From: a virus
IMG/VR virus record: IMGVR_UViG_3300037755_000305
Span: 1 to 64,000 of that record
Strand: one strand, 5' to 3'
DNA: 64,000 nucleotides
Under the pieces are notes generated by a model. It ran no database searches. It saw only the letters and a list, made by a program, of their open reading frames with translations, and was not told the origin of the DNA. Both the position numbers and the translations under genes were made by a program. Below are positions 1-64,000 of this stretch, in pieces; positions within the stretch are counted from its first letter, which is position 1; each line of letters begins with the position of its first letter.

Positions 1-2018
1 TCCGAAGAGAAGATGCCAGTGATATTTTCGGTACATTTCTGGAAGCCTTCGCGACCATAGGCTCGCCCCCAACTGAAAGTCTGGGGATCAAGGTTAGTCG
101 GGCGCTTCCCTCCCTCAAGAACAACCAAGTAAAGCTCTGGCACTTCGTTACGCAGGAAATCCTGATACTCCTCAGAGAGTGCATCCTGATTGTCAGTAAT
201 GACGATTACTGACTTGAACCCCTTCTGCCGAATGTGCTCAGCAACCGTATTGAAATCGGTACCACCGGTGCCCCAGAACACGTTATCGTCACGACCCTGT
301 ACTGGCTCGCAAACAACTGTAGAGAACTGGTAGGATTGACAGCCGAACTCGCGCAGTTGCTTCGTAAGATACAGAGCGACAGAGTACCATTGGTTCATTG
401 AACCAGACACGTCAGTATACACGATAAGCTCATTCTGCTCAAGGTACTGGTTATGGTCCCACATAGGGGGCTGGTGTCCCATGCCGAGATACATCATATC
501 CCGTCTTGAAGGTCGCTGAGGCATGTTGAAATCCGGACGCACAATCTTGTGGTCCGTTACTCGCATAGTAGCGATTTTCTGCACGAGTTCGTCAGCGTAT
601 CGCTTGACGGCACCCTTGATTTGGACCGTAGCGGTCTTGTGTGAATCGGTCAAAACCGAACCACCCATTTCGAGCAGACCACGATCGAATTCGTCAAGAT
701 CCTCGATAACCTTGGGAACAATCTCGTTACGGGAGACCGAGCCGCCCCAGCTAACACCACCTCCGTAATCCATCTGCATGGTTTCGTTGGGCTGGTCCTT
801 GCCGTGCGGGTCCTTACGAATATCGTCACCGTTGTCCTCTTCCAAAGATTTGTCCACGTCATCCTTCGAGATGAGAATATCCGGCACCCTAGCAAGGCGT
901 TCCTTCAGCGTCATAGGTTCGCCTAGCAGACCCTTTCCACCTTTGCAGGTACAGGGCTTCTTTCCGCCGTGCCCGTGGTTGCCCGTGGCAGGCTTGTCCT
1001 TTCCTTCACTTTTTCCATTCTGCTCCTCACCGGAGCCCGATCCCTCACCGGAGCCCGATCCCTCACCGGAACCTTCGCCTTCGCCTTCGCCTTCGGAGCC
1101 CGATCCCTCACCGGAGCCAGAACCTTCGGAGCCTTCACCTTCACCTTCACCTTCTCCAGAGGAATTGCCGTTCCCGTGCTGAGGACAGCCTTCATCATGC
1201 TCACTACCAGGAGACGGCTGCGAAAGGTCATCCTTGTGAATTTCAAGCCAATCACAAAACTTTTGGTACCATTCTGGGAATGAAAGCATTGAACCATACT
1301 GGTAATCGTACTCGTTCCGCCAGCTTCGGCGTGACGGTCGGCTATTACGATGATCGACGGGCTGTAGACCGTGCTCTGCTAGAAGCTCTGTAGCATCAGC
1401 ATACAGACCCTCATGCCCAACCTGAATGTCGTCAGACACGAAGGGAGACAAGCACGTAAGCATAGCGAACTCTTCGCTCTTCGGATCACCCAAAGTGTGC
1501 TGGGACGGATCGAAGCCGGAATTTTCCGCGTCATCAACGTCTTTCTGCGACCAGCAATAGAACGCCTCGGGGAGTCCAGCTTTGATGCCCATCGAAGAGC
1601 GAACACTGGCATTGATCCAAGCATCCTCCAGCACATTGCGGACCTTGGAAACCCACTCGTCCTTGAAATCTAGGATCTTGCGAAGCCGGAACCAATCGAC
1701 GCGATAGATCCGACGAATCAATCGGTGGTCACGTTCGTGCAGAATGATGAAGAGAAGATCTTCGATAGAATGAATCTTCTCCATGATGAAGGTGGGGTTG
1801 ATGAAGACCTTGCCATCCCGAAGGTCCACCATTGCCGTGGGGCAGGACTCGTCCAGCTTCATGTGGGCGATGTGACCCCATAGGACAGGAAGGTCGTCTC
1901 GACCCCAAACCTTCCTGAAGTCCTTATTGACGATAAGGTGATGAAGATCACGCTCGGCACCCTTGAGGTCGCCCTTTTCGATCTTCTGTTTGATGCTTGT
2001 CAGATAGTCAGTTGCCAT
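1..2018 (-). CDS. Putative metallopeptidase + VWA domain protein (DUF2201-like MoxR partner); partial, runs off left edge, >=672 aa
   Basis: Absent from the ORF track; translated by hand from ATG at 2018 (MATDYLTSIK...), open to base 1. Zincin motif ILHERDH, later VLEDAWIN, a Gly/Glu/Ser linker, then VWA MIDAS elements YTDVSGS, GTGGTDF and IVITD. Lies two genes downstream of a MoxR ATPase. Confidence 0.85.
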   Translation of the reverse strand, partial: MATDYLTSIKQKIEKGDLKGAERDLHHLIVNKDFRKVWGRDDLPVLWGHIAHMKLDESCPTAMVDLRDGKVFINPTFIMEKIHSIEDLLFIILHERDHRLIRRIYRVDWFRLRKILDFKDEWVSKVRNVLEDAWINASVRSSMGIKAGLPEAFYCWSQKDVDDAENSGFDPSQHTLGDPKSEEFAMLTCLSPFVSDDIQVGHEGLYADATELLAEHGLQPVDHRNSRPSRRSWRNEYDYQYGSMLSFPEWYQKFCDWLEIHKDDLSQPSPGSEHDEGCPQHGNGNSSGEGEGEGEGSEGSGSGEGSGSEGEGEGEGSGEGSGSGEGSGSGEEQNGKSEGKDKPATGNHGHGGKKPCTCKGGKGLLGEPMTLKERLARVPDILISKDDVDKSLEEDNGDDIRKDPHGKDQPNETMQMDYGGGVSWGGSVSRNEIVPKVIEDLDEFDRGLLEMGGSVLTDSHKTATVQIKGAVKRYADELVQKIATMRVTDHKIVRPDFNMPQRPSRRDMMYLGMGHQPPMWDHNQYLEQNELIVYTDVSGSMNQWYSVALYLTKQLREFGCQSYQFSTVVCEPVQGRDDNVFWGTGGTDFNTVAEHIRQKGFKSVIVITDNQDALSEEYQDFLRNEVPELYLVVLEGGKRPTNLDPQTFSWGRAYGREGFQKCTENITGIFSS
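1025..1157 (-). repeat. In-frame low-complexity tandem repeats encoding a GEGEGEG/GSGEGS linker
   Basis: 18-nt unit cctcaccggagcccgatc repeated, plus runs of 6-nt units ccttcg and ccttca, inside the VWA gene. Confidence 0.9.
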
Positions 2019-2071
2019 ATTCTATTCTTCGGACTCTCGCCTGATTACTTTAGCGCTAAAAGAGGGAAATT

Positions 2072-2114
2072 GGGGCTGCACCAGTAGAGGAATCACAACT
2101 ACCGATGCAGCCCC
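2072..2114 (-). other. Intergenic 16-bp RNA hairpin (possible terminator or processing structure)
   Basis: Minus strand GGGGCTGCATCGGTAG-11-nt loop-CTACTGGTGCAGCCCC pairs fully using two G-U wobbles, followed by AATTTCCCTCTTTT. A 12-bp palindrome TTTAGCGCTAAA is adjacent at 2049-2060. Confidence 0.55.
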
Positions 2115-2151
2115 TCGGGGCAGGGAGATGGCTCCTGTGCACCCGTGCCCA

Positions 2152-2736
2152 TTATGTGTCCAGAAGTGCCGCCAGGGCGCTCAGGTACTCCACCAGAAGA
2201 CCCGACTTCTCCAGTTGTCCACGGACATTCGGGTCTTCGATGATACCGTACAGGGTCGAATCTGAGAACTGGGTACATCCTCGAATCGCACCGAGGATAC
2301 CGTGCTCGACGTACTCTTCCCAGAGGTTAGACGTGGGGAGGGACAGACTGGCAGGTCCGAAGGCAAACACGCGATTTGCCTCGCAGTGGATACCGTACAG
2401 TTCGCCCGAGGTATGCTGGAAAAGGAAAACCCAGCGATGCTCGATCGGAGAACCCTCTACGGAGAACCACTCTGCAACGTCGGCCGACTCCCACTGAGTC
2501 GATTCGGAATCAGCCGGATCGCGCTCGTCCTTGTTCTCATTCGTCATGAGAATCTTGTTAGTCGGACTGACCGCTAGATAGCGAACCCTGTAACGTCCAG
2601 GGTCTTCGGTGTAATAATCTACGTACCACGCTACCTTCTGGTTCTCCACATCATGAGAGAATATTTCCGTAAGACTCTTGCTGTCAGCGTACTTGTCAGT
2701 TCCTTTGTGAAACTGTTCCTTGGGTCGATTTGCCAT
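2152..2736 (-). CDS. Hypothetical protein (194 aa)
   Basis: ORF with a strong SD (AGGAG) packed between the MoxR and VWA genes; no motif recognised. Confidence 0.75.
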   Translation of the reverse strand: MANRPKEQFHKGTDKYADSKSLTEIFSHDVENQKVAWYVDYYTEDPGRYRVRYLAVSPTNKILMTNENKDERDPADSESTQWESADVAEWFSVEGSPIEHRWVFLFQHTSGELYGIHCEANRVFAFGPASLSLPTSNLWEEYVEHGILGAIRGCTQFSDSTLYGIIEDPNVRGQLEKSGLLVEYLSALAALLDT

Positions 2737-2746
2737 CTCTCTTCTC

Positions 2747-3958
2747 CTACTTCTTTCGGCCCGAGCGCGCAGGCTTCGGACCGTAGTTGGTTAGTTCTGA
2801 CTGGATCGCTGCCGCAGCATCCTCGACCTTGGCGTTGTCGGGCAGCTTGATTAGTGCTGCCCGTGCCGCGAACGTTTGCCGCAGCGTATTGAACATGTCA
2901 GGCTGAATATCCTTACGTGCTGTTACAACTTGCCACGCCTGTTCGATAAGCTTCGTGTCATTCTCCGTATGGAGCATGTCCGCGATAGCCGCAGCGTGTC
3001 CTGCCGAATCCTTGATCTTCGCCTTGCAGAGTTCGACTATGTTCGACGCAGTAAGAACCGGATCGCTCAGCTTGAAGCCCTGGAGAATCGTAGCGATTTC
3101 CGCCTCGACCTTGGACTTCTCGATCGTGGTGCGAATCAGTCCGGTAGCTTCCGGAACGAGACCCATGACCGCCTCACAAAGAATGTGCTCGTCGATCTCC
3201 AGATATTCGAAGACTTGAGAAACACGATCCATGTTACAAAACAGTGTGTGAAGATCTCGAACCTGACGACCCGAGAACTGAATGTCCTTTTTGTTCAAGG
3301 TCTCCGCAAGCTTGAGAACCTTGGCCTCGATTGCGGAAGCTTGCGCCTTCGGAATCTTGGCGGCGCGAGCTGCATCAAGAAGATCCTTGAGGGACCCGGT
3401 TTGCCCGCGCTTCCCGAGACCAAGGACCGAACGTCGATCTCCCGATGACAGATCACCGTAGGTCGGCACGTTCAGCACTACGAACCTGGACACCTGGGCA
3501 GGGTCCATGTGTGCAGTATTGTACTTGTCGGGGGGATTGCATGCTGCCCACACAAACTCCAGAGAAGTCTTACGACCGTTGATTGTTCGGTTACGAACAA
3601 TCTCGAAGAACTTCGCTGCGTTGTAGGGATTGCACCGATTGATTTCATCAAGAAGGCACGACGTAGCATCCCAAATCGAATCGGGGGTAGAGATATACTC
3701 CATCTGCCCTTGAGCCAGCTTCCCTGGGTGCAGAAAGCCGAGAAGGTCATCAGCATTGACGAGAGACGTATCGTAGGGAACGAACTTCGTTCCTTCGCCA
3801 AAGACCGCTTCACTGATAAGCTGACAGCCTTCGGTTTTATTGGCACCGTGAGCACCGTTGAGTAGTACCGATTTGTTTGAAAGAATCGCGCCGAGGATGA
3901 TCGGCTCAATACTCTTCCATCCAACGATGCCCAGGTCTTCGAAATAGGACTTTCCCAT
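2747..3958 (-). CDS. MoxR-family AAA+ ATPase
   Basis: Walker A variant GAHGANKT, DDLLGF, Walker B LLDEINR, WAACNP, DPAQVSRF arginine-finger region; SD AAGGA upstream. Confidence 0.85.
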   Translation of the reverse strand: MGKSYFEDLGIVGWKSIEPIILGAILSNKSVLLNGAHGANKTEGCQLISEAVFGEGTKFVPYDTSLVNADDLLGFLHPGKLAQGQMEYISTPDSIWDATSCLLDEINRCNPYNAAKFFEIVRNRTINGRKTSLEFVWAACNPPDKYNTAHMDPAQVSRFVVLNVPTYGDLSSGDRRSVLGLGKRGQTGSLKDLLDAARAAKIPKAQASAIEAKVLKLAETLNKKDIQFSGRQVRDLHTLFCNMDRVSQVFEYLEIDEHILCEAVMGLVPEATGLIRTTIEKSKVEAEIATILQGFKLSDPVLTASNIVELCKAKIKDSAGHAAAIADMLHTENDTKLIEQAWQVVTARKDIQPDMFNTLRQTFAARAALIKLPDNAKVEDAAAAIQSELTNYGPKPARSGRKK

Positions 3959-4050
3959 GTTTGATTCCTTTTGTTTACCTCACCCATCTGTGAGGCATGT
4001 TCTACTCTTCGGCCGGGCAGACCGAATCTTGAGCATTTTTCCTCTTTATC

Positions 4051-4374
4051 CTAATTTTTCTCTCGGATATGCTCCAAGATAGCTCTTCGTTCGTCTTCGA
4101 CCTTGTTCAGGTCGATATCGTAGTACCGGGACAGTATTTCTTCAATTCTGAGACCTACCGGTCGCCACTCGTCCATTTTCTCGTCAAAAAGGCACAATTT
4201 CACTGGTGAAGCGTTGAGCTTTTGCGCCCGTATTGCCTCTTTACGTCCCTCGCCACTCTGAGGGCCAAATCGAGCCTCCGTAGCCAACCAGTCAATGAAG
4301 GAACCGATGATTTGAGATTCGTCTGTACAACCGCTCATTCTGTCCAGCTCGGGTGTATCGGGATAGTCGCTCAT
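4051..4374 (-). CDS. Hypothetical protein (~107 aa)
   Basis: Probable start MSDYPDTPEL at 4374, overlapping the upstream stop (ATGA). The track's extension to 4716 overlaps another gene. Confidence 0.65.
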   Translation of the reverse strand: MSDYPDTPELDRMSGCTDESQIIGSFIDWLATEARFGPQSGEGRKEAIRAQKLNASPVKLCLFDEKMDEWRPVGLRIEEILSRYYDIDLNKVEDERRAILEHIREKN

Positions 4375-5192
4375 ACCTTTTGACCACATTCTCCGCAAAA
4401 TTTTGCGGTCTTTGCGACCTTCGTTCCACAGTTGTCGCACGCCGTGGCCTGCGTCTCGTATACCTTGACCCCGTAGTAGCCCTTGCTTCGGGCTTCGAAA
4501 GCATCGTGGATATTCTTCGGAATCGCACCAGTACGCACGTAGAAATCGTAAACGTCCGGGTCTATTTGGATAGTTCCCTTGAACCCCTCGGGGATTCCGC
4601 TGTTCTCGTACTCGTTGAACGAGACGGTTCGGTGGATGATTACCTGAACCAGATCCTCGGCTGCACCCTCTTGGATTGCCCACTCGCCAACAGGCTTGTG
4701 GTCCCGGTCGTCCCACTTCGTTTCACGTCCGTTCACCCAAGAATTGTGAACCTTGTACTTGCCGATCTGAGCAATACGGGCGTCGGGGTGAGCAGGGTCC
4801 TTGGGGGCAGCATTCGCTACCATCCAATCCTTCAACTCGTCCCGCATGTCGTCGGACGTTTCCTTCGCCTGAGCGGCTTCATCCTTGGCATCTAGGTAAA
4901 GCTGAAGCTTCTTCTCGCCTTCGGACTTCTCCACCGCTCCCAGAACCGGAGCCACGACCTTGGGCTGTTGCTCGATTCGCTTGATCTTGAAGCCGAAACT
5001 CTCGACCTCGCGACCATAATCGACCAGGGCATCGGGACGCGGGCGCTGAGCCTCGAAAACACCGTCGTCAACTTCCTTCCAACCGAGCTTCGACTGCATC
5101 GGGGCAGGGATCTTCATGTCCGTCTGCCAGAAATAGTCTCCGTCTCGAATGACTTCGATTACCTTGAGGCTCTTGGGCTTGGCTGATGCCAT
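4371..5192 (-). CDS. Hypothetical protein with C-terminal zinc ribbon
   Basis: 273 aa ending CDNCGTKVAKTAKFCGECGQKV; SD AGGAG upstream. Confidence 0.8.
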   Translation of the reverse strand: MASAKPKSLKVIEVIRDGDYFWQTDMKIPAPMQSKLGWKEVDDGVFEAQRPRPDALVDYGREVESFGFKIKRIEQQPKVVAPVLGAVEKSEGEKKLQLYLDAKDEAAQAKETSDDMRDELKDWMVANAAPKDPAHPDARIAQIGKYKVHNSWVNGRETKWDDRDHKPVGEWAIQEGAAEDLVQVIIHRTVSFNEYENSGIPEGFKGTIQIDPDVYDFYVRTGAIPKNIHDAFEARSKGYYGVKVYETQATACDNCGTKVAKTAKFCGECGQKV

Positions 5193-5205
5193 TTCTTTCT
5201 TTCTC

Positions 5206-5772
5206 CTATTTCATAGATTCGGCGAGTGCCTGAAGAACAGCGTAATTGCCGTGCTTTTGGACGAGCCCCGCCAAGGTCCGGACAAGCGTATCGGCTGTCC
5301 CAGAGGAAACTTGAGTGTTTTCTACTGACGAAACTGCTTCTTCATAGGGGGCGAAAGAAGTCACGTCAATAGGGTGAAGTGGTTTGTCGTCCTTCCCGAA
5401 GGGATTGCGCTCTTGCCCAGTGACAACCCATTTCTCGCCCTTCTTGGGGTCGGCCTGATCTAGTTCAACCGAGAACCAGTAAGTCTTCCCATCAGCATTC
5501 TTTCCCGTAACCGACCGGTAAACCGAGGGCTTTCCTACTCTGCTCTTACCCTTCGATTCTTTTAGAGAAACTGTCTTGATCGTAACCACGATCCCTCCGG
5601 TTTCGGTAGTGGGCACAAGAGCCTCTGTCGGCGTTTGGGGCGGTTCAGGTACCAGTTCTAGCTGGGCAGGCTTCTGAGTCGCTGCTGAGGACCCAATGCG
5701 GCGCTTTTTGAGCAGGCTTGGGTCCCTGGGCAGGTCTCCTCCTCCACGGAGCATTCTTTTTGACGCAGGCAT
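5206..5772 (-). CDS. Hypothetical protein (188 aa)
   Basis: SD AAGGAG upstream; first gene of the leftward block. Confidence 0.75.
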   Translation of the reverse strand: MPASKRMLRGGGDLPRDPSLLKKRRIGSSAATQKPAQLELVPEPPQTPTEALVPTTETGGIVVTIKTVSLKESKGKSRVGKPSVYRSVTGKNADGKTYWFSVELDQADPKKGEKWVVTGQERNPFGKDDKPLHPIDVTSFAPYEEAVSSVENTQVSSGTADTLVRTLAGLVQKHGNYAVLQALAESMK

Positions 5773-5866
5773 GTCTTCTCCTTTGAATTTATATTCGGTT
5801 GTTTCTAACCAAAACTTTAGCAGAAAACCTCTGATTTATCTTTCGTTACTCTAAAGAGATGCGGAC
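5773..5866. promoter_or_regulatory. AT-rich divergent intergenic region (strand switch; probable back-to-back promoters)
   Basis: Only strand switch in the window. Contains TTATCTTT (5836-5843) and GTTACTCTAAAGAG (5845-5858), variants of the recurrent boundary motif. Confidence 0.55.
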
Positions 5867-6406
5867 ATGACTACTCATTCCGACAGGTTGCGCAACGGTG
5901 TACGAGAACTCGTGCGTACTGACAATACTACGCTCGAAGATTTGCATATTGTGGCGTCCGATGTGATTGCTACTCTAGACAAATTATCCAGCAAAATTGT
6001 CCGTAAGCTCAAGACTGGTCAATCTATTCGGGTTTATGATGAAGATTCTAACAAAGAATATGGCCAAAATGGGTCCGACATTCCCTGTTTCTTCAAAGAA
6101 GCTTACGACACAAAGACCCGAGGTATAACACTAAAAGTGTACGACGACAAGCACGAATGGCTTGTTAGCCTGGATTGCCTTTTGGAGGTGTTTGACGATT
6201 TTCATCCTGAATCAGACGAAGGCAAAAAGAGAACGAACTTAGCCAACCCAAAACGTAGGGGACGAAAGCCGAAATCTAAGAACGCATCAGCAGATTTTGA
6301 CGAATTCGATACCCAGTGGCGAAATGACGGTTGGGAAGCCGAAACCGAAGACGAAGAATACGATTTCAACAATCCTAATTGGGGAGAACATTTTGACAAC
6401 GAGTGA
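5867..6406 (+). CDS. Hypothetical protein with acidic C-terminus
   Basis: 179-aa ORF, first of the rightward block. Confidence 0.7.
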   Translation: MTTHSDRLRNGVRELVRTDNTTLEDLHIVASDVIATLDKLSSKIVRKLKTGQSIRVYDEDSNKEYGQNGSDIPCFFKEAYDTKTRGITLKVYDDKHEWLVSLDCLLEVFDDFHPESDEGKKRTNLANPKRRGRKPKSKNASADFDEFDTQWRNDGWEAETEDEEYDFNNPNWGEHFDNE

Positions 6407-6863
6407 CGTAGAGGGATATACCGATTGGAACAGCTATTTTATGGCCATGGCGCGCTTGGTGGCCAAGAAAAGCAAGGACCCCAGTGTGCAGGTGGGCGTT
6501 GTAATTGTAGGCCCTGACAATGAAGTACGCACATCTGGCTACAACGGCTTCCCCCGGGGTGTAGACGAAAGTGATCCGGCTCGCTGGGAGCGTCCGATCA
6601 AGTACGATTTCGTGGAGCACGCTGAACGAAACGCTGTCTATAATGCAGCCCGTATGGGAACACCATTGAAGGGTTGCGTGGCATATATGGAAAGCCCTCC
6701 TTGCAAAGATTGTGGGCGTGCGCTAATACAGGCGGGTATCAAAGAAATCGTGGTCACCACGAATAATCCCTTTGTGAATCGTGATGATTGGTCTGATTCT
6801 ATCAAATTTGCATGTGACTTGTTGACGGAAAGTGGCGTAAAAGTCACATGGACCGATCTTTGA
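6393..6863 (+). CDS. dCMP (deoxycytidylate) deaminase
   Basis: SKDPSVQVG, GYNGFPRG, HAERNA and PCKDC zinc motifs. Probable TTG start at 6393 after GGGGAG (track starts at 6297). Confidence 0.92.
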   Translation: MTTSDVEGYTDWNSYFMAMARLVAKKSKDPSVQVGVVIVGPDNEVRTSGYNGFPRGVDESDPARWERPIKYDFVEHAERNAVYNAARMGTPLKGCVAYMESPPCKDCGRALIQAGIKEIVVTTNNPFVNRDDWSDSIKFACDLLTESGVKVTWTDL

Positions 6864-6900
6864 TCTAAAGTTCTGGCTGCTGGATGCCGAAGAGAGTTGA

Positions 6901-8283
6901 ATGCAGAATCTAGAGCGTGCGATTCGGTGCCTTGAGAACATTGAGGCCACCCCCAAGAGAACAGAGAAGAAAGATCTCCTTCGGTCGGCGGCGGACAATC
7001 CCGTTCTTCGCGAGCTGTTCTATCGCGCCTACGATTGGAAGACTACCTACGGTCTTACGTGGAAGCAGCCAGATCTCCCCAAGGCGAAAGCGATCTTCGG
7101 AGACTCCTATTCGATGGAAGAGGAGTGGGATCTTTTCCTTACCATTCTCGATGAGCTTGCCGCTCGAAACCTCACAGGGCAGGAAGCCCTCGACACGATT
7201 ACCCGTTTCATGCGAGCCATCGACCCCAACCGAGCCCAGTGGTACGGACGTGTCCTGAATCGCAATCTCCAAATTGGTGCGAACGTCAACACTTTCGGAG
7301 AAATCTGGCCGGAACTGGCTTCCAACTTCGGTGTCTCGCTCGCCGAGAAGTTCAAGGACCATCACATGGGGATTCAATTTCCTGTTGCCTGCGAGCCCAA
7401 GTATGACGGGCTGCGTATTACGATGGTCTTCACGGACGGCAAGGGCGTGGCGAAGACTAGATCAGGCAAAGAGTATAACGAAGTCCTCAAACACATAATT
7501 GACGAACTGGCACCTAAGGTTGTCAATGGTGCTGTCGATGGGGAAATATACGCTGATTGGGAAGCGAAGGGACCCCTATCAACCTACGGAGGTAAGAAGT
7601 ATAAGTCTCCCTGGGGCAAGACTTCAGCTATGCTTAAGACTGGAACCTATCAAGGGATTTTCACGCCCAACCGAGTCAATTCAGATATGTGGAAGGAACT
7701 TCAGGGTGAATTGAAGTTCTGGGCTTTCGACTATATCAGTCTTGATGTTTACGATCCTAAAATTGCCATGGACCGAACTCCTCACCGGGAACGCCGAGCA
7801 AATCTTGTTGAATTGGTAGCTTCCTTGGGGCCAGACGCTTCTACGATTGTCATGCCGCAGGTCATTTGTAATGACCACGAAGAGCTTACCGATACACACG
7901 CCGAGTTCATGTCCCAAAATCACGAAGGCTCCATGATTAAGGATCTCAACTCTCCGTATCTTCCTTCCCGATCGCCCGTGATGCTCAAGCGCAAGGAAGA
8001 GGAATTCATTGACGGAGTGATTCTCGAAGTGTTGCCTGGAACCGAAGGCAAACGTAATGAGCACTGGGCTGGTCGATACCGTGTTCGCTTGTCAAACGGC
8101 ATCGAAACGCGCTGTAATGTTCGTGGCGATGCCAATAGACAGGACCACTGGAATCGTAGGGACGAGCTTGTAGGCACCATTATTGAAATGACCCAGCAAA
8201 AGGATGCTTACGCTGTTGGGGATGCCGCTCGTTTCCCTGTCTTCATTCGTCTTCGTGACGATCTACCCAAAGTAGAGGTCTAG
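6901..8283 (+). CDS. lig: ATP-dependent DNA ligase
   Basis: Motif I EPKYDGLR, VDGEIY, FWAFD, EGSMIK, LKRK, and a C-terminal OB fold ending ARFPVF. Confidence 0.93.
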   Translation: MQNLERAIRCLENIEATPKRTEKKDLLRSAADNPVLRELFYRAYDWKTTYGLTWKQPDLPKAKAIFGDSYSMEEEWDLFLTILDELAARNLTGQEALDTITRFMRAIDPNRAQWYGRVLNRNLQIGANVNTFGEIWPELASNFGVSLAEKFKDHHMGIQFPVACEPKYDGLRITMVFTDGKGVAKTRSGKEYNEVLKHIIDELAPKVVNGAVDGEIYADWEAKGPLSTYGGKKYKSPWGKTSAMLKTGTYQGIFTPNRVNSDMWKELQGELKFWAFDYISLDVYDPKIAMDRTPHRERRANLVELVASLGPDASTIVMPQVICNDHEELTDTHAEFMSQNHEGSMIKDLNSPYLPSRSPVMLKRKEEEFIDGVILEVLPGTEGKRNEHWAGRYRVRLSNGIETRCNVRGDANRQDHWNRRDELVGTIIEMTQQKDAYAVGDAARFPVFIRLRDDLPKVEV

Positions 8284-8304
8284 AGACTAGACTAAAGACA
8301 GGGT

Positions 8305-8460
8305 ATGACAATTGAAACCCCTACGCTAGAAGAACGAGTTGCAGCACTGGAAGAGGCATTAGCCAAAGTAATGCATCACCGACACACGGTGAAAGCTTTC
8401 AATCAAGCAATGCAAATCCGTACAACCTCCGAGCCTGTGGTTGATGAAGATGCAGATTGA
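8305..8460 (+). CDS. Small hypothetical protein (51 aa)
   Basis: Below the track cutoff; MTIETPTLEERVAALEEALAKV... fills the gap between the ligase and the next gene. Confidence 0.55.
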   Translation: MTIETPTLEERVAALEEALAKVMHHRHTVKAFNQAMQIRTTSEPVVDEDAD

Positions 8461-8743
8461 GGAGTATAGGCCGCATCCTATGTACGATGATAGAGAAGTG
8501 CGGGCGATCTTTAACCCTAAAGACCCTTCCGGTCTGAATGCTGGCACTCGTCAAATGGTGGGACATGCGTTTGTGTGGCGGCACATTGGCTTCTCCCAAG
8601 ATATGCCAGTGTGGATGCCAGCCGATCCAGAAGATATTGACACCTATTTTGAAGTCGTGGACAGGCCACGCCCAGACTGGGAGTGTTTGTGGATCTTGGA
8701 AGAAGATTTGGACATCATGGGAGTGGAGAAGTTAGATGCGTGA
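8441..8743 (+). CDS. Hypothetical protein
   Basis: ORF of up to 100 aa (start may be ATG 8480), overlapping the next gene start. Confidence 0.6.
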   Translation: MMKMQIEEYRPHPMYDDREVRAIFNPKDPSGLNAGTRQMVGHAFVWRHIGFSQDMPVWMPADPEDIDTYFEVVDRPRPDWECLWILEEDLDIMGVEKLDA

Positions 8744-9125
8744 TGGAGACGTAAAGCTTCGAGAATACGCAGAAATGGTTCACGGGGCGGCAATTTACCG
8801 AAATGTCGTAGACGCTCTTCTAGATTCCGCTTCTCGGGAAGATATTGCGAAGATGCTCAAGATCTTCTATGCTGCTACAGGGCTGGCCGGGGAGGCTGGT
8901 GAAGTTGCCAACAAGGTGAAGAAGATCCTGCGAGACAACGCAGGCGTAGTGGACGATGTAGTGCGACAGAAGGTTCTTGGCGAGCTGGGCGGCGTGGCAT
9001 GGTACCTAAACGCCGCCGCCGAGGAGTTCGACTTGCGAATCGAAGACGTTCTGAACTACAACTACGACCAAATCACAGACCGCCAAGCACGGGACGTATT
9101 ACAAGGCGATGGAGACGACAGATAA
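8736..9125 (+). CDS. MazG-like nucleotide pyrophosphohydrolase
   Basis: GLAGEAGEVANKVKKILRD and ELGGVAWYL match the short phage MazG-like family (usual ELGD reads ELGG). Confidence 0.85.
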   Translation: MRDGDVKLREYAEMVHGAAIYRNVVDALLDSASREDIAKMLKIFYAATGLAGEAGEVANKVKKILRDNAGVVDDVVRQKVLGELGGVAWYLNAAAEEFDLRIEDVLNYNYDQITDRQARDVLQGDGDDR

Positions 9126-9171
9126 ATGTTCAAATTCCTCAAGACTAGAAGGAAGTAAAAGGGCTAGCGTG

Positions 9172-10176
9172 ATGAGAAAAGAGAAAAGCGCAGTGACCAA
9201 GATTCTGGTAATCTATCACGGGCGTTGTGCGGACGGTACCTGTGCCGCGTGGTGCGCTGATTTGTACTTCCGGGGCATGGAAGACGTAGAGATAGAATAC
9301 TATCCCGCCAAGCACAATGAGCCGCCGCCGTACAATAGGATCGCCAAGGCGAACCGAACGTACATCTTAGACTTCTGCTACCAGCGTGAAGACCTCCTGA
9401 AGATTGCCGAAATGACGAAGCTTCAAGTAATCGACCACCACAAATCTGCCGAAGACCAGTGTCACGGGCTTGATTTTTGTGAATTCGACATGGACCGCAG
9501 CGGAGCCGGTATGAGCTGGGACCATTTCTTTCCGGAAGTCGCACGTCCCTGGTTTGTAGATTACGTCGAGACCCGAGACATTTGGACATGGAAGTACCCT
9601 AACGCTAAACCAGCATTGGCTTTCGTTGACACGCTACCTATTGATATTTCAACTTTCGATAAACTATACTACGGGGAAATTACTCATGGAGATTGTGTCG
9701 CTAATGGCGGGGCGATTCTTGCCTACATCAAGCAATACAACTCCGAGACCGTAAATTCTAGCCTGCGAAAAATCACTTTCCAGGACCCTAACGGTAACAT
9801 CCACATTGACATACCGGTGGTTAATACTTCTCACTTCGGTATTTCCGAGCTGTTGAACGGTATTGCCGAAGGATATCCATTTGTACTGTCTTACTTCAAA
9901 CGCAACGATGGCAAATATCAGTACAGTGCCCGAGTTTCCGACAATAGTAATTTCGATGTTAGCAAGCTAGCTAAGAGCTACGGCGGCGGCGGACACGCTA
10001 AGGCTTCGGGCTTTACTTTGGACCACGAGCTTCAGGAGCTTCCGGCTCCGGCTCCGGGGCAGAATTGGAGCCCTGTGGATCTGCCGTGCGAGTGCGGACG
10101 TAATGGCGGTTCCCGGCATAGCTGTGGAAAGTTGAGAGGACTTATCTCGCCCCCGCAGGGGCATAACTGGGACTAG
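9172..10176 (+). CDS. DHH/DHHA1-family phosphoesterase
   Basis: YHGRCADG, YILDF, IDHHKS, FDMDRSGA, RDIW and GGGGHAKASGF. Start uncertain (9169/9172/9193; track 9109). Confidence 0.88.
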   Translation: MRKEKSAVTKILVIYHGRCADGTCAAWCADLYFRGMEDVEIEYYPAKHNEPPPYNRIAKANRTYILDFCYQREDLLKIAEMTKLQVIDHHKSAEDQCHGLDFCEFDMDRSGAGMSWDHFFPEVARPWFVDYVETRDIWTWKYPNAKPALAFVDTLPIDISTFDKLYYGEITHGDCVANGGAILAYIKQYNSETVNSSLRKITFQDPNGNIHIDIPVVNTSHFGISELLNGIAEGYPFVLSYFKRNDGKYQYSARVSDNSNFDVSKLAKSYGGGGHAKASGFTLDHELQELPAPAPGQNWSPVDLPCECGRNGGSRHSCGKLRGLISPPQGHNWD

Positions 10177-10177
10177 G

Positions 10178-10185
10178 TTATCTCT
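10178..10185 (+). promoter_or_regulatory. Recurrent TTATCTCT boundary motif, copy 1
   Basis: GGTTATCTCTAAGGAG immediately after the DHH stop and before the GTG at 10197. Confidence 0.55.
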
Positions 10186-10196
10186 AAGGAGCAACA

Positions 10197-10463
10197 GTGA
10201 TTAACGCCAAGATCATTACTGCCGGACCTCGCGGAAATGCGTGCCGAAAATGCAAGGAGAAGGTCAAGAAGCCCGATGTTCTGTTGAAGGTGACGAGCCA
10301 TACTAGGTTCAGCAATCACCCGAAAGTGGATAACTATTGCCCCAAATGTGGGATAAAACAAGTCGAAAACGGCATATCTACTCTAAAGGCTATGTTGGAT
10401 ACTTTGATGAATGGGCCGAGTGACAAATCCAAGCTCGGGAATGTAAAAGTGAGGAAAGTGTAA
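10197..10463 (+). CDS. Small Cys-containing (zinc-finger-like) protein
   Basis: CRKC...CPKC pairs; GTG start with SD AAGGAG. Confidence 0.7.
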   Translation: MINAKIITAGPRGNACRKCKEKVKKPDVLLKVTSHTRFSNHPKVDNYCPKCGIKQVENGISTLKAMLDTLMNGPSDKSKLGNVKVRKV

Positions 10464-10852
10464 TGGCTGGTAACGTGAAAGTGTTCGTTAGAGAAACGAA
10501 GATTGTGTGTCTTGGAGAAAAATCTGAAGACAACGTTGAGATCGTTGACGAGAGGCCCGAGGGTATCACTGTTCGGCATACGTACAGGAAAGGCAGCAGG
10601 CGAACGGAGTTCATTCCCCGAGAAAAGATCGAAAGCATAATCTACGAAGACGAGAAGATCACCTCGGCGCGTAAGTCCCGAAAACCCAAACCAGAACCCA
10701 AAACTCCAGAGCCCGTAGCGGCTCCGGTACCGGACCCCGCTCCTATAGAAGAAACCGTCGTTGACGAGCTGGAAGCTGAAAATGACGATATTTTCTCGGA
10801 TGACGGAGAGTTCGATGATGAGGACGATCTCGATGACGACGAATTCGAATGA
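10463..10852 (+). CDS. Hypothetical protein with Pro-rich linker and acidic tail
   Basis: 129 aa; TAATG overlap with the upstream gene; ends DDEDDLDDDEFE. Confidence 0.75.
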   Translation: MAGNVKVFVRETKIVCLGEKSEDNVEIVDERPEGITVRHTYRKGSRRTEFIPREKIESIIYEDEKITSARKSRKPKPEPKTPEPVAAPVPDPAPIEETVVDELEAENDDIFSDDGEFDDEDDLDDDEFE

Positions 10853-11000
10853 CAACAAAGACAATGATGACAAGGTCACTATGGACGAGCACGTTGCGGA
10901 CACGCATCGAAATAAGCCGATTGTTGGCCAAGTAGTCACTGGTGATATCGTAAGCGGCGAGGTAACGAAGCATGACAAAAGGGACGACACCGAAGCCTAA
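10833..11000 (+). CDS. Possible small hypothetical protein (55 aa)
   Basis: ATG 10833 with GAGGA SD; bridges the gap to the helicase gene. Confidence 0.35.
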   Translation: MTTNSNDNKDNDDKVTMDEHVADTHRNKPIVGQVVTGDIVSGEVTKHDKRDDTEA

Positions 11001-12456
11001 GGCAGTCCTTAGAGAGCGGTTGTACGTTCCTGTCGATTTCGTTACCGACGAGATGTTCGAAGCTTGGACCTATCTGGTCCCTGATCCAGAGCCAGAAGAC
11101 CCAGAAGACAAAATCGAAGTCCAGTTGTGGAGAGAACACAACGACGGACAAGTGATTTCGTTTGCTCGCGGGGACATGGGAAAGGTCAAGAAGTTCTTTG
11201 GCCGCAAGGCGGGCTTCAAGGTCAAGGATCGCCGTGTTGCTCCAGCTATGGAGCATCCTATTACGATGAAGACTACGCTCTTCACGCCAGAGACCGACTC
11301 CCAGGGTCGCAACCAGCAAGAGGTTGTCGAACAGTGGCTAGCTCATGGCTACGGTCAAATACAGGCTCCCGCACGAATGGGAAAAACTGTTGTGACCACC
11401 GGAATAGTTTGTGCTTTGGGAAGAAAAACGTTAATCCTGTCACATATCTGGGATATTTTGGACCAGTTCGAGACGACCATCCGAGAACATACGGACGTAG
11501 ATGACGTGGAGAAAATGGTCGGACGTAAGCTCGTCGGCCGTCTCGATAAGGTGGGGTTCAACAATATCGAGAATCTTGATGTTGTTCTGTCGTCCTGGCA
11601 GTCTTGGTGGCACCCATCTAAACGCCACTACTTGAAGAAGTACCGAGACACTTTCGGTGCTATCTTCGTTGATGAGAGCCACCTGTCTCAAGCCGCCTGC
11701 TATGCCAAGGTGGTGGATTCATTTAACGCCAAGTACCGTTGTGGCAATACAGCTACCCCCTATAAACTAAACGAACTGCACGTAATCATTGAGAATATTC
11801 TGGGTCCGGTTGTCACCAAAGGACAAAGCCGACAAATGAAGTGTTCCGTGGAGTACGTTCACACCGACTACGAAGTCGAAAAATTTTCTGCATGGACGAC
11901 CATGGTAAGTGCCCTTGTAAAGAGCAAGGAACGCAACGCATTGATAGTGGAAGAGGCTGTAAGAGATGCAGAGGCGGGTCGATACGTTCTAATCACCACC
12001 GAGAGAACAAAACACGCCAAGGTTCTCAGCGACGCTATCAACGCTAAGGGCATTACGTCCATCCACATTGTGGGATCAACCACTGAACGAGACAAGTTGT
12101 GGGAACGTGCTAGACAGGGCGAAGTACAAGTAGTTGTTGCCATGCGAAAGATTACCAGACTTGGAATTGACGTGCCTCTGTGGGACTGCTTCTACAACAT
12201 ATTGCCCACCTCTAACCCCCACAATTACTATCAGGAATTGTCCAGGGTGAGAACACATTACGAAGGAAAGCCAGAGCCGATCATCAAAGACTTCATTGAC
12301 GATGCCGTAAAGGAAGTTCAAGGAGCAGTTACAGGAACGATGACCAAGCGGCACGCCGTCTACTTAGAACAGGGTTTCGACATCAAGAACGCAGCCTTTC
12401 GCCCTAAGAAAGAAAAAAGGCTCACTTGGGGGCGACGAACGCGAAAAATTGAATGA
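10972..12456 (+). CDS. Superfamily 2 (DExH) helicase, UvsW/XPB-like
   Basis: QAPARMGKT, FVDESH, TATP and C-terminal helicase motifs (LGIDVP, QELSRV). Confidence 0.88.
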   Translation: MTKGTTPKPKAVLRERLYVPVDFVTDEMFEAWTYLVPDPEPEDPEDKIEVQLWREHNDGQVISFARGDMGKVKKFFGRKAGFKVKDRRVAPAMEHPITMKTTLFTPETDSQGRNQQEVVEQWLAHGYGQIQAPARMGKTVVTTGIVCALGRKTLILSHIWDILDQFETTIREHTDVDDVEKMVGRKLVGRLDKVGFNNIENLDVVLSSWQSWWHPSKRHYLKKYRDTFGAIFVDESHLSQAACYAKVVDSFNAKYRCGNTATPYKLNELHVIIENILGPVVTKGQSRQMKCSVEYVHTDYEVEKFSAWTTMVSALVKSKERNALIVEEAVRDAEAGRYVLITTERTKHAKVLSDAINAKGITSIHIVGSTTERDKLWERARQGEVQVVVAMRKITRLGIDVPLWDCFYNILPTSNPHNYYQELSRVRTHYEGKPEPIIKDFIDDAVKEVQGAVTGTMTKRHAVYLEQGFDIKNAAFRPKKEKRLTWGRRTRKIE

Positions 12457-12458
12457 CA

Positions 12459-12466
12459 TTATCTCT
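12459..12466 (+). promoter_or_regulatory. Recurrent TTATCTCT boundary motif, copy 2
   Basis: ATTATCTCTTAGTAG right after the helicase stop, upstream of the patatin-PhoH-glycan run. Confidence 0.55.
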
Positions 12467-12496
12467 TAGTAGGGAGAAGCTCAACAGGAGTTATCA

Positions 12497-13390
12497 GTGA
12501 AAGCTCTAGTCATCTCAGGCGGCGGCGCAAAGCTTTGGTATTGCGCAGGAGCCATGGCTGGCCTCAAGAAAGAAGGCCAGGAGTTTGACTGTGTTTACGG
12601 TACATCTACAGGGGCTATCTGTACCCTTCTTTGGATGCAAGGTAACCCTCAACGAGCCTGGGACCTAACAGATACTATTAAACCTTCTGATATCATTCGT
12701 GTCCCTAAGAACGTCACAAAGTTGGCACGACTTATTCAAGCTCGACCTCTCGTCGACAATTCTCCTATGCTGCCCACCCTTCAAAAACTGTTCCCCCGGC
12801 ACAGCTTGGATTTTTCGTTCAAATCACATGCTGTGGCTACTAACATCCTAACACAAAGGAGAAAGGTATTTGAACTATCGAGGAAAGACCCCGACATTTA
12901 CCGTTACGTTGTTGCTTCAGGAGCCATCCCGGCTCTGTTTCCACCGGTAAAGTTCAATGACGAGTTGGTTTGTGTAGACGGCGGCGCTATAGACAATACG
13001 CTACTTGATCCCGCCATCGAAGCAGGCTGCGATGAGATCACCTTGATTCTCCTGTCGCAGAAAACCTCCTATAAGTGCAACCCGGACGATATGTTCGATG
13101 TGATAAATGCTCTGACTGATGGAACGCTGGCAAGTTCTGCTAATAAGGATTTGAAACTATGTGCCGCTAGAAACTATGTGCCCGGGTTCAAGAAGATCAA
13201 GGTCAACCTAATACGTCCGCGCACTGCTGTACCTGTTGAGCTGTTCAACTGGAGTCCCGAGCAGGCTCGCGTGGCGTTCGACATGGGGTATACAGACGCC
13301 CTGGATATGGAACTAGCCATTGACCCGACAACAATCGACACCTCGAAAGAAGGCGCAGAACTACAGCTCATTAAAGGAGATTGCGCCTAG
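12497..13390 (+). CDS. Patatin-like phospholipase
   Basis: Oxyanion SGGGAK, nucleophile GTSTG, catalytic DGG; GTG start with SD CAGGAG. Confidence 0.9.
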   Translation: MKALVISGGGAKLWYCAGAMAGLKKEGQEFDCVYGTSTGAICTLLWMQGNPQRAWDLTDTIKPSDIIRVPKNVTKLARLIQARPLVDNSPMLPTLQKLFPRHSLDFSFKSHAVATNILTQRRKVFELSRKDPDIYRYVVASGAIPALFPPVKFNDELVCVDGGAIDNTLLDPAIEAGCDEITLILLSQKTSYKCNPDDMFDVINALTDGTLASSANKDLKLCAARNYVPGFKKIKVNLIRPRTAVPVELFNWSPEQARVAFDMGYTDALDMELAIDPTTIDTSKEGAELQLIKGDCA

Positions 13391-14018
13391 AACTGAAACC
13401 CAAGAGGATTACCTCAACACCATTGAGAACAATATAGTCACGTTCGGACTAGGGCCCGCTGGTACGGGCAAAACGTACCTCGCAATGTATCAGGCACTAT
13501 GCCATCTGTGGAACAAGAAAGATACAGGAATCAACAAAATCGTTTTGACTCGACCGGTCGTAGAAGCAGGCGAGAAGCTGGGATTCCTACCGGGTGTGAT
13601 CGAAGAGAAGTTGGACCCTTACATGCGACCCCTATACGATTCGATGAATGGCATCGTGGGTATCGAGGCTGCAAGAGATAAAATTGCAAAAGGCGTCATA
13701 GAGATTGTCCCGGTAGCCTACATGAGAGGCAGAACTTTTCATAACTGCTTTATCATTCTAGACGAAGCCCAGAATTGTAGCTATACCCAAATCAAGATGG
13801 TTCTCACCCGGCTTGGGGAAAATACTAAACTTGCCATCAGCGGAGACTCAAGCCAGTCGGATCTAAACGGGAAATCCGGTCTCGCCAAAATAGTAAGCAG
13901 GCTGAGCGAAACCAAGGACATCGGGGTGTGCAAGTTTACGACAATTGACGTAGTACGTAGCGAAATCGTAAAAAATGTGCTCCTAGACCTAGAAAAATAC
14001 GAGGAACGAGAAGACTAA
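13320..14018 (+). CDS. phoH: PhoH-family ATPase
   Basis: GPAGTGKTYLA, RPVVEAGEKLGFLPG, AYMRGRTF, ILDEAQN, TRLGE and GDSSQSD. Confidence 0.95.
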   Translation: MTRQQSTPRKKAQNYSSLKEIAPRTETQEDYLNTIENNIVTFGLGPAGTGKTYLAMYQALCHLWNKKDTGINKIVLTRPVVEAGEKLGFLPGVIEEKLDPYMRPLYDSMNGIVGIEAARDKIAKGVIEIVPVAYMRGRTFHNCFIILDEAQNCSYTQIKMVLTRLGENTKLAISGDSSQSDLNGKSGLAKIVSRLSETKDIGVCKFTTIDVVRSEIVKNVLLDLEKYEERED

Positions 14019-14024
14019 AGATAC

Positions 14025-14687
14025 GTGATGGCGTTTAACCGATTTCTCATTACAAGCTGCGGAAGATCAGGTACCCAGTTTCTAGCGGAAACTATGAACA
14101 TGTCCGGCTCGTGGACTGTAACTCATGAGCCGGACGCTTCCGACTTTGCTCGCGATAGAATCACAGAAGCCACCAGATCACTATTACAGCTTGCTTCATA
14201 TAGCCGATTTTACCAAACGTCGTACTATGGAGAAGTTAATAGTCTTATGCGTCTTTTGATTAAGCCAACTATTAGAACAAACTCACGAGGACATAGAACG
14301 TCCAAAAAATACAGAGATTTTGAAGTAGATAAGAAAGGTGTTATACTAAGGAATCCTTATGAGTTGATGTTATCCACCATGAATAGGTCCAACCCAGATT
14401 ACTGGGACAGCGCCTTGTCCAACCTAACAAGCGATCTGTGTATTCTCGATTGGTGTGTGTCTTCTGGCTTCTACCTAATACGGTTCAATCAAATGACCTC
14501 AAATGAAGAGTACCTAAATTGCGTCTTGAGAGACTTTGGAATCAACGATGTTACAGTAACGTCGTCTATGGTAAATAACGTAATAAACTCCTCTATCAAA
14601 ACATTGTCGTTGAAGGACTTGAGTTCCGATCAGTTTGCTCGGTTGGAAAGAATCAGCGACCCATTCATTGCTAGGCATTCTCTATGA
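14025..14687 (+). CDS. Sulfotransferase-like protein (P-loop fold)
   Basis: N-terminal FLITSCGRSGTQFLA PAPS-binding-type loop, THEP and ILRNPY. Confidence 0.6.
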   Translation: MMAFNRFLITSCGRSGTQFLAETMNMSGSWTVTHEPDASDFARDRITEATRSLLQLASYSRFYQTSYYGEVNSLMRLLIKPTIRTNSRGHRTSKKYRDFEVDKKGVILRNPYELMLSTMNRSNPDYWDSALSNLTSDLCILDWCVSSGFYLIRFNQMTSNEEYLNCVLRDFGINDVTVTSSMVNNVINSSIKTLSLKDLSSDQFARLERISDPFIARHSL

Positions 14688-15481
14688 AAATTTTGCATGC
14701 AGGACCCTGGGTAGGAGAGTTCGGTTGGGAGCTTTGTTCTTGGAACCCCCGCGTAAGAAAGATGTCCCAGGAGTACGATAGAGTAGTTGTGGAGGGACCG
14801 TCCTCATCGGAATTCCTATACGAATTTGCTGATGTGTATATAGCTAATGATACTAAACCGAATACCTCCGATGGATACAACGGAGAAGCTAAGAACCCGT
14901 CCACTCCAGAAGAAGGTGCCAAAGTTGTGAAGCCTGTATGGAATCAAATGGGTAAACCAGAGATGGGCCTTCTTCGTAAGCCATACAAGCCGCATCCCGA
15001 CAAAGAATGGAAATCTTTGGCCCCCAAAAACCCAGAGTTCGTGGCCGATATTTTGTGCGCTTTTAGACCAGTTAAAAACTATCGAGGCAAAATTCTGAAG
15101 GACAAAGAGTATCCTAAAAAACTGTGCGTACAGTTGGTAGGTGAGCTTCTTATTCGTGGGTTCTCTGTTGCGTGCATTGGAGGATCTGACAACTATCACA
15201 TTCCTGGTACAGTTGATCTTCGTGGCAAGTCGCTGGAGGATCAGTGTAGTGCTATTGCCGCAGGCAAGGTAGTAGCAGGCCCCAGCAGCGGTCCTTTACA
15301 TCTAGCTGCTCTGTGTGGAACCCCACAGGTGGTTTGGTATAACCGTCCTAACCAAATCACTTCCTATGCTAGATATGAGAGTCACTGGAACCCTTTCGGC
15401 ACACCTCACACATACTTGAAACAACAGGTCCCTGCCCCGTCACAAATTGCTGAAGCTGTAGAGGGGCACGCAAATGGTTAA
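14684..15481 (+). CDS. GT9 (heptosyltransferase-like) glycosyltransferase
   Basis: C-terminal VDLRGKSLEDQCSAIAAGKVVAGPSSGPLHLAALCGTPQVV matches the GT9 signature; N-terminal GPWVGEFGWEL. Confidence 0.7.
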   Translation: MKILHAGPWVGEFGWELCSWNPRVRKMSQEYDRVVVEGPSSSEFLYEFADVYIANDTKPNTSDGYNGEAKNPSTPEEGAKVVKPVWNQMGKPEMGLLRKPYKPHPDKEWKSLAPKNPEFVADILCAFRPVKNYRGKILKDKEYPKKLCVQLVGELLIRGFSVACIGGSDNYHIPGTVDLRGKSLEDQCSAIAAGKVVAGPSSGPLHLAALCGTPQVVWYNRPNQITSYARYESHWNPFGTPHTYLKQQVPAPSQIAEAVEGHANG

Positions 15482-15971
15482 ACTGAACATCGGATGCGGA
15501 ACAGATTACAGAGAAGGATTTGTCAACATCGACGGTAGCGATGTTCTACCTAAGATTGACAAGGTTATAGACTTCAACTATGACAGATTAGAGTCTCACT
15601 TTAGTGACGTTGGACACATTTTGTGCAATGATTTCATAGAGCACTTTTTTCATTGGGAAGCTGTAAATCTCATGGAAGATTTCTTCAGCGTGCTGAAACC
15701 TGGAGGCACTGTAGAGATCAGGGTACCAGACAGCGAGTGGATTATAGCCTCGGATAAGTCTGTTGAGTGGAAGCTTCGACAAATGTACGGGGGACAAGAT
15801 ACTCAGCAGGGAACGATGGACTTCTCCCGTATCGAGTACCCTCAATTCTTCTGTCATAAATACGGATGGACCAGGGAGCGCATCCGAAAAGATCTAGAAG
15901 AGATCGGATTTACTGAGCTTAGGTTTGAGCAAGTAAACGCCAATTTTGTAACTTACGGAAAACGTCCATGA
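15474..15971 (+). CDS. Class I SAM-dependent methyltransferase-like protein
   Basis: KLNIGCGTDYREGFVNID, DFIEH and LKPGG, a short MTase type often found in glycan loci. Confidence 0.8.
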   Translation: MVKLNIGCGTDYREGFVNIDGSDVLPKIDKVIDFNYDRLESHFSDVGHILCNDFIEHFFHWEAVNLMEDFFSVLKPGGTVEIRVPDSEWIIASDKSVEWKLRQMYGGQDTQQGTMDFSRIEYPQFFCHKYGWTRERIRKDLEEIGFTELRFEQVNANFVTYGKRP

Positions 15972-16744
15972 AAATTTACCCCGACCTGCATAACGGCATC
16001 GAGCGCATACGTAACATGGACATTTGCCTTGCACGTAAATTTCTTCAAGAGAGGGAATTTTTCGAACCTGTTGTTGAGAAAGTACATCAGGTAGCTAGAG
16101 ACAAGGCTCGGTGTCGTATCGAGTGGCCATTAGAAAAAATCCACGAGCATATTTCTGCTGAGCAAATAAAACTCCTATGTACCAACTTAGCTCGGGAGCG
16201 AGGCCCTAAATCTTTGCGAGTAATGTTGGCCAAGTTCACCCATGATGTGGTTAGGGAAGAGTTAGGAGTGTCTGAAAAATTCTGGCTAGATTTTCAGCCT
16301 GTGGTTCGCTTCTATACCCCTCATGATTTCTGGGTAAGTCACAAGGACCAGCTTAATCTAGGAGGTCATCTTCGTATCCAGGGACCACATCATGATACTT
16401 GGTTCGGGCACGCTACAGAAGGTATGAATCTGTGGATGGCAATAGGTCCAGTTTGCCGAGGCAACGGTCTTTCAGTGTACCCCGACGCCTGTGTCAATGG
16501 ATATATAGAGCATGACGGAAACCACGGTATGCCAAAAGACCAGTACATAGGAGTTCCTGTAAACTTCAATATGAGTCCCGGCGACATGCTGCTGTTCCAT
16601 GGCGAGATGGTACACGCTTCTGAGTTGAATCAGACGCAAGACACAAGGTTCGTTCTGACTACCCGTTTCTCCTTGGACCCTCCCATATTTCAAAAAGGTG
16701 CCCATGGCGGAAACAGTCCATGGATAACGTCGGAGGAGGTATGA
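15968..16744 (+). CDS. 2-oxoglutarate/Fe(II) dioxygenase (PhyH/StrG-like)
   Basis: PHHDTW (HxD), NLWMAI, GDMLLFHGEMVHASELN (distal His), RFVLTTRF (2OG-binding Arg). Confidence 0.8.
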   Translation: MKIYPDLHNGIERIRNMDICLARKFLQEREFFEPVVEKVHQVARDKARCRIEWPLEKIHEHISAEQIKLLCTNLARERGPKSLRVMLAKFTHDVVREELGVSEKFWLDFQPVVRFYTPHDFWVSHKDQLNLGGHLRIQGPHHDTWFGHATEGMNLWMAIGPVCRGNGLSVYPDACVNGYIEHDGNHGMPKDQYIGVPVNFNMSPGDMLLFHGEMVHASELNQTQDTRFVLTTRFSLDPPIFQKGAHGGNSPWITSEEV

Positions 16745-17364
16745 AAACTGGAGAGACAATTTGGATTATGAGCTATCCAAAATCGGGCACACATTACTTA
16801 GCACGACTACTTAGGGAAAACTTTTCAGTTACCACTATGTTCGGTGGTCATCTTTTGCCGGATCGCCCTTTAGGGTCCTGGACCAAAGCTAAAAACCGAA
16901 GAACTGTATATATTACTAGACAAATGGAAGAAGCTACAGCATCTTATGCTAGTAATGCAGTAAAAGACATCTCTCCTGAGAAATTTAGGAAAATGACTTG
17001 GCAACAGTTATGGAATGAACACTATTTCGATCCAGAAAGAAAGAGAGCTGGAAAGTATTGGCCTGCATGGTTGCCCAAACGATACATGGGTACCACACCT
17101 GAAAGTTTTTGGCGCATATCCGTAGAAGCTTGGACTGAATACGCCAAAGACGACACTGATTTTTATATAGTAAAATACGAAGATTTGAAAAATACTGAAA
17201 AATTTCATAGCACTATGCTATCTTTGGCTACTTGGTTAGGAAGCAGAAGGACAGAATTTGAAGACATAAAAGAGAAGGTTGACAATTCTCCATTTAGGGA
17301 AGGCGGGTTCGTAGGAAAAAGCGGGAAACTATCTCCGGTACAAAGTACCGTGGAGGAAGTATGA
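16741..17364 (+). CDS. Sulfotransferase domain protein
   Basis: IWIMSYPKSGTHYL 5'-PSB loop, VYITR and IVKYEDL. ATG 16741 with SD GGAGG. Confidence 0.8.
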   Translation: MKTGETIWIMSYPKSGTHYLARLLRENFSVTTMFGGHLLPDRPLGSWTKAKNRRTVYITRQMEEATASYASNAVKDISPEKFRKMTWQQLWNEHYFDPERKRAGKYWPAWLPKRYMGTTPESFWRISVEAWTEYAKDDTDFYIVKYEDLKNTEKFHSTMLSLATWLGSRRTEFEDIKEKVDNSPFREGGFVGKSGKLSPVQSTVEEV

Positions 17365-17606
17365 ACAAGATCAAAATAGTAAAGCCTGGAATAATTTCGG
17401 TAGAGATTGATGGAGAACTTCATTACTTCTCTAGGTACTGCACGCACGAAGGAGCAGACTTGTCCCTAGGCTACGTGGATGAGCATGGCTGCCTTGGGTG
17501 CCCTTGGCACAATCTAAAGTTTGACAAGAATGGGAAGCAGTCGTGCAAAAGCCTTAAAAATCTGAAGAAATATCGAAAGGAAGGCGACGATTATGTGGCT
17601 TGTTAA
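17361..17606 (+). CDS. Rieske [2Fe-2S] ferredoxin
   Basis: CTHEG...CPWH Rieske ligand motif. Confidence 0.88.
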   Translation: MNKIKIVKPGIISVEIDGELHYFSRYCTHEGADLSLGYVDEHGCLGCPWHNLKFDKNGKQSCKSLKNLKKYRKEGDDYVAC

Positions 17607-18543
17607 CACGTCATACGGATGGAACCCTGGTGACGACTTGATACGCGAAGGTGTATTCAATTTGTTCGGTCTAGGTTCTCAAGATTCTAAGGTATTCGTC
17701 AATAGGGGACAGACTCGTGTAAACGGCAAGAACGAAGCTATCTGGAGAATTCTTCGAAATGTTGAAAGCCCAGAACATCTGGCTTCCCAAGCAACCGGAA
17801 TCATCATGGCTGGTAGCCCAGAATGGTTTGATTTTTTCGAAGAATTTTACGAAGCGGCTGCTAAATACAGTGTTCCAATCTACATGGTTGGGGTAGGTAT
17901 GCGGTCTGTTTCTAAGAGAGCGCCTGCCCTCATAGATTCTATTAAGCATCTGGTGAAGGGTGCTACTGTAAGAGATTCGCATGCAGCCGGTGTTCTGAAG
18001 GAGCGCGGAATTTCTCACGAGTGGTTCCCCGATCCTGCGTTTTCTGCGTCTTACTCGGTACCAGTATCTAAGCGTTACGGTCTTGTTGCGAACTACAGGT
18101 CCCACGGAGGTAATGGGACCTTCAAAGATACATTTGATGCCAAGTGGGGCGAGGTGGAAAAGAAGTACGGCAAGGACATAGACCTAGTTACTGTACACGA
18201 GCAGGGCGAATACGCTAAAGCGAAAAAGATTTTCTCAGCACCGGTATTCTACAGCTCAGATTATCTAGATTACAAAGATATCTACTCAAGCACTAGGCTA
18301 TATTTAGGAGGCCGGATTCACGGTGCAACTCCGGTGCTGGCTACTGGCGGTACAGCTCACATCATTTACAACTCACCCAAGATATCTGTCCTTGAGAAAG
18401 TAGCACCCATTATGGACACATTATCTATATCCTCATACAAAGACGCTATCCCTGACTTACAGGAAAAAGACCCAACGGGTGCTCTTAGGGCTATGGAAAT
18501 CAAGGTGCAGCAGCACAAAGATTATTGGGCTTCACGACGATGA
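17593..18543 (+). CDS. Polysaccharide pyruvyl transferase family protein
   Basis: NPGDDLI, MVGVG, TVRD, PDPAF and RIHG, the motif order typical of this family. Confidence 0.78.
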   Translation: MWLVNTSYGWNPGDDLIREGVFNLFGLGSQDSKVFVNRGQTRVNGKNEAIWRILRNVESPEHLASQATGIIMAGSPEWFDFFEEFYEAAAKYSVPIYMVGVGMRSVSKRAPALIDSIKHLVKGATVRDSHAAGVLKERGISHEWFPDPAFSASYSVPVSKRYGLVANYRSHGGNGTFKDTFDAKWGEVEKKYGKDIDLVTVHEQGEYAKAKKIFSAPVFYSSDYLDYKDIYSSTRLYLGGRIHGATPVLATGGTAHIIYNSPKISVLEKVAPIMDTLSISSYKDAIPDLQEKDPTGALRAMEIKVQQHKDYWASRR

Positions 18544-19589
18544 GGGTTCTGTTATTGTGTTCCTCAAATCCAAGAGGAACAGCGTTAGGTATGCAACATG
18601 GACTGTTAGCGGGCGGGCATGTAGCTGACCTTTTCTTTGCGGATAAACGTGATGCTAGAGACCTGCTTAAAGAGGCCCGCAGCTACGATACTGTCATTAT
18701 CTGCAAAGGGAACCAAATACGAAACCTAGATCGGTACTTAGAAGTGGTTAGAAATTTGCCAGACACCACTTACTTTATACCCGACGTTGTTGATCGCGGC
18801 AACAGAGCATCGTCTGTAGGTCCTCGGGCATTAGCATGTACTAGAATCGTATGTACAGGAACAGAGGCGGCCAAGTGGTTCCGCAGTCAGAGATATAGAG
18901 GCAGAGTAGCTCAGGTGTACCAGGGCTTTCGTTCTCACATCTGGAAGCCTGGAGACAGTTTGCCTCAAAACCAAAACCGGATAGCTTTTTTGGGTGCATT
19001 TTACGGAGATGACGGAGGACGAGAAAACAGGCTTGCTGGGCTACGAAATCTGGGGTTCGATGTCTTCCATAGAGACGACATTTTTCACGAACAAGCAGCA
19101 TCCACGTATTGGAACAGTGCGCTTTGCCTAAATTTCAGCGCGTGGGACTGCACATCAAATAGGGCCGTTCGCGTAATGGCTTCTGGCGGGTTTTTGCTGA
19201 CAGAGCTGAACAGAGATGTAGCCGCCACATTTGAGCGCGGGAATCAACTAGACTGGTTTTCTTCCCCTAAGGAAATGGAAGAAAAAGTTATCTTTTACAT
19301 GAAAAATCCTAAAATTCGCATGGAAATAGCTAAAAGGGGCTACACCTGGACTAAAGACAGATCATGGACGGAACAAATGGAGAAGATCGTTCGTTTTGTA
19401 CAGGGCGAGGATTTTTGCGACGGAGCTGCTGATCCATACACAGGGGAGGCTCCAGACTACCCGGAACCAGAACCTATGCGAACTACTAAACCTAAGAAGC
19501 AGACCACGAAATCTAAGAAGCACAACCCCGTAGCCGCCAAGTCTAGTCCTGGGACGCGAAGATATGGTAAGGGAGGAGCTTTACAATGA
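18540..19589 (+). CDS. CgeB-like GT-B glycosyltransferase, paralogue A
   Basis: IAFLG, YWNSALCLN, SNRAVRVMASGGFLLTE and RMEIAKRG. ATG 18540 overlaps the upstream stop. Confidence 0.78.
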   Translation: MRVLLLCSSNPRGTALGMQHGLLAGGHVADLFFADKRDARDLLKEARSYDTVIICKGNQIRNLDRYLEVVRNLPDTTYFIPDVVDRGNRASSVGPRALACTRIVCTGTEAAKWFRSQRYRGRVAQVYQGFRSHIWKPGDSLPQNQNRIAFLGAFYGDDGGRENRLAGLRNLGFDVFHRDDIFHEQAASTYWNSALCLNFSAWDCTSNRAVRVMASGGFLLTELNRDVAATFERGNQLDWFSSPKEMEEKVIFYMKNPKIRMEIAKRGYTWTKDRSWTEQMEKIVRFVQGEDFCDGAADPYTGEAPDYPEPEPMRTTKPKKQTTKSKKHNPVAAKSSPGTRRYGKGGALQ

Positions 19590-20209
19590 AATATGATCCC
19601 AGAGAATACTGGGCCGAACGTCTACAAAGAAAGGGCAAGAACTACGTTGCTTGGAAGAGCCTGTCAGGCGCTTTTGATAAACAGTCCGAGGTGTTTTGGG
19701 CGGCAACTGCACCACACTTGCCCAATGGTGGTAGGGTTCTAGACTTTGGGTGCGGAGTAGGTCGCTTTGCTGCTGTGTTGTCCAATGTTGTAGATTCTTA
19801 CGATGGAGTCGATATCAATGAAGGTGCCCTGAAACTTGCACCCGAGCTGGAAAATGCTACATTCACGCACCTAGCTGAGGATAGGTTGCCCTTCCCTGAT
19901 GCTACTTTTGATGGAGCAGTGGCTTTCACGGTCATTCAGCACATTGTGGACCCAAAACATTATGCCAATTGGACAGCCGAGCTAGCTCGCGTTGTTCGTC
20001 CCGGAGGGTGGTTCTTCGTGATTGACGATCCACAGTTTGATACCAGCGGCAAGCGCATTAAAGATGCAATACATATGCGTCGCCGAACTCCCGAAATCAT
20101 TTCGGCGTCACTGTTGTCCACAGTTACAAAGACCGGAAAAATAAGTGCAGAGTACAAAGACTCTCACTATTACTTTCTGTCTACGAGAGATGAGCAATGC
20201 GATACCTAG
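19586..20209 (+). CDS. Class I SAM-dependent methyltransferase
   Basis: VLDFGCGVGRF, GVDIN, LPFPDATFD, VIQHI and VRPGG. Confidence 0.88.
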   Translation: MKYDPREYWAERLQRKGKNYVAWKSLSGAFDKQSEVFWAATAPHLPNGGRVLDFGCGVGRFAAVLSNVVDSYDGVDINEGALKLAPELENATFTHLAEDRLPFPDATFDGAVAFTVIQHIVDPKHYANWTAELARVVRPGGWFFVIDDPQFDTSGKRIKDAIHMRRRTPEIISASLLSTVTKTGKISAEYKDSHYYFLSTRDEQCDT

Positions 20210-21150
20210 TAACAGGAGCCGCAGGGTTCATTGGAGCCCGATTTGTAGAGAGTTGCAAGAAAGAAGGAATCGAATTGGTTTCGGTGGACAAGCTTGTCAA
20301 TTTCTCCAGACCAGAGCATAAGGGTCTAAATTTTGGCATGAAGTTCGATATTGACGACATCATGCAGCACCTTATTCATGACGCTCCAAGGAATATTGAT
20401 GCCATTATTCATCTGGGAGCGATAACAGATACAACCGCTTCGGACATCTACGAACTGCGCAGACTCAACACTGATTTCACACATGTATTGTGGAGATACG
20501 CTCATGAGTATCAAGTGCCTTTTGTGTACGCTTCTAGTGCAGCTACCTACGGTGATTCGGAAGTATTTTCCGACGACGAAGACAAGCTACGTAGCCTTAT
20601 ACCGTTAAACGACTATGGTTTTTCCAAGCACGCTTTTGACATGTCTGCTCTAAAACTAGAAGGGCAGGGCATTGCTCCACCCAATTGGGCTGGTTTCAAG
20701 TTCTTCAACGTATACGGATATGGAGAGTCGCACAAGGGCCGTATGGCAAGCATGGTGTATCAGGCGTTCCAGCAGGCTCAACACGACCGTAAGATCACTC
20801 TATTTAAATCACATAGAGACGACGTAGGAGATGGACTACAGTGCAGGGATTTCATCTATGTAGACGATGTAGTGGACGTGCTGCATTGGGCTCTGGCCCA
20901 CTCGAAGCGTGGCATCTACAATCTGGGCACAGGAACAGCCAGCCCGTTCCTAGATATAGCTTTCAGCGTATTTGAAGTTCTTAAGATGTTCCCTAAGATC
21001 GACTGGGTTGCTACCCCGGAAGATATCCGAAACCAGTATCAATACTTCACCAAGGCTGACATGACTAAACTCCGAAATGCGGGCTATACGAAGCGTTTTA
21101 CGAGAATAGAGGAGGGGATAAAAGCCTACGCAAAGAGGATGTGTTTGTGA
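20197..21150 (+). CDS. hldD: ADP-L-glycero-D-manno-heptose 6-epimerase-like SDR
   Basis: VTGAAGFIG, HLGAITDT, YASSAATYG, YGFSK (YxxxK), FFNVYG, MASMVYQ, RDFIYVDD, YNLGTG and YQYFTKAD; the last motifs are HldD/RfaD-specific. Confidence 0.85.
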   Translation: MRYLVTGAAGFIGARFVESCKKEGIELVSVDKLVNFSRPEHKGLNFGMKFDIDDIMQHLIHDAPRNIDAIIHLGAITDTTASDIYELRRLNTDFTHVLWRYAHEYQVPFVYASSAATYGDSEVFSDDEDKLRSLIPLNDYGFSKHAFDMSALKLEGQGIAPPNWAGFKFFNVYGYGESHKGRMASMVYQAFQQAQHDRKITLFKSHRDDVGDGLQCRDFIYVDDVVDVLHWALAHSKRGIYNLGTGTASPFLDIAFSVFEVLKMFPKIDWVATPEDIRNQYQYFTKADMTKLRNAGYTKRFTRIEEGIKAYAKRMCL

Positions 21151-22163
21151 AAGTTCTTGTAATGGCACATTTCTCCGATAAGAGAAGTACCATACACGGA
21201 CTTACTGCGGGTCTGGACGTAGGGGGACATCAATGGTTCCCTTGCGAGACCAAAGCTGGAAGTGTGAGACCAAATAATCCAGAATTCGCCAATTACGTTG
21301 TTTCTATGGCGGATCGTCTCAAGGTCGATACTGTATTGATCGGCAAGGGCACAACTATCCCTATAGGGATATACAAGCAAATGGTATCCAGATTACCAAA
21401 TACAACATATCTGACTTTTGATTCTGTAAGCGGAAACGGTTGTGGTCCACCTCAAAGGCCGGAAGAATGTGGACAACGCGGTATGCTGTGCGATCGTATC
21501 ATTCTTACAGGGTCAGAAGGCGCACGCTGGTTTAGGGATAATGGTTTCCAGGGACGTATTGCACAGATCTATCAAGGATGCAGGCATAGTCTTTGGAGAC
21601 CCAATAGCTTAGAGGAAGAAAGAAGTCTGCAACACACGGTATCTTTCTTGGGTTCAAGTAACTATAAAGGAGATGGGGGCCGTAAGGCTAAGCTTTCCGC
21701 CCTGTCAGGTGCAGGCTTTCATGTGCAGCACAACAAGAGAATTTTTCACGAAGAAGCTTCTAGATTGTATTACAATAGCGGAATCTGTTTGAATATGGTG
21801 TGTGGTACCCCGAACGAAGGACATACGCCAGTTGGTATCACATCCAACCGTTTGGTTAGGGTGCTAACTTCTGGAGGGTTCGCCCTATCAGAAAGGAATA
21901 CAGACGTTGCAGCTACTTTCGAAGAAGGGAATCACTTGGCTACGTACAATTTTGGTGATGTACCGGATCTTCTTGAGAAGGCTCGTTACTGGATGGATAG
22001 ACCTTCAGATAGGCTGGAAATCGCAAGGCGTGGGTGGGAGTGGTCAGCCAATTGGGGCTGGGATCAACAAGTGGACAAAATGATGAGGTTTATTGATGGA
22101 GACGATGTTCCCGCTGACGGAGCTGCAAGCCCTTGGGTGGGCACTTTTCGCGTGGACGGCTAA
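21147..22163 (+). CDS. CgeB-like GT-B glycosyltransferase, paralogue B
   Basis: Aligns along its length with 18540-19589 (e.g. IFHEEASRLYYNSGICLN vs IFHEQAASTYWNSALCLN). GTG start at 21147 or 21141. Confidence 0.78.
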   Translation: MKVLVMAHFSDKRSTIHGLTAGLDVGGHQWFPCETKAGSVRPNNPEFANYVVSMADRLKVDTVLIGKGTTIPIGIYKQMVSRLPNTTYLTFDSVSGNGCGPPQRPEECGQRGMLCDRIILTGSEGARWFRDNGFQGRIAQIYQGCRHSLWRPNSLEEERSLQHTVSFLGSSNYKGDGGRKAKLSALSGAGFHVQHNKRIFHEEASRLYYNSGICLNMVCGTPNEGHTPVGITSNRLVRVLTSGGFALSERNTDVAATFEEGNHLATYNFGDVPDLLEKARYWMDRPSDRLEIARRGWEWSANWGWDQQVDKMMRFIDGDDVPADGAASPWVGTFRVDG

Positions 22164-22578
22164 CCTACTAGCCCCCGCGTGGCCTCTAATTGCTTCAGCC
22201 GTTGCCGGAGCCATAGTCGGACTGGAGCGAGAGTGGGCCAGTAAACCCGCCGGACTCCGTACCAACATGTTGATTTGTGTGGGCTCCTGCCTCTATTGCA
22301 TCATGTCAGTAGAAGTTGGGCTAGACCCTTCCCGTATTGCCGCTCAGGTGGTAAGCGGCGTGGGCTTTATCGGGGCTGGTGCTATACTGCGTATCAACCA
22401 GAACATTACGGGCGTTACGACAGCAGCCACTATATGGTTGGTAGCCGCCATTGGCATGGCTATCGGATTCGGCTACATTAGTCTCGGGCTAACGCTAGCT
22501 TTCTTCACCACTGTGGCTCTGTTTTTGTTGGGGCGTGTAGAAATAAAGGTAGCCGATGACGAAGATACTCATGACTAG
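22096..22578 (+). CDS. mgtC: MgtC/SapB-family membrane protein
   Basis: IVGLERE, PAGLRT, DPSRIAAQVVSGVGFIGAG and GVTTAATIW, with hydrophobic helices. Confidence 0.9.
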   Translation: METMFPLTELQALGWALFAWTANLLAPAWPLIASAVAGAIVGLEREWASKPAGLRTNMLICVGSCLYCIMSVEVGLDPSRIAAQVVSGVGFIGAGAILRINQNITGVTTAATIWLVAAIGMAIGFGYISLGLTLAFFTTVALFLLGRVEIKVADDEDTHD

Positions 22579-23353
22579 GCTCGGCGGTGTCGGAGACATG
22601 GTGATGACAGAGCCCGTTCTCCAGACTCTCCATGACAAGTATGCCCCTTGTCACATTACTTATCGGACCCACAGACACGTTTACGATCTGATGCTGTATC
22701 ATCCTCTAATCGACCAGATCCTCTGCACTCGAACAGGTTGCTGGACCCCCACCCCAGAGGGGTATGATATTCATGTAAATTTGCACGGGGTCATTGAAAA
22801 AGCCCCCTTCGGGAAGCACGGAATTGACGCTTTCGCGGAGGCTGCGGGAGTCACGCTAGAGAGAAGACAACCAAGGCTTTATCTTGAGGGGAAAATGTGC
22901 CCTGTGGCATCTGAGGATGACCGCTATCCAACGATTTCCCACCCTGAGACCAAGACCCCGCCCATGGTTGATATCTCTTTCCACGTCCCTCAAGAGCCCC
23001 GTAACATGGCATGGAAATCTGGGCGAGTGGTTATTTCTCGTTTTATGGAGTTTCTCGATGAAAACGGAGAGAAACCGATTGTGCGCGTGGTAGGGCAAGA
23101 TCATGTGGAGCCGGGTCGCTCTAATGTGCTCAAAATGTCCAAGGAAATACAACAATCTCGACTTTTCGTGGGGCCAGATAGCGGCGGATTTCACATTGCC
23201 GCAGCTCTAGGAGTGCCTACTGTGGCCTCCTTTACAGACAAGTTCCCAGCCAAAATGAGAAGCTACTCTAAAGTAGTTGCGGCCGGTGATGATCTAAAGG
23301 AGGTCTTTACCCTGGCTCTAGCAATGTACAGGAAGACGAAAAATGGCAATTAG
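22556..23353 (+). CDS. GT9 (ADP-heptose:LPS heptosyltransferase-like) glycosyltransferase
   Basis: RLGGVGDMVMTEPVL (typical GT9 start) and FVGPDSGGFHIAAALGVPTV. Confidence 0.82.
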   Translation: MTKILMTRLGGVGDMVMTEPVLQTLHDKYAPCHITYRTHRHVYDLMLYHPLIDQILCTRTGCWTPTPEGYDIHVNLHGVIEKAPFGKHGIDAFAEAAGVTLERRQPRLYLEGKMCPVASEDDRYPTISHPETKTPPMVDISFHVPQEPRNMAWKSGRVVISRFMEFLDENGEKPIVRVVGQDHVEPGRSNVLKMSKEIQQSRLFVGPDSGGFHIAAALGVPTVASFTDKFPAKMRSYSKVVAAGDDLKEVFTLALAMYRKTKNGN

Positions 23354-24308
23354 GCCCGATCCCGCTAATCCAGCAGAATCGAAGACTGTACGAAAGGTTG
23401 CCATTACACCTGACAGCATTCCTCCTTTTGATGCAGCAGCACATTACGCGAATTACGACCATGAAGCGGTTCTGGCTTTGTCTCGTAAGACTCTAATCAC
23501 CTCCGCCACGTATAATCGTAAGGGAACAGTGGAACAGTGTGTTGCGGCTACCAACAGGCACAAGCTTGAAGCCAAGATGTACATACATGATGACGGCTCT
23601 GACGAGTACGGCGAGACTTGGCTTCAGCAGTTCGGAGATAGAGTGTTTCGACACAAAAGATCTGCGGGCGGCAAACAAGGTGTCAAGAATCTGCGCTCCA
23701 ATATAACCAAGAGTGTACTTGGCGATTTTCAGCCGGATGTCTTCAAGCCCTGGCTTGAAGAAGATTTCGTATCGGCAGGACCAGAATACCTATATCACGT
23801 AGATAGCGATGGACTACACGACCCATATTTTTTCTATCGCATTCACGAAATCATGGAGCTGTATCCGAATTGGGGAACAATTTGTCTCTATAACGCCAAG
23901 TTCCATTCTCCTCGTGGCAACAGAACCGAGAACAGCGTAATAGACCCTTACACCTCAGTTAGAAGTATGGCACCCGGCATTTCTATGTTTTTCCGAATGC
24001 AGAGTTTTCTAGACAATCCCAATAAGGTCCAAGTACCGGATGGTCGAGGTTGGGATGGATTTTATTCACGAGAAGTAGCTAACAGAAAAGTCGTTACGTC
24101 TTTGGTGTCGTTCGTAGAACACTACGGAAAATGGGGATTTCATAACAAGGGAAACTTCGATCGAGACAGAGCTTTGAACCCAACCAAGTATCTGACAGAC
24201 GGCAGGCAGAGCACTATCGAGAAAATAGAATCTGAGCACGTACTAACAACTAAGCGCATGGATCAAGTCTCCAAGACGCCAATGTCAGGGAGTAACCATG
24301 CAGTCTAA
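23343..24308 (+). CDS. GT2-like (GT-A) glycosyltransferase
   Basis: TYNR, IHDDGSDE, and a DxD motif in YLYHVDSD. Confidence 0.7.
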   Translation: MAIRPDPANPAESKTVRKVAITPDSIPPFDAAAHYANYDHEAVLALSRKTLITSATYNRKGTVEQCVAATNRHKLEAKMYIHDDGSDEYGETWLQQFGDRVFRHKRSAGGKQGVKNLRSNITKSVLGDFQPDVFKPWLEEDFVSAGPEYLYHVDSDGLHDPYFFYRIHEIMELYPNWGTICLYNAKFHSPRGNRTENSVIDPYTSVRSMAPGISMFFRMQSFLDNPNKVQVPDGRGWDGFYSREVANRKVVTSLVSFVEHYGKWGFHNKGNFDRDRALNPTKYLTDGRQSTIEKIESEHVLTTKRMDQVSKTPMSGSNHAV

Positions 24309-26616
24309 GACCCAACTTTTCAATAAGCGCTCACCCGCACTACTAAATGGAACCTCTTACATTACCCGTGAAGGCGGCTTTCTAGAAGCCGCTTCCGGTT
24401 CCATGGGAACGGTTACTGATAAGTGGACTATCGCTACTTGGATCAAGAGGCAGAGAAACTTCTCAAGTTCAGAGGCATTCTTTACACTGCGTGATACCCC
24501 CACCACTCTCCTTGGGGCTATACAGTTTACTAACTGGATTGGAGCCAACGAGCTTAGATTTATCTTACGCAATGATTCTGGAGCCCAAGTAAGCACCTAT
24601 GAGATTTTGGACGTTCCGGCATTTGGGCTGAACACTGATTGGGAATTTTTCGTATTCACTTACGACTACAACGGTGGCACTGTTTTGCAAGAGTTCTATT
24701 ACAATGGAACTCTGTTAGACGAGACTCCCGGCGCTGGTGTTGGGGACCCCTATCTGGATCGCGTAACAGTGGCAAACCCGCAACAAGCAGGAATTGACAA
24801 ATACATCAGTGTAGGAACCTTCGAGGGACAAGTCTTCAACTGGTCTATGTGGGATCGCGTATTGTCGCTGAGTGAAGTATCTTCATTGTACAATGGAGGT
24901 AATGGCTTCGTTGTTGACTATACAAAAAATAAAGCCTATTACAGCCCGGAAGGTCTGAATTTTCACTATACTTTCGATGATACGGACGACAGGGGAAAGA
25001 ACTTCGGAAGTGTTTCAAGAGATCTAACAGCAAATACAAGTGGTCTAGCTACTTACACAACATCCGACCTACCGGGTAAAAACGATCCTACAGTCTATAT
25101 GAAGGAAGACATGTCGTTCATGCTAAACCCGGGTGGGGGCAGCAATGGTCACTATATTAACGGTCCCCTATTAAGTTCGTTGTTTCCTTCTGATTTGAAT
25201 ACTTTTAGTGTTAGCTTTTGGTTTAAACGGGTTCCTGGCGTTACGTCTACCGAGTTCGAGGCTATCATAGGGTCTTCCACAGACTGGGATAACTGGACAG
25301 ATGGTTTTGCCGTATACTGGGGTAATGGAACAGATATAATTTTTTGGGTCAATGATCGGGATGGCGTTAATACTTCCGTGGAATATACCGGGTTTGCAGA
25401 TGATGACTGGCACCATCTTGTTGCTGTTTACGATGGAGCTAATGGGGAGCTAAAGATATACGACAATGAAGTTGTTGCCGCCGAAAATCTAACGGCTACA
25501 ACAGCCAACTTGTCTAGAACCGGGGCACAAAATTTTGGGCTGGGAAGGGTCGGGAACCTAAATCATGGAAGTTCGGATTACGGTTCAGGTTTCTACGATG
25601 AAGTCGCTGTATTCGATAGGGTTCTTACGAATGCTGAAATATCCCAACTTTATAACCAGGGAGTTCCATCCAGCCCTGTTAATTTGTCTGGACTACAACT
25701 ATGGTGGCAGGTAGACGAAGCTAATGGAGATAGTGACGATTTTAGCGGCACTCCAATTGTTGAAGACCAATCCGGCAACGACTTCGATGGTACCCCGTCC
25801 ATAGCAGGATCCAGTTCTGGTGCGGGGGCAGGATTCTTTCGTATATCCGAAAACAAGCCAACTTTTCAAGACAGATCCCTTGAATTTTCCAGTTCCACAA
25901 ACTATGTGGAAACAGTTAGCGTTTCTCCTTACTTAGGAATTCACGCGGCCGACTGGTCCGCAGCATGTTGGTTCAAATCTACTGCAACACCGAGCGCCGC
26001 TGACGAACCTGTTATATTTGAAACCACCGACCCTAGCGACGAAAGCGTTTTTCAGTTCTACATTGACGATTCGGATAATCTGCACATCAAACTATGGGAT
26101 ACCGACGGAGTCTTATTCAAACACTTTAGCTCTCCCCATGAAGGAAACAATGTATGGCAATACGTTGTTGCGGTATTTACCTCAGCTAGTGACATTCTGA
26201 CTGTATATAGTGGAACAGATACAGATTCTTCCATGACTGACATTACTGCATCCATGACAAAGACAGTAGACAACGCTGGAACCATGACTAATGAGGGGCC
26301 GCAGACTATTCGGTTTGGGAATAATGCCGCGCATGATACTAATTTTCCGGGTCGCATTTATAGTCTAACTTTATGGGACGATGCTTTAGCTTCTGCGGAA
26401 GTTACAGAGCTTCTTAACATGCGGTCTTTCAGGTCTCCCGTAATAGGTTCTTACGGAGACTATGTATCAAGCGCTGATATGCTGTACCATTACGACTGGA
26501 AAGACACATACTACATCGGAGACAATAGAAGTGCAGCACGCCTCACTCCAGCTATAGACCCAGATGTTGGCGGCGTGTGGCCACCATCCAATACGGATGT
26601 TCCACGTCGATACTAA
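24298..26616 (+). CDS. Triple LamG/concanavalin A-like lectin domain protein (probable virion protein)
   Basis: Three repeats of T/SIxxWxK...W(H/E/Q)xxxx(Y/F)...I-Y-x-(D/N)...DEVAV(F/W)DRxL..E(I/V)..LY; acidic and Ser/Thr/Gly-rich. Confidence 0.8.
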   Translation: MQSKTQLFNKRSPALLNGTSYITREGGFLEAASGSMGTVTDKWTIATWIKRQRNFSSSEAFFTLRDTPTTLLGAIQFTNWIGANELRFILRNDSGAQVSTYEILDVPAFGLNTDWEFFVFTYDYNGGTVLQEFYYNGTLLDETPGAGVGDPYLDRVTVANPQQAGIDKYISVGTFEGQVFNWSMWDRVLSLSEVSSLYNGGNGFVVDYTKNKAYYSPEGLNFHYTFDDTDDRGKNFGSVSRDLTANTSGLATYTTSDLPGKNDPTVYMKEDMSFMLNPGGGSNGHYINGPLLSSLFPSDLNTFSVSFWFKRVPGVTSTEFEAIIGSSTDWDNWTDGFAVYWGNGTDIIFWVNDRDGVNTSVEYTGFADDDWHHLVAVYDGANGELKIYDNEVVAAENLTATTANLSRTGAQNFGLGRVGNLNHGSSDYGSGFYDEVAVFDRVLTNAEISQLYNQGVPSSPVNLSGLQLWWQVDEANGDSDDFSGTPIVEDQSGNDFDGTPSIAGSSSGAGAGFFRISENKPTFQDRSLEFSSSTNYVETVSVSPYLGIHAADWSAACWFKSTATPSAADEPVIFETTDPSDESVFQFYIDDSDNLHIKLWDTDGVLFKHFSSPHEGNNVWQYVVAVFTSASDILTVYSGTDTDSSMTDITASMTKTVDNAGTMTNEGPQTIRFGNNAAHDTNFPGRIYSLTLWDDALASAEVTELLNMRSFRSPVIGSYGDYVSSADMLYHYDWKDTYYIGDNRSAARLTPAIDPDVGGVWPPSNTDVPRRY

Positions 26617-26625
26617 AGGGTAGTT

Positions 26626-27093
26626 ATGTTGAAGAAAATCATCTCAGGAGCGCAGACTGGCGCAGACCAAGGAGGGCTGGAAGCCGCCGCTTTCTTAGGA
26701 ATTCCCACAGGTGGCAAAATGCCTCTTGGCTTTAGGACCGAAGACGGCTATCATCCAGAGTTTTCTGAGATGTATGACGTCGAGGAGCTGGCTTCCGGAG
26801 AATACGCTCCGAGAACTAGATACAACGTGGTAGATTCGGACGCTACTGTCATCTTTGGTAGGGTCAATTCACCAGGGTCCAGCACGACACGAAGAATGTG
26901 CAAGGACAGTAACAAACCTTGCTTGGTAATTGAGGAATTTAGTGAATTATATTTTCGTTTATTTGGAGAATTTCTTCAGATGTACAAAGTTGAGACGCTA
27001 AATGTGGCAGGCAACAGAGAATCCAAGAATCCCGGATTGCAAAAACAGGTGTACGATTTTTTGATCGCAGCACTAGGAGATAAAGAAGAATGA
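26626..27093 (+). CDS. SLOG-superfamily protein (circularly permuted YpsA / putative molybdenum carrier family)
   Basis: KIISGAQTGADQGGL, RTRYNVVDSDAT, KPCL and LNVAGNRES. Confidence 0.85.
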   Translation: MLKKIISGAQTGADQGGLEAAAFLGIPTGGKMPLGFRTEDGYHPEFSEMYDVEELASGEYAPRTRYNVVDSDATVIFGRVNSPGSSTTRRMCKDSNKPCLVIEEFSELYFRLFGEFLQMYKVETLNVAGNRESKNPGLQKQVYDFLIAALGDKEE

Positions 27094-27362
27094 GTTCTCT
27101 GAAGGATCTTGAGCAGGACGTTTTTCAGTTCCTAAGCACCTTGGCCAACGTGCGCAAGGTGGACGTATCCGCGTCGGCGCAACGAGGCAAAAAGCGACTC
27201 AGTGTCGTGACTTACGTTGATGGCAAGACTCGTGAGACGCTTGGACGGGTTCGTACTACAGAAGAAATCCTAAGGGATAGGCACAGGAGCGTAGCCTTTG
27301 ACTTTAAATGCTCTACCCTAAAGGATGACCATGAGCGCACCGTGGGAACGCCAGAAGCCTAG
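27090..27362 (+). CDS. Hypothetical protein (90 aa)
   Basis: ATGA-coupled ORF. Confidence 0.6.
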   Translation: MSSLKDLEQDVFQFLSTLANVRKVDVSASAQRGKKRLSVVTYVDGKTRETLGRVRTTEEILRDRHRSVAFDFKCSTLKDDHERTVGTPEA

Positions 27363-27957
27363 CGAATACTACACTGCTTCCGATTTCGAGAAGTTACAGT
27401 GGGTTGCTGGTCTGCCAGCGCGGTTTTGGAATACTGCCTTGTCTTCTATTCGCCCCAAAGGGTTGAAGATCAAGGAAGACAAAGAGATCGTGAACATTTC
27501 TGCTGCGCTACAGACCCAGTACCTAGCTGCGCGTATTGAGCAACCTGGACTTATGAACGCCAACAGGCTGGTAGTTATGACATCCAGCCCGACAGACGAG
27601 CACGCTTTGGCTGCTGCTTGCATGCTTGCTACGGCTGCCATTAGAAGAGCTTTTGACGAACGCACTGTGTCCAAAGTTCGTGTGGACGACATCCAAGAGT
27701 ACGAGAAATGTTTGTCCCTAAAGAGGGAGTTTTACACTATTGCGCCCAAACTTCTCGTGATCCATAACCTGAATCCCAACACGTCCAGAGAACGTCTTTC
27801 TTTGGTTAGAGACTTGTTGAATGCCAATGAAGGAGTGTACCGGGTTGTAGTAGCGGCTGCCGAAAGCCCGTTTGAGTTCGCCCAAAAGTCTTTGTACATG
27901 GAACCTAATGAGGTGTATCACTTCGAAGGCCGCCCGAAGAAGAGGTTGGTCATATAA
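27331..27957 (+). CDS. Degenerate DnaC/IstB-like protein (putative helicase loader)
   Basis: AGLPARFWN recalls DnaC N-termini and LLVIHNL sits where Walker B LLVIDDL would be; no Walker A. Directly upstream of DnaB. Confidence 0.45.
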   Translation: MSAPWERQKPSEYYTASDFEKLQWVAGLPARFWNTALSSIRPKGLKIKEDKEIVNISAALQTQYLAARIEQPGLMNANRLVVMTSSPTDEHALAAACMLATAAIRRAFDERTVSKVRVDDIQEYEKCLSLKREFYTIAPKLLVIHNLNPNTSRERLSLVRDLLNANEGVYRVVVAAAESPFEFAQKSLYMEPNEVYHFEGRPKKRLVI

Positions 27958-29321
27958 TGAAGGTTCAAGACCTAGATAACGAAGCCATCGCTATCATGAC
28001 GCTTGTCGGTTTCAGCGACAAGCCGAAGGCAGTTCTTGCAGCAAAACTTCGTGCTGAGCACTTTAGCGAGCCAAGGTGTGTAGAGACGTACACTCGTATC
28101 ATGTCCATGGCTAAAAGCCGACACGAACTTCCGACATACGACACTTTGCAACATGACTCGCTGCTATCAAAAGAAGCTCGTGAGCTTCTTGATAGCACTG
28201 TGTATCCAGCAGCCAAGACCGCAGGAGACGCCGAGCAGCTAGTATCCGCTTTGGAGGTCATGCGGCAAAGTCGAGTCTTGATGGAGGGCATCAGCGAAAT
28301 GACTGAGCTGATGAAGGATGAGCAAGCTGATCCTAACGATGCCTTCTCTATTTTGGAAACGACCCTACTTGACGCCAGAACAGACGCTTCAGACGAAACC
28401 CTTTCCATGGGAATGGACGGAAACTTCAGGGAAGCTGTAGCTCACATGCTAAGCCAAAAGAAACCGCACACTATTCCTACAGGGTTTCATGAGTTTGACA
28501 ATTCTGCCGGAGGACTGCCGCGAGGCGGTCTTACCACGCTGGCAGCAAGCTCTGGTGGTGGTAAGAGCTGCATGGCTGTACAAATCTGCATCAATGCCGT
28601 CCGAGCAGGATTCAGCGCCGCTATTGTTACGCTGGAAATGAGCAAAGAGCAAACGACCGGCCGCATATCAGCCAACCTTTCAGGTGTGGATTACGGAGCT
28701 ATCAACCGCTACACACTCAACGAGATGCAGAAAACACGCATCGACAAAGCTACCGCTGCTTGGCAAAAAGAGTGCGAAGACGGAAACAAGAAGTTCGAAG
28801 TATTCCATCGCCACAACATGACATTCACAGAAATTGCTTTGGAAATGCGGTCGCTTAACTTTGATTTGATAGTCGTGGACTATATAAACCTTCTAGACAA
28901 GGAAAGCGATTCTAGTAAGGGATCCAATGACGCGGCTATTTTGGGAGACATCGCTAAGCAAGCCAAGCTGCAAGCTGGCGCTACTAAAACTGCGTGGGTT
29001 ATGTTGGCTCAGCTCAACGAGCAAGGCGACGTGAAGTATTCTAAGGCCATCAAAGAACATAGTGATTACATGCTTACATGGGTTTATGGTGATGCTGAAC
29101 GCGAGAGCCATCTTATTGAAATCAACATCCCTAAGGCTCGTCATAGCCCAAGCTTCAAGTTTCCGTTACGAGAGAGTTTCAAAACCCAGAGATTCGAAAA
29201 TCCGGGAAATCCTGATAACAACCAAGATGTAGCCATCAAGAAAAGCAAGAACAAAGTGGGTAGGCACCCAACAGCAAAACCAATGTTTGGAGACGTAGAG
29301 GATGATGACGATGATCTGTAA
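27957..29321 (+). CDS. dnaB: DnaB-like replicative helicase
   Basis: IPTGFHEFDNSAGGL, LAASSGGGKS, TLEMS, VVDYINLL, LAQLN and KARH, plus an N-terminal primase-binding-type domain. Confidence 0.9.
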   Translation: MKVQDLDNEAIAIMTLVGFSDKPKAVLAAKLRAEHFSEPRCVETYTRIMSMAKSRHELPTYDTLQHDSLLSKEARELLDSTVYPAAKTAGDAEQLVSALEVMRQSRVLMEGISEMTELMKDEQADPNDAFSILETTLLDARTDASDETLSMGMDGNFREAVAHMLSQKKPHTIPTGFHEFDNSAGGLPRGGLTTLAASSGGGKSCMAVQICINAVRAGFSAAIVTLEMSKEQTTGRISANLSGVDYGAINRYTLNEMQKTRIDKATAAWQKECEDGNKKFEVFHRHNMTFTEIALEMRSLNFDLIVVDYINLLDKESDSSKGSNDAAILGDIAKQAKLQAGATKTAWVMLAQLNEQGDVKYSKAIKEHSDYMLTWVYGDAERESHLIEINIPKARHSPSFKFPLRESFKTQRFENPGNPDNNQDVAIKKSKNKVGRHPTAKPMFGDVEDDDDDL

Positions 29322-29712
29322 AGACCGAGACGTATTTTTCGATCAAAAAGGTTGGGGTTTCGAGCAATGGATGGCTAACAGCGAGCTATATTGCGGAAAA
29401 CTGTTAGTGGTCTTCGCTAGTAAGAAGTGTTCAGTTCACTATCACCAACTAAAGGATGAGACGTTCTACATCCAAAGTGGCCTCATCAAGATGCGGGTGT
29501 GGGAGAAGCCATTTGAGTTTAAGCAGGGAAGTCCTCTGGAGCCTGACCTTAATCCCCAGCCCAAGGAGTTTCTCATGGGTCCTGGCGACCGTCTCGTGAT
29601 TCCGCCGAACACACCGCACCAGTTCGAAGGTATTGGGGCCGAGTCTACCATCATAGAGATTTCTACACAGCATTTCGAAGAGGATTCTTACCGAATCCTG
29701 CAAGGTGATTAG
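29302..29712 (+). CDS. Cupin (sugar-phosphate isomerase-like) protein
   Basis: KGWGFEQW, HYHQLKDETFY and IPPNTPHQF cupin metal motif; start may be 29311. Confidence 0.75.
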   Translation: MMTMICKDRDVFFDQKGWGFEQWMANSELYCGKLLVVFASKKCSVHYHQLKDETFYIQSGLIKMRVWEKPFEFKQGSPLEPDLNPQPKEFLMGPGDRLVIPPNTPHQFEGIGAESTIIEISTQHFEEDSYRILQGD

Positions 29713-29782
29713 CACTCAACACAAGTTGTGTAAATGCTCCATAGAAATCTTGGAAATCTTGGAAATGTAGGAATGTACTGCA

Positions 29783-30151
29783 ATGGCTGATATTCAACGA
29801 TCAATGGATTACTTCCGTAGATCCAAAGACAAGAACGGAGACGAGAAGCTTTTGGCTAGGGGGTTGCTACATCTTGTTAAGCACTTAGGTCTGGACAAGG
29901 GTAGAGACTTTAAGAGAGCCCAAGAACTTCTCGACCAAGCCTGGAAAACATCTGGAGTTTCTAGTCGTAGAAAGACGGGAGAAGCTATGTTCTTAGTAGC
30001 TCGTGAGCTAAAGTCCAGTAGCGGAAAGCGGGCCACTTCGATGACGGAAAAACACAGAAACATCATGAAGGATATAGACGCCAAGCGAGAAGCACTGGCA
30101 AAAGAGATCGCAAAGACGGAAATTCTAGAAGTAAACGATGGCGATGATTAA
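29783..30151 (+). CDS. Hypothetical basic protein (122 aa)
   Basis: Helical, Lys/Arg-rich ORF. Confidence 0.7.
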   Translation: MADIQRSMDYFRRSKDKNGDEKLLARGLLHLVKHLGLDKGRDFKRAQELLDQAWKTSGVSSRRKTGEAMFLVARELKSSSGKRATSMTEKHRNIMKDIDAKREALAKEIAKTEILEVNDGDD

Positions 30152-30319
30152 GCTTGGCGTAGATCTTCAGCGGGGCGTATATCGAGACCGGTGAAGGGAA
30201 CCGTATTGGTTTCTGCATGAGAGATGATACTGTTGAGTTCAATGTAAGCCCGAAGGGTTCTGACAAGACCCAATGGTTTCGGGTGAACATGCAAACACTT
30301 GAAGTGGAGAAAATGCGTC

Positions 30320-31273
30320 ATGAAGATGAAAGCCCTGTTCGGGACTCAAAGTCGGTTCACAACGCCGGATAAGGCAAGTGCCATATTTGTTTATGACGCG
30401 CTGAATCTATTCTTTTCCGTAGTCCTATCGAAACACTTAGGTCCTCTGGCTACTAGCGATGGGCGGCCCTCATCCCAGGTATTTGGTACGTTCCAGCGTA
30501 TACGTGGACACGTTAAGAAATACACTAAGCCCGGACAACGAATAGCTATCGTTATTGCTATCGACAACGAACCCAAGGAAAAGAGGTTACTGCTTCCCGA
30601 ATACAAGATGAATCGGGACGAAAATCAAGTGATGTTAGAAGAGGAAAGAAACGAGAGATTGGAAAGTTACTACGCCTTCCTGAAGACTTTTCCGTGTACA
30701 TTCGCTGAATCCCCCGGGGAAGAGGCAGACGACGTTATCGCCACTATCACTAGCAAGTACCGGAAGCCTACTTTCGTTTTCTCCTCTGACAAAGATCTTT
30801 GGCAGCTTCTAAATAACCCTCGTGTACAGCAAATCAGCCTGCGCAAGTCCGAGAAAGTTACGGATGCTGATCTTCTGAAGAAGTTCGACCTTACCAGAAA
30901 ACGCGCGCACATGGTTTCCTTGTACAAGGCAGTGATGGGAGATGTGAGTGACAACATTCCCAAGGTTCCCAGAATCCCCACTAAAGCCTTTCACGAAGCT
31001 ATGGGAAAGATCAGCTATGTAGAGGGTGCTGGAGACCCTGTGTCTATGGTGATAGAGGCTGCCGAAACTCTGGACAAGCCCAGAGCGCACACATTACTTG
31101 TAGAACACGAGCAGCTTGTTCGGCGGAACTTGGACATCATTACCCTAAAGAAGGATTTAGATCTGCAAGAAACCCACTATCCCGGCTCCAAGCAGGGTTT
31201 GGCGGATATTCTTGACCACTATGAATGCAATACAATCTTAGCCCAGGGAAATCATGAATTCCTCTTCCGTTAG
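30320..31273 (+). CDS. 5'-3' exonuclease / RNase H (FEN/Pol I N-terminal-like)
   Basis: YDALN, AID, EYKMNR, EADDVIA, SDKDLWQL and GDVSDNIP. Confidence 0.92.
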   Translation: MKMKALFGTQSRFTTPDKASAIFVYDALNLFFSVVLSKHLGPLATSDGRPSSQVFGTFQRIRGHVKKYTKPGQRIAIVIAIDNEPKEKRLLLPEYKMNRDENQVMLEEERNERLESYYAFLKTFPCTFAESPGEEADDVIATITSKYRKPTFVFSSDKDLWQLLNNPRVQQISLRKSEKVTDADLLKKFDLTRKRAHMVSLYKAVMGDVSDNIPKVPRIPTKAFHEAMGKISYVEGAGDPVSMVIEAAETLDKPRAHTLLVEHEQLVRRNLDIITLKKDLDLQETHYPGSKQGLADILDHYECNTILAQGNHEFLFR

Positions 31274-33161
31274 CCTTAATGCCGAGCAAGAACAAGCCGC
31301 AAACCACTACACTGGAGCCTGCTTAGTAACAGCAGTCCCGGGATCAGGCAAAACCGCGACTCTTACTCAACGAGTTATCCGTTTGCTAGCCCGTGGTGAA
31401 GACCCCCGCTCTATCTGTTGCATCACCTTCACCAACAAAGCTTCTGCTGAGATGAAGGAACGCATCATGGCTGCCGACCCCGGAGCAAAAAACGTATGGG
31501 TCAGCACATTCCACAGAATGGGTGTGAAACTTTTGCGCAGCTACGGAGATAAAGTAGGTCTGCGAGACGGTTTTTCTATTTACGACGATGCTGACTGCAA
31601 GGGTCTAATGCAGAAGGTCCATCGAATGTGGGCTGCCGAACAAGAAAATGAAGACCTGAAGCTAGGACCTAAAGAGCGCTCCGTACTAATGAGCGTCGCA
31701 GGGGACCTCCGAGAGAGCGCCAAGCCTTTCGATCTGGAAAACGTTGACCCCCGTATCGGCATGTATATTCGTGAGCTGCACGATGCTAACGCGGTCGATT
31801 TCAGCGGCATGTTGTATCTAACGTGGAAGATCCTGACTAAATTTCCCGAAATTGCCAACAAGCTGTCGGCACGCTTCAAGTTCGTCATGGTAGACGAGGC
31901 CCAAGATACAAACGATATCCAGTACGCTATAGCAAAGATCCTTGCGTCCCACGGAAACTTGTTTATGGTCGCCGATTACAATCAGAGTATATTTTCATGG
32001 AGAGGAGCTAAACCTGAGAACCTCAGTACCTTCAAAAAGGATTACCCTGACGCTTTAGTTCTAAGCCTACCAAGAAACTACCGTTCTTGCTCAGAGATAT
32101 TAGACAAGGCAAGTAACATCATTCACTGCAACCCTAACAATGAGACCGTGGAGCTAATTTCCGCTAGGGGAGAGGGCGGAGCTGTAGAAATACACCAATA
32201 CGAGAATGAGTGGGAAGAGGCAAACCAAATTGCACATCAGATGCACTGTTACCACGATCAGGGGTACAAGTGGGAGGACATGGCGGTCATCTATCGCCTA
32301 AACAAGCAATCTCAGGCTTTTGAGATGGCTTTGTCTCAGAACGGGATTCCCTTCAAAACCAAGGGAGGACCCAGCTTTTTCGCCCGCAAGGAGATCAAAA
32401 CTACTCTCGCCTACATGAAGCTTCTCACGAACCCGTCTGATAGTGCAGCTTTTGCGCAAGCAATCTCGTATCCAAAGAGAGGGGTTGGAGATGTTCTGAT
32501 TGGGAAGATTGACATTTTGGCCAAGAAAGACGGAATCAGCGTGATGGAGGCTGCCTCCAAAATCAAGACAGGTAGACAATCTACACGAGCATTGCTGGAT
32601 GATTTTGCTACACTCTTGGATCGAAAACGAGAAGAGATGCGCAACGGCAGGAGCTTAATGACCGTAGTTGATGAGCTTGTCAAGGAAAGTGGCTACATGG
32701 GACAGCTAAAGAATGAGGCAGATGAAGAGAAAGATGGTCCCAGAAGCATCCAAAGACTGGAGAATCTAGAGACGTTCGTCATTGGAATCGGTGAATTTGA
32801 GGACGCCAACACGAAGCCATCGCTGGAGAAATTCCTTCAGCAGATCGCGTTGGTGCAAGAAGGGGACAGCCGCGTGGATGACTCTGTGTCGATGATGTCG
32901 ATGCACTCAGCCAAGGGGCTGGAGTTCCCAGTAGTATTCATTGTAGGGGCAGCAGCAGGTGTCATGCCCTTCGAATTAGCGGTGGACGAGGGACGAGGGG
33001 ACGAGGAGCGTAGATTGTTTTACGTTGCCGTAACCAGAGCCAAAGACCAGCTTCATGTAAGTTACCCCGAACAAGTACGCAAATGGAGCAGTACAAAAGA
33101 ACAGGACCCAAGTCCTTACTTATTCGAAATGTTCGGACGTGATCTAAAGGAAGAAAAATAG
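31254..33161 (+). CDS. uvrD: UvrD/Rep/PcrA SF1 helicase
   Basis: PGSGKT, TFTNKA, TFHR, DEAQD, NYRS, MHSAKGLEFP and EERRLFYVAVTRAK. Confidence 0.95.
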   Translation: MNSSSVSLNAEQEQAANHYTGACLVTAVPGSGKTATLTQRVIRLLARGEDPRSICCITFTNKASAEMKERIMAADPGAKNVWVSTFHRMGVKLLRSYGDKVGLRDGFSIYDDADCKGLMQKVHRMWAAEQENEDLKLGPKERSVLMSVAGDLRESAKPFDLENVDPRIGMYIRELHDANAVDFSGMLYLTWKILTKFPEIANKLSARFKFVMVDEAQDTNDIQYAIAKILASHGNLFMVADYNQSIFSWRGAKPENLSTFKKDYPDALVLSLPRNYRSCSEILDKASNIIHCNPNNETVELISARGEGGAVEIHQYENEWEEANQIAHQMHCYHDQGYKWEDMAVIYRLNKQSQAFEMALSQNGIPFKTKGGPSFFARKEIKTTLAYMKLLTNPSDSAAFAQAISYPKRGVGDVLIGKIDILAKKDGISVMEAASKIKTGRQSTRALLDDFATLLDRKREEMRNGRSLMTVVDELVKESGYMGQLKNEADEEKDGPRSIQRLENLETFVIGIGEFEDANTKPSLEKFLQQIALVQEGDSRVDDSVSMMSMHSAKGLEFPVVFIVGAAAGVMPFELAVDEGRGDEERRLFYVAVTRAKDQLHVSYPEQVRKWSSTKEQDPSPYLFEMFGRDLKEEK

Positions 33162-33734
33162 ATGCAATGGAAAAAAATCATGATTGTCGATTTCGAGGCT
33201 ACGTGCTTCCAAGACAATGACGCGGATAAGCCCGCAGGCTGGGAAGCTGCCAAGGACCAAGAAATCACCGAAATAGGGGCTGTGATTTACAATCTGCCAC
33301 AGAAAGAAATAGAGGCTGTCAAAAGCTTTCTGGTTCGTCCTGATGGCCCCATGGGGGCGTTTTGCGAGGAATTGACCAGTCTTACGTTCGAGGACGTGAA
33401 GGGACAGCCGAATCTGGAGACCACACTAAAGGTAGACCTGAAGACTTGGTGCAAAGAGAACAAGTTCGATCTCAATCAGCACCCATGGGGTAGCTGGGGA
33501 GATTATGATCGGGTTCAACTGTTCCGGGAGTGCGCGCGTAAGGGCATAAAGTACCCATTCGGGCGAACTCACTACAACATTAAGGGGCTTTTTTCGATGC
33601 TACAGGGACGATCGAAGGGGTTCGGCGTAGGCGCCGCTCTCGACATTCTCGGCCTTGAGTTCGATGGACGGACCCACCGTGGTGTGGACGATGCTCGCAT
33701 GATTGCGACCATTCTGCGCAACGTCATGAGGTAA
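33162..33734 (+). CDS. DEDDh 3'-5' exonuclease (ERI-1/KapD-like)
   Basis: VDFEATC, EITEIGA, WGDYD and HRGVDDA. Confidence 0.9.
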   Translation: MQWKKIMIVDFEATCFQDNDADKPAGWEAAKDQEITEIGAVIYNLPQKEIEAVKSFLVRPDGPMGAFCEELTSLTFEDVKGQPNLETTLKVDLKTWCKENKFDLNQHPWGSWGDYDRVQLFRECARKGIKYPFGRTHYNIKGLFSMLQGRSKGFGVGAALDILGLEFDGRTHRGVDDARMIATILRNVMR

Positions 33735-33737
33735 GGT

Positions 33738-34850
33738 ATGGAACTCGTAGTCGAATCAGACTCGTACAATGCAGCAATTTCTACCATTACGAGCCTTCTA
33801 GGGTCTGAGGTGGACTGTATTCTGAAACTGGACGACAGCAAGGCCCGTATCGAAGCTTCCAGCCCTGAGGCATACATTCAGGTTCCTCTTCGACTGGAAT
33901 CCAGTTCTGGGGATGGTGCCTGCTGTACTCGTATCGAGTATCTGAGTGTTGTGACTCCCAAAACAAAGACCATCAAGCTGGTTTTTGAGGAAGGTGACCA
34001 CATAAAGGTAACGATGGGGCGCTCTAGAGGTGCTATACGTGTGCTGCCTGAGGAGGATATAGACATCGAGCGCCCGGAGACGACTATCGGAATTGAGGCT
34101 GTGGTTCCGGCTAAGCTGTTGGTGTTCGCAAGCGGAGCCACAGCTTTCAAGCCTCTTATCGACGCTAGCAGCCCCAGCGTCATTATCGAGGTCGATAATA
34201 GAGAATTCAATATCAGTGCGTATGACACATACATGGGTACTCATTATGGGGTAACGAATGAAGAAGTTCGCGCCAAAGAAGCTTTTCGCCTTACAGTAGA
34301 GCTTGATGTTTGGAAGAACATTATTGCCAAAGTAGCCCCGAATGGTGTGGTGAAGATGGGCGCAGACGATAGCTTCTTCCGTTTGAGGACGGATACATTT
34401 GATCTCTACCACGCCGTGATGCAAGAAGACTCCCAGGATGTGAAGGAGGTGATTACAACACTTAAATCCGAGGGAGATCATCTGGCTGTGGTAGAGTTCG
34501 ATGCTAACGCAGTCACTAAGGCTATTGACGACACTAAGGGCGTCATCCGGTCTGCGGATAAGGATGGATCTAGATTCTGCATTACCCTCAAGAAGGAAGG
34601 TTTGGCTATCATCTCTGCCGAGAGCGTGGCCGGAGAAATGGAATCCGAGTTCGACATCAACGTCACCATGGGTGGTGACGATGATGTAGAGTTCCGGGTT
34701 AGCTCTGATACTTTCCAAGACATTTTGAAGCTGACGAGAGACGAGGGTCTGAAATATGGACCCGCGCGAATGCTGGTTATGGGGGAAGTTCTGGTTATGG
34801 AGAGCCTGAAAGTCCCGGCGTCTTCTGTGTCTCCAATGTTGCAGGAGTAA
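33738..34850 (+). CDS. Probable DNA polymerase III beta-type sliding clamp
   Basis: 370 aa and acidic, with a three-fold alternating helix/strand pattern and length like DnaN, inside the replication block. No diagnostic motif. Confidence 0.5.
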   Translation: MELVVESDSYNAAISTITSLLGSEVDCILKLDDSKARIEASSPEAYIQVPLRLESSSGDGACCTRIEYLSVVTPKTKTIKLVFEEGDHIKVTMGRSRGAIRVLPEEDIDIERPETTIGIEAVVPAKLLVFASGATAFKPLIDASSPSVIIEVDNREFNISAYDTYMGTHYGVTNEEVRAKEAFRLTVELDVWKNIIAKVAPNGVVKMGADDSFFRLRTDTFDLYHAVMQEDSQDVKEVITTLKSEGDHLAVVEFDANAVTKAIDDTKGVIRSADKDGSRFCITLKKEGLAIISAESVAGEMESEFDINVTMGGDDDVEFRVSSDTFQDILKLTRDEGLKYGPARMLVMGEVLVMESLKVPASSVSPMLQE

Positions 34851-34851
34851 T

Positions 34852-35076
34852 ATGGAACCCTGGAGTGTATTGTTTGGAATCTGGTTCGGAGTAGGATGCT
34901 ATCGGCTTTTCGAGATGATAGAGTTTGACGGTATGGAAAAAGAGGACCCCGCAGAAGAATGGGGAGTACACCCTATAACGTATTTCATTATAAGCGTGAT
35001 TTCTGCCTACGGTTGGCCTGTACTGATGCCCTATGCATATTGGCTAGATCGACGCGAGGACGAAGATGAAAACTAA
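34852..35076 (+). CDS. Small predicted membrane protein
   Basis: Two hydrophobic aromatic-rich segments. Confidence 0.6.
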   Translation: MEPWSVLFGIWFGVGCYRLFEMIEFDGMEKEDPAEEWGVHPITYFIISVISAYGWPVLMPYAYWLDRREDEDEN

Positions 35077-35461
35077 ATTGACGTGGACCCTTTATCCTGT
35101 GGGAAGTCTCTTGAAGGTTTCTGAGCATAGGTATGTTTTGAGAGTTTCGAAGTCCGTCTCGGACCTGGAGCCAAAAAAAGAGAAGATATACAATGACTCC
35201 AAGATGTCCATTATAGGTTACTACAACAAGCGTGGTTATTGTGTTGGATACGCTCTCGATTTCAAAGGAAGCCCTTCCATCATCGAGGATAGCTTCTACA
35301 TTGTTCTGGATTACGTTGAAAAGGGAGAAAAGCCCAAAGATATGACGTTCCCGAAGCTGGGCGGAAAAGCCGATTCATCAATTCGCTTAGTCAGGTTCGG
35401 TAACTACAGACTTAAGAACCGAATGTACGTGTTCATCTATAGGAGAAAGCAGGATGGCTGA
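35066..35461 (+). CDS. Hypothetical protein (131 aa)
   Basis: Overlap-coupled ORF. Confidence 0.65.
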   Translation: MKTKLTWTLYPVGSLLKVSEHRYVLRVSKSVSDLEPKKEKIYNDSKMSIIGYYNKRGYCVGYALDFKGSPSIIEDSFYIVLDYVEKGEKPKDMTFPKLGGKADSSIRLVRFGNYRLKNRMYVFIYRRKQDG

Positions 35462-35999
35462 AGCTGAGAACCTGTTCACGGAAGCCCTAGGCGACGATTA
35501 CATTATAAAGATCAACAAACAAGCGAAATTACAGAAGTTTGCTGTTGACGGGTCGTTGCGGGAAGAGATACAGAAATATGTCATCTTTGGAAAAAAGGGC
35601 CGCAAGAAATTCGAACCTAAGAGCGCTGACGATTTGAAACAATTGATTGACGAGATGCAAGAAACGCAAGCCTATCGTGATAGGCTCACAGGCATTCTTA
35701 TTCAAGCACAGTACGCTATTGATGAACTTGGAATTCTGATCGGAACAGGAGAATCTTACCTGTTTACCGAATACAATGATCTGATGAAGAGGTGCTCGAA
35801 CAAGGAGACTCGCGAAGCAGCGATTCGCTATGTGTTCGGACCCGTAACGAGACGGCAGTTACAATGGAAGAGCCTTAAAGGCATTGGAGAAACGGCCCGC
35901 CAAAATCTGAACGAAACTTATTTTGCTTTGAGAGAAATTGGAGAAAACGGCAGAACCATCCTTGAGGCTCGTAAGACAAGGAGAACATTTGATGCCTAG
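35454..35999 (+). CDS. Hypothetical helical protein (181 aa)
   Basis: SD CAGGA; predicted helical bundle. Confidence 0.7.
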   Translation: MAEAENLFTEALGDDYIIKINKQAKLQKFAVDGSLREEIQKYVIFGKKGRKKFEPKSADDLKQLIDEMQETQAYRDRLTGILIQAQYAIDELGILIGTGESYLFTEYNDLMKRCSNKETREAAIRYVFGPVTRRQLQWKSLKGIGETARQNLNETYFALREIGENGRTILEARKTRRTFDA

Positions 36000-36489
36000 A
36001 CCCAAGAGAGGCGTAGGAGCTGTAGTAGGTAGAACCGGCGATAGGGTGGAGTCCATGCGAGATCAGATCGTGGACGAAGAAGGTCCTGGATTGGATCTAG
36101 AGATGGATGAGATGGATCGCCCCACGCGCACCCAGTCTACGAATACGAAACCCAAAACCAAAGACGGGAAGAAACGACGCAACCACCAGATCGACATCAA
36201 TTACTTTCGCTCCCTGGACGAAATTATGGCCCGTTCATTCACTAGACAGGAAGCTGCTCATAATATTGTGGTGGCCTTCACCAATATGATGGAAGCCCGG
36301 GGTATTGACACCGGTTTTGAAGACGAGCGCTTCGAGCGAGCGGCCGGTAACATGGCTGTCGTTGGCATGATGCGAGAAATGGCTTGGGCTTTCGGTTTGG
36401 GGTCAGATCTGGCCGATCGTATTGCGGAACACACCGTCGATAGACTTTTTTCGCCTGGGCACGCTAAGGCACCGGAGATCAAGAAGTAA
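35992..36489 (+). CDS. Hypothetical protein (~165 aa)
   Basis: Start MPRPKRG at 35992 after SD AAGGAG (track starts at 35938). Confidence 0.7.
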   Translation: MPRPKRGVGAVVGRTGDRVESMRDQIVDEEGPGLDLEMDEMDRPTRTQSTNTKPKTKDGKKRRNHQIDINYFRSLDEIMARSFTRQEAAHNIVVAFTNMMEARGIDTGFEDERFERAAGNMAVVGMMREMAWAFGLGSDLADRIAEHTVDRLFSPGHAKAPEIKK

Positions 36490-37040
36490 TGTTTTTCTAC
36501 CTGCACTACAATGGGTCTGAGCCGGGATGGGCATTGTCCCTGCGGGGAATAGTGCCCTGTTTTACGCCTGCTTACCCGTTCTCTATGCAAGAAGAGTCTT
36601 TGGCTCCGTCCCTAGCCGATAAACAGCCTGCGGAGAGAGCGGCACGCTTCGCAGAAGCATTCCAGCTCGACAAAGGTCTATGGAAGCCACTCTCAGAGGC
36701 TCGCGAAACACTGGTGGGAGCAGACCAGCTAGCGTCTACAGATCACCTCGTGTGGCGTGACCAGTGGCTTCTGGGACGCGCCGATGCAGTGATTGTGGAG
36801 AACGGAGCTACCTTGGAGATCCCTCTTTTGGCAGCTTTGTGGGGTATCCCTGTCGTGGCCGTTTCTTTTACCCCAACTGGTATGCATCCTTGGTTGGCTA
36901 AGACGGCTCAAATCACATTGAACAGCCCAACGAACGCTGAGCAAATTCTAAGTGTGCTGGGTATTCAGATTGTAGAGGAAAGCTCCCCGCAGGAAGATAT
37001 ATTGCCGGAACTCCCTGGAGTAGAAGGGGTTATCTCTTAG
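36489..37040 (+). CDS. Nucleoside 2-deoxyribosyltransferase-like protein
   Basis: RDQWLLGRADAVIV...LEIPLLAALWGIPVVAV resembles the NDT-fold pattern D..l..aDavv...E.g.A...gkPV. Confidence 0.4.
   Translation: MFFYLHYNGSEPGWALSLRGIVPCFTPAYPFSMQEESLAPSLADKQPAERAARFAEAFQLDKGLWKPLSEARETLVGADQLASTDHLVWRDQWLLGRADAVIVENGATLEIPLLAALWGIPVVAVSFTPTGMHPWLAKTAQITLNSPTNAEQILSVLGIQIVEESSPQEDILPELPGVEGVIS
37030..37037 (+). promoter_or_regulatory. Recurrent TTATCTCT boundary motif, copy 3
   Basis: GGTTATCTCTTAGAAG at the end of the replication block, immediately before the baseplate module. Confidence 0.55.
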
Positions 37041-37081
37041 AAGAGAGAAGCTTTACGTAGATTTACACCCGGAGAGCGTCG

Positions 37082-37405
37082 ATGCGGTGCCCGGAATGCA
37101 ACCAGACTTTCAGAATCTTAGGATCTAGAATCTTTGATTTCACAACTACCGCGTTTGGTTGCCCCATCAAAGGACACTGGCCCGGCTATACTGCAAAAGT
37201 GTATATAGACAACGTGGAACTTGTCAAGTGCAAGTGCGGTGTTGCCCCCAACATTCCCCAAATAGAAACACTACAGCATACTCTGTTCGGCACGAGTGCC
37301 GATAACGGAAATATGTCCATTGACCCGTTTTCTGATGTCATTTACATGGGTACCTGGGACGACGATGACGAGGGCTGGATTCTGTCCCAGCATCAGGAAC
37401 AATAA
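37082..37405 (+). CDS. Cys-rich (zinc-ribbon-like) hypothetical protein
   Basis: MRCPEC...GCP...CKCG. Confidence 0.6.
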   Translation: MRCPECNQTFRILGSRIFDFTTTAFGCPIKGHWPGYTAKVYIDNVELVKCKCGVAPNIPQIETLQHTLFGTSADNGNMSIDPFSDVIYMGTWDDDDEGWILSQHQEQ

Positions 37406-40400
37406 TGGCTAACGCAAAAACAGACTCCTTGGGGCTGAAAAAATCCCCGGTAAATCCGCAAACGGCTGAGGTGGCTCCTAACAGCACCGGAAGCAAACTG
37501 ATGGGTATTTTTGCCCCCGGCGGAGACCCTGTTAGAGCCACACATCCTGGGCGCGTCCAGTCTATCATCAAAACTCCCGCGCCAGGAGCCAGAGCATCCT
37601 CCTTCATTGTCGTTCTTGCAGCCACAGAAAACGAGACTGACAATTCCGGTCGCACACCAGACGACCCGAACGTTAACCTTTCAGAATTTCCGAATACAGT
37701 GTACGCAGGTCTTGGATCCATCAGTGTACAGGTAGGTGAAAAAGTATCAACAGGAACCCAAATTGGTACTGTTGGTTTCTTTCCAACACACGAAGGAGTA
37801 GGCGGCAAGACGGGTATAACGTACGGTGTTAACCAGAACGGCTTAGGCTCGGAGGCGGCAAGATTAGCACCGCAAGGCTATTTGGCCATCAAAGCGATTG
37901 ACGAAGCTCAACTCAAGAACACAGAAAACGAAACACCAGATACAGAGAATACCAAGGAAGAGCCCACGGACGCCGACACCAATACCCCGGGACTGAATCA
38001 GGTAGCGGCACAAGATAATTCGGATAATCCCCCTACACTTGCTCAGGTTGGTAATTCCAACTTTCCTTACGTCACACGACCACAAGTTAGGTTTGTAGAA
38101 CAGAGTAATCAAGTCTTCAGCCATGATCTTTTAGTTTACATAAGTGGCGTTGATGTTACGCCATATTTGGCTGGTCAGGTTAGCATAAACATTGTTGACA
38201 AAGACGGATGGAACGAGGCTAATCTAACTCTAAACAACGCAATGAACAATTTCATCATTACACAGGATAACATAGGATTCAATAATGATTTGAAAGGTGT
38301 GTTCCGAACCGGAGAATCCCAAGGTGAAAGAAAATATAGTGAGCAAGCCAAGAAGGACCTCATAGAATACAAGAATGAACTCCTGCGAAACCCTCTTGTA
38401 GACATCGAGAAATTGCAATTGGTAGACCCAACCGTCACCCAAGGTGTGGCCCAGGTCAGTGTTTCAGGAAATAGGGTACAACAGATAAGTAATGCCACCG
38501 GAAACCAAGTAGCTCCCGTCAAAGGAGAAGCTAAGGCGCCTAAGAGAGATCGTGCCTCTAAGACCACTTTTCAGGTCAATCCAGGAATCCAAGATAGGCG
38601 CTGGCAGCTAGGGTACATGAGTGCTGTTTTTCATAAACACGACCCTATTCGCATCTTCAGAAAGAATCCGATTAGAGAACAAGACGAGTGGATGCCCGCC
38701 TTTACGGGATACCTGAATGAGATCAGTTACGACACTAACTACATCAACGGACAGTCTCAGGTTTCTTTGTCCTGTTATGACATTCGTGCCCTGGCTGCTA
38801 AGATGCGAGTTCAAGAAACGGCTGTGACCGGTGTTACCAATCCCAGAGCATTGTTCCAAGGGTCTGAGCAGGCTGGAGCGTCCTCTTTGTTCACTGATCT
38901 ATTGAACCCTACTGTCCAAGGACATCCTCTGCAAGCTAAGCGATACGAGGATGTCATGGAGTTTCTCATCACAGGAACGTCTTCAGAAGAAAGTAATCTT
39001 CAGGCGTCATTTGGGGCATCCAAGTTCCGCAGAGGTATAGGAGACTTCACTGTTGGAGACAAAATCTTCTATCGACCTGGAAGTTCTGTTTCCAGTCCCA
39101 AAATAGCTCCTGACCCGCTGGAGCATTGGCATGCCCTTTGTCTTTTTGGGACAGCAGGCGCTCGCCATCTTCGTGTACAGAACGGTGTACCCGGAACTGT
39201 TAGGGGCAAAGAGAAAACAATTCTAAAGCCAGATCCTTCCGGTCTTCCCTCCCTAAATAGAAGATGGATGACAGAGGCCGAAGCCAGAGCTATTGGTAAA
39301 GCCACCACCAATGACGGAGAATGGGCACCGCATAAACAGTTTGTACACTTTTTGCTGCCTGCCGACGGTACCGGTGCCAAGAACTTGCTGGAGGCCGATG
39401 TAGCAAACGTTGATAGCAATCAAATAGATTTCAGATCCCGTCTGGATATCATGCAGGACTTTTCTGCACGAATCGACTACCAGTTCTGGGTAACTCCTAT
39501 GGGAGATTTCGTTGTAGAGTTTCCGCAGTATGATTTCCATCCAGAAGATTATGGTGAATACAGCACAGTCTTTAGGGTGGACAAACACCTTACCAGTGAT
39601 ACAATCCAAGATGAAGCAGGAGATATGGTGACGGCTATCATTGCATCTGGTCGCATACGCCCAGAAGGGGAAGCCAGTATCCCTGAATTTATTCAGCCAA
39701 AGGCTGTTGTAGTATCGCCTATGATGATGATGAGGTACGGGGTTCTGGAGCATGAGCTTACACTTCCGTTCGTGTCATCCACAGACTCTCTAGCCCGACT
39801 TGCACAGATAGAATTTCAGAAAAAATTGTCCGAATCTAACAAGATGAACATGTCATTCAACTACCGACCTTGGATTACCCCCAATAGACCTATTGAGCAT
39901 ATGGAGAGGAAGAGGATGGGTCTCACCACCGCTGTACACAACTCCATGACAATCTTCAAAGAAGCCGATACTTCCATTACAACCCGATACGTGAGGCGAC
40001 AGATTTTTCGGAACGACGGAACTGCTGCATACACTTTCATCTTTAGTGGTGCGTCTATGCCTATCACCTACAGAGAAATTTACGCTAACAGCACCATTGT
40101 TCCGTCAACAGGAAAAGCCGGTCAAGTTACACTACAGAAAGAGCCAACCAACGGCGGACGGGCTGGAAATTCCAACACCGCCATTACAGATAACCCTAAT
40201 GTGAACATTACGCAAGGGGCTGTACAAAACACAAAAACTGTAGATGGTTTAGGTACAGCCGCTAGAAGCCCTACTCCGTCCAAAGAACAGGCTGGGGTTT
40301 TCATGGCTATTGCACAGCAGTCTAGCGGATGGAATGAACTGAACCGAACAACGGATGGGCGATTTGGCTTGTTTGGATTGTCTAAAGAACAGAGAATAGG

Positions 40401-40890
40401 TTTGGGTATTGGAGATTCTACAGACGCTCAGGTCCAAGCTGATGCAGCAGACGGGTACTTCAAGAATCTAGTGTCTAAATGGAAGGGCGATTTGTTCATG
40501 GCTACTGCGGAGTTTAGGGAGGGAGCAGAAGCTATCAAAAACAACAACATTCTTCAAGACTTCAAGGATGGATTTTGGGCTACTACTGAAAAACTTGGAA
40601 AGAAGTTTGAAACGGTTGCACAGTCTCTAAAAGAAGAATATAGCGAACTACGTCCCGGCGACAAGGAGTCTACAAAGCAAGCCCCGACGGATGCAGCTAC
40701 CAAAGAGGCCATTGCAGCAGCGGAAACAGCTCAGCCGTTGCCATCCGGTGCTGGATATCAGAACACTGTTGGCGTGATTGTATATACCAAGCAGGATTCT
40801 GCCGCAACTAGCAGCACTACAGTAGGAGCTACCCATAAACAAGCAGAAGAGAATGCTGTAACGAACAGAACGGCGACTACAAATGGCTAG
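37405..40890 (+). CDS. Baseplate hub protein with degenerate N-terminal M23-like and C-terminal lytic transglycosylase-like domains
   Basis: M23-like YAGLGSISVQVGEKVSTGTQIGTVG; central hub-type region (VYISGVDVT, FTGYL, GVLEHEL, RPWITPNRP); SLT-like AIAQQSSGWN...GRFGLFGL...WKGDLFMA. Lies upstream of a gp5-like spike gene. Confidence 0.65.
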   Translation: MANAKTDSLGLKKSPVNPQTAEVAPNSTGSKLMGIFAPGGDPVRATHPGRVQSIIKTPAPGARASSFIVVLAATENETDNSGRTPDDPNVNLSEFPNTVYAGLGSISVQVGEKVSTGTQIGTVGFFPTHEGVGGKTGITYGVNQNGLGSEAARLAPQGYLAIKAIDEAQLKNTENETPDTENTKEEPTDADTNTPGLNQVAAQDNSDNPPTLAQVGNSNFPYVTRPQVRFVEQSNQVFSHDLLVYISGVDVTPYLAGQVSINIVDKDGWNEANLTLNNAMNNFIITQDNIGFNNDLKGVFRTGESQGERKYSEQAKKDLIEYKNELLRNPLVDIEKLQLVDPTVTQGVAQVSVSGNRVQQISNATGNQVAPVKGEAKAPKRDRASKTTFQVNPGIQDRRWQLGYMSAVFHKHDPIRIFRKNPIREQDEWMPAFTGYLNEISYDTNYINGQSQVSLSCYDIRALAAKMRVQETAVTGVTNPRALFQGSEQAGASSLFTDLLNPTVQGHPLQAKRYEDVMEFLITGTSSEESNLQASFGASKFRRGIGDFTVGDKIFYRPGSSVSSPKIAPDPLEHWHALCLFGTAGARHLRVQNGVPGTVRGKEKTILKPDPSGLPSLNRRWMTEAEARAIGKATTNDGEWAPHKQFVHFLLPADGTGAKNLLEADVANVDSNQIDFRSRLDIMQDFSARIDYQFWVTPMGDFVVEFPQYDFHPEDYGEYSTVFRVDKHLTSDTIQDEAGDMVTAIIASGRIRPEGEASIPEFIQPKAVVVSPMMMMRYGVLEHELTLPFVSSTDSLARLAQIEFQKKLSESNKMNMSFNYRPWITPNRPIEHMERKRMGLTTAVHNSMTIFKEADTSITTRYVRRQIFRNDGTAAYTFIFSGASMPITYREIYANSTIVPSTGKAGQVTLQKEPTNGGRAGNSNTAITDNPNVNITQGAVQNTKTVDGLGTAARSPTPSKEQAGVFMAIAQQSSGWNELNRTTDGRFGLFGLSKEQRIGLGIGDSTDAQVQADAADGYFKNLVSKWKGDLFMATAEFREGAEAIKNNNILQDFKDGFWATTEKLGKKFETVAQSLKEEYSELRPGDKESTKQAPTDAATKEAIAAAETAQPLPSGAGYQNTVGVIVYTKQDSAATSSTTVGATHKQAEENAVTNRTATTNG

Positions 40891-42313
40891 AAATGTAGAA
40901 ACCAGAGCGCAGCTTTTGAGAAAAGCTAAGCAGAAGACCCAAAGCAAATTGCAGGGGTCTGACAAGCCGTATTTTGGATTCATAAAGGAATACAATTCTG
41001 TCGCTGACACTACACTTGTGGACAGTCACGGCGGCCGAAGAATTATTGCAAACCCTCACCCCCATTTGGGGCGTACAGCTTGGATGCGTGCCGCCCCGGA
41101 GGCTGGAATGGGTTCCTTGCTGATTGTGCGCAGTGATTCTAACGAACCAGAGCACATGCGTTACTGGCATACGGACACGCAGGCTAGAATATTGGCCTTT
41201 AGACAGAATGCTAAAAACATTATCGAGGGCTCTGGCGAACTTGTGAGCTTAGAAGCATTCAGGCCCCTTGACGAAGGGGAGATCGACTTTACCTCACGAG
41301 GAGGTGCTAACTTTTTTATGGGCAACAGGCCACATATTGACATGCGTGCGGGCATTGTTTCCTTGAAAATGGATCAGGACGAGGCGGAATTTGGAACTAA
41401 GTCTCCGTTACACATACGACGAGGATACCAGAATCGTGAAAACTCCATAATTGATGAAGAGAGATTCGGTGTGGTGCGAAGACAGGTAGCAGGAAGTTAT
41501 GTAGACAAATTCTTCCCGGACTCAGATGGAAAACAAGGGCAGGATGCTAGTGGTTTTGCCAAGGAACACTTGATACGTATGTCTAACGCTCAGGGAACTG
41601 CTCCGGCTGTATTGTTTGATACCCGAATCGGAAACTCCATGGATGACGATGGAATTCCCTACACTTTGGATGATACAGGTCTAAATCTCCGTGCAAGGGT
41701 GGAATACTTCACACCGACTGAAACATCTGTTCTGGCGCAGTTAGACGAAAATGGGAACTTCAAAATAGAGCATCCTATAGACGCAAATATTGGAGGAAGT
41801 TTTAGCCTACCAGCAGGCACCTTGAAAGCCCAAATAGGTCTAAATTTCGAGAGAACTGTAGGACGCAACGAAGATGTTAGTATAGGTGTAGATAGAATTC
41901 AGAGTATTGGTAATGACGACATCAAAGAAGTTGGCAATATACGTCGAATTACGGTAATAGGAGATGAGATTCGGCTATTGCAGGCAAATTCAATGGAGAC
42001 CGTAGAGGGCAACAAAACTATAGCAGTCAAAGGCTCCTTGGCTGTTTCTACGGGGTTGGACACAAGTAAAATGAACTTCACCAACACTAGTGGATCTTTC
42101 GAATGCGATGTGTTTACAGTGCTGGCCAAGTCTATCGTGCTGGAAGCACCTCTCGTAACAATTTCTGGAAACTTGGATGTTACAGGCACCATAAAGGCTG
42201 GTGGCGTACTTAGCAATTCTGGTATCGTGGCCCCTAACTTACAAAGGAAGGATTTCAGCGGTACCAAAGGTACGGCAGGAAGCCTGTCCAGTGCAAAGGC
42301 TATTAGATCGTAA
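40883..42313 (+). CDS. Baseplate central spike (gp5/gpV/VgrG-like)
   Basis: N-terminal OB-fold-like region, then 8-residue beta-helix repeats (TVGRNEDV SIGVDRIQ SIGNDDIK EVGN...TVEGNKTI) and VTISGNLDVTGTI. Confidence 0.75.
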   Translation: MARNVETRAQLLRKAKQKTQSKLQGSDKPYFGFIKEYNSVADTTLVDSHGGRRIIANPHPHLGRTAWMRAAPEAGMGSLLIVRSDSNEPEHMRYWHTDTQARILAFRQNAKNIIEGSGELVSLEAFRPLDEGEIDFTSRGGANFFMGNRPHIDMRAGIVSLKMDQDEAEFGTKSPLHIRRGYQNRENSIIDEERFGVVRRQVAGSYVDKFFPDSDGKQGQDASGFAKEHLIRMSNAQGTAPAVLFDTRIGNSMDDDGIPYTLDDTGLNLRARVEYFTPTETSVLAQLDENGNFKIEHPIDANIGGSFSLPAGTLKAQIGLNFERTVGRNEDVSIGVDRIQSIGNDDIKEVGNIRRITVIGDEIRLLQANSMETVEGNKTIAVKGSLAVSTGLDTSKMNFTNTSGSFECDVFTVLAKSIVLEAPLVTISGNLDVTGTIKAGGVLSNSGIVAPNLQRKDFSGTKGTAGSLSSAKAIRS

Positions 42314-44397
42314 TGACTGTTAAAAGTGCAGTAAGAGAGGTTGTAGCTGAAGGGACTGTTCTCGCGGAAACTATTTGCACGGAATTGGATAGCCTCGATT
42401 TCAGTACAGCCTCTATTGCAGAACTCAAAACCAAGTATGACACCATCATCAGAAAGGTGTTTGGTGTTGGGTACGATCAATTGGCCACCAACAGGTCTTT
42501 GCCTCCAGTTAGTCCTACTTCTCTGTACGATCAGACTAGATTGGCTCTAACAGATATTATAGCTGTAGGAACAATCTTTGTTCCTTCCGCAACTACTCAA
42601 AGCAATCTGAAAGATTTACAAGAGTTTTACATAAGCGTTGGAGAAGATTTGTCTCTCGTGACTTCGGCTATTGATTCTCATCCAGGAGGAATACCGGAAG
42701 AAGATACATTTGAGTTGGCTATCAACCATTTTTCAATCAAGTCCACCAGTGCGCGAAATCCCAACGGAACTTTCAAGAGCAGAAATGAGCTATCTTCGGA
42801 GCTTGGACTCGACACTTTCGAATATTTTGTATTCCCAGATATTTCGCAACTGTACTTCGTAGTGTACCCCATTTTCATTGGAATGAACAAACAACTTGAA
42901 TCCACTTCCCGTAAGATAAACATTCCTAAGTCTCAATTATCTTTGCGTGTTGTATGGTTCGGAACTGTAAACCCAAGCAGCGCTAATTTCTCCAAGATGA
43001 AGACAACTCTGGGTCTAAACAACTTACAGATTCGATCTGCCTCTTTTGGAGATGATCTGGCAAGAAGCAGCTCTAGTGTTTTCAACACGCTAATAACCGT
43101 TATGCTTGATAGGTTCCGATTTACCGGAAGCTCTTTACCGTCTTCTTCTAGTCTTTTGAAGATTCTTGATGCCGTACAGAAGGACGCATACGAGTTTCTG
43201 TCTCAGGTTACGTTCGGAACTACAGTGCTGTCTGATAGAGATGTAGTTTCAGACTCCAGGGAATCAGGAATTTCGGATTCCGATCTTGAGTATTCTTTGG
43301 TCAGACGGGTCGATCAAAATTTCAAGGGGGCGGACCTTAGCGCCAACAATCTAAGAACTATTGTGTTTCCGCAGACCAGTAACTTAAATGAACGAAGAAC
43401 GTTAGCTTTCGCATTACAACAGGAGCCGGATACTCTACGCTTTACCAACAATGCCCTAAACCAGAGCCCGGAATATCGCAAAGACTTAGTGTCCGCGTCA
43501 AAAAGACTTGTAGCTTCGATTGCGGCACACCGGATCATCATTGCTAGAGAATCTTCCACACAACTAGACATCCAAAGAGCATTGTTAGCTATTTTGGCAG
43601 ACATAACATCCCTACAACAGGCATATCAGACATTTCTGTCGCCCCCTACACCCGGGCCTAGAATCAAGGGCGATAGGACGATAGAATCGACCAACAACAC
43701 CCTCACTCGTGCCTGCGATTTGGTAAAGTCCTTGAGGATTCGAGATCAAATTACTCAATTCCCTGAGGATTTTGACGGACAAATTGACTCAGATTTGCAA
43801 GAGGTTCTTGACGGTCTTTTGTCACTAACCTTTTTGCTAGACGAATACCTGACAATCTATAGGTACGGAGAAGTTAGAGACTTTTTAGCTGCTTGCGTGT
43901 CGGTTGGGAGTATGACCAACGTCTTACTGGCTGATGGAGAACCATCGACGAGCAATCTGATAACGGAACTTCCCGCAGGGATCAAAGAACTGCGTACCCA
44001 AATCCAAAATGTGCTTCTATCTGATCCGAACACAGAAGTTCTGTACCGTAACGTATCTATACAGGTAGGGGCTTTTTCTTCTGTTCTACGGGGAAATAGC
44101 GAGGATTCTCCGGCCGAACGTCTGCTTAGCTTGCCCGTAACGGTCCTAGACTCTTTGTTGCCTTCAACCGAGTTCCCGGAATCATACAGTATTCCTCTGG
44201 AAAATGGACAAGAGGAAGCTTTGCGACAAATTCGCGATAGTTTTGACGTGCTGCAAAGAACGGTGGTTTCCACTATCAGAGATTTGGGAGTGTACGGCTC
44301 CAATTACGGTTGTGCTATTAACGATGCCAAATTCTTTGTTTCTCGCCTTTCAGGAGATTCAGTGAGGAAGCTTGTAACAGAACTGAGACAGTCTTAA
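42313..44397 (+). CDS. Hypothetical structural protein (694 aa)
   Basis: Coupled ORF within the baseplate module; no motif recognised. Confidence 0.75.
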   Translation: MTVKSAVREVVAEGTVLAETICTELDSLDFSTASIAELKTKYDTIIRKVFGVGYDQLATNRSLPPVSPTSLYDQTRLALTDIIAVGTIFVPSATTQSNLKDLQEFYISVGEDLSLVTSAIDSHPGGIPEEDTFELAINHFSIKSTSARNPNGTFKSRNELSSELGLDTFEYFVFPDISQLYFVVYPIFIGMNKQLESTSRKINIPKSQLSLRVVWFGTVNPSSANFSKMKTTLGLNNLQIRSASFGDDLARSSSSVFNTLITVMLDRFRFTGSSLPSSSSLLKILDAVQKDAYEFLSQVTFGTTVLSDRDVVSDSRESGISDSDLEYSLVRRVDQNFKGADLSANNLRTIVFPQTSNLNERRTLAFALQQEPDTLRFTNNALNQSPEYRKDLVSASKRLVASIAAHRIIIARESSTQLDIQRALLAILADITSLQQAYQTFLSPPTPGPRIKGDRTIESTNNTLTRACDLVKSLRIRDQITQFPEDFDGQIDSDLQEVLDGLLSLTFLLDEYLTIYRYGEVRDFLAACVSVGSMTNVLLADGEPSTSNLITELPAGIKELRTQIQNVLLSDPNTEVLYRNVSIQVGAFSSVLRGNSEDSPAERLLSLPVTVLDSLLPSTEFPESYSIPLENGQEEALRQIRDSFDVLQRTVVSTIRDLGVYGSNYGCAINDAKFFVSRLSGDSVRKLVTELRQS

Positions 44398-45086
44398 TGC
44401 CTATCAACACATTCGTCAGCACAAACCTTTTTCCTAACCTCACTCAAGAAGAGCGTCTTCGCGTACAGATCTTCAGCGCCGAGAGAACCATCGACCTGCC
44501 CAGGTTTTTCAATGCTGGAACCCAAAAGCTAGGAGACGTTCCCAACGAGACCATTTCCAGAGAGTTTGAGGCGTTCCTTATTCTACAGTCTATTCAAAGC
44601 CCTGAAAAGCTTTCGGACGCTATGGTTTGGTTCAACGAGTCTGCCGATTTACAGCTCAAGAGATTAGATCGAGACAATCTTCTAAGGGAATCGTACTTAG
44701 AGGAGAAAACTGACGCGCTAGCCAAGGCCCAGGAGCTAAACGACAGGATTGTACGCTTCACGACCTTCAGGTCCACTTTCCAAGAAGTAGACCTGGGACC
44801 CGAAGTTGACCCAAATTTGTATCCTCCTGCTAGATTCTCCTCGGTTCCAGAAATAAGCCTCATCATGCGGGATTCCCAGGCAGCAATGGGCCAAATTTCG
44901 TCTGACGCTAAACGGGCGGAATATAGAGTAGTTATGGACGAAGTTTTGGATAAGGCTCGTATTTCTAGGGTAAGGACAGGAGATTCTATCTCCGGCATTG
45001 CAGACGACAAAATCGCGGAAGAGTTGCTCTCCTGGCGAAACGTAATATCTGACGTGCAGTCCCGTGTGACGGGAGGTAACAGATAA
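44397..45086 (+). CDS. Hypothetical structural protein (229 aa)
   Basis: TAATG-coupled ORF within the baseplate module. Confidence 0.75.
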   Translation: MPINTFVSTNLFPNLTQEERLRVQIFSAERTIDLPRFFNAGTQKLGDVPNETISREFEAFLILQSIQSPEKLSDAMVWFNESADLQLKRLDRDNLLRESYLEEKTDALAKAQELNDRIVRFTTFRSTFQEVDLGPEVDPNLYPPARFSSVPEISLIMRDSQAAMGQISSDAKRAEYRVVMDEVLDKARISRVRTGDSISGIADDKIAEELLSWRNVISDVQSRVTGGNR

Positions 45087-45607
45087 TGACAGCCACATTT
45101 AGAATGGTAGACGGAGATTTGTTTTTCGATGTAAACGGTCGCCTGGATGAGGTCGAAAATTTCGACAAGGTAAGTCAGGATATCGCAGAAGTTCTTTTGA
45201 CACACTTTGATGTTGATAGGGATTTTGGAAGTGAGCTTGCACTTATTGACACTTCTCCAGTATTCAATATCAGTAGGTCTCAGGTAACTTCTTACGTGCT
45301 GGATGCGATTGAGCGCCTAAGAACCTATCAGAGAACCAGTGCTTACACAACAGCACAAGAAGAGATTGCAGCCATTGAGCAGATTGAAGTGTTTCAGAAC
45401 GACCAAACAGAAATTACTTTCGGACTAGGTGTTTTGACCACAGCGGGTCCAACAGTAGAGGCTACAACGCGGCTTGACAGAACACCGGTATCTTTGAACC
45501 ACTTGTTGCCTCCGGGCTCCAGCCAACAGGCTCAACAGGCCAACGCTAGAAACAGGACCGCAAACCAATCGCCAGTGATTACCGGAGAAGTACATAATGG
45601 CATGTGA
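45086..45607 (+). CDS. Baseplate wedge gp25/GPW-like protein
   Basis: DGDLFFDVNGRL...KVSQDIAEVL...FGS pattern, size, and position just before baseplate J. Confidence 0.65.
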   Translation: MTATFRMVDGDLFFDVNGRLDEVENFDKVSQDIAEVLLTHFDVDRDFGSELALIDTSPVFNISRSQVTSYVLDAIERLRTYQRTSAYTTAQEEIAAIEQIEVFQNDQTEITFGLGVLTTAGPTVEATTRLDRTPVSLNHLLPPGSSQQAQQANARNRTANQSPVITGEVHNGM

Positions 45608-45674
45608 GATGTGCAGCTTGAGTAAGAATACCAAAACAGGTAAAGAATTCATAGAACACTTGGAGTCGATCTGA
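45597..45674 (+). pseudogene. 25-codon mini-ORF resembling an HNH endonuclease C-terminal remnant
   Basis: MACEMCSLSKNTKTGKEFIEHLESI*, compared with the HNH tail pattern ACxxCNxxKxxKxxxEF. SD GGAG; stop overlaps the baseplate J ATG. Confidence 0.4.
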
Positions 45675-47074
45675 TGGCGCGCTCAGTAGAACAAATTCAA
45701 AAGTCGATGCAGACTTCTGTAGAGGGTGCTGATCCCACGATCGAGTCTCGAAGTGGTCCTGTGTATAACATTATGCTTCAGCCTGTCTCTAATGAGATTG
45801 CCAAAATTGAGGCCGAACAGGACCGAATCAACGCTCTGTATTCCCTGCAATTCCAAGAAGTGGCCACTGTGGATGAGACTACTGCTCTGGCTACCAACTT
45901 TGGGCTACAGAGAGCGCCTGGGTCGAAATCTTCAGTAGTAGTGTATTTTTTCCGATTCACGCGCCCCCAACAACCCGCTGTCGTTAGACGCGGCTCCTTA
46001 ATCAGCAATCTTGACGGAACCCTACAGTATATCGTACAGGAGGATGCCGTTATTGACCCCAGCAACGCCGAAGCATTCTTCAATGCAGCTCGCCGAACTT
46101 ATGAGGTGGCTGTGAACGCTGTAGCTGTGTCTCCGGGTGACAACTACAATGTCCCGGCTTTCCGAATTAACACTCTGGTTACTGCCAATTCAGATTACGA
46201 TGGTGTAGAGAGCAGAGCCGCAGCCACAGGCGGTAGCGAGCAGGAAACTCAGACAGCAGAGGTCGCTCGTATTCGTAAGCGTTTTGCCGGTTTGAACACT
46301 GGATCTATTGATGGAATCAGGTTCGTTGCCGCAAACTCGTACCCTGAATACGTAAACGACGTAGCCGTTATCCAGCCCTCAAATGTTCTGTTTTTGCGGT
46401 CCCCGACTACACCAGCTCTAGACATCTACGTTGCGGGAAGAAATTTTGAAACTGTTAGGCAGAGCTACGTAGCGCTTGGCGGAGAGACGCAACTAGAGTT
46501 AGCCAGCCCTCCCGCTGTTGTGGGGTCCCTGGCACTTACTATAAACGGTATCGTGAACACGGACGCCGTTATCGTACTGGACGAAACTGCAAATGCTGGA
46601 ACAGTTAGAGCAGTGGACACTATTCTTCTTAATAGCCCAATGAGTGCCGGAGACGTGGCCACATTCTCGTATTCCTTCAATCGTCTTGTGTATGATGTGC
46701 AGCAAGAATATGAGCCAACAAGCGTGGGAGATTCTCTGTTGTTTGGCACAGACATTCTCGTGCATCAAGCAGAAGTTGCACCGATTACGGTTATAATGTC
46801 CATTAGAGTAGCATCCTCATTCGACGTCCCTAGAACTACAGATCAGGTGCAAAACGTTGTGCAGGCGTATGTGAACCAGAATGTCTTCGGATTTACTCTA
46901 TTCCCCGAGACTCTGAGAGAGCAGATACTAACAACGGTGCAAGGTGTGTCTTCTTTGGATCTTCAAGAGTTTCGTCGCACGGACTTGTCTCTACGAGATG
47001 TCGAGATCATAGAGATGAACGATAACGAGATTTCACAGCTAGACGACGAAAACTTCGAGCTAAACGTTAGGTAA
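45674..47074 (+). CDS. Baseplate J-like protein (gp6/gp47-type wedge)
   Basis: DPTIESRSGPV, LATNFGLQRAPG, AVSPGDNYNVPA and ATGGSEQET. Confidence 0.85.
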   Translation: MARSVEQIQKSMQTSVEGADPTIESRSGPVYNIMLQPVSNEIAKIEAEQDRINALYSLQFQEVATVDETTALATNFGLQRAPGSKSSVVVYFFRFTRPQQPAVVRRGSLISNLDGTLQYIVQEDAVIDPSNAEAFFNAARRTYEVAVNAVAVSPGDNYNVPAFRINTLVTANSDYDGVESRAAATGGSEQETQTAEVARIRKRFAGLNTGSIDGIRFVAANSYPEYVNDVAVIQPSNVLFLRSPTTPALDIYVAGRNFETVRQSYVALGGETQLELASPPAVVGSLALTINGIVNTDAVIVLDETANAGTVRAVDTILLNSPMSAGDVATFSYSFNRLVYDVQQEYEPTSVGDSLLFGTDILVHQAEVAPITVIMSIRVASSFDVPRTTDQVQNVVQAYVNQNVFGFTLFPETLREQILTTVQGVSSLDLQEFRRTDLSLRDVEIIEMNDNEISQLDDENFELNVR

Positions 47075-47076
47075 CT

Positions 47077-50000
47077 ATGACTATCAGAGTTGCACTACAG
47101 CCTCAGGTATACCAGACAAACCTGAACAATATGCTATACGGCAGTTCCGACGAGGTACTTGGCACCTTCAAGGGCATTCCTCGCGGTAAATTCACAAACT
47201 TGTCTGGACCTATTACTCAGTTTACAGCTAACGAGACCGCGTTCAAAATCATAACAGATAGTCCCGGAGAGGTTCACACTATTAGAGCCACTCTAATAAG
47301 CAACGACACCAGAAGCAATGTTCTGAAGATAAGGAATCAAGTAGTAGAAAAGCAATTCGTGCCTGTTAACACCACCACTACCGAGTTCATCAGCTTATTG
47401 AAGGGCGAGAATTTGATAGAGGTGTTCACGTCTAATGACTCCACATTTACCTCCGTTATTTCGTCCCACGTAGGTACTTTCGTAACCACCTACGCCCGAG
47501 AAATTTTCAGCAGCACCCAGAACCCTCTTGATGAGCAAACCCGGGCACTATTCAGCGACTTCTCATCACGGATGACAGAAATCTTGATCCCCTTCCAAGA
47601 CCTGTATGCTGATCCTAAATCTTTGAGAACCTTGATTAGCCGTTTCGTTACACGGGCTTACATGACCAACAGCGGCTCTACCCAAGGTGTGCGTGATTTT
47701 GCAACAGCCCTACTTGGCACTACGCCTATCTTCGTTCCAACGCAAACAGACCAGACCCAGTTTGAGCCAGACGTAGTTCCGCTATACAGAAGCCAGCTAG
47801 AGTTCGGAGGTTACGAGGCTCATTCTTGGATTCCAAATTATGAGATCATCCACTGGCTAACTTTCATTCGTCTAATCAACAACGCTAGACACTTCTACAA
47901 GATCCAAGAAATTGGAGAACACGAGATTCTGGTTCTGGCAAACGAATTTGAAGAAAGACATCTATTTGATTTCGATGATCCGGCAGCCACAGCCTACAGT
48001 GAGTTCACCTTCACTGATTTCCGAATCGTTGTACAGATCCTAGATAGGTTGATAATACGGTTTTGCGCCGCAGCGTATCCGTTTGACCTTTTCATCACGG
48101 AAGACAATCCTTTAGGTCAGAAGAGGCTGGCGTTCGATTCCAACATTCCGTTCGATTCTGGAGATCTTTTGGACTCTCCAGATTTAGATCCTGGTGCAAC
48201 TGGGTGGGTGGGTCTATCTTTGACAGGACGTTTCGAACAGTACGCCAATAACTCTAATCCAATCATATATGCTTTGGACTCCCTATTCATCACTCCTAGT
48301 CCTACATCTGGCTTGGAGGAATGTGTTTACGACGGGTATTTCACTCAAATCGTCAGCACCCTTTCCAGCGAGCTTGAATTAGATATTGACGTGGAGGTGG
48401 AAGCTGAACTTAATGAACCGCTTTCGGCTGTGACTTTGGAAACCAATGACATAGAAATCAATTTGCTGGACTTCAGCTCTATTGCAGATTTCAGCATCAT
48501 AGGAGCTGACCCCGGAAGCATCTCGGAGGATAGTGGTATCGCGTTGTCTGGAACTGCATCTGTAAAGCACACTATTGTACCCACACCAAACAGTGCTCCA
48601 GAGATTGTGTACTCCGGTCCGACTATGAACTGGTCTAATGCTGGCGGTCAAACAGTGTATCTTACAGTGTTCGTAGGACCAGAGGCATTCGGAACTGTGA
48701 ATAACGTAGAGGGCATACCTAATTACCCAGGTAATCTAGCTAGTATCGGCGTTATTGCAGAAGACAGTCTCGGGCGAAAGCGTAGCTGGAAGTTCGACAA
48801 AGAAAATCTGGTGGAAGCGGTAAACGTGCTTCCGGTATTCATAGATTTTCCGGATGGTGGAATTTCTGATCCCGGGTTCGACTCTTCAGACATCGCTGGC
48901 TTCAGTCTCACACCTGTTCCGGCGGAAGGCTCTACAGGTTGGTCCGACCTATATTTTGGGCGTCTGTACAAGATGGAGCCGTCTGGAACCTATCGTCCTT
49001 CTCGGGCAAAAGTGAAACTGGAAGACATCGACAATATTGCTCCCGAAAGCCTGTGGGGCAGCAAGTTGACATTTACGGATCGCTTTGGAGACTCTCAGAT
49101 ACTTTTGGCTGATCCTTCCTACAACGTGGATGGAGACACGGTATACATTCCGGGACGTTACAAGATTCAGCGCACGGCCGGAATCGGCACTGAAGGTTTC
49201 AATCGAGACGTTACTGTAGAAAATCTTCGGAAAGAGGCGGGCAGGTTCCTAAATACGTTGGTAAAGTCAAGCACTTACACAGGTCCGGGAGATGAACGTT
49301 TCGTAAACCTTTTTACACGACAGTTCTCCCCCACGGGTGATGAGCTGTCTCTCGCCTTCACAAACCCGAATCCAGGTCCCGACCTGATCGACATCACAGG
49401 CTTCTCCGGCGGCTCTGTGGGCTTCGCAGAAGGTCTTGTAGGCGACCTGGGAACGTCTGTAGCACAGCAATTCGAACTATCGGAACCGGGCAGCGTGTCT
49501 TTCCTAGAACTCCACCTACATCGCATTGGAGATCCTGTAGGAAGCATTTCTGCCTCGATTCACGAGGACAACGCAGGCAAGCCGGGGAATCTCATAGAGA
49601 GCGCTGAGGGAGTTCTAGCGAGGAAAATTCCTAGCGGTATCCCTAAGTACACAGTATTTCGAATGTTTACCCCTGTAGCTCTTGACGCTTCCACACCTTA
49701 CTGGATTGTGGTGTCTGGGAATGAGACATACTCCAACGGGATTCCCCTGTATCGCTCCGGTTTTGACGAGCAGTTTCCCCCTTTTCAAAGCTATGCTCTC
49801 AACTTTGGAAACCCCACTTGGACATGGATTGGCGCAGAAGCGGGCAACGGCGGTGTAACCCCTAATGAGCGCTCTATAACTGTGGAAGCTCCTCCGGGAC
49901 ACGAACAGGGGGTTATTCTAGCTAACCCATTGAATTTGTTTGATTTTACAAACTACGAACTACTACTGACTCTGAGTAATCAGGTAGCTTCCGGCGGACT

Positions 50001-50400
50001 TTTTCCAACAGCAAGTGGGGCTGTATACATACAATGGTATGATGACGCTCTTACCTTCCTTGGACGGACCGCTGTTTCTCTTACGAATCCTAACAACGAT
50101 TCTTTGGTTATTGATATGGCGGGTCCACTATTTGACCCCCTTCCTGGGGCCACCAAATTTGGATTTCTGTTCTCTGCCTTCACAAATACAGGAGCCTTCA
50201 CACTGGAAGAGATCGAGATTCGCGAGAAAAACACGCTGTCTTTGCCGCCAGGACCAGAAAATCAGATCGTATGGACTAAAGAGACTGGAGGGTATTCGTA
50301 TCCGAGAGCTAAGACAACGGCAGATCTAGTTCCTGTAAATGGAACTAGATGGGTTACAAATGCGGGGGAACACCACTACTTCAAGGTCATAGGTTCTTAG
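47077..50400 (+). CDS. Large baseplate wedge protein (gpI/gp7-like region plus appended beta-sandwich domains)
   Basis: Follows baseplate J; SGSTQGVRDFATALLG recalls gpI-type wedge domains; the C-terminal half has carbohydrate-binding-like modules (VAQQF...LELHL...YWIVV). Confidence 0.65.
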   Translation: MTIRVALQPQVYQTNLNNMLYGSSDEVLGTFKGIPRGKFTNLSGPITQFTANETAFKIITDSPGEVHTIRATLISNDTRSNVLKIRNQVVEKQFVPVNTTTTEFISLLKGENLIEVFTSNDSTFTSVISSHVGTFVTTYAREIFSSTQNPLDEQTRALFSDFSSRMTEILIPFQDLYADPKSLRTLISRFVTRAYMTNSGSTQGVRDFATALLGTTPIFVPTQTDQTQFEPDVVPLYRSQLEFGGYEAHSWIPNYEIIHWLTFIRLINNARHFYKIQEIGEHEILVLANEFEERHLFDFDDPAATAYSEFTFTDFRIVVQILDRLIIRFCAAAYPFDLFITEDNPLGQKRLAFDSNIPFDSGDLLDSPDLDPGATGWVGLSLTGRFEQYANNSNPIIYALDSLFITPSPTSGLEECVYDGYFTQIVSTLSSELELDIDVEVEAELNEPLSAVTLETNDIEINLLDFSSIADFSIIGADPGSISEDSGIALSGTASVKHTIVPTPNSAPEIVYSGPTMNWSNAGGQTVYLTVFVGPEAFGTVNNVEGIPNYPGNLASIGVIAEDSLGRKRSWKFDKENLVEAVNVLPVFIDFPDGGISDPGFDSSDIAGFSLTPVPAEGSTGWSDLYFGRLYKMEPSGTYRPSRAKVKLEDIDNIAPESLWGSKLTFTDRFGDSQILLADPSYNVDGDTVYIPGRYKIQRTAGIGTEGFNRDVTVENLRKEAGRFLNTLVKSSTYTGPGDERFVNLFTRQFSPTGDELSLAFTNPNPGPDLIDITGFSGGSVGFAEGLVGDLGTSVAQQFELSEPGSVSFLELHLHRIGDPVGSISASIHEDNAGKPGNLIESAEGVLARKIPSGIPKYTVFRMFTPVALDASTPYWIVVSGNETYSNGIPLYRSGFDEQFPPFQSYALNFGNPTWTWIGAEAGNGGVTPNERSITVEAPPGHEQGVILANPLNLFDFTNYELLLTLSNQVASGGLFPTASGAVYIQWYDDALTFLGRTAVSLTNPNNDSLVIDMAGPLFDPLPGATKFGFLFSAFTNTGAFTLEEIEIREKNTLSLPPGPENQIVWTKETGGYSYPRAKTTADLVPVNGTRWVTNAGEHHYFKVIGS

Positions 50401-50427
50401 TGCCCGTGACCGTAAATAAATGCTCGG

Positions 50428-50435
50428 TTATCTCT
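50428..50435 (+). promoter_or_regulatory. Recurrent TTATCTCT boundary motif, copy 4
   Basis: GGTTATCTCTAGTAG in the 73-nt gap before the tail-fibre genes. Confidence 0.55.
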
Positions 50436-50473
50436 AGTAGTAGAACCTAGCCGGGCCAGATTAGGAGATAATC

Positions 50474-50752
50474 GTGCGAACATTCGTACTTGACGACGAG
50501 TTTAAAGCAGTTACGGGTCAGCAAACTCGTTTTTACACGCTGGAGGAGGCGGTTGACGCGGCCAGCGTATGGACGCGACAACTAAATCGACCTCTAAAGA
50601 TTTGGGAGTACAGAAACCAGATCAGAGCATTGGCCGGATTGGTGCAACCTGACGGTGCTCTTGTGGTGCCCCAGAAGAACGTTACTCAGGTAGCCGCTGA
50701 CCTCTACAGCAGGGGGCACAAGGATCTAGCGGACGAACTTCTCGAATCGTAA
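50474..50752 (+). CDS. Hypothetical protein (92 aa)
   Basis: GTG start with SD AGGAG. Confidence 0.7.
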   Translation: MRTFVLDDEFKAVTGQQTRFYTLEEAVDAASVWTRQLNRPLKIWEYRNQIRALAGLVQPDGALVVPQKNVTQVAADLYSRGHKDLADELLES

Positions 50753-50774
50753 GTAGTAGTTAGGAGTCTTAGAC

Positions 50775-51200
50775 ATGGCAATTTCCGTTAAGGCTGCGAT
50801 CACGGATCGCGGGCGCGCAGCTTTCGCTAATCTCACGGTCCACGGCACTTCGTTCGCCGTTACATCCTTCAAAGTAGGAAATGGTGGTCATGATCCTGGT
50901 AATCCCATCATTGCCTTGACACCGGACACATCTCTCAGCGATTTGCCTGGAGTAACTTTTGGTCCCGAGCCTGTTGATGAGTCGGAACTGCCTGACCTTT
51001 TCACTCCTACGTTTCTGTGCGTTCTACAGCAAAATGAAGCTGTTGGCGAGGTGTCCAATATCGGACTGTTTGCCACGTATCCTGATGACGTGGATCCAGA
51101 TCTTGCTGGTACTTCGTTCCTGTTCGCTGTCGGAAACTTTCCTTTGCGAGTTAAGGTGGACACCGAAATTGTGGAGTTCATGGTTTCCGTGATATTCTAA
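50775..51200 (+). CDS. Tail-collar/fibre attachment-like protein (DUF3751-like)
   Basis: ITDRGRAAFA...TSFKVGNGG...NIGLF pattern; SD AGGAG. Confidence 0.6.
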   Translation: MAISVKAAITDRGRAAFANLTVHGTSFAVTSFKVGNGGHDPGNPIIALTPDTSLSDLPGVTFGPEPVDESELPDLFTPTFLCVLQQNEAVGEVSNIGLFATYPDDVDPDLAGTSFLFAVGNFPLRVKVDTEIVEFMVSVIF

Positions 51201-51212
51201 GAGGACAGAACT

Positions 51213-54029
51213 TTGTCACTACGACCTCTTCTACAGTTCCAGAATCCGGATAGCACCCGAGATATCAACGATCGCTCTCTTGTATTCAACAAGGGTGTGT
51301 TCGCTGGTGGTGCGGTAACCGCAGGAACCGTTAGCGATGGCCTTGCAGTGTCTTTGGCCCCTTTCTCCGCTGTGGGCAAAGACGGTATGTTCGTCCAAGA
51401 AGATAGTGTTACTACACTGTCTGTAGTAGACGGAATTCGCAATTTCATTGTCCTTCGCTCAATATACAAAGACAACGCCTCGCCGGTTGTACAGGTCGAA
51501 AGTATTTCCGAAGCAGCCTATCTTGGCGACCCAGATAATGAATTCTTGGTCGTATTTGCGGTCGTTGATCTTCCCCTATTATCCACATTCGTAACGCAGT
51601 CTCAAATCTTTTACCAAGAAGCAGACATCGTGGATACCCTTGGCAGACTGTCGCTTAGGGGCACCTTGACCAACTCAGGAAACTTGCCCTCTGGCTCCGG
51701 TAACCGTAATAGGCCCGGAGATTTCTACATCGTTACTAGCGGCTCTGGCGACACTCCAGAAATGTACGCATGGAATGGCGATGACTGGATAAATATTACT
51801 CAAGCACAGGTTCTTTCCAATCTCCTACAAGAACATATTGACAATCTATCCAACGATTCCAAGCACTTGACTAATACGCAGTTCGAGGCGGTTCTAGGGA
51901 CAACAGGAACACCGAACAGCTCTAACCGATTTGTTACGTCTCTAGATCCCAGAATTCCGGCTCAGAACGAGAACGATGGTCTAACCGGAGATCCTACGAT
52001 TCTATCCGGCAGCAGTGCCCTTGACCAGGGACCGGGATATCGCGGTTCAGAGCCCGGACCAAATAATCAGTTCACGTTGAACAGCAAGGTATTTGCAGTC
52101 CCCGCTGAAAAAGCATTCTCGGGTGGGGCTGTCATAGAAATCTCAGAGGCAGATGGACCTGTTTACGTTGGTAAGGGGATTCTTGGAACCGCACAACAGT
52201 GGTTTAATATTTTCTCATCTGCCACCACCGGAGAAGAGTCTGATAAAGAGCTAATCAACTCCCAAGGGCGGCCTGTTCGGGTTACTGGCGTGTTCACCGA
52301 ACCCAGTCTTACCATAGAGCTTAATCCCGGCAGCGATGCTCAAGTTGACCAACTGGGGTTTTGGCGAGACCTTCCTTTCCAGGGTGGTGTCGGAGGGTCC
52401 TTGTACCTACAGGTTAGTGACGGGGATGTTGATGGGCAGGCAGACGAAGATTTTCGAATTGTGTACGGAAAGCGCACTACGATGGAGGATCTTCTTCCAC
52501 AAGCATTTCTTTCTCGCGGACCGCAGTTCGGTCAGGTAGACACCAGACTGAATCAGGTTTTGGCTACAAACACCACTCCAAATTTCCGAAATTCCGAATG
52601 GGACGTAACAACTTCCCCCGGAGACGTTATTGCTTACAATTCTGGTACCGCCAAATTGGTACTCAGCAACATTCCTCTGAACAGGTTTCCTATTGGTATT
52701 CGCGGTAACTATAACAATCTGATTCAGGATGGAATTTATGAATTTGACGTAGCTCCCGGATTCTCGGCAGGAAATGAGGTTTACGCGGATGACTCTACAC
52801 CAGGAGCCCTGACGGTAACTCCTAACGACAGGTTCGTTGGCACTTTTCTTACAGCTACTAAGCTTCTAGTATCTATGAATTCGGTCGGCATTACAAGTTC
52901 TGTAACGCCTCCCGGAACCGCGTTCCCTGGTGGACTAATCAATGCGGCTCCTGGTCAAGCAGTTGCCTGGAAAGCAAGTTCTTCGATGTGGGAACCTTGG
53001 GAGCAGTCTTTCGCCTTAGCACCTCAGGGTATTCTTGGCAACTCGAACAATATCATCGCCAATGGACAATGGATTCCAGGAGGATCTCCATTCCTTAACG
53101 GTGTTCGTTACTATGCTTGGTATGCAGGCGCTCCGGGCGGGGTTTTGACTCCTGGTGACCTAACCACAACACAGAACGATTTCTTTGTGGGGCGAGCCAC
53201 CACGACAGACAATTTGATGGTTGAATGTGTAAATGCGCCTCTTTGGGAGACGGCACGAACAATCGTAGCGGCTGAACACGACGACGAAACTGGTACCCAC
53301 GACCTTGGGTCCGCTAGAGTTTGGTCGGGCGCGGCAGCAGGTCGCTTTGCAGCTTCCAACTCCCAGGCATCTTCCACAGGTATGGTATACCACGCTACAG
53401 ATACAGGGCGCGTGTATTTTTGCACCGATGGGGCAACCAATACTTGGGTTGAACAGTCACGATTTACTGGCCCGCTAACTGTTGATCAGAACCTAACGGT
53501 TAGCCAACAGATACGCATGCCATTGAAGGTCTTGCATGATAATGTCTCGGATTCAATGAACCCGTTTCTGCACAACGCCAGACATTTGCTTGGAGGAGCG
53601 GACTATCTGCGAGGGACCGTTGTTCAGGTGCTAACAGCAGGCGATAACGTAGCGCAGGTCCTTTCACAAACAGCCTCTTTTCCAACGCCTATAACCACTG
53701 TTCTTTCCTTGCCTTTTGACTTCACAGGTAGAACAGGAAACTCCAAGATCGTGATTTTCTCTCCGTGTTTCTTCGATCAGGACGAGGGAACACAATGTGA
53801 CATGTCTGTTGGATTGTTCTTGGATGGTGTTCAGATTACCAGCCCAAATAGTTTGAATGCCGAGTTCGATCTCACAGAATTCGGAGAAGCCACAGTTACA
53901 CTAGTAGGGTACTTGAGCAACGTATCAGCGGGCGCGCATACTCTTGAGGTTAGAGCGGGTGTAGAGCACGCAACTACGCCGCGAGCCAGAGATCGAATGC
54001 TTCTGGTATTGGATTTGGGACTTACGTAA
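51213..54029 (+). CDS. Tail fibre / receptor-binding protein A (938 aa)
   Basis: N-terminus shared with the next gene; two internal repeated modules; HNARHLLGGAD motif; C-terminal beta-sandwich. TTG start after GAGG. Confidence 0.7.
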   Translation: MSLRPLLQFQNPDSTRDINDRSLVFNKGVFAGGAVTAGTVSDGLAVSLAPFSAVGKDGMFVQEDSVTTLSVVDGIRNFIVLRSIYKDNASPVVQVESISEAAYLGDPDNEFLVVFAVVDLPLLSTFVTQSQIFYQEADIVDTLGRLSLRGTLTNSGNLPSGSGNRNRPGDFYIVTSGSGDTPEMYAWNGDDWINITQAQVLSNLLQEHIDNLSNDSKHLTNTQFEAVLGTTGTPNSSNRFVTSLDPRIPAQNENDGLTGDPTILSGSSALDQGPGYRGSEPGPNNQFTLNSKVFAVPAEKAFSGGAVIEISEADGPVYVGKGILGTAQQWFNIFSSATTGEESDKELINSQGRPVRVTGVFTEPSLTIELNPGSDAQVDQLGFWRDLPFQGGVGGSLYLQVSDGDVDGQADEDFRIVYGKRTTMEDLLPQAFLSRGPQFGQVDTRLNQVLATNTTPNFRNSEWDVTTSPGDVIAYNSGTAKLVLSNIPLNRFPIGIRGNYNNLIQDGIYEFDVAPGFSAGNEVYADDSTPGALTVTPNDRFVGTFLTATKLLVSMNSVGITSSVTPPGTAFPGGLINAAPGQAVAWKASSSMWEPWEQSFALAPQGILGNSNNIIANGQWIPGGSPFLNGVRYYAWYAGAPGGVLTPGDLTTTQNDFFVGRATTTDNLMVECVNAPLWETARTIVAAEHDDETGTHDLGSARVWSGAAAGRFAASNSQASSTGMVYHATDTGRVYFCTDGATNTWVEQSRFTGPLTVDQNLTVSQQIRMPLKVLHDNVSDSMNPFLHNARHLLGGADYLRGTVVQVLTAGDNVAQVLSQTASFPTPITTVLSLPFDFTGRTGNSKIVIFSPCFFDQDEGTQCDMSVGLFLDGVQITSPNSLNAEFDLTEFGEATVTLVGYLSNVSAGAHTLEVRAGVEHATTPRARDRMLLVLDLGLT

Positions 54030-54030
54030 T

Positions 54031-56652
54031 ATGGCAAACGAACGAGCACTACTAAAGTACCGAAACCCGGACTCTACCCAGGATATCAATGATCGGCTTG
54101 CCGGTCTTCTGTCCAAGGGTGTTTTCGAAGGTGGTCTCGTTACGCCTGTTTCTGGTGTTCTGAAGGTTACACTGGGAGCATTTTCCACAGTTGGTTCTGA
54201 CGGAATGTTCGTCAAACAGAGTAATGCTCAGACTTTTGACGTTGTGTCTGATCCTTTGATCTCTGTAAAGAGCTATGTTGTTATCCAACAGCAGTACCAA
54301 GTAAACGCAGAGCCTACAATTATCGTAGAGTTACTTACATCCGATGTATTTGCCGTTACTGGTTCTCCGGGTGAACAGGGTGCCAATAACCCCAACATGA
54401 TCGTTTTTGGGACGGTTACTGTTCCAGCAGGGGCCACATCTGTAAGTTCAGCAAATGTATCATATACCGAAAGAAACGCAATCGACGTTCTGGGACGGTC
54501 TCACTTTCGTGGACTAGTAAACTCTGAATCCTCTTTGCCGGTTTCCGGATTGAACACTAATCGTACGGGGGACTATTTCATTGTGTCCGACGGGTCCGGC
54601 GGCAGTAGTGTTCCAGCATTCTTCAGTTGGAACGGTAGTGACTGGGTTAATAGCACAGATACGTCCGACATCCAGGATCAGCTTGATTCACACAGGGGAA
54701 ATACCAATGACTCGGGAACCGAGCTACACGTTAGCACGGCCCAAGCGGCAGCTTTGTCAGGTGCCGGTATTTTGGACCCAAGTGTTACGAACAAGTATGT
54801 TCTAGAAGACTCCCTTATTCTGCCAACCTCAGATCAGAGAGCAGCGCTAGATGGAAACGGAACACCTTTGGAAGACGAACTTCCTAATGCTACAAATCCC
54901 TATGTTACGTCCACCAAAGTTCTTGCTACGCCTTCCGAAGTTGTTGTCAATTCCTTTACCAGCGTTTCTCCGGGAATTGAAGGGAACTGGGTAGAACTGG
55001 GAGCAGCACAAAACAGTGCAGGCTACTACGTAGGTAAGGAAGCCGTAGGTACAGCTAAACAATGGTTCGCTTTGTATTCTTTTACGCAACCAAGCCCGAG
55101 CCAATATATCAACGATGCGTTTGAATCTGTAGAAATCACGGAAGTACGTGTTGGGGATGTTGGACAATCTCCCACTACTCAGATCAACACCGCAGGCGAT
55201 ACGCATATTGATGATTTGGGCTTCTTCATTCCAGATCTGAATCCTGGCGGTACTTTGTACCTGAAAATCACTAATACGATTAGTGCCGGAGGGGCAAGAG
55301 CGTCGTTTGGTAAAAGAACCCACTGGGGAGATTTTCCGCCCCAGTTCATGATCCAGAGAGGACCACAGGATGCACAAATCAATACTGTGCTATCTAGACT
55401 TATAAGCGGTACAGCAAATGCCCAGTTCAGCAGCGATATATGGGATTTCGTTAACCCTGGACAAGTGGCTGCATGGGACACTGTTACCTCGAAATTCATT
55501 AAAGCAGATCCCCTTAATACGAAAAACCCTGTCGGTGTTAGGGGTACAGCAAACAATCTAATCCAAGAAGGAATGCTTGTTCTATCTGGCGGAGCATTCC
55601 CAATTGGTTCTCAAGTGTATGCCGACAAAGCCAACCCCGGTAGCCTGACCACTACACCAAACGAATGGTTTATTGGAACGGCCATTAGTGCCACCATCCT
55701 TTTGGTGAACATGAATGGAATACCACTACAAGCGAGTGGGGAGGTGACTCCTGGGGTCACCTTCCCTTCCTCGCTATTCCTGAGTGTTCAGGAAGGACAA
55801 ACAGTTGCTTTTGAGCAGGCCACAGGGAAATTTATTCGTGCAGAGACACAGAACGCGCTAAAACTTCCAACAGGTCTTCGAGGCAGAGGAAACAATGTAA
55901 TCATTTCTGGATTGTATTCACCTTCCTCAGGAAGCCCATTTACGACTGGAACCAAATACTTTGCTGACCCCAACACTCCGGGATTTCTAACTACTACGGC
56001 CAATGATTGGTACGTAGGTGTGGCAACGGCTAGTAATCAACTTCTGGTCAATATAACGTCCGTTCCTATTCCAAATAAATGGGCACAGCAACATGACTCT
56101 AATACAGGTCTGCATACGTTCACGTTTGGGTCCGATGCTAGCCGTCCGGCAAACCCCGTATCCGGTACTATACACATTCGGACGGATATTGACCCGCCAA
56201 GAATTGAATACTACACAGGAGTTGCTTGGGCTGATGCTACGGCAGGTGGAGATATTCCAGCAGGTACCAGAATGATGTTTGTACAAAATACAGTTCCTAC
56301 GGGATGGACTTTTGACTCTTCTCTGAACGATCGAGTAGTTTTGGTTACCAACATTTTGGGTAGCGGGGGAACAAGTGGCGGAGACTGGGACATCACTGGA
56401 TTGTCTGCTGATCCTCACGCTTTGGATATTTCGGAAATCCCGTCCCACCAACACGATATTTTTGGTGGTGGCGGAGGAGATGAAAACGTCACGTACAACT
56501 TCAATGGACCGGACGGAAGTGCTAGCCATTCTGGTGTAGGAGGAAGACCAACGGAACTAGCAGGTGGGGGCGTTTCTCACTCTCACGCAGTTTCTAGTGA
56601 TGGAACATGGAGACCAAATTACGTCAACGTAATTATCTGTACCAAAAATTAG
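54031..56652 (+). CDS. Tail fibre / receptor-binding protein B (873 aa) with collar/gp12-like His-rich tip
   Basis: Paralogous N-terminus (NPDSTQDINDR); C-terminal IPAGTRMMFVQNTVPTGW, HALDISEIPSHQH, SHSH and WRPNYVNVIICTK. Confidence 0.78.
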   Translation: MANERALLKYRNPDSTQDINDRLAGLLSKGVFEGGLVTPVSGVLKVTLGAFSTVGSDGMFVKQSNAQTFDVVSDPLISVKSYVVIQQQYQVNAEPTIIVELLTSDVFAVTGSPGEQGANNPNMIVFGTVTVPAGATSVSSANVSYTERNAIDVLGRSHFRGLVNSESSLPVSGLNTNRTGDYFIVSDGSGGSSVPAFFSWNGSDWVNSTDTSDIQDQLDSHRGNTNDSGTELHVSTAQAAALSGAGILDPSVTNKYVLEDSLILPTSDQRAALDGNGTPLEDELPNATNPYVTSTKVLATPSEVVVNSFTSVSPGIEGNWVELGAAQNSAGYYVGKEAVGTAKQWFALYSFTQPSPSQYINDAFESVEITEVRVGDVGQSPTTQINTAGDTHIDDLGFFIPDLNPGGTLYLKITNTISAGGARASFGKRTHWGDFPPQFMIQRGPQDAQINTVLSRLISGTANAQFSSDIWDFVNPGQVAAWDTVTSKFIKADPLNTKNPVGVRGTANNLIQEGMLVLSGGAFPIGSQVYADKANPGSLTTTPNEWFIGTAISATILLVNMNGIPLQASGEVTPGVTFPSSLFLSVQEGQTVAFEQATGKFIRAETQNALKLPTGLRGRGNNVIISGLYSPSSGSPFTTGTKYFADPNTPGFLTTTANDWYVGVATASNQLLVNITSVPIPNKWAQQHDSNTGLHTFTFGSDASRPANPVSGTIHIRTDIDPPRIEYYTGVAWADATAGGDIPAGTRMMFVQNTVPTGWTFDSSLNDRVVLVTNILGSGGTSGGDWDITGLSADPHALDISEIPSHQHDIFGGGGGDENVTYNFNGPDGSASHSGVGGRPTELAGGGVSHSHAVSSDGTWRPNYVNVIICTKN

Positions 56653-56660
56653 GCTTACAC

Positions 56661-57236
56661 ATGGATTACAGCAAACACTGCATCGAAATATTCGAAAATT
56701 CATTGTCTCCCGACTTGTGTGGAGAAATCATCAGACGCTTCGAGGAAGATGGCAGAAAAATAGATGGAGGTGTTGGTTACGGAGACGGAACAATCGCCGC
56801 AGACCATACACTAAAGAAATGTACAGAGCTGTACCTTAGTAGCTTCCCAGAATGGAAAGATATAGACGAAATTCTCTACAAAGAAGTTACATCTAAGATG
56901 CTACAACTTAGAGAAAAAGTTCCCGGTCTGGCCAGGGTTAATACCGTAAATGACGAAGGGTACAGGATCAAGAAATACAATAACGACGGAACCGAATTTT
57001 TCAATTGGCACATTGACCAGAACGGTCGAGCACAAGGACATAGATACCTGATTTTCCAGTGGTATCTAAACGATGTAAAAAAAGGCGGAGAAACGGAATT
57101 CAGGCTACAGAAAATCAAGGTAAATCCCGTGGCAGGCCGCCTAATTTGCTTCCCTCCTTACTGGACACACGAACACAGAGGATTGGCTCCGGTCAGCGGA
57201 CCTAAGTACATTCTCTGCTCTTGGATTACTTTCTGA
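56661..57236 (+). CDS. 2OG-Fe(II) oxygenase (prolyl-4-hydroxylase-like)
   Basis: FNWHID (HxD), YLNDVKKGGETEF, FPPYWTHEHRG and KYI. Start ATG 56661 (track 56607). Confidence 0.88.
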   Translation: MDYSKHCIEIFENSLSPDLCGEIIRRFEEDGRKIDGGVGYGDGTIAADHTLKKCTELYLSSFPEWKDIDEILYKEVTSKMLQLREKVPGLARVNTVNDEGYRIKKYNNDGTEFFNWHIDQNGRAQGHRYLIFQWYLNDVKKGGETEFRLQKIKVNPVAGRLICFPPYWTHEHRGLAPVSGPKYILCSWITF

Positions 57237-57580
57237 TGGCTGAGAACTACAAGAACGCATTCAAATGTTCAGAATGCCCGAAATCTAACGGCGAGAACGG
57301 GTGCCCTGCCTGGAACGAACTAATTATGACTGAATCCAATACTGGAGAACAGAAGATTGTAAGAGGGTGCAATTTCCAGCTATTACCGTGGATCATGACT
57401 GAAGCCATCAAGGCGTCCAACGTGGCCACAGGAACCGCTGCCGACATGAAGAATGAAGTAGCTAAAGGTTTCGCCGTTATGGCATCAGCACTTCCTGGGT
57501 TATTATCGTCCGTAGCCAGCTCCGTAGAAGAAAAAGAAGAAGATAGCGTACAGGTTCTACTGCCTGAGGATAAATCGTAA
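57236..57580 (+). CDS. Cys-rich tail-fibre-associated hypothetical protein (~114 aa)
   Basis: CSECP...GCPAW...GCNFQLLPW...E; start coupled to the upstream stop (TGATG). Confidence 0.65.
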   Translation: MAENYKNAFKCSECPKSNGENGCPAWNELIMTESNTGEQKIVRGCNFQLLPWIMTEAIKASNVATGTAADMKNEVAKGFAVMASALPGLLSSVASSVEEKEEDSVQVLLPEDKS

Positions 57581-58812
57581 TGCCTTATTTCCCGTCACAA
57601 ACAGACGATCCCGTTGCTGTTCTGACTCTAGAGGGTCGGAACCTTCTGGCAAGATCTATCATAGCGCGATCTCAGCTAACTGGCAATGAGCCGCTTAAGC
57701 CGCTGGTATCTTTCAAGCTGGCTGGTTTCGCTATGGGCGACGGCGGGTATCCACTGGACAACCCCCTTCTGGTGACTCCTATTCAAGACGACACAACCCA
57801 AGCTGTTGCTACGATTTCCGTTACAGACAACCGATTCGATTCTACCGACAACATCAGGATCAACGGCGTCAATTTTCCGGCAGGTGTCAGCGTCGTGGCC
57901 ACGGGAACGGCGTCCGGCGGAAGCTCAGAAAATGGCGGACCGACATCGGGATACAACGACGGTACAGTGGATAACCTTGCTGGAGGTGGCGGCACTATAA
58001 TCACAAGCGGATTGGAATCTAATGCGCATATAGGAAAGAGACTACGTATTGTATCTGGCACACTGGCAGGGATTGACGAAGAAATAGTTACCAACACACA
58101 AACTACAATCGAGATCGGCTACACGGATTTCCAGGGAACACAATTCCCCATTCCCCAGCCTCCTAACCCAGCAAACGGAACGCCTGTCGGAAAGAGCTGG
58201 AATCAGGCAGGAAGTGATGGTGTAATCATACCAGATATCACATCCGTCTATCAGATTATTACGAACAACCCCGGATCTGGAACATGGGTCCCGGGAGATA
58301 CCGTTGAGGAAACTGCTGTAAACGTCGCGAATTCCATCAACGATTCGTCTAATCCACTTATCCAAAATGTCGTTCGCGCTACAGCAGTGAACGCTGTTGT
58401 GACTGTTGAAGCTCTTTCTGCCGGTACCTCAGGAAACCTGAATACGCTGGTGGAATTCGATGGTGGTGGTTTTGGTATAAACAACTTCGATGTTACTCCT
58501 GGGTCCGGGTTTTTGTCTGGAGGTGTAAGCCCTGCTCTGGAAAGCGCGCAGTTCCCTGCTTCGGCTCCTGTGGATCTGGAAGATTTTCTGGATATAGAGA
58601 GACCTAGCTCAGATGCAGTATCCTTGGTGTGCCGAGTCCCGCAAAACGTCGGTAATGTGGGTTTCGGAGAAATTGGAATATACGCAGACATACTTGATTC
58701 TGTTAACCCTTCGGAAATTGGACAAAGAGTCCTGTACGCGGTCGGGCATTTTCCCATCGTAGCTAAGAATACTAAGAGCATCCTAGTGATGCGAGTGATT
58801 ACACAATACTAA
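57580..58812 (+). CDS. Tail-collar-like structural protein with nested domain insertions
   Basis: N- and C-termini align with 50775-51200 (LTLEGR...FAMGDGG; EIGIY...YAVGHFP), with about 240 aa inserted between. Confidence 0.7.
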   Translation: MPYFPSQTDDPVAVLTLEGRNLLARSIIARSQLTGNEPLKPLVSFKLAGFAMGDGGYPLDNPLLVTPIQDDTTQAVATISVTDNRFDSTDNIRINGVNFPAGVSVVATGTASGGSSENGGPTSGYNDGTVDNLAGGGGTIITSGLESNAHIGKRLRIVSGTLAGIDEEIVTNTQTTIEIGYTDFQGTQFPIPQPPNPANGTPVGKSWNQAGSDGVIIPDITSVYQIITNNPGSGTWVPGDTVEETAVNVANSINDSSNPLIQNVVRATAVNAVVTVEALSAGTSGNLNTLVEFDGGGFGINNFDVTPGSGFLSGGVSPALESAQFPASAPVDLEDFLDIERPSSDAVSLVCRVPQNVGNVGFGEIGIYADILDSVNPSEIGQRVLYAVGHFPIVAKNTKSILVMRVITQY

Positions 58813-59282
58813 TGGATATCAACACACTACTATCAGAGCTAGTATTGATCGCTAATGATCTTGACGGTAAGAATCAAGACATAAGTGCTGATGTGGATGC
58901 TGCTATTTTCATCATGTCTTCGGACAGTGCCCTTCCACGAAACAAAAGTCTTGCAACCGTTGTTAGAGAAAATTACGCCGCTGTTGAGGACATGGATGAT
59001 CGTACTGTTGAAGAATTGGCGGTATCTGCCGCTGAAGATATTGCGTCCCTTACGGAAGATGTACTGGAGCAGGCAGACTCAAAGGCTATCGTTGCGGTAT
59101 TGACGAGCATGGCGCAAAGTTTGCGATCGGTATTGTACCCTAATGGAACCATGTCTCGGGACGTAGCCGAAGCCGGAGCCAATTTCTTGGCAGCAGCGGA
59201 AGAGAAATTGTCCCAAAACAAAGAACTCTACAATCTTGGACACCGAGTAGGAATGGTTCGGTCGAAAATTGAGAAAAACTAA
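58812..59282 (+). CDS. Hypothetical helical acidic protein (156 aa)
   Basis: TAATG-coupled ORF. Confidence 0.7.
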   Translation: MDINTLLSELVLIANDLDGKNQDISADVDAAIFIMSSDSALPRNKSLATVVRENYAAVEDMDDRTVEELAVSAAEDIASLTEDVLEQADSKAIVAVLTSMAQSLRSVLYPNGTMSRDVAEAGANFLAAAEEKLSQNKELYNLGHRVGMVRSKIEKN

Positions 59283-60709
59283 TGGCTAGAGGTCGTCTAA
59301 CACGCTACAACCAACTTGTCAGTGGAATCTCCCCCCACTATAGCAATGTGGTTGTACAGCCACGAGGCTTTCCTATTTTTTCAGATCCTCTTCTGAAGGG
59401 GCAGGTTAGGTTTGCTCGTAAAACAGGAGCCGACTTCTCTCTCCTTAACCCTGACAACGAGATTCGATTGTCAGCGGTAGCTCCCAGAAACACCAGAACG
59501 TTGCTTCTTAAGAGACCCAGTCGATGGTTGGAGGTTGGGGCCGTGTTGTCTTTGGGTCCTGACGAAGAGTTTGCCTTGGTTCGAGATTTCGGGGACGACT
59601 ACATCACGCTTGTCAATCCGCTTCTGGGAGACTTCACAGAGGATAATTCGGTCAATCTGTACGCTACTCCTATGCAGCCTGCACAGGTTGCTCTGACAGG
59701 GTCTACGACGATTATAGTTAGAAGCCGGTACCACCTCCTAGCAGGAGACAGGATCTCCATACAGACCACTTCCGGGCTCTTAACGAGCCTTTTAGACGAT
59801 AAGATTGTACGAGCCCGGTTCCTAGATTCTGTTTCTGACGGAGTAAATCCTTTTACCCTGTTTTACGAGCTGGAGCTGGAAGACCCTTTGCCTATAAATC
59901 TACCTTTGGACAGCACAGACCTGTTTCTGAAGGCGCAGCCTAGCTATCTAAGCAATCAGGTGTTCATACCCCAAGTACCAGGAAATCCCGATGATATCGG
60001 TCCCTTTTTACTGGATTACGTCTCTGGGGTGCTTTTCGATCGAGATAACGTAGATGAACAGTTATCGGTTACCGTCTTTGACAAATTGGGGGCTTCCGTT
60101 ATACACGACAACCTTGCTCCTCTGTCGATCAAAAAGCAGTTTCAGATCACCGAAATGCCAATTATGGCTGACGTTATTTGTTTGTGGCAAGTGGCGGATG
60201 GCTCGACCACGTTCACCAAGCGAGGAAACACACAAGAAATCTATGCAGTATCTCTATGTAACGAGCGTGGGCAGTTTCAGGTTACGCAGGAGACGATTCC
60301 GGCAATGCCCCCGGGGACAGAATGGAGAATTCCTGTAACAGCCAACCTACCTTGTACCCTGAAGGTAAGATTCTATCCTAACGAGTGGAGAGAGTTCAAC
60401 TTGTTGCCTGCTACTCCAATGAACGTTCTGGTGGGCACAACTCTTGAAAATCAACCTACGGAAAGAATTGAAATCGTAGTTATTGGAACAGAGGATACGA
60501 CTGTGGAGTTCGGGAACTGGATTCCTACTAAAAATCAGGCGTTCTCTCTGATCTACGGTATAACAGCGGATGTTTTTGGGGACGCTCAGTGGCAGGCGAC
60601 CAACATGTTCCAAAAGCCTATGTTTTTGAACTTTGCTTCTGGTCTAAAAGGGAGATTCGACTCCAACCGAACACCGAACCGTTTCGACGGCGGTATGATC
60701 TTCCTTTAA
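59282..60709 (+). CDS. Hypothetical beta-rich structural protein (475 aa)
   Basis: Coupled ORF in the tail module; ends RFDSNRTPNRFDGGMIFL. Confidence 0.75.
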   Translation: MARGRLTRYNQLVSGISPHYSNVVVQPRGFPIFSDPLLKGQVRFARKTGADFSLLNPDNEIRLSAVAPRNTRTLLLKRPSRWLEVGAVLSLGPDEEFALVRDFGDDYITLVNPLLGDFTEDNSVNLYATPMQPAQVALTGSTTIIVRSRYHLLAGDRISIQTTSGLLTSLLDDKIVRARFLDSVSDGVNPFTLFYELELEDPLPINLPLDSTDLFLKAQPSYLSNQVFIPQVPGNPDDIGPFLLDYVSGVLFDRDNVDEQLSVTVFDKLGASVIHDNLAPLSIKKQFQITEMPIMADVICLWQVADGSTTFTKRGNTQEIYAVSLCNERGQFQVTQETIPAMPPGTEWRIPVTANLPCTLKVRFYPNEWREFNLLPATPMNVLVGTTLENQPTERIEIVVIGTEDTTVEFGNWIPTKNQAFSLIYGITADVFGDAQWQATNMFQKPMFLNFASGLKGRFDSNRTPNRFDGGMIFL

Positions 60710-60713
60710 TATC

Positions 60714-60956
60714 ATGAAGACTTGCATAAATTGGCACCCCAGGACATCGGAAAACACTTATCTCTCTAAGAGTAAGCACAATATGTGCAGAATTTGCCGC
60801 AGGAACAGGGAAAAAGACGTTACGACAGGGAACACAGGAAGTTTCTTAGAGTGTAACACAGGACTGGGATCATTATTCAAAGACATCCCAGAACTTTTGA
60901 AAGAGGCGGTATCCTATTTGGAAAACAGTATTAAGGGGAAGACACATGGCGAATAA
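60714..60956 (+). pseudogene. Degenerate endonuclease VII-type homing endonuclease remnant
   Basis: CRIC...KDVTTG...ECNTGLGSLFKDIPELLKEAVSYLE matches the EndoVII-family C-terminus (DHCHxTGxVRGLLCxxCNxGLGxFKDxxxLLxxAxxYL) but lacks the DH and RGLLC elements. Confidence 0.6.
60758..60765 (+). promoter_or_regulatory. Recurrent TTATCTCT boundary motif, copy 5
   Basis: CTTATCTCTCTAAGAG inside the endonuclease remnant, upstream of the last large structural gene. Confidence 0.5.
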
Positions 60957-63900
60957 GCTACCGGGAGTTAACTTCCAGGCGCCTCTCGCAACCGATGACC
61001 TGGAGTTTCAGCAGACTAGCAACGGACAAGAAATACAAGAGCGCACTCGACTAACGATTGGTGCTGTTGGTAACTTTTCTGGGCATTTCGGTATTGTTGA
61101 TACTATCGATCCGCAGGACATTTCTACGTCGGATATTGAGCGTCCCCTAAACGTCTCGGTATCTGCGGATAACGCCCTACGAGTAGACGTTACCACGGGT
61201 ACTGCTGTTACGGCTTGCGGCAACTGGGTCAAGCTTCTCAATAGAATCACCAGTCTCGAATTGGCCTCAACGTCAGTCGGCGCTGTAAACGTCGTTTACA
61301 TAGAATATTTCACAGAAGACGGAACAGAGAGACGTGTCAACAAATTCAACATAGACGTTGCCGTTCGAAACCAGAGACCGTCCGATAACGATTCAGTTAT
61401 TGGCGTGGACATTCTTGGAAACTTCACAGATTCCTCGAAATATACACCTACACGATTGAAGGACATCGTGGTTTTGGCTTACGTTACTGTAAACCAGCTA
61501 GCCGATTTAACTCTGGATCTTGCTATTGATCTTGGTGCTAATAACTTTGATGATAATCGGCCCTGGTTCAGCCCCACGGATATCGCTCACCAGACAAAGG
61601 TAGGCACGGCGGACCCGACAGACACCAACCCTCATGGTACCAGTCTAAACGATCTAGCTGCTGGTCGCCTAACTCTGTATCAACAGGCTGTTACACACGG
61701 CATGGTCATTTCGAAGGATGTGTCTAAACCACGATATCCAGGCATCAAGACTGAAGAAGTCATTGCGGCAGTAAGTTTCAACACTGACGGAACAGGTTTG
61801 GTTACGAGACGAGCCCGACTTTTCGGAAGCATAAACGCCAAGTATGTAGCACTACAGCATTACCCTATCTCTATAGGAAGCGCTTACGCTACAGGCAACC
61901 CTGCTCAGCAAATTTCTGTGGATTTTGTACCTGATGCAAATATTCTCGTGATTCCAACAAATGAACCCATCCCAGAAGAAGGAATCACGGTCGAATACAT
62001 GTACTCCGAAGCCGGAGAGCCTCCGGTAGACCCTGTAACAAACGATTTAGTGTTCTTGCAGCCTGCGGATTCTGAGCTTATCATTGCGGATGGCATCGCA
62101 GTGTCTTCTATTCCTGCTCCTATCATTTCTTTTGATGGTTCCGGACCCATCCCCAAAAATTTTCGAGTGCTTCTAGACGCTGACGGGGTTCTAATCTCCA
62201 GCCCCCAGATCTTGCAGCCTCCCATCAAGCTTTCGGCAATGGGTACATCTGATCTGCCTATAACACGAGCAATGCGTGGTGATGCGCCTGTTGAAATCGG
62301 ATTGACGCGGTCTAACGATGTGGATGGAATGTCAATCGTATTGAACATTACCGGTGTGGACGCCGATGATAATCCCGCTAGTGAGGATCTTACATTCGAC
62401 TACGATAACTGGTCTGATTCTTCTATCCCGTCCGCCGAAGAAAATATCAACCAGTTCCAGAGAACTTCAACTATTTTCTCTACGGTGTCTACTATTCGTG
62501 TTGTTAGTCGATCCAGTGACGGAAATGATTCTACCATCATCGTGTACGGAGACCAAGAAGCTTCTGTAACTGAAACCTTCAAGGAAAAATGCCCGCTCGC
62601 AGATGTGTTCTGGGATGGATTGGCTGTAGAGGGTGTTCTTGACGCTCGTCCTATCTCCCCGAACCTAGAGCTTCCACGAACCCCTATTTACAACGGAACT
62701 GGGGCAGATGAGCCTGGATCTCGGGCGTGGTTATACGAAGATTTCAGAAAGCCTCGTTACGGGGATTCTTTTGCTGGTAACGAAGATCCCGCAGAAGCTA
62801 AGGGCTCTCTAACTATCACGCAAAATGAATTGATTTCCAATGACGATACAATTGATCTAGGAAACGGCAAAGTTTTGGTCGCCAAGACCCCTGCGGCTGC
62901 TTCTGGCTCTCTGACAGCGTTGCAGTTTGGTATTAACGTACCGTTGGGTTCTACGCAGCTCATCATCAATGAGCAAGGGGGCGGCAACGTTTCGGTTTCT
63001 ACAGGAAACGGCTATCTTGATCCTGATGTTCTGGCAGACGAAATTGCTGCTGGTCTGACATCTAACTCCGGTTTGGGCATCACATACATCACCTCTGTCA
63101 CCACACAGCGACAAATCACTATCACGGCTGTTGGAGGTAACCTCTTTACAATCGTATCCAGTTCTTTGGCAACTTTGCTTGGATTCAGCGTGACGTCTCC
63201 AGCCAGCAGCATTCAGACATCTGCAAGCCAACCAGGACTAAACGACCAGGATACCTTCACACTAAGTGACGGTACTACAACCAAAGTATTTGAATTTGAC
63301 GTAGGAGGTGGTGGCTTATCTGATATTACACACCTATCAGTCAATGTTGGCGGAGACGGTACAGAAGTCGAAACGCAAGCCGCTATAGTTTCCGCTATCA
63401 ACGCATCAAGTCTCTCGCTAACGGCTACGCCCGGACTTGGTGCATTGGTTGAAATCGTGAATGACGATTTGGGAGCCTCTGGAAACGCCCCTATTGTGCA
63501 GTCCGTGTCTTCTGGTTACGACATGTTTCCCGTGGGAATGTCTGGTGGAACAGATGGTGGAGCAAATTCTTCTTTGGGTGAGTTCAATGTTGGAGTGGGC
63601 ACCGATTTCGAAACTACAGGTAACAACATCGTGGCTACCTTGGCGGATCTAGTTTTCGATTCCGATATAACCGGAACACGAACAGGCAACGTTGTTAATT
63701 TGATTAGAAACGCAGGTGGTGTATCAAACAACAAGATCGTGGGAACCTTTGTCAACGTTGCCCCGGAGCCTATTGATATTGATGGATTTTCTGGCGGTGC
63801 TGGCAGATACCTTGCCACATCTCCAGATTCCTTTGCAGAGGGACTCAGGACTCGTATACCTCGTGCAAACACGGATCTAGACTCGGTATCACACAAATAC

Positions 63901-64000
63901 CGATCTAGGTCGTTAGGCATCCCAGTGGGACTACAGAGCGCCCCTGTAGAGAAAATCTCTATCGTTATGCACAATCCCGGGAATGTGAGTGGAGGCGCTA
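60946..64000 (+). CDS. Large structural protein with nested sheath-like accessory domains; partial, runs off right edge, >=1018 aa
   Basis: Absent from the ORF track; translated by hand from ATG 60946 (MANKLPGVNFQ...) after SD AAGGGG, open to base 64000. Contains TNPHG and nested A-x-G-S-L-T...SGG modules. Confidence 0.85.
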   Translation, partial: MANKLPGVNFQAPLATDDLEFQQTSNGQEIQERTRLTIGAVGNFSGHFGIVDTIDPQDISTSDIERPLNVSVSADNALRVDVTTGTAVTACGNWVKLLNRITSLELASTSVGAVNVVYIEYFTEDGTERRVNKFNIDVAVRNQRPSDNDSVIGVDILGNFTDSSKYTPTRLKDIVVLAYVTVNQLADLTLDLAIDLGANNFDDNRPWFSPTDIAHQTKVGTADPTDTNPHGTSLNDLAAGRLTLYQQAVTHGMVISKDVSKPRYPGIKTEEVIAAVSFNTDGTGLVTRRARLFGSINAKYVALQHYPISIGSAYATGNPAQQISVDFVPDANILVIPTNEPIPEEGITVEYMYSEAGEPPVDPVTNDLVFLQPADSELIIADGIAVSSIPAPIISFDGSGPIPKNFRVLLDADGVLISSPQILQPPIKLSAMGTSDLPITRAMRGDAPVEIGLTRSNDVDGMSIVLNITGVDADDNPASEDLTFDYDNWSDSSIPSAEENINQFQRTSTIFSTVSTIRVVSRSSDGNDSTIIVYGDQEASVTETFKEKCPLADVFWDGLAVEGVLDARPISPNLELPRTPIYNGTGADEPGSRAWLYEDFRKPRYGDSFAGNEDPAEAKGSLTITQNELISNDDTIDLGNGKVLVAKTPAAASGSLTALQFGINVPLGSTQLIINEQGGGNVSVSTGNGYLDPDVLADEIAAGLTSNSGLGITYITSVTTQRQITITAVGGNLFTIVSSSLATLLGFSVTSPASSIQTSASQPGLNDQDTFTLSDGTTTKVFEFDVGGGGLSDITHLSVNVGGDGTEVETQAAIVSAINASSLSLTATPGLGALVEIVNDDLGASGNAPIVQSVSSGYDMFPVGMSGGTDGGANSSLGEFNVGVGTDFETTGNNIVATLADLVFDSDITGTRTGNVVNLIRNAGGVSNNKIVGTFVNVAPEPIDIDGFSGGAGRYLATSPDSFAEGLRTRIPRANTDLDSVSHKYRSRSLGIPVGLQSAPVEKISIVMHNPGNVSGGA

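What the first reader, a model, noticed from the sequence alone, without database searches (positions are those of the whole stretch)
14025..26616. Phage-encoded glycan assembly and decoration island (heptosyl, sulfate, pyruvate, methyl, hydroxyl) ending in a lectin-domain protein: best candidate new system
Seen: 14 consecutive genes plus a triple-LamG gene, every one overlapping its neighbour's stop (many ATGA/GTGA junctions). They are five glycosyltransferase-like genes (2 GT9, 2 CgeB-like GT-B, 1 GT2), HldD, two sulfotransferases, a pyruvyltransferase, two SAM methyltransferases, a 2OG dioxygenase, a Rieske protein and MgtC. The run follows the same TTATCTCT motif that precedes the structural modules. 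Known: such enzyme sets build bacterial LPS cores, capsules and S-layer glycans, and virion glycosylation is documented for some giant viruses and mycobacteriophages. I know of no described phage pathway combining heptosylation with sulfation and pyruvylation. Inference: the island most likely builds a heavily modified anionic glycan coat on the virion late in infection. Alternatives are host LPS or receptor conversion (superinfection exclusion), or DNA hypermodification, though no hydroxymethylase or TET-like gene is visible in this window.
Basis: partly seen in the sequence, partly recalled or inferred. Interest (0 to 1): 0.88.

Follow-up and report, generated by a model that had tools for sequence, protein, structure and literature searches.

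The report
Variable sugar-building gene island in large phages
An uncultured large phage, like its relatives, carries a block of 11-21 soluble enzymes that should build a heptose-containing sugar chain with sulfate, pyruvate and methyl groups that differ between strains. The chain probably goes on the phage particle or the host surface, but nothing has been tested chemically.

Summary
The DNA is phage, not host: the window is the first 64 kb of a 184-kb IMG/VR contig. The same island sits in the same slot (helicase-patatin-PhoH-[island]-cpYpsA-DnaB) in at least five further large metagenomic phage contigs.

Five glycosyltransferases and at least one methyltransferase are universal. Sulfotransferases, HldD, the pyruvyltransferase/2OG/Rieske trio, other methyltransferases, radical SAM, MgtC and LamG come and go, and the island is mosaic.

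New here: the phage also encodes a stand-alone HldE-domain-II-like adenylyltransferase at 152.5 kb, as do both tested relatives. GT9-like O2 relatives occur in 64 IMG/VR loci, often beside heptose and nucleotide-sugar genes.

No flippase, polymerase or priming transferase was found, and no hydroxymethylase. The target is unresolved: virion proteins (Thr-rich collagen-like fibres) about 0.45, host envelope about 0.33.

Large glycan clusters are already described genomically in cyanomyoviruses and chemically in Megavirinae. This scan has also noted similar phage glycan/sulfation islands on other DNA several times. Verdict: a new variant of a known kind.

The parts
12459..12466 (+). TTATCTCT motif before the patatin gene; nearest upstream copy to the island
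   Evidence: The same position is conserved in relative G002. The window has 6 copies against 2.26 expected.
14025..14687 (+). O1, sulfotransferase-fold protein (variable gene)
   Evidence: No Pfam hit. Atlas structure TM 0.74 to Sulfotransfer_3 clusters. CGRSGTQFL loop. Orthologues in G001 and S30.
14684..15481 (+). O2, GT9-like GT-B glycosyltransferase (universal core)
   Evidence: The top PDB hits of the AF2 model are all GT9. Present in 5 of 5 islands. 64 IMG/VR loci carry relatives.
15474..15971 (+). O3, class I SAM methyltransferase
   Evidence: Methyltransf_23 at 28.9 bits. Falls in cluster 1.
15968..16744 (+). O4, PhyH-type 2OG/Fe(II) oxygenase (G000 and G001 only)
   Evidence: PF05721 at 33.9 bits. 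Weak match to TIGR04324, the carbohydrate-cluster oxygenase model. 81% identity to G001.
16720..17364 (+). O5, PAPS-type sulfotransferase (variable gene)
   Evidence: PF00685 at 31.6 bits. YPKSGTHYL loop. Absent from G001.
17361..17606 (+). O6, small Rieske [2Fe-2S] protein
   Evidence: PF00355 at 46.6 bits. CTH...CPWH motif intact.
17593..18543 (+). O7, polysaccharide pyruvyltransferase
   Evidence: PF04230 at 47.7 bits. Not a CsaB equivalog. 70% identity to G001.
18525..19589 (+). O8, CgeB-like GT-B glycosyltransferase (universal core, paralogue of O11)
   Evidence: PF13524 at 60 bits. Cluster 2 has two copies in every island.
19586..20209 (+). O9, class I SAM methyltransferase (universal core)
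   Evidence: Methyltransf_11/23/25, E about 1e-16.
20197..21150 (+). O10, ADP-glyceromanno-heptose 6-epimerase HldD (in 3 of 5 islands)
   Evidence: TIGR02197 at 313.7 bits, above the 274.6 cut-off. 74% identity to G002. Absent from G001.
21141..22163 (+). O11, CgeB-like GT-B glycosyltransferase (universal core)
   Evidence: PF13524 at 47.4 bits. 71% identity to G002.
22093..22578 (+). O12, MgtC-family membrane protein (accessory); the only multi-TM ORF in the contig
   Evidence: PF02308 at 130.6 bits. Hydropathy scan. Absent from the four other islands compared.
22556..23353 (+). O13, GT9 glycosyltransferase (universal core)
   Evidence: PF01075 at 31.7 bits, above the cut-off of 22. Profile hits 3tov and 1psw. 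Paralogues at G000 74462-75607 and 76722-77849.
23343..24308 (+). O14, GT-A fold glycosyltransferase with DxD (universal core)
   Evidence: AF2 pLDDT 84.6. Top PDB hits are GnT-I, POMGnT1, RmlT and SpsA. 33 homologues, all metagenomic.
24298..26616 (+). O15, acidic protein with three LamG domains (sub-clade accessory in the O14-cpYpsA slot)
   Evidence: Three Laminin_G_3 stretches. Orthologues at 58-61% identity; two, on L175 and L176, were checked and sit in the same slot. Absent from G001, G002, S30 and S70.
29302..29712 (+). Small cupin gene whose homologues recur beside O2-like genes in other phages (possible companion; role unknown)
   Evidence: Homologues in 16 of 53 O2-bearing loci. Lyx_isomer/Cupin_2 hits on orthologues.

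Best explanation
The island is a phage-encoded, cytoplasmic pathway that assembles and tailors a glycan.

Proposed mechanism (inferred):
- Five soluble glycosyltransferases lay down a conserved oligosaccharide backbone: two GT9-like, two CgeB-like GT-B and one GT-A.
- The backbone includes heptose. The heptose is activated by the phage's own HldE-domain-II-like adenylyltransferase (G000 152520-152936) and, in this phage, epimerised by HldD.
- Strain-specific enzymes then add sulfate (from host PAPS), pyruvate ketal (from PEP), O-methyl groups (from SAM) and probably a hydroxyl (2OG oxygenase plus Rieske protein).
- The most likely acceptor is the phage's own surface proteins, which assemble in the cytoplasm. 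The leading candidates are the five Thr-rich G-X-T collagen-like fibre proteins at 103.6-117.0 kb. These already have a methyltransferase-GT2-TPR-GT9 enzyme next to them. The result would be a strain-variable anionic coat on the particle.

Shown: the gene content, its conservation and variability, enzyme solubility, and the absence of export genes.
Inferred: the order of reactions, the sugar identities other than heptose, and the acceptor.
For: - Families and intact catalytic motifs.
- The island sits in the same slot in five further large contigs. Core proteins are 39-81% identical, as conserved as DnaB at 52-72%.
- Universal five-glycosyltransferase core with variable tailoring genes and a mosaic structure.
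- An HldC-like gene in G000, G001 and G002: 151-160 bits on TIGR02199, against 49 bits on the TagD model.
- MgtC is the only multi-TM ORF in 184 kb, so the contig has no flippase, polymerase or priming transferase.
- Collagen-like genes in all three related IMG/VR genomes. Thr fills 316 of 499 Y positions.
- A 938-aa methyltransferase+GT2+TPR+GT9 protein lies next to the collagen cluster.
- Precedent: clade-specific fibril-glycan clusters with pyruvyl-, methyl- and sulfotransferases in Megavirinae (PMC10117803).
Against: - The island lies among replication genes, not structural genes.
- O2-like genes in 46 other viral contigs co-occur with collagen genes in only 2, so collagen is not the general acceptor of that family.
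- No match to the protein-heptosyltransferase model TIGR04414.
- GT9, HldD and HldC are classically LPS-core enzymes. Core assembly is also cytoplasmic and needs no phage-encoded flippase, so enzyme solubility does not separate the two targets.
- There are no virion, expression or chemical data. The contig is only about 69% complete.
Confidence: 0.45

Rival explanations
1. Host envelope remodelling. The enzymes act at the cytoplasmic face of the inner membrane on the host's LPS core or another lipid-linked glycan, adding heptose-containing, sulfated or pyruvylated side chains. The host's own flippase then exports the product. The changed cell surface would block superinfection or stop progeny being lost on cell debris.
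For: - GT9, HldD and HldC are hallmark LPS-core functions.
- The island sits with auxiliary and early genes: PhoH, a patatin-like lipase and MgtC.
- O2-like genes in other phages sit among nucleotide-sugar genes rather than structural genes.
- The same reading is proposed for the cyanomyovirus clusters (PMC12801897).
- Signal-peptide OmpA-like genes in the phage point to a Gram-negative host.
Against: - O13 scores only 23-38 bits against the WaaC/WaaF/WaaQ models, whose cut-offs are 135-569.
- There are 11-21 genes, as conserved as core replication genes, in every relative, which is a large investment for a lytic cycle.
- The host is unknown, so nothing shows that its LPS contains heptose.
Confidence: 0.33
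2. DNA hypermodification. The glycosyltransferases and tailoring enzymes decorate modified bases of the phage genome to evade restriction.
For: The island lies in the replication module next to cpYpsA and DnaB. Virus-encoded glycosyltransferases that put glycans on DNA are known (Pyle et al. 2024, as cited in PMC12619734).
Against: - No thymidylate-synthase-like hydroxymethylase in G000, G001 or G002, which are 69-89% complete.
- No Tet_JBP hit, although the control for that search was silent.
- Five glycosyltransferases plus sulfation and pyruvylation go far beyond any DNA glycan I know of.
- The 2OG oxygenase is PhyH-type and is absent from three of five islands.
Confidence: 0.05
3. A soluble or secreted glycoconjugate or glycolipid (a small-molecule product) that manipulates host physiology or competitors, with no link to the virion or to LPS.
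For: The tailoring enzymes seen across the islands (TylF-like and FkbM-like methyltransferases, radical SAM, 2OG oxygenase, Rieske protein) are also typical of natural-product sugar tailoring.
Against: No aglycone-forming genes (PKS, NRPS or lipid synthesis) were seen and no exporter. The core consists only of glycosyltransferases plus a methyltransferase.
Confidence: 0.1

Closest known systems
Megavirinae (Mimivirus, Moumouvirus, Tupanvirus) fibril glycosylation gene clusters (PMC10117803, PMC8456856)
   Same: Both are virus-encoded clusters of 6-33 genes that combine glycosyltransferases with a pyruvyltransferase, methyltransferases and sulfotransferases. In both, the content differs between related viruses.
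   Different: Those are eukaryotic giant viruses whose glycans on fibrils have been proven chemically. Their clusters encode whole nucleotide-sugar pathways and no heptose or GT9 enzymes. Here the virus is a tailed phage and there is no chemistry at all.
'Cell wall synthesis and modification' / LPS gene clusters of large T4-like cyanophages (S-SCSM2R, S-SCSM1, P-SSM2; PMC12801897)
   Same: Both are large phage genomes with up to 22 glycan genes (13 glycosyltransferases, NDP-sugar epimerases) whose target is unknown.
   Different: tblastn of O2, O7, O8 and O13 against 50,697 phage records found no homologues. No sulfotransferase or heptose terms were found in that paper. The cyanophage clusters are interpreted as acting on the host surface.
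Mycobacteriophage virion glycosylation (Che8, Corndog, Myrna; Freeman et al. 2023, known to me and cited in PMC12619734; paper not held)
   Same: Phage-encoded glycosyltransferases and methyltransferases that decorate the phage's own particle.
   Different: From my own knowledge, those are small operons beside the capsid and tail genes, acting on the C-termini of capsid and tail-tube proteins. Here there are 15 genes in the replication module, with heptose, sulfate and pyruvate functions.
Bacterial LPS inner-core heptose pathway (HldE/HldC, HldD, WaaC/WaaF)
   Same: HldD is met at equivalog level. The adenylyltransferase is HldE-domain-II-like. The transferases have the GT9 fold.
   Different: No GmhA, kinase or GmhB was found. 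The GT9 proteins are about 265 aa and score far below the WaaC/WaaF/WaaQ cut-offs.
Bacillus/Clostridioides exosporium BclA glycosylation and spore-crust CgeB/SpsA enzymes (from my own knowledge)
   Same: Thr-rich G-X-T collagen-like fibres are assembled and glycosylated inside a cytoplasm. The enzyme families CgeB-like and SpsA-like GT-A are shared.
   Different: This is a resemblance of enzyme families and substrate type only. No orthology was shown, and those systems have no heptose or sulfate.

Membership tests
ADP-glyceromanno-heptose 6-epimerase (HldD, TIGR02197) | Equivalog model score above the curated cut-off over the full length | tested here: met
   O10 scores 313.7 bits against a 274.6 cut-off, covering residues 4-315 of 317.
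Heptose-1-phosphate adenylyltransferase (HldE domain II / HldC, TIGR02199) | Model score above the 181.5-bit cut-off | tested here: inconclusive
   G000 152541-152933 scores 158.6 bits (E 1e-47), covering 9-144 of 144 model positions. This is below the cut-off but far above the TagD model at 49.3 bits. G001 scores 160.1 and G002 150.8.
Glycosyltransferase family 9 (PF01075) | Pfam gathering score; GT-B fold closest to heptosyltransferases | tested here: met
   O13 scores 31.7 bits against a cut-off of 22, but only over the C-terminal 50 residues. O2 has no Pfam hit, but the top Foldseek hits of its AF2 model are all GT9, with TM up to 0.55.
LPS heptosyltransferases I/II/III (TIGR02193, TIGR02195, TIGR02201) | Equivalog score above cut-off | tested here: not met
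   O13 scores 23-38 bits against cut-offs of 135-185. O2 has no hit.
Autotransporter protein heptosyltransferases TibC/Aah (TIGR04414) | Match to the family model | tested here: not met
   No match at E <= 1 anywhere in G000. TibC appears only as a lower-ranked fold hit for O2.
Polysaccharide pyruvyltransferase (PF04230) / CsaB (TIGR03609) | Pfam gathering score; CsaB equivalog score | tested here: met
   O7 scores 47.7 bits on PF04230 against a 25.3 cut-off. CsaB equivalog membership is not met, at 27 bits against 213.
PAPS-dependent sulfotransferases | Family score and a 5'-phosphosulfate-binding loop | tested here: met
   O5 scores 31.6 bits on PF00685 against a cut-off of 22, and has the PKSGT loop. 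O1 has no Pfam hit but has the sulfotransferase fold (TM 0.74) and an RSGT loop.
Wzx/Wzy- or ABC-transporter-dependent polysaccharide loci | Priming polyprenyl-phosphate transferase, flippase or permease, and polymerase (all multi-TM proteins) | tested here: not met
   The hydropathy scan finds only MgtC with three or more TM segments in the 184-kb contig.
Phage DNA glycosylation systems | A hydroxymethyl-pyrimidine source (thymidylate-synthase-like hydroxymethylase or TET/JBP) | tested here: not met
   No PF00303 match in G000, G001 or G002. No PF12851 match, though that control was silent. The contigs are incomplete.
Virus-encoded virion/fibril glycosylation clusters (Megavirinae type) | Clustered glycosyltransferase and tailoring genes that vary by clade; glycan demonstrated on the particle | not testable with these tools
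   Clustering and lineage-specific variation were shown. Whether the particle carries the glycan needs virions.

The most novel reading that the evidence does not exclude
A lineage of large uncultured phages coats its collagen-like fibres with a heptose-based glycan. Its sulfate, pyruvate and methyl decorations are shuffled between strains by recombination, much like bacterial O-antigen loci. This would be a phage glycocalyx under diversifying selection and the first sulfated or pyruvylated glycan on any bacterial virus.
Probability: 0.35. Interest if true: 0.8.

Novelty: new variant of a known kind. Interest (0 to 1): 0.55.

Why it matters
If the product sits on the virion, tailed phages would join giant viruses in making their own complex, charged surface glycans. 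Such glycans could govern adsorption, stability, and escape from grazing or host defences, and would vary between strains as serotypes do. If the product goes on the host envelope, this would be an unusually large receptor-editing module for what looks like a lytic phage. Either way, the finding defines a testable enzyme set: a conserved five-glycosyltransferase core, a phage ADP-heptose arm, and short phage sulfotransferases. These families have no characterised members and no match in PHROGs. GT9-like O2 relatives occur in at least 64 IMG/VR loci.

Tried and rejected
- Megablast of the island against GenBank phages, and tblastn of O2, O7, O8, O13 and an O2-like protein from another contig: no usable hits.
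- PHROGs: no family for 9 of 10 island proteins.
- Host inference from HldD: the best bacterial homologues are only 50-55% identical and are spread over Myxococcota, Bdellovibrionota, Planctomycetota and Acidobacteriota. The search was also biased by its own patterns, so the host is unresolved.
- Genome-level searches of the two NCBI contigs (GCA_004196255.1) were not possible because the records are not held.
- Contexts of the nearest non-lineage O13 relatives were uninformative because the contigs are short.
- A general link between O2-like genes and collagen genes is rejected: 2 of 46 contigs.
- The sigma-70 promoter and terminator scan gave nothing above chance.
- Isoelectric points of the glycosyltransferases did not discriminate a membrane acceptor from a soluble one.
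- The 'moraphage' lineage (PMC12619734) was considered as the possible identity of this phage but could not be tested.
- No complex prediction was run, because no specific binding claim is made.


Full report
**What the sequence is.** The window is the first 64 kb of a single 184,111-bp IMG/VR viral contig. It is linear, and CheckV rates it 69% complete.
- Upstream genes are phage replication and auxiliary genes: ATP-dependent ligase, DHH phosphoesterase, helicase, a patatin-like lipase and PhoH.
- Downstream genes are cpYpsA (SLOG), DnaB, 5'-3' exonuclease, UvrD and a clamp-like protein. Baseplate and other large structural genes follow.
- GC content across the island (0.445-0.509) does not stand out from the rest of the window.
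- The closest cultured phages share only about 30% identity on DnaB, and megablast finds nothing.

**Checking the observation.**
- Fifteen + strand ORFs occupy 14025-26616, and all fourteen internal junctions overlap by 4-71 nt.
- Pfam and NCBIfam confirm, above curated cut-offs: Sulfotransfer_1 (O5), Rieske (O6), PS_pyruv_trans (O7), Glyco_trans_1_2 (O8, O11), methyltransferases (O3, O9), PhyH (O4), HldD (O10), MgtC (O12), Glyco_transf_9 (O13) and three Laminin_G_3 stretches (O15). HldD scores 313.7 bits on TIGR02197 against a cut-off of 274.6.
- O1 has no Pfam hit, but its Atlas model aligns to sulfotransferase clusters at TM 0.74 and it carries an RSGT loop.
- O2 has no Pfam hit. An AF2 model (pLDDT 73.7) finds GT9 structures first: 3tov, WaaF, WaaC and TibC.
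- O14 is sub-threshold for GT2. Its model (pLDDT 84.6) is a GT-A fold nearest to GnT-I, POMGnT1, RmlT and SpsA, and it has an invariant DxD.
- The Rieske Cys/His ligands, the HxD...H of the oxygenase and the PAPS loops are intact.
- Two details need correcting. The nearest TTATCTCT is at 12459, before patatin and PhoH rather than at the island start. It is conserved at that position in relative G002. Also, the run is joined to PhoH and cpYpsA by gaps of 6 and 9 nt, with no promoter or terminator signal above chance.

**Relatives and anatomy.**
- Two IMG/VR contigs carry an island in the same slot: G001 (210 kb) and G002 (266 kb).
- So do two contigs of NCBI assembly GCA_004196255.1: S30 (194 kb) and S70 (129 kb).
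- An ENA contig also carries an island ending in a GT-A gene upstream of cpYpsA and DnaB; its upstream flank was not read.
- In the four with DNA, the slot lies between helicase(-patatin-PhoH) and cpYpsA-DnaB.
- Clustering the island proteins of the five phages with DNA gives a universal core: O2, O13, O14, two CgeB-like glycosyltransferases, and at least one class I methyltransferase.
- Everything else varies:
  - sulfotransferases number one to three;
  - HldD is in three of five islands;
  - pyruvyltransferase, 2OG oxygenase and Rieske protein are in G000 and G001 only;
  - TylF-like and FkbM-like methyltransferases, a radical SAM enzyme, further GT1/GT2 genes and other SDR epimerases appear in some islands.
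- Island size ranges from 11 to 21 genes.
- The island is mosaic. The flanks and right half of G000 are closest to G002 (71-87% identity). Its left half, O1-O9, is closest to G001 (56-81%, against 34-50% or no homologue in G002).
- Core island proteins are about as conserved as DnaB.
- The O14 family has 33 members at 62-80% identity, all metagenomic.
- The LamG gene recurs at 58-61% identity. On two short contigs that were checked it sits in the same slot, between O14 and cpYpsA. G001, G002, S30 and S70 lack it. MgtC is found only in G000 among the five.

**The heptose arm.**
- The contig has no GmhA, PfkB kinase, GmhB or APS kinase.
- G000 152541-152933 scores 158.6 bits (E 1e-47) on the HldE-domain-II model, against 49 bits on the TagD model.
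- G001 and G002 have the same gene. G001 has no HldD at all.
- The lineage therefore encodes the adenylyl-transfer step everywhere and the 6-epimerase only in some members. This would predict D,D- versus L,D-heptose variants.

**A wider class.**
- O2-like genes (25-49% identity) occur in 64 IMG/VR loci, but none was found in 50,697 GenBank phage records.
- Among 53 non-redundant loci, within 10 kb of the O2-like gene:
  - 23 have a CgeB-like glycosyltransferase;
  - 22 have an SDR epimerase;
  - 16 have a homologue of the cupin at window 29302;
  - 15 have the HldC-like gene.
- Pfam tallies of the neighbouring genes are dominated by NDP-sugar enzymes, glycosyltransferases and methyltransferases. 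A few PfkB, HAD phosphatase and transaldolase genes also appear.

**What the target might be.**
- MgtC is the only multi-TM ORF in the contig, so there is no flippase, polymerase or priming transferase. The enzymes must act on something reachable from the cytoplasm.
- In favour of the virion:
  - All three related IMG/VR genomes encode batteries of collagen-like proteins.
  - In G000, five such proteins have Thr at 316 of 499 Y positions.
  - A 938-aa methyltransferase-GT2-TPR-GT9 enzyme lies beside them.
  - O13 has paralogues elsewhere in the genome.
  - Megavirinae provide a chemically proven precedent with the same kinds of tailoring enzyme.
- Against the virion:
  - The island lies in the replication module.
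  - Only 2 of 46 other O2-bearing contigs have collagen genes.
  - Neither GT9 enzyme matches the TibC/Aah model.
- The host-envelope rival remains strong, because the chemistry resembles the LPS core and cyanomyovirus clusters have been read that way.
- DNA glycosylation is unlikely, because three related contigs lack a thymidylate-synthase-like gene.

**Verdict.**
- The finding is real, well conserved and clearly phage-borne.
- Its general nature, a soluble glycan assembly and tailoring pathway with a heptose arm, is well supported. I put it at about 0.85.
- The acceptor is not settled: virion 0.45, host envelope 0.33, other 0.15-0.2.
- Comparable clusters are already known in giant viruses and cyanophages.
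- This scan has also flagged several other phage glycosyltransferase/sulfotransferase islands on other DNA (AI notes, not verified here).
- I therefore class it as a new variant of a known kind, of moderate to good interest.

Noticed in passing
G000 contig 152520-152936 (- strand; outside the window; locus L174:520-936): A stand-alone HldE-domain-II-like nucleotidyltransferase: 158.6 bits on TIGR02199 against 49 bits on the TagD model. It is conserved in G001 and G002. Its homologues often sit beside O2-like glycosyltransferase genes in other phages.
   Followed up: yes
G000 contig 100190-117019 (- strand; loci L101, L102): Five collagen-like genes, about 500 G-X-Y triplets with 63% Thr at the Y position. 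Next to them lies a 938-aa methyltransferase+GT2+TPR+GT9 protein.
   Followed up: partly
G000 contig 72789-77849 (locus L100): Two signal-peptide proteins, one with an OmpA domain. They lie just upstream of two GT9-methyltransferase fusion genes that are paralogues of O13.
   Followed up: partly
L019:1941-3692 (-) and L017:17691-20636 (+), relative G002: PhoH (583 aa against 232) and UvrD (981 aa against 635) are much longer than in G000, and the homology is split in two pieces. This suggests inteins or inserted domains.
   Followed up: no
window 12497-13390: A patatin-like phospholipase gene lies directly after the TTATCTCT motif. It is conserved in G001, G002 and S70 but absent from S30. It has weak matches to CBASS and anti-phage lipase models.
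   Followed up: no
window 10178, 12459, 37030, 50428, 60758 and 14 further sites in the contig: TTATCTCT is about three times over-represented. By my reading of the contexts, 17 of 19 copies are co-directional with local genes, and many lie 10-50 nt before a start codon. It is a likely phage promoter or leader element.
   Followed up: partly
L140 (IMGVR_UViG_3300037067_018091), about 7 kb upstream of its O2-like gene: A MgtC homologue (38% identity to O12) lies in another, unrelated viral contig near CgeB-like and O2-like genes. MgtC may therefore recur in such islands.
   Followed up: no
window 26626-27093: A cpYpsA (circularly permuted SLOG) gene directly follows the island in every relative examined. 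Its role is unknown.
   Followed up: no
L103-L106 (NCBI GCA_004196255.1, contigs SDBU01000030.1 and SDBU01000070.1): Two different phages of this lineage (194 kb and 129 kb) are binned in one public MAG assembly. The assembly's taxon label might hint at the host, but it could not be looked up here.
   Followed up: no
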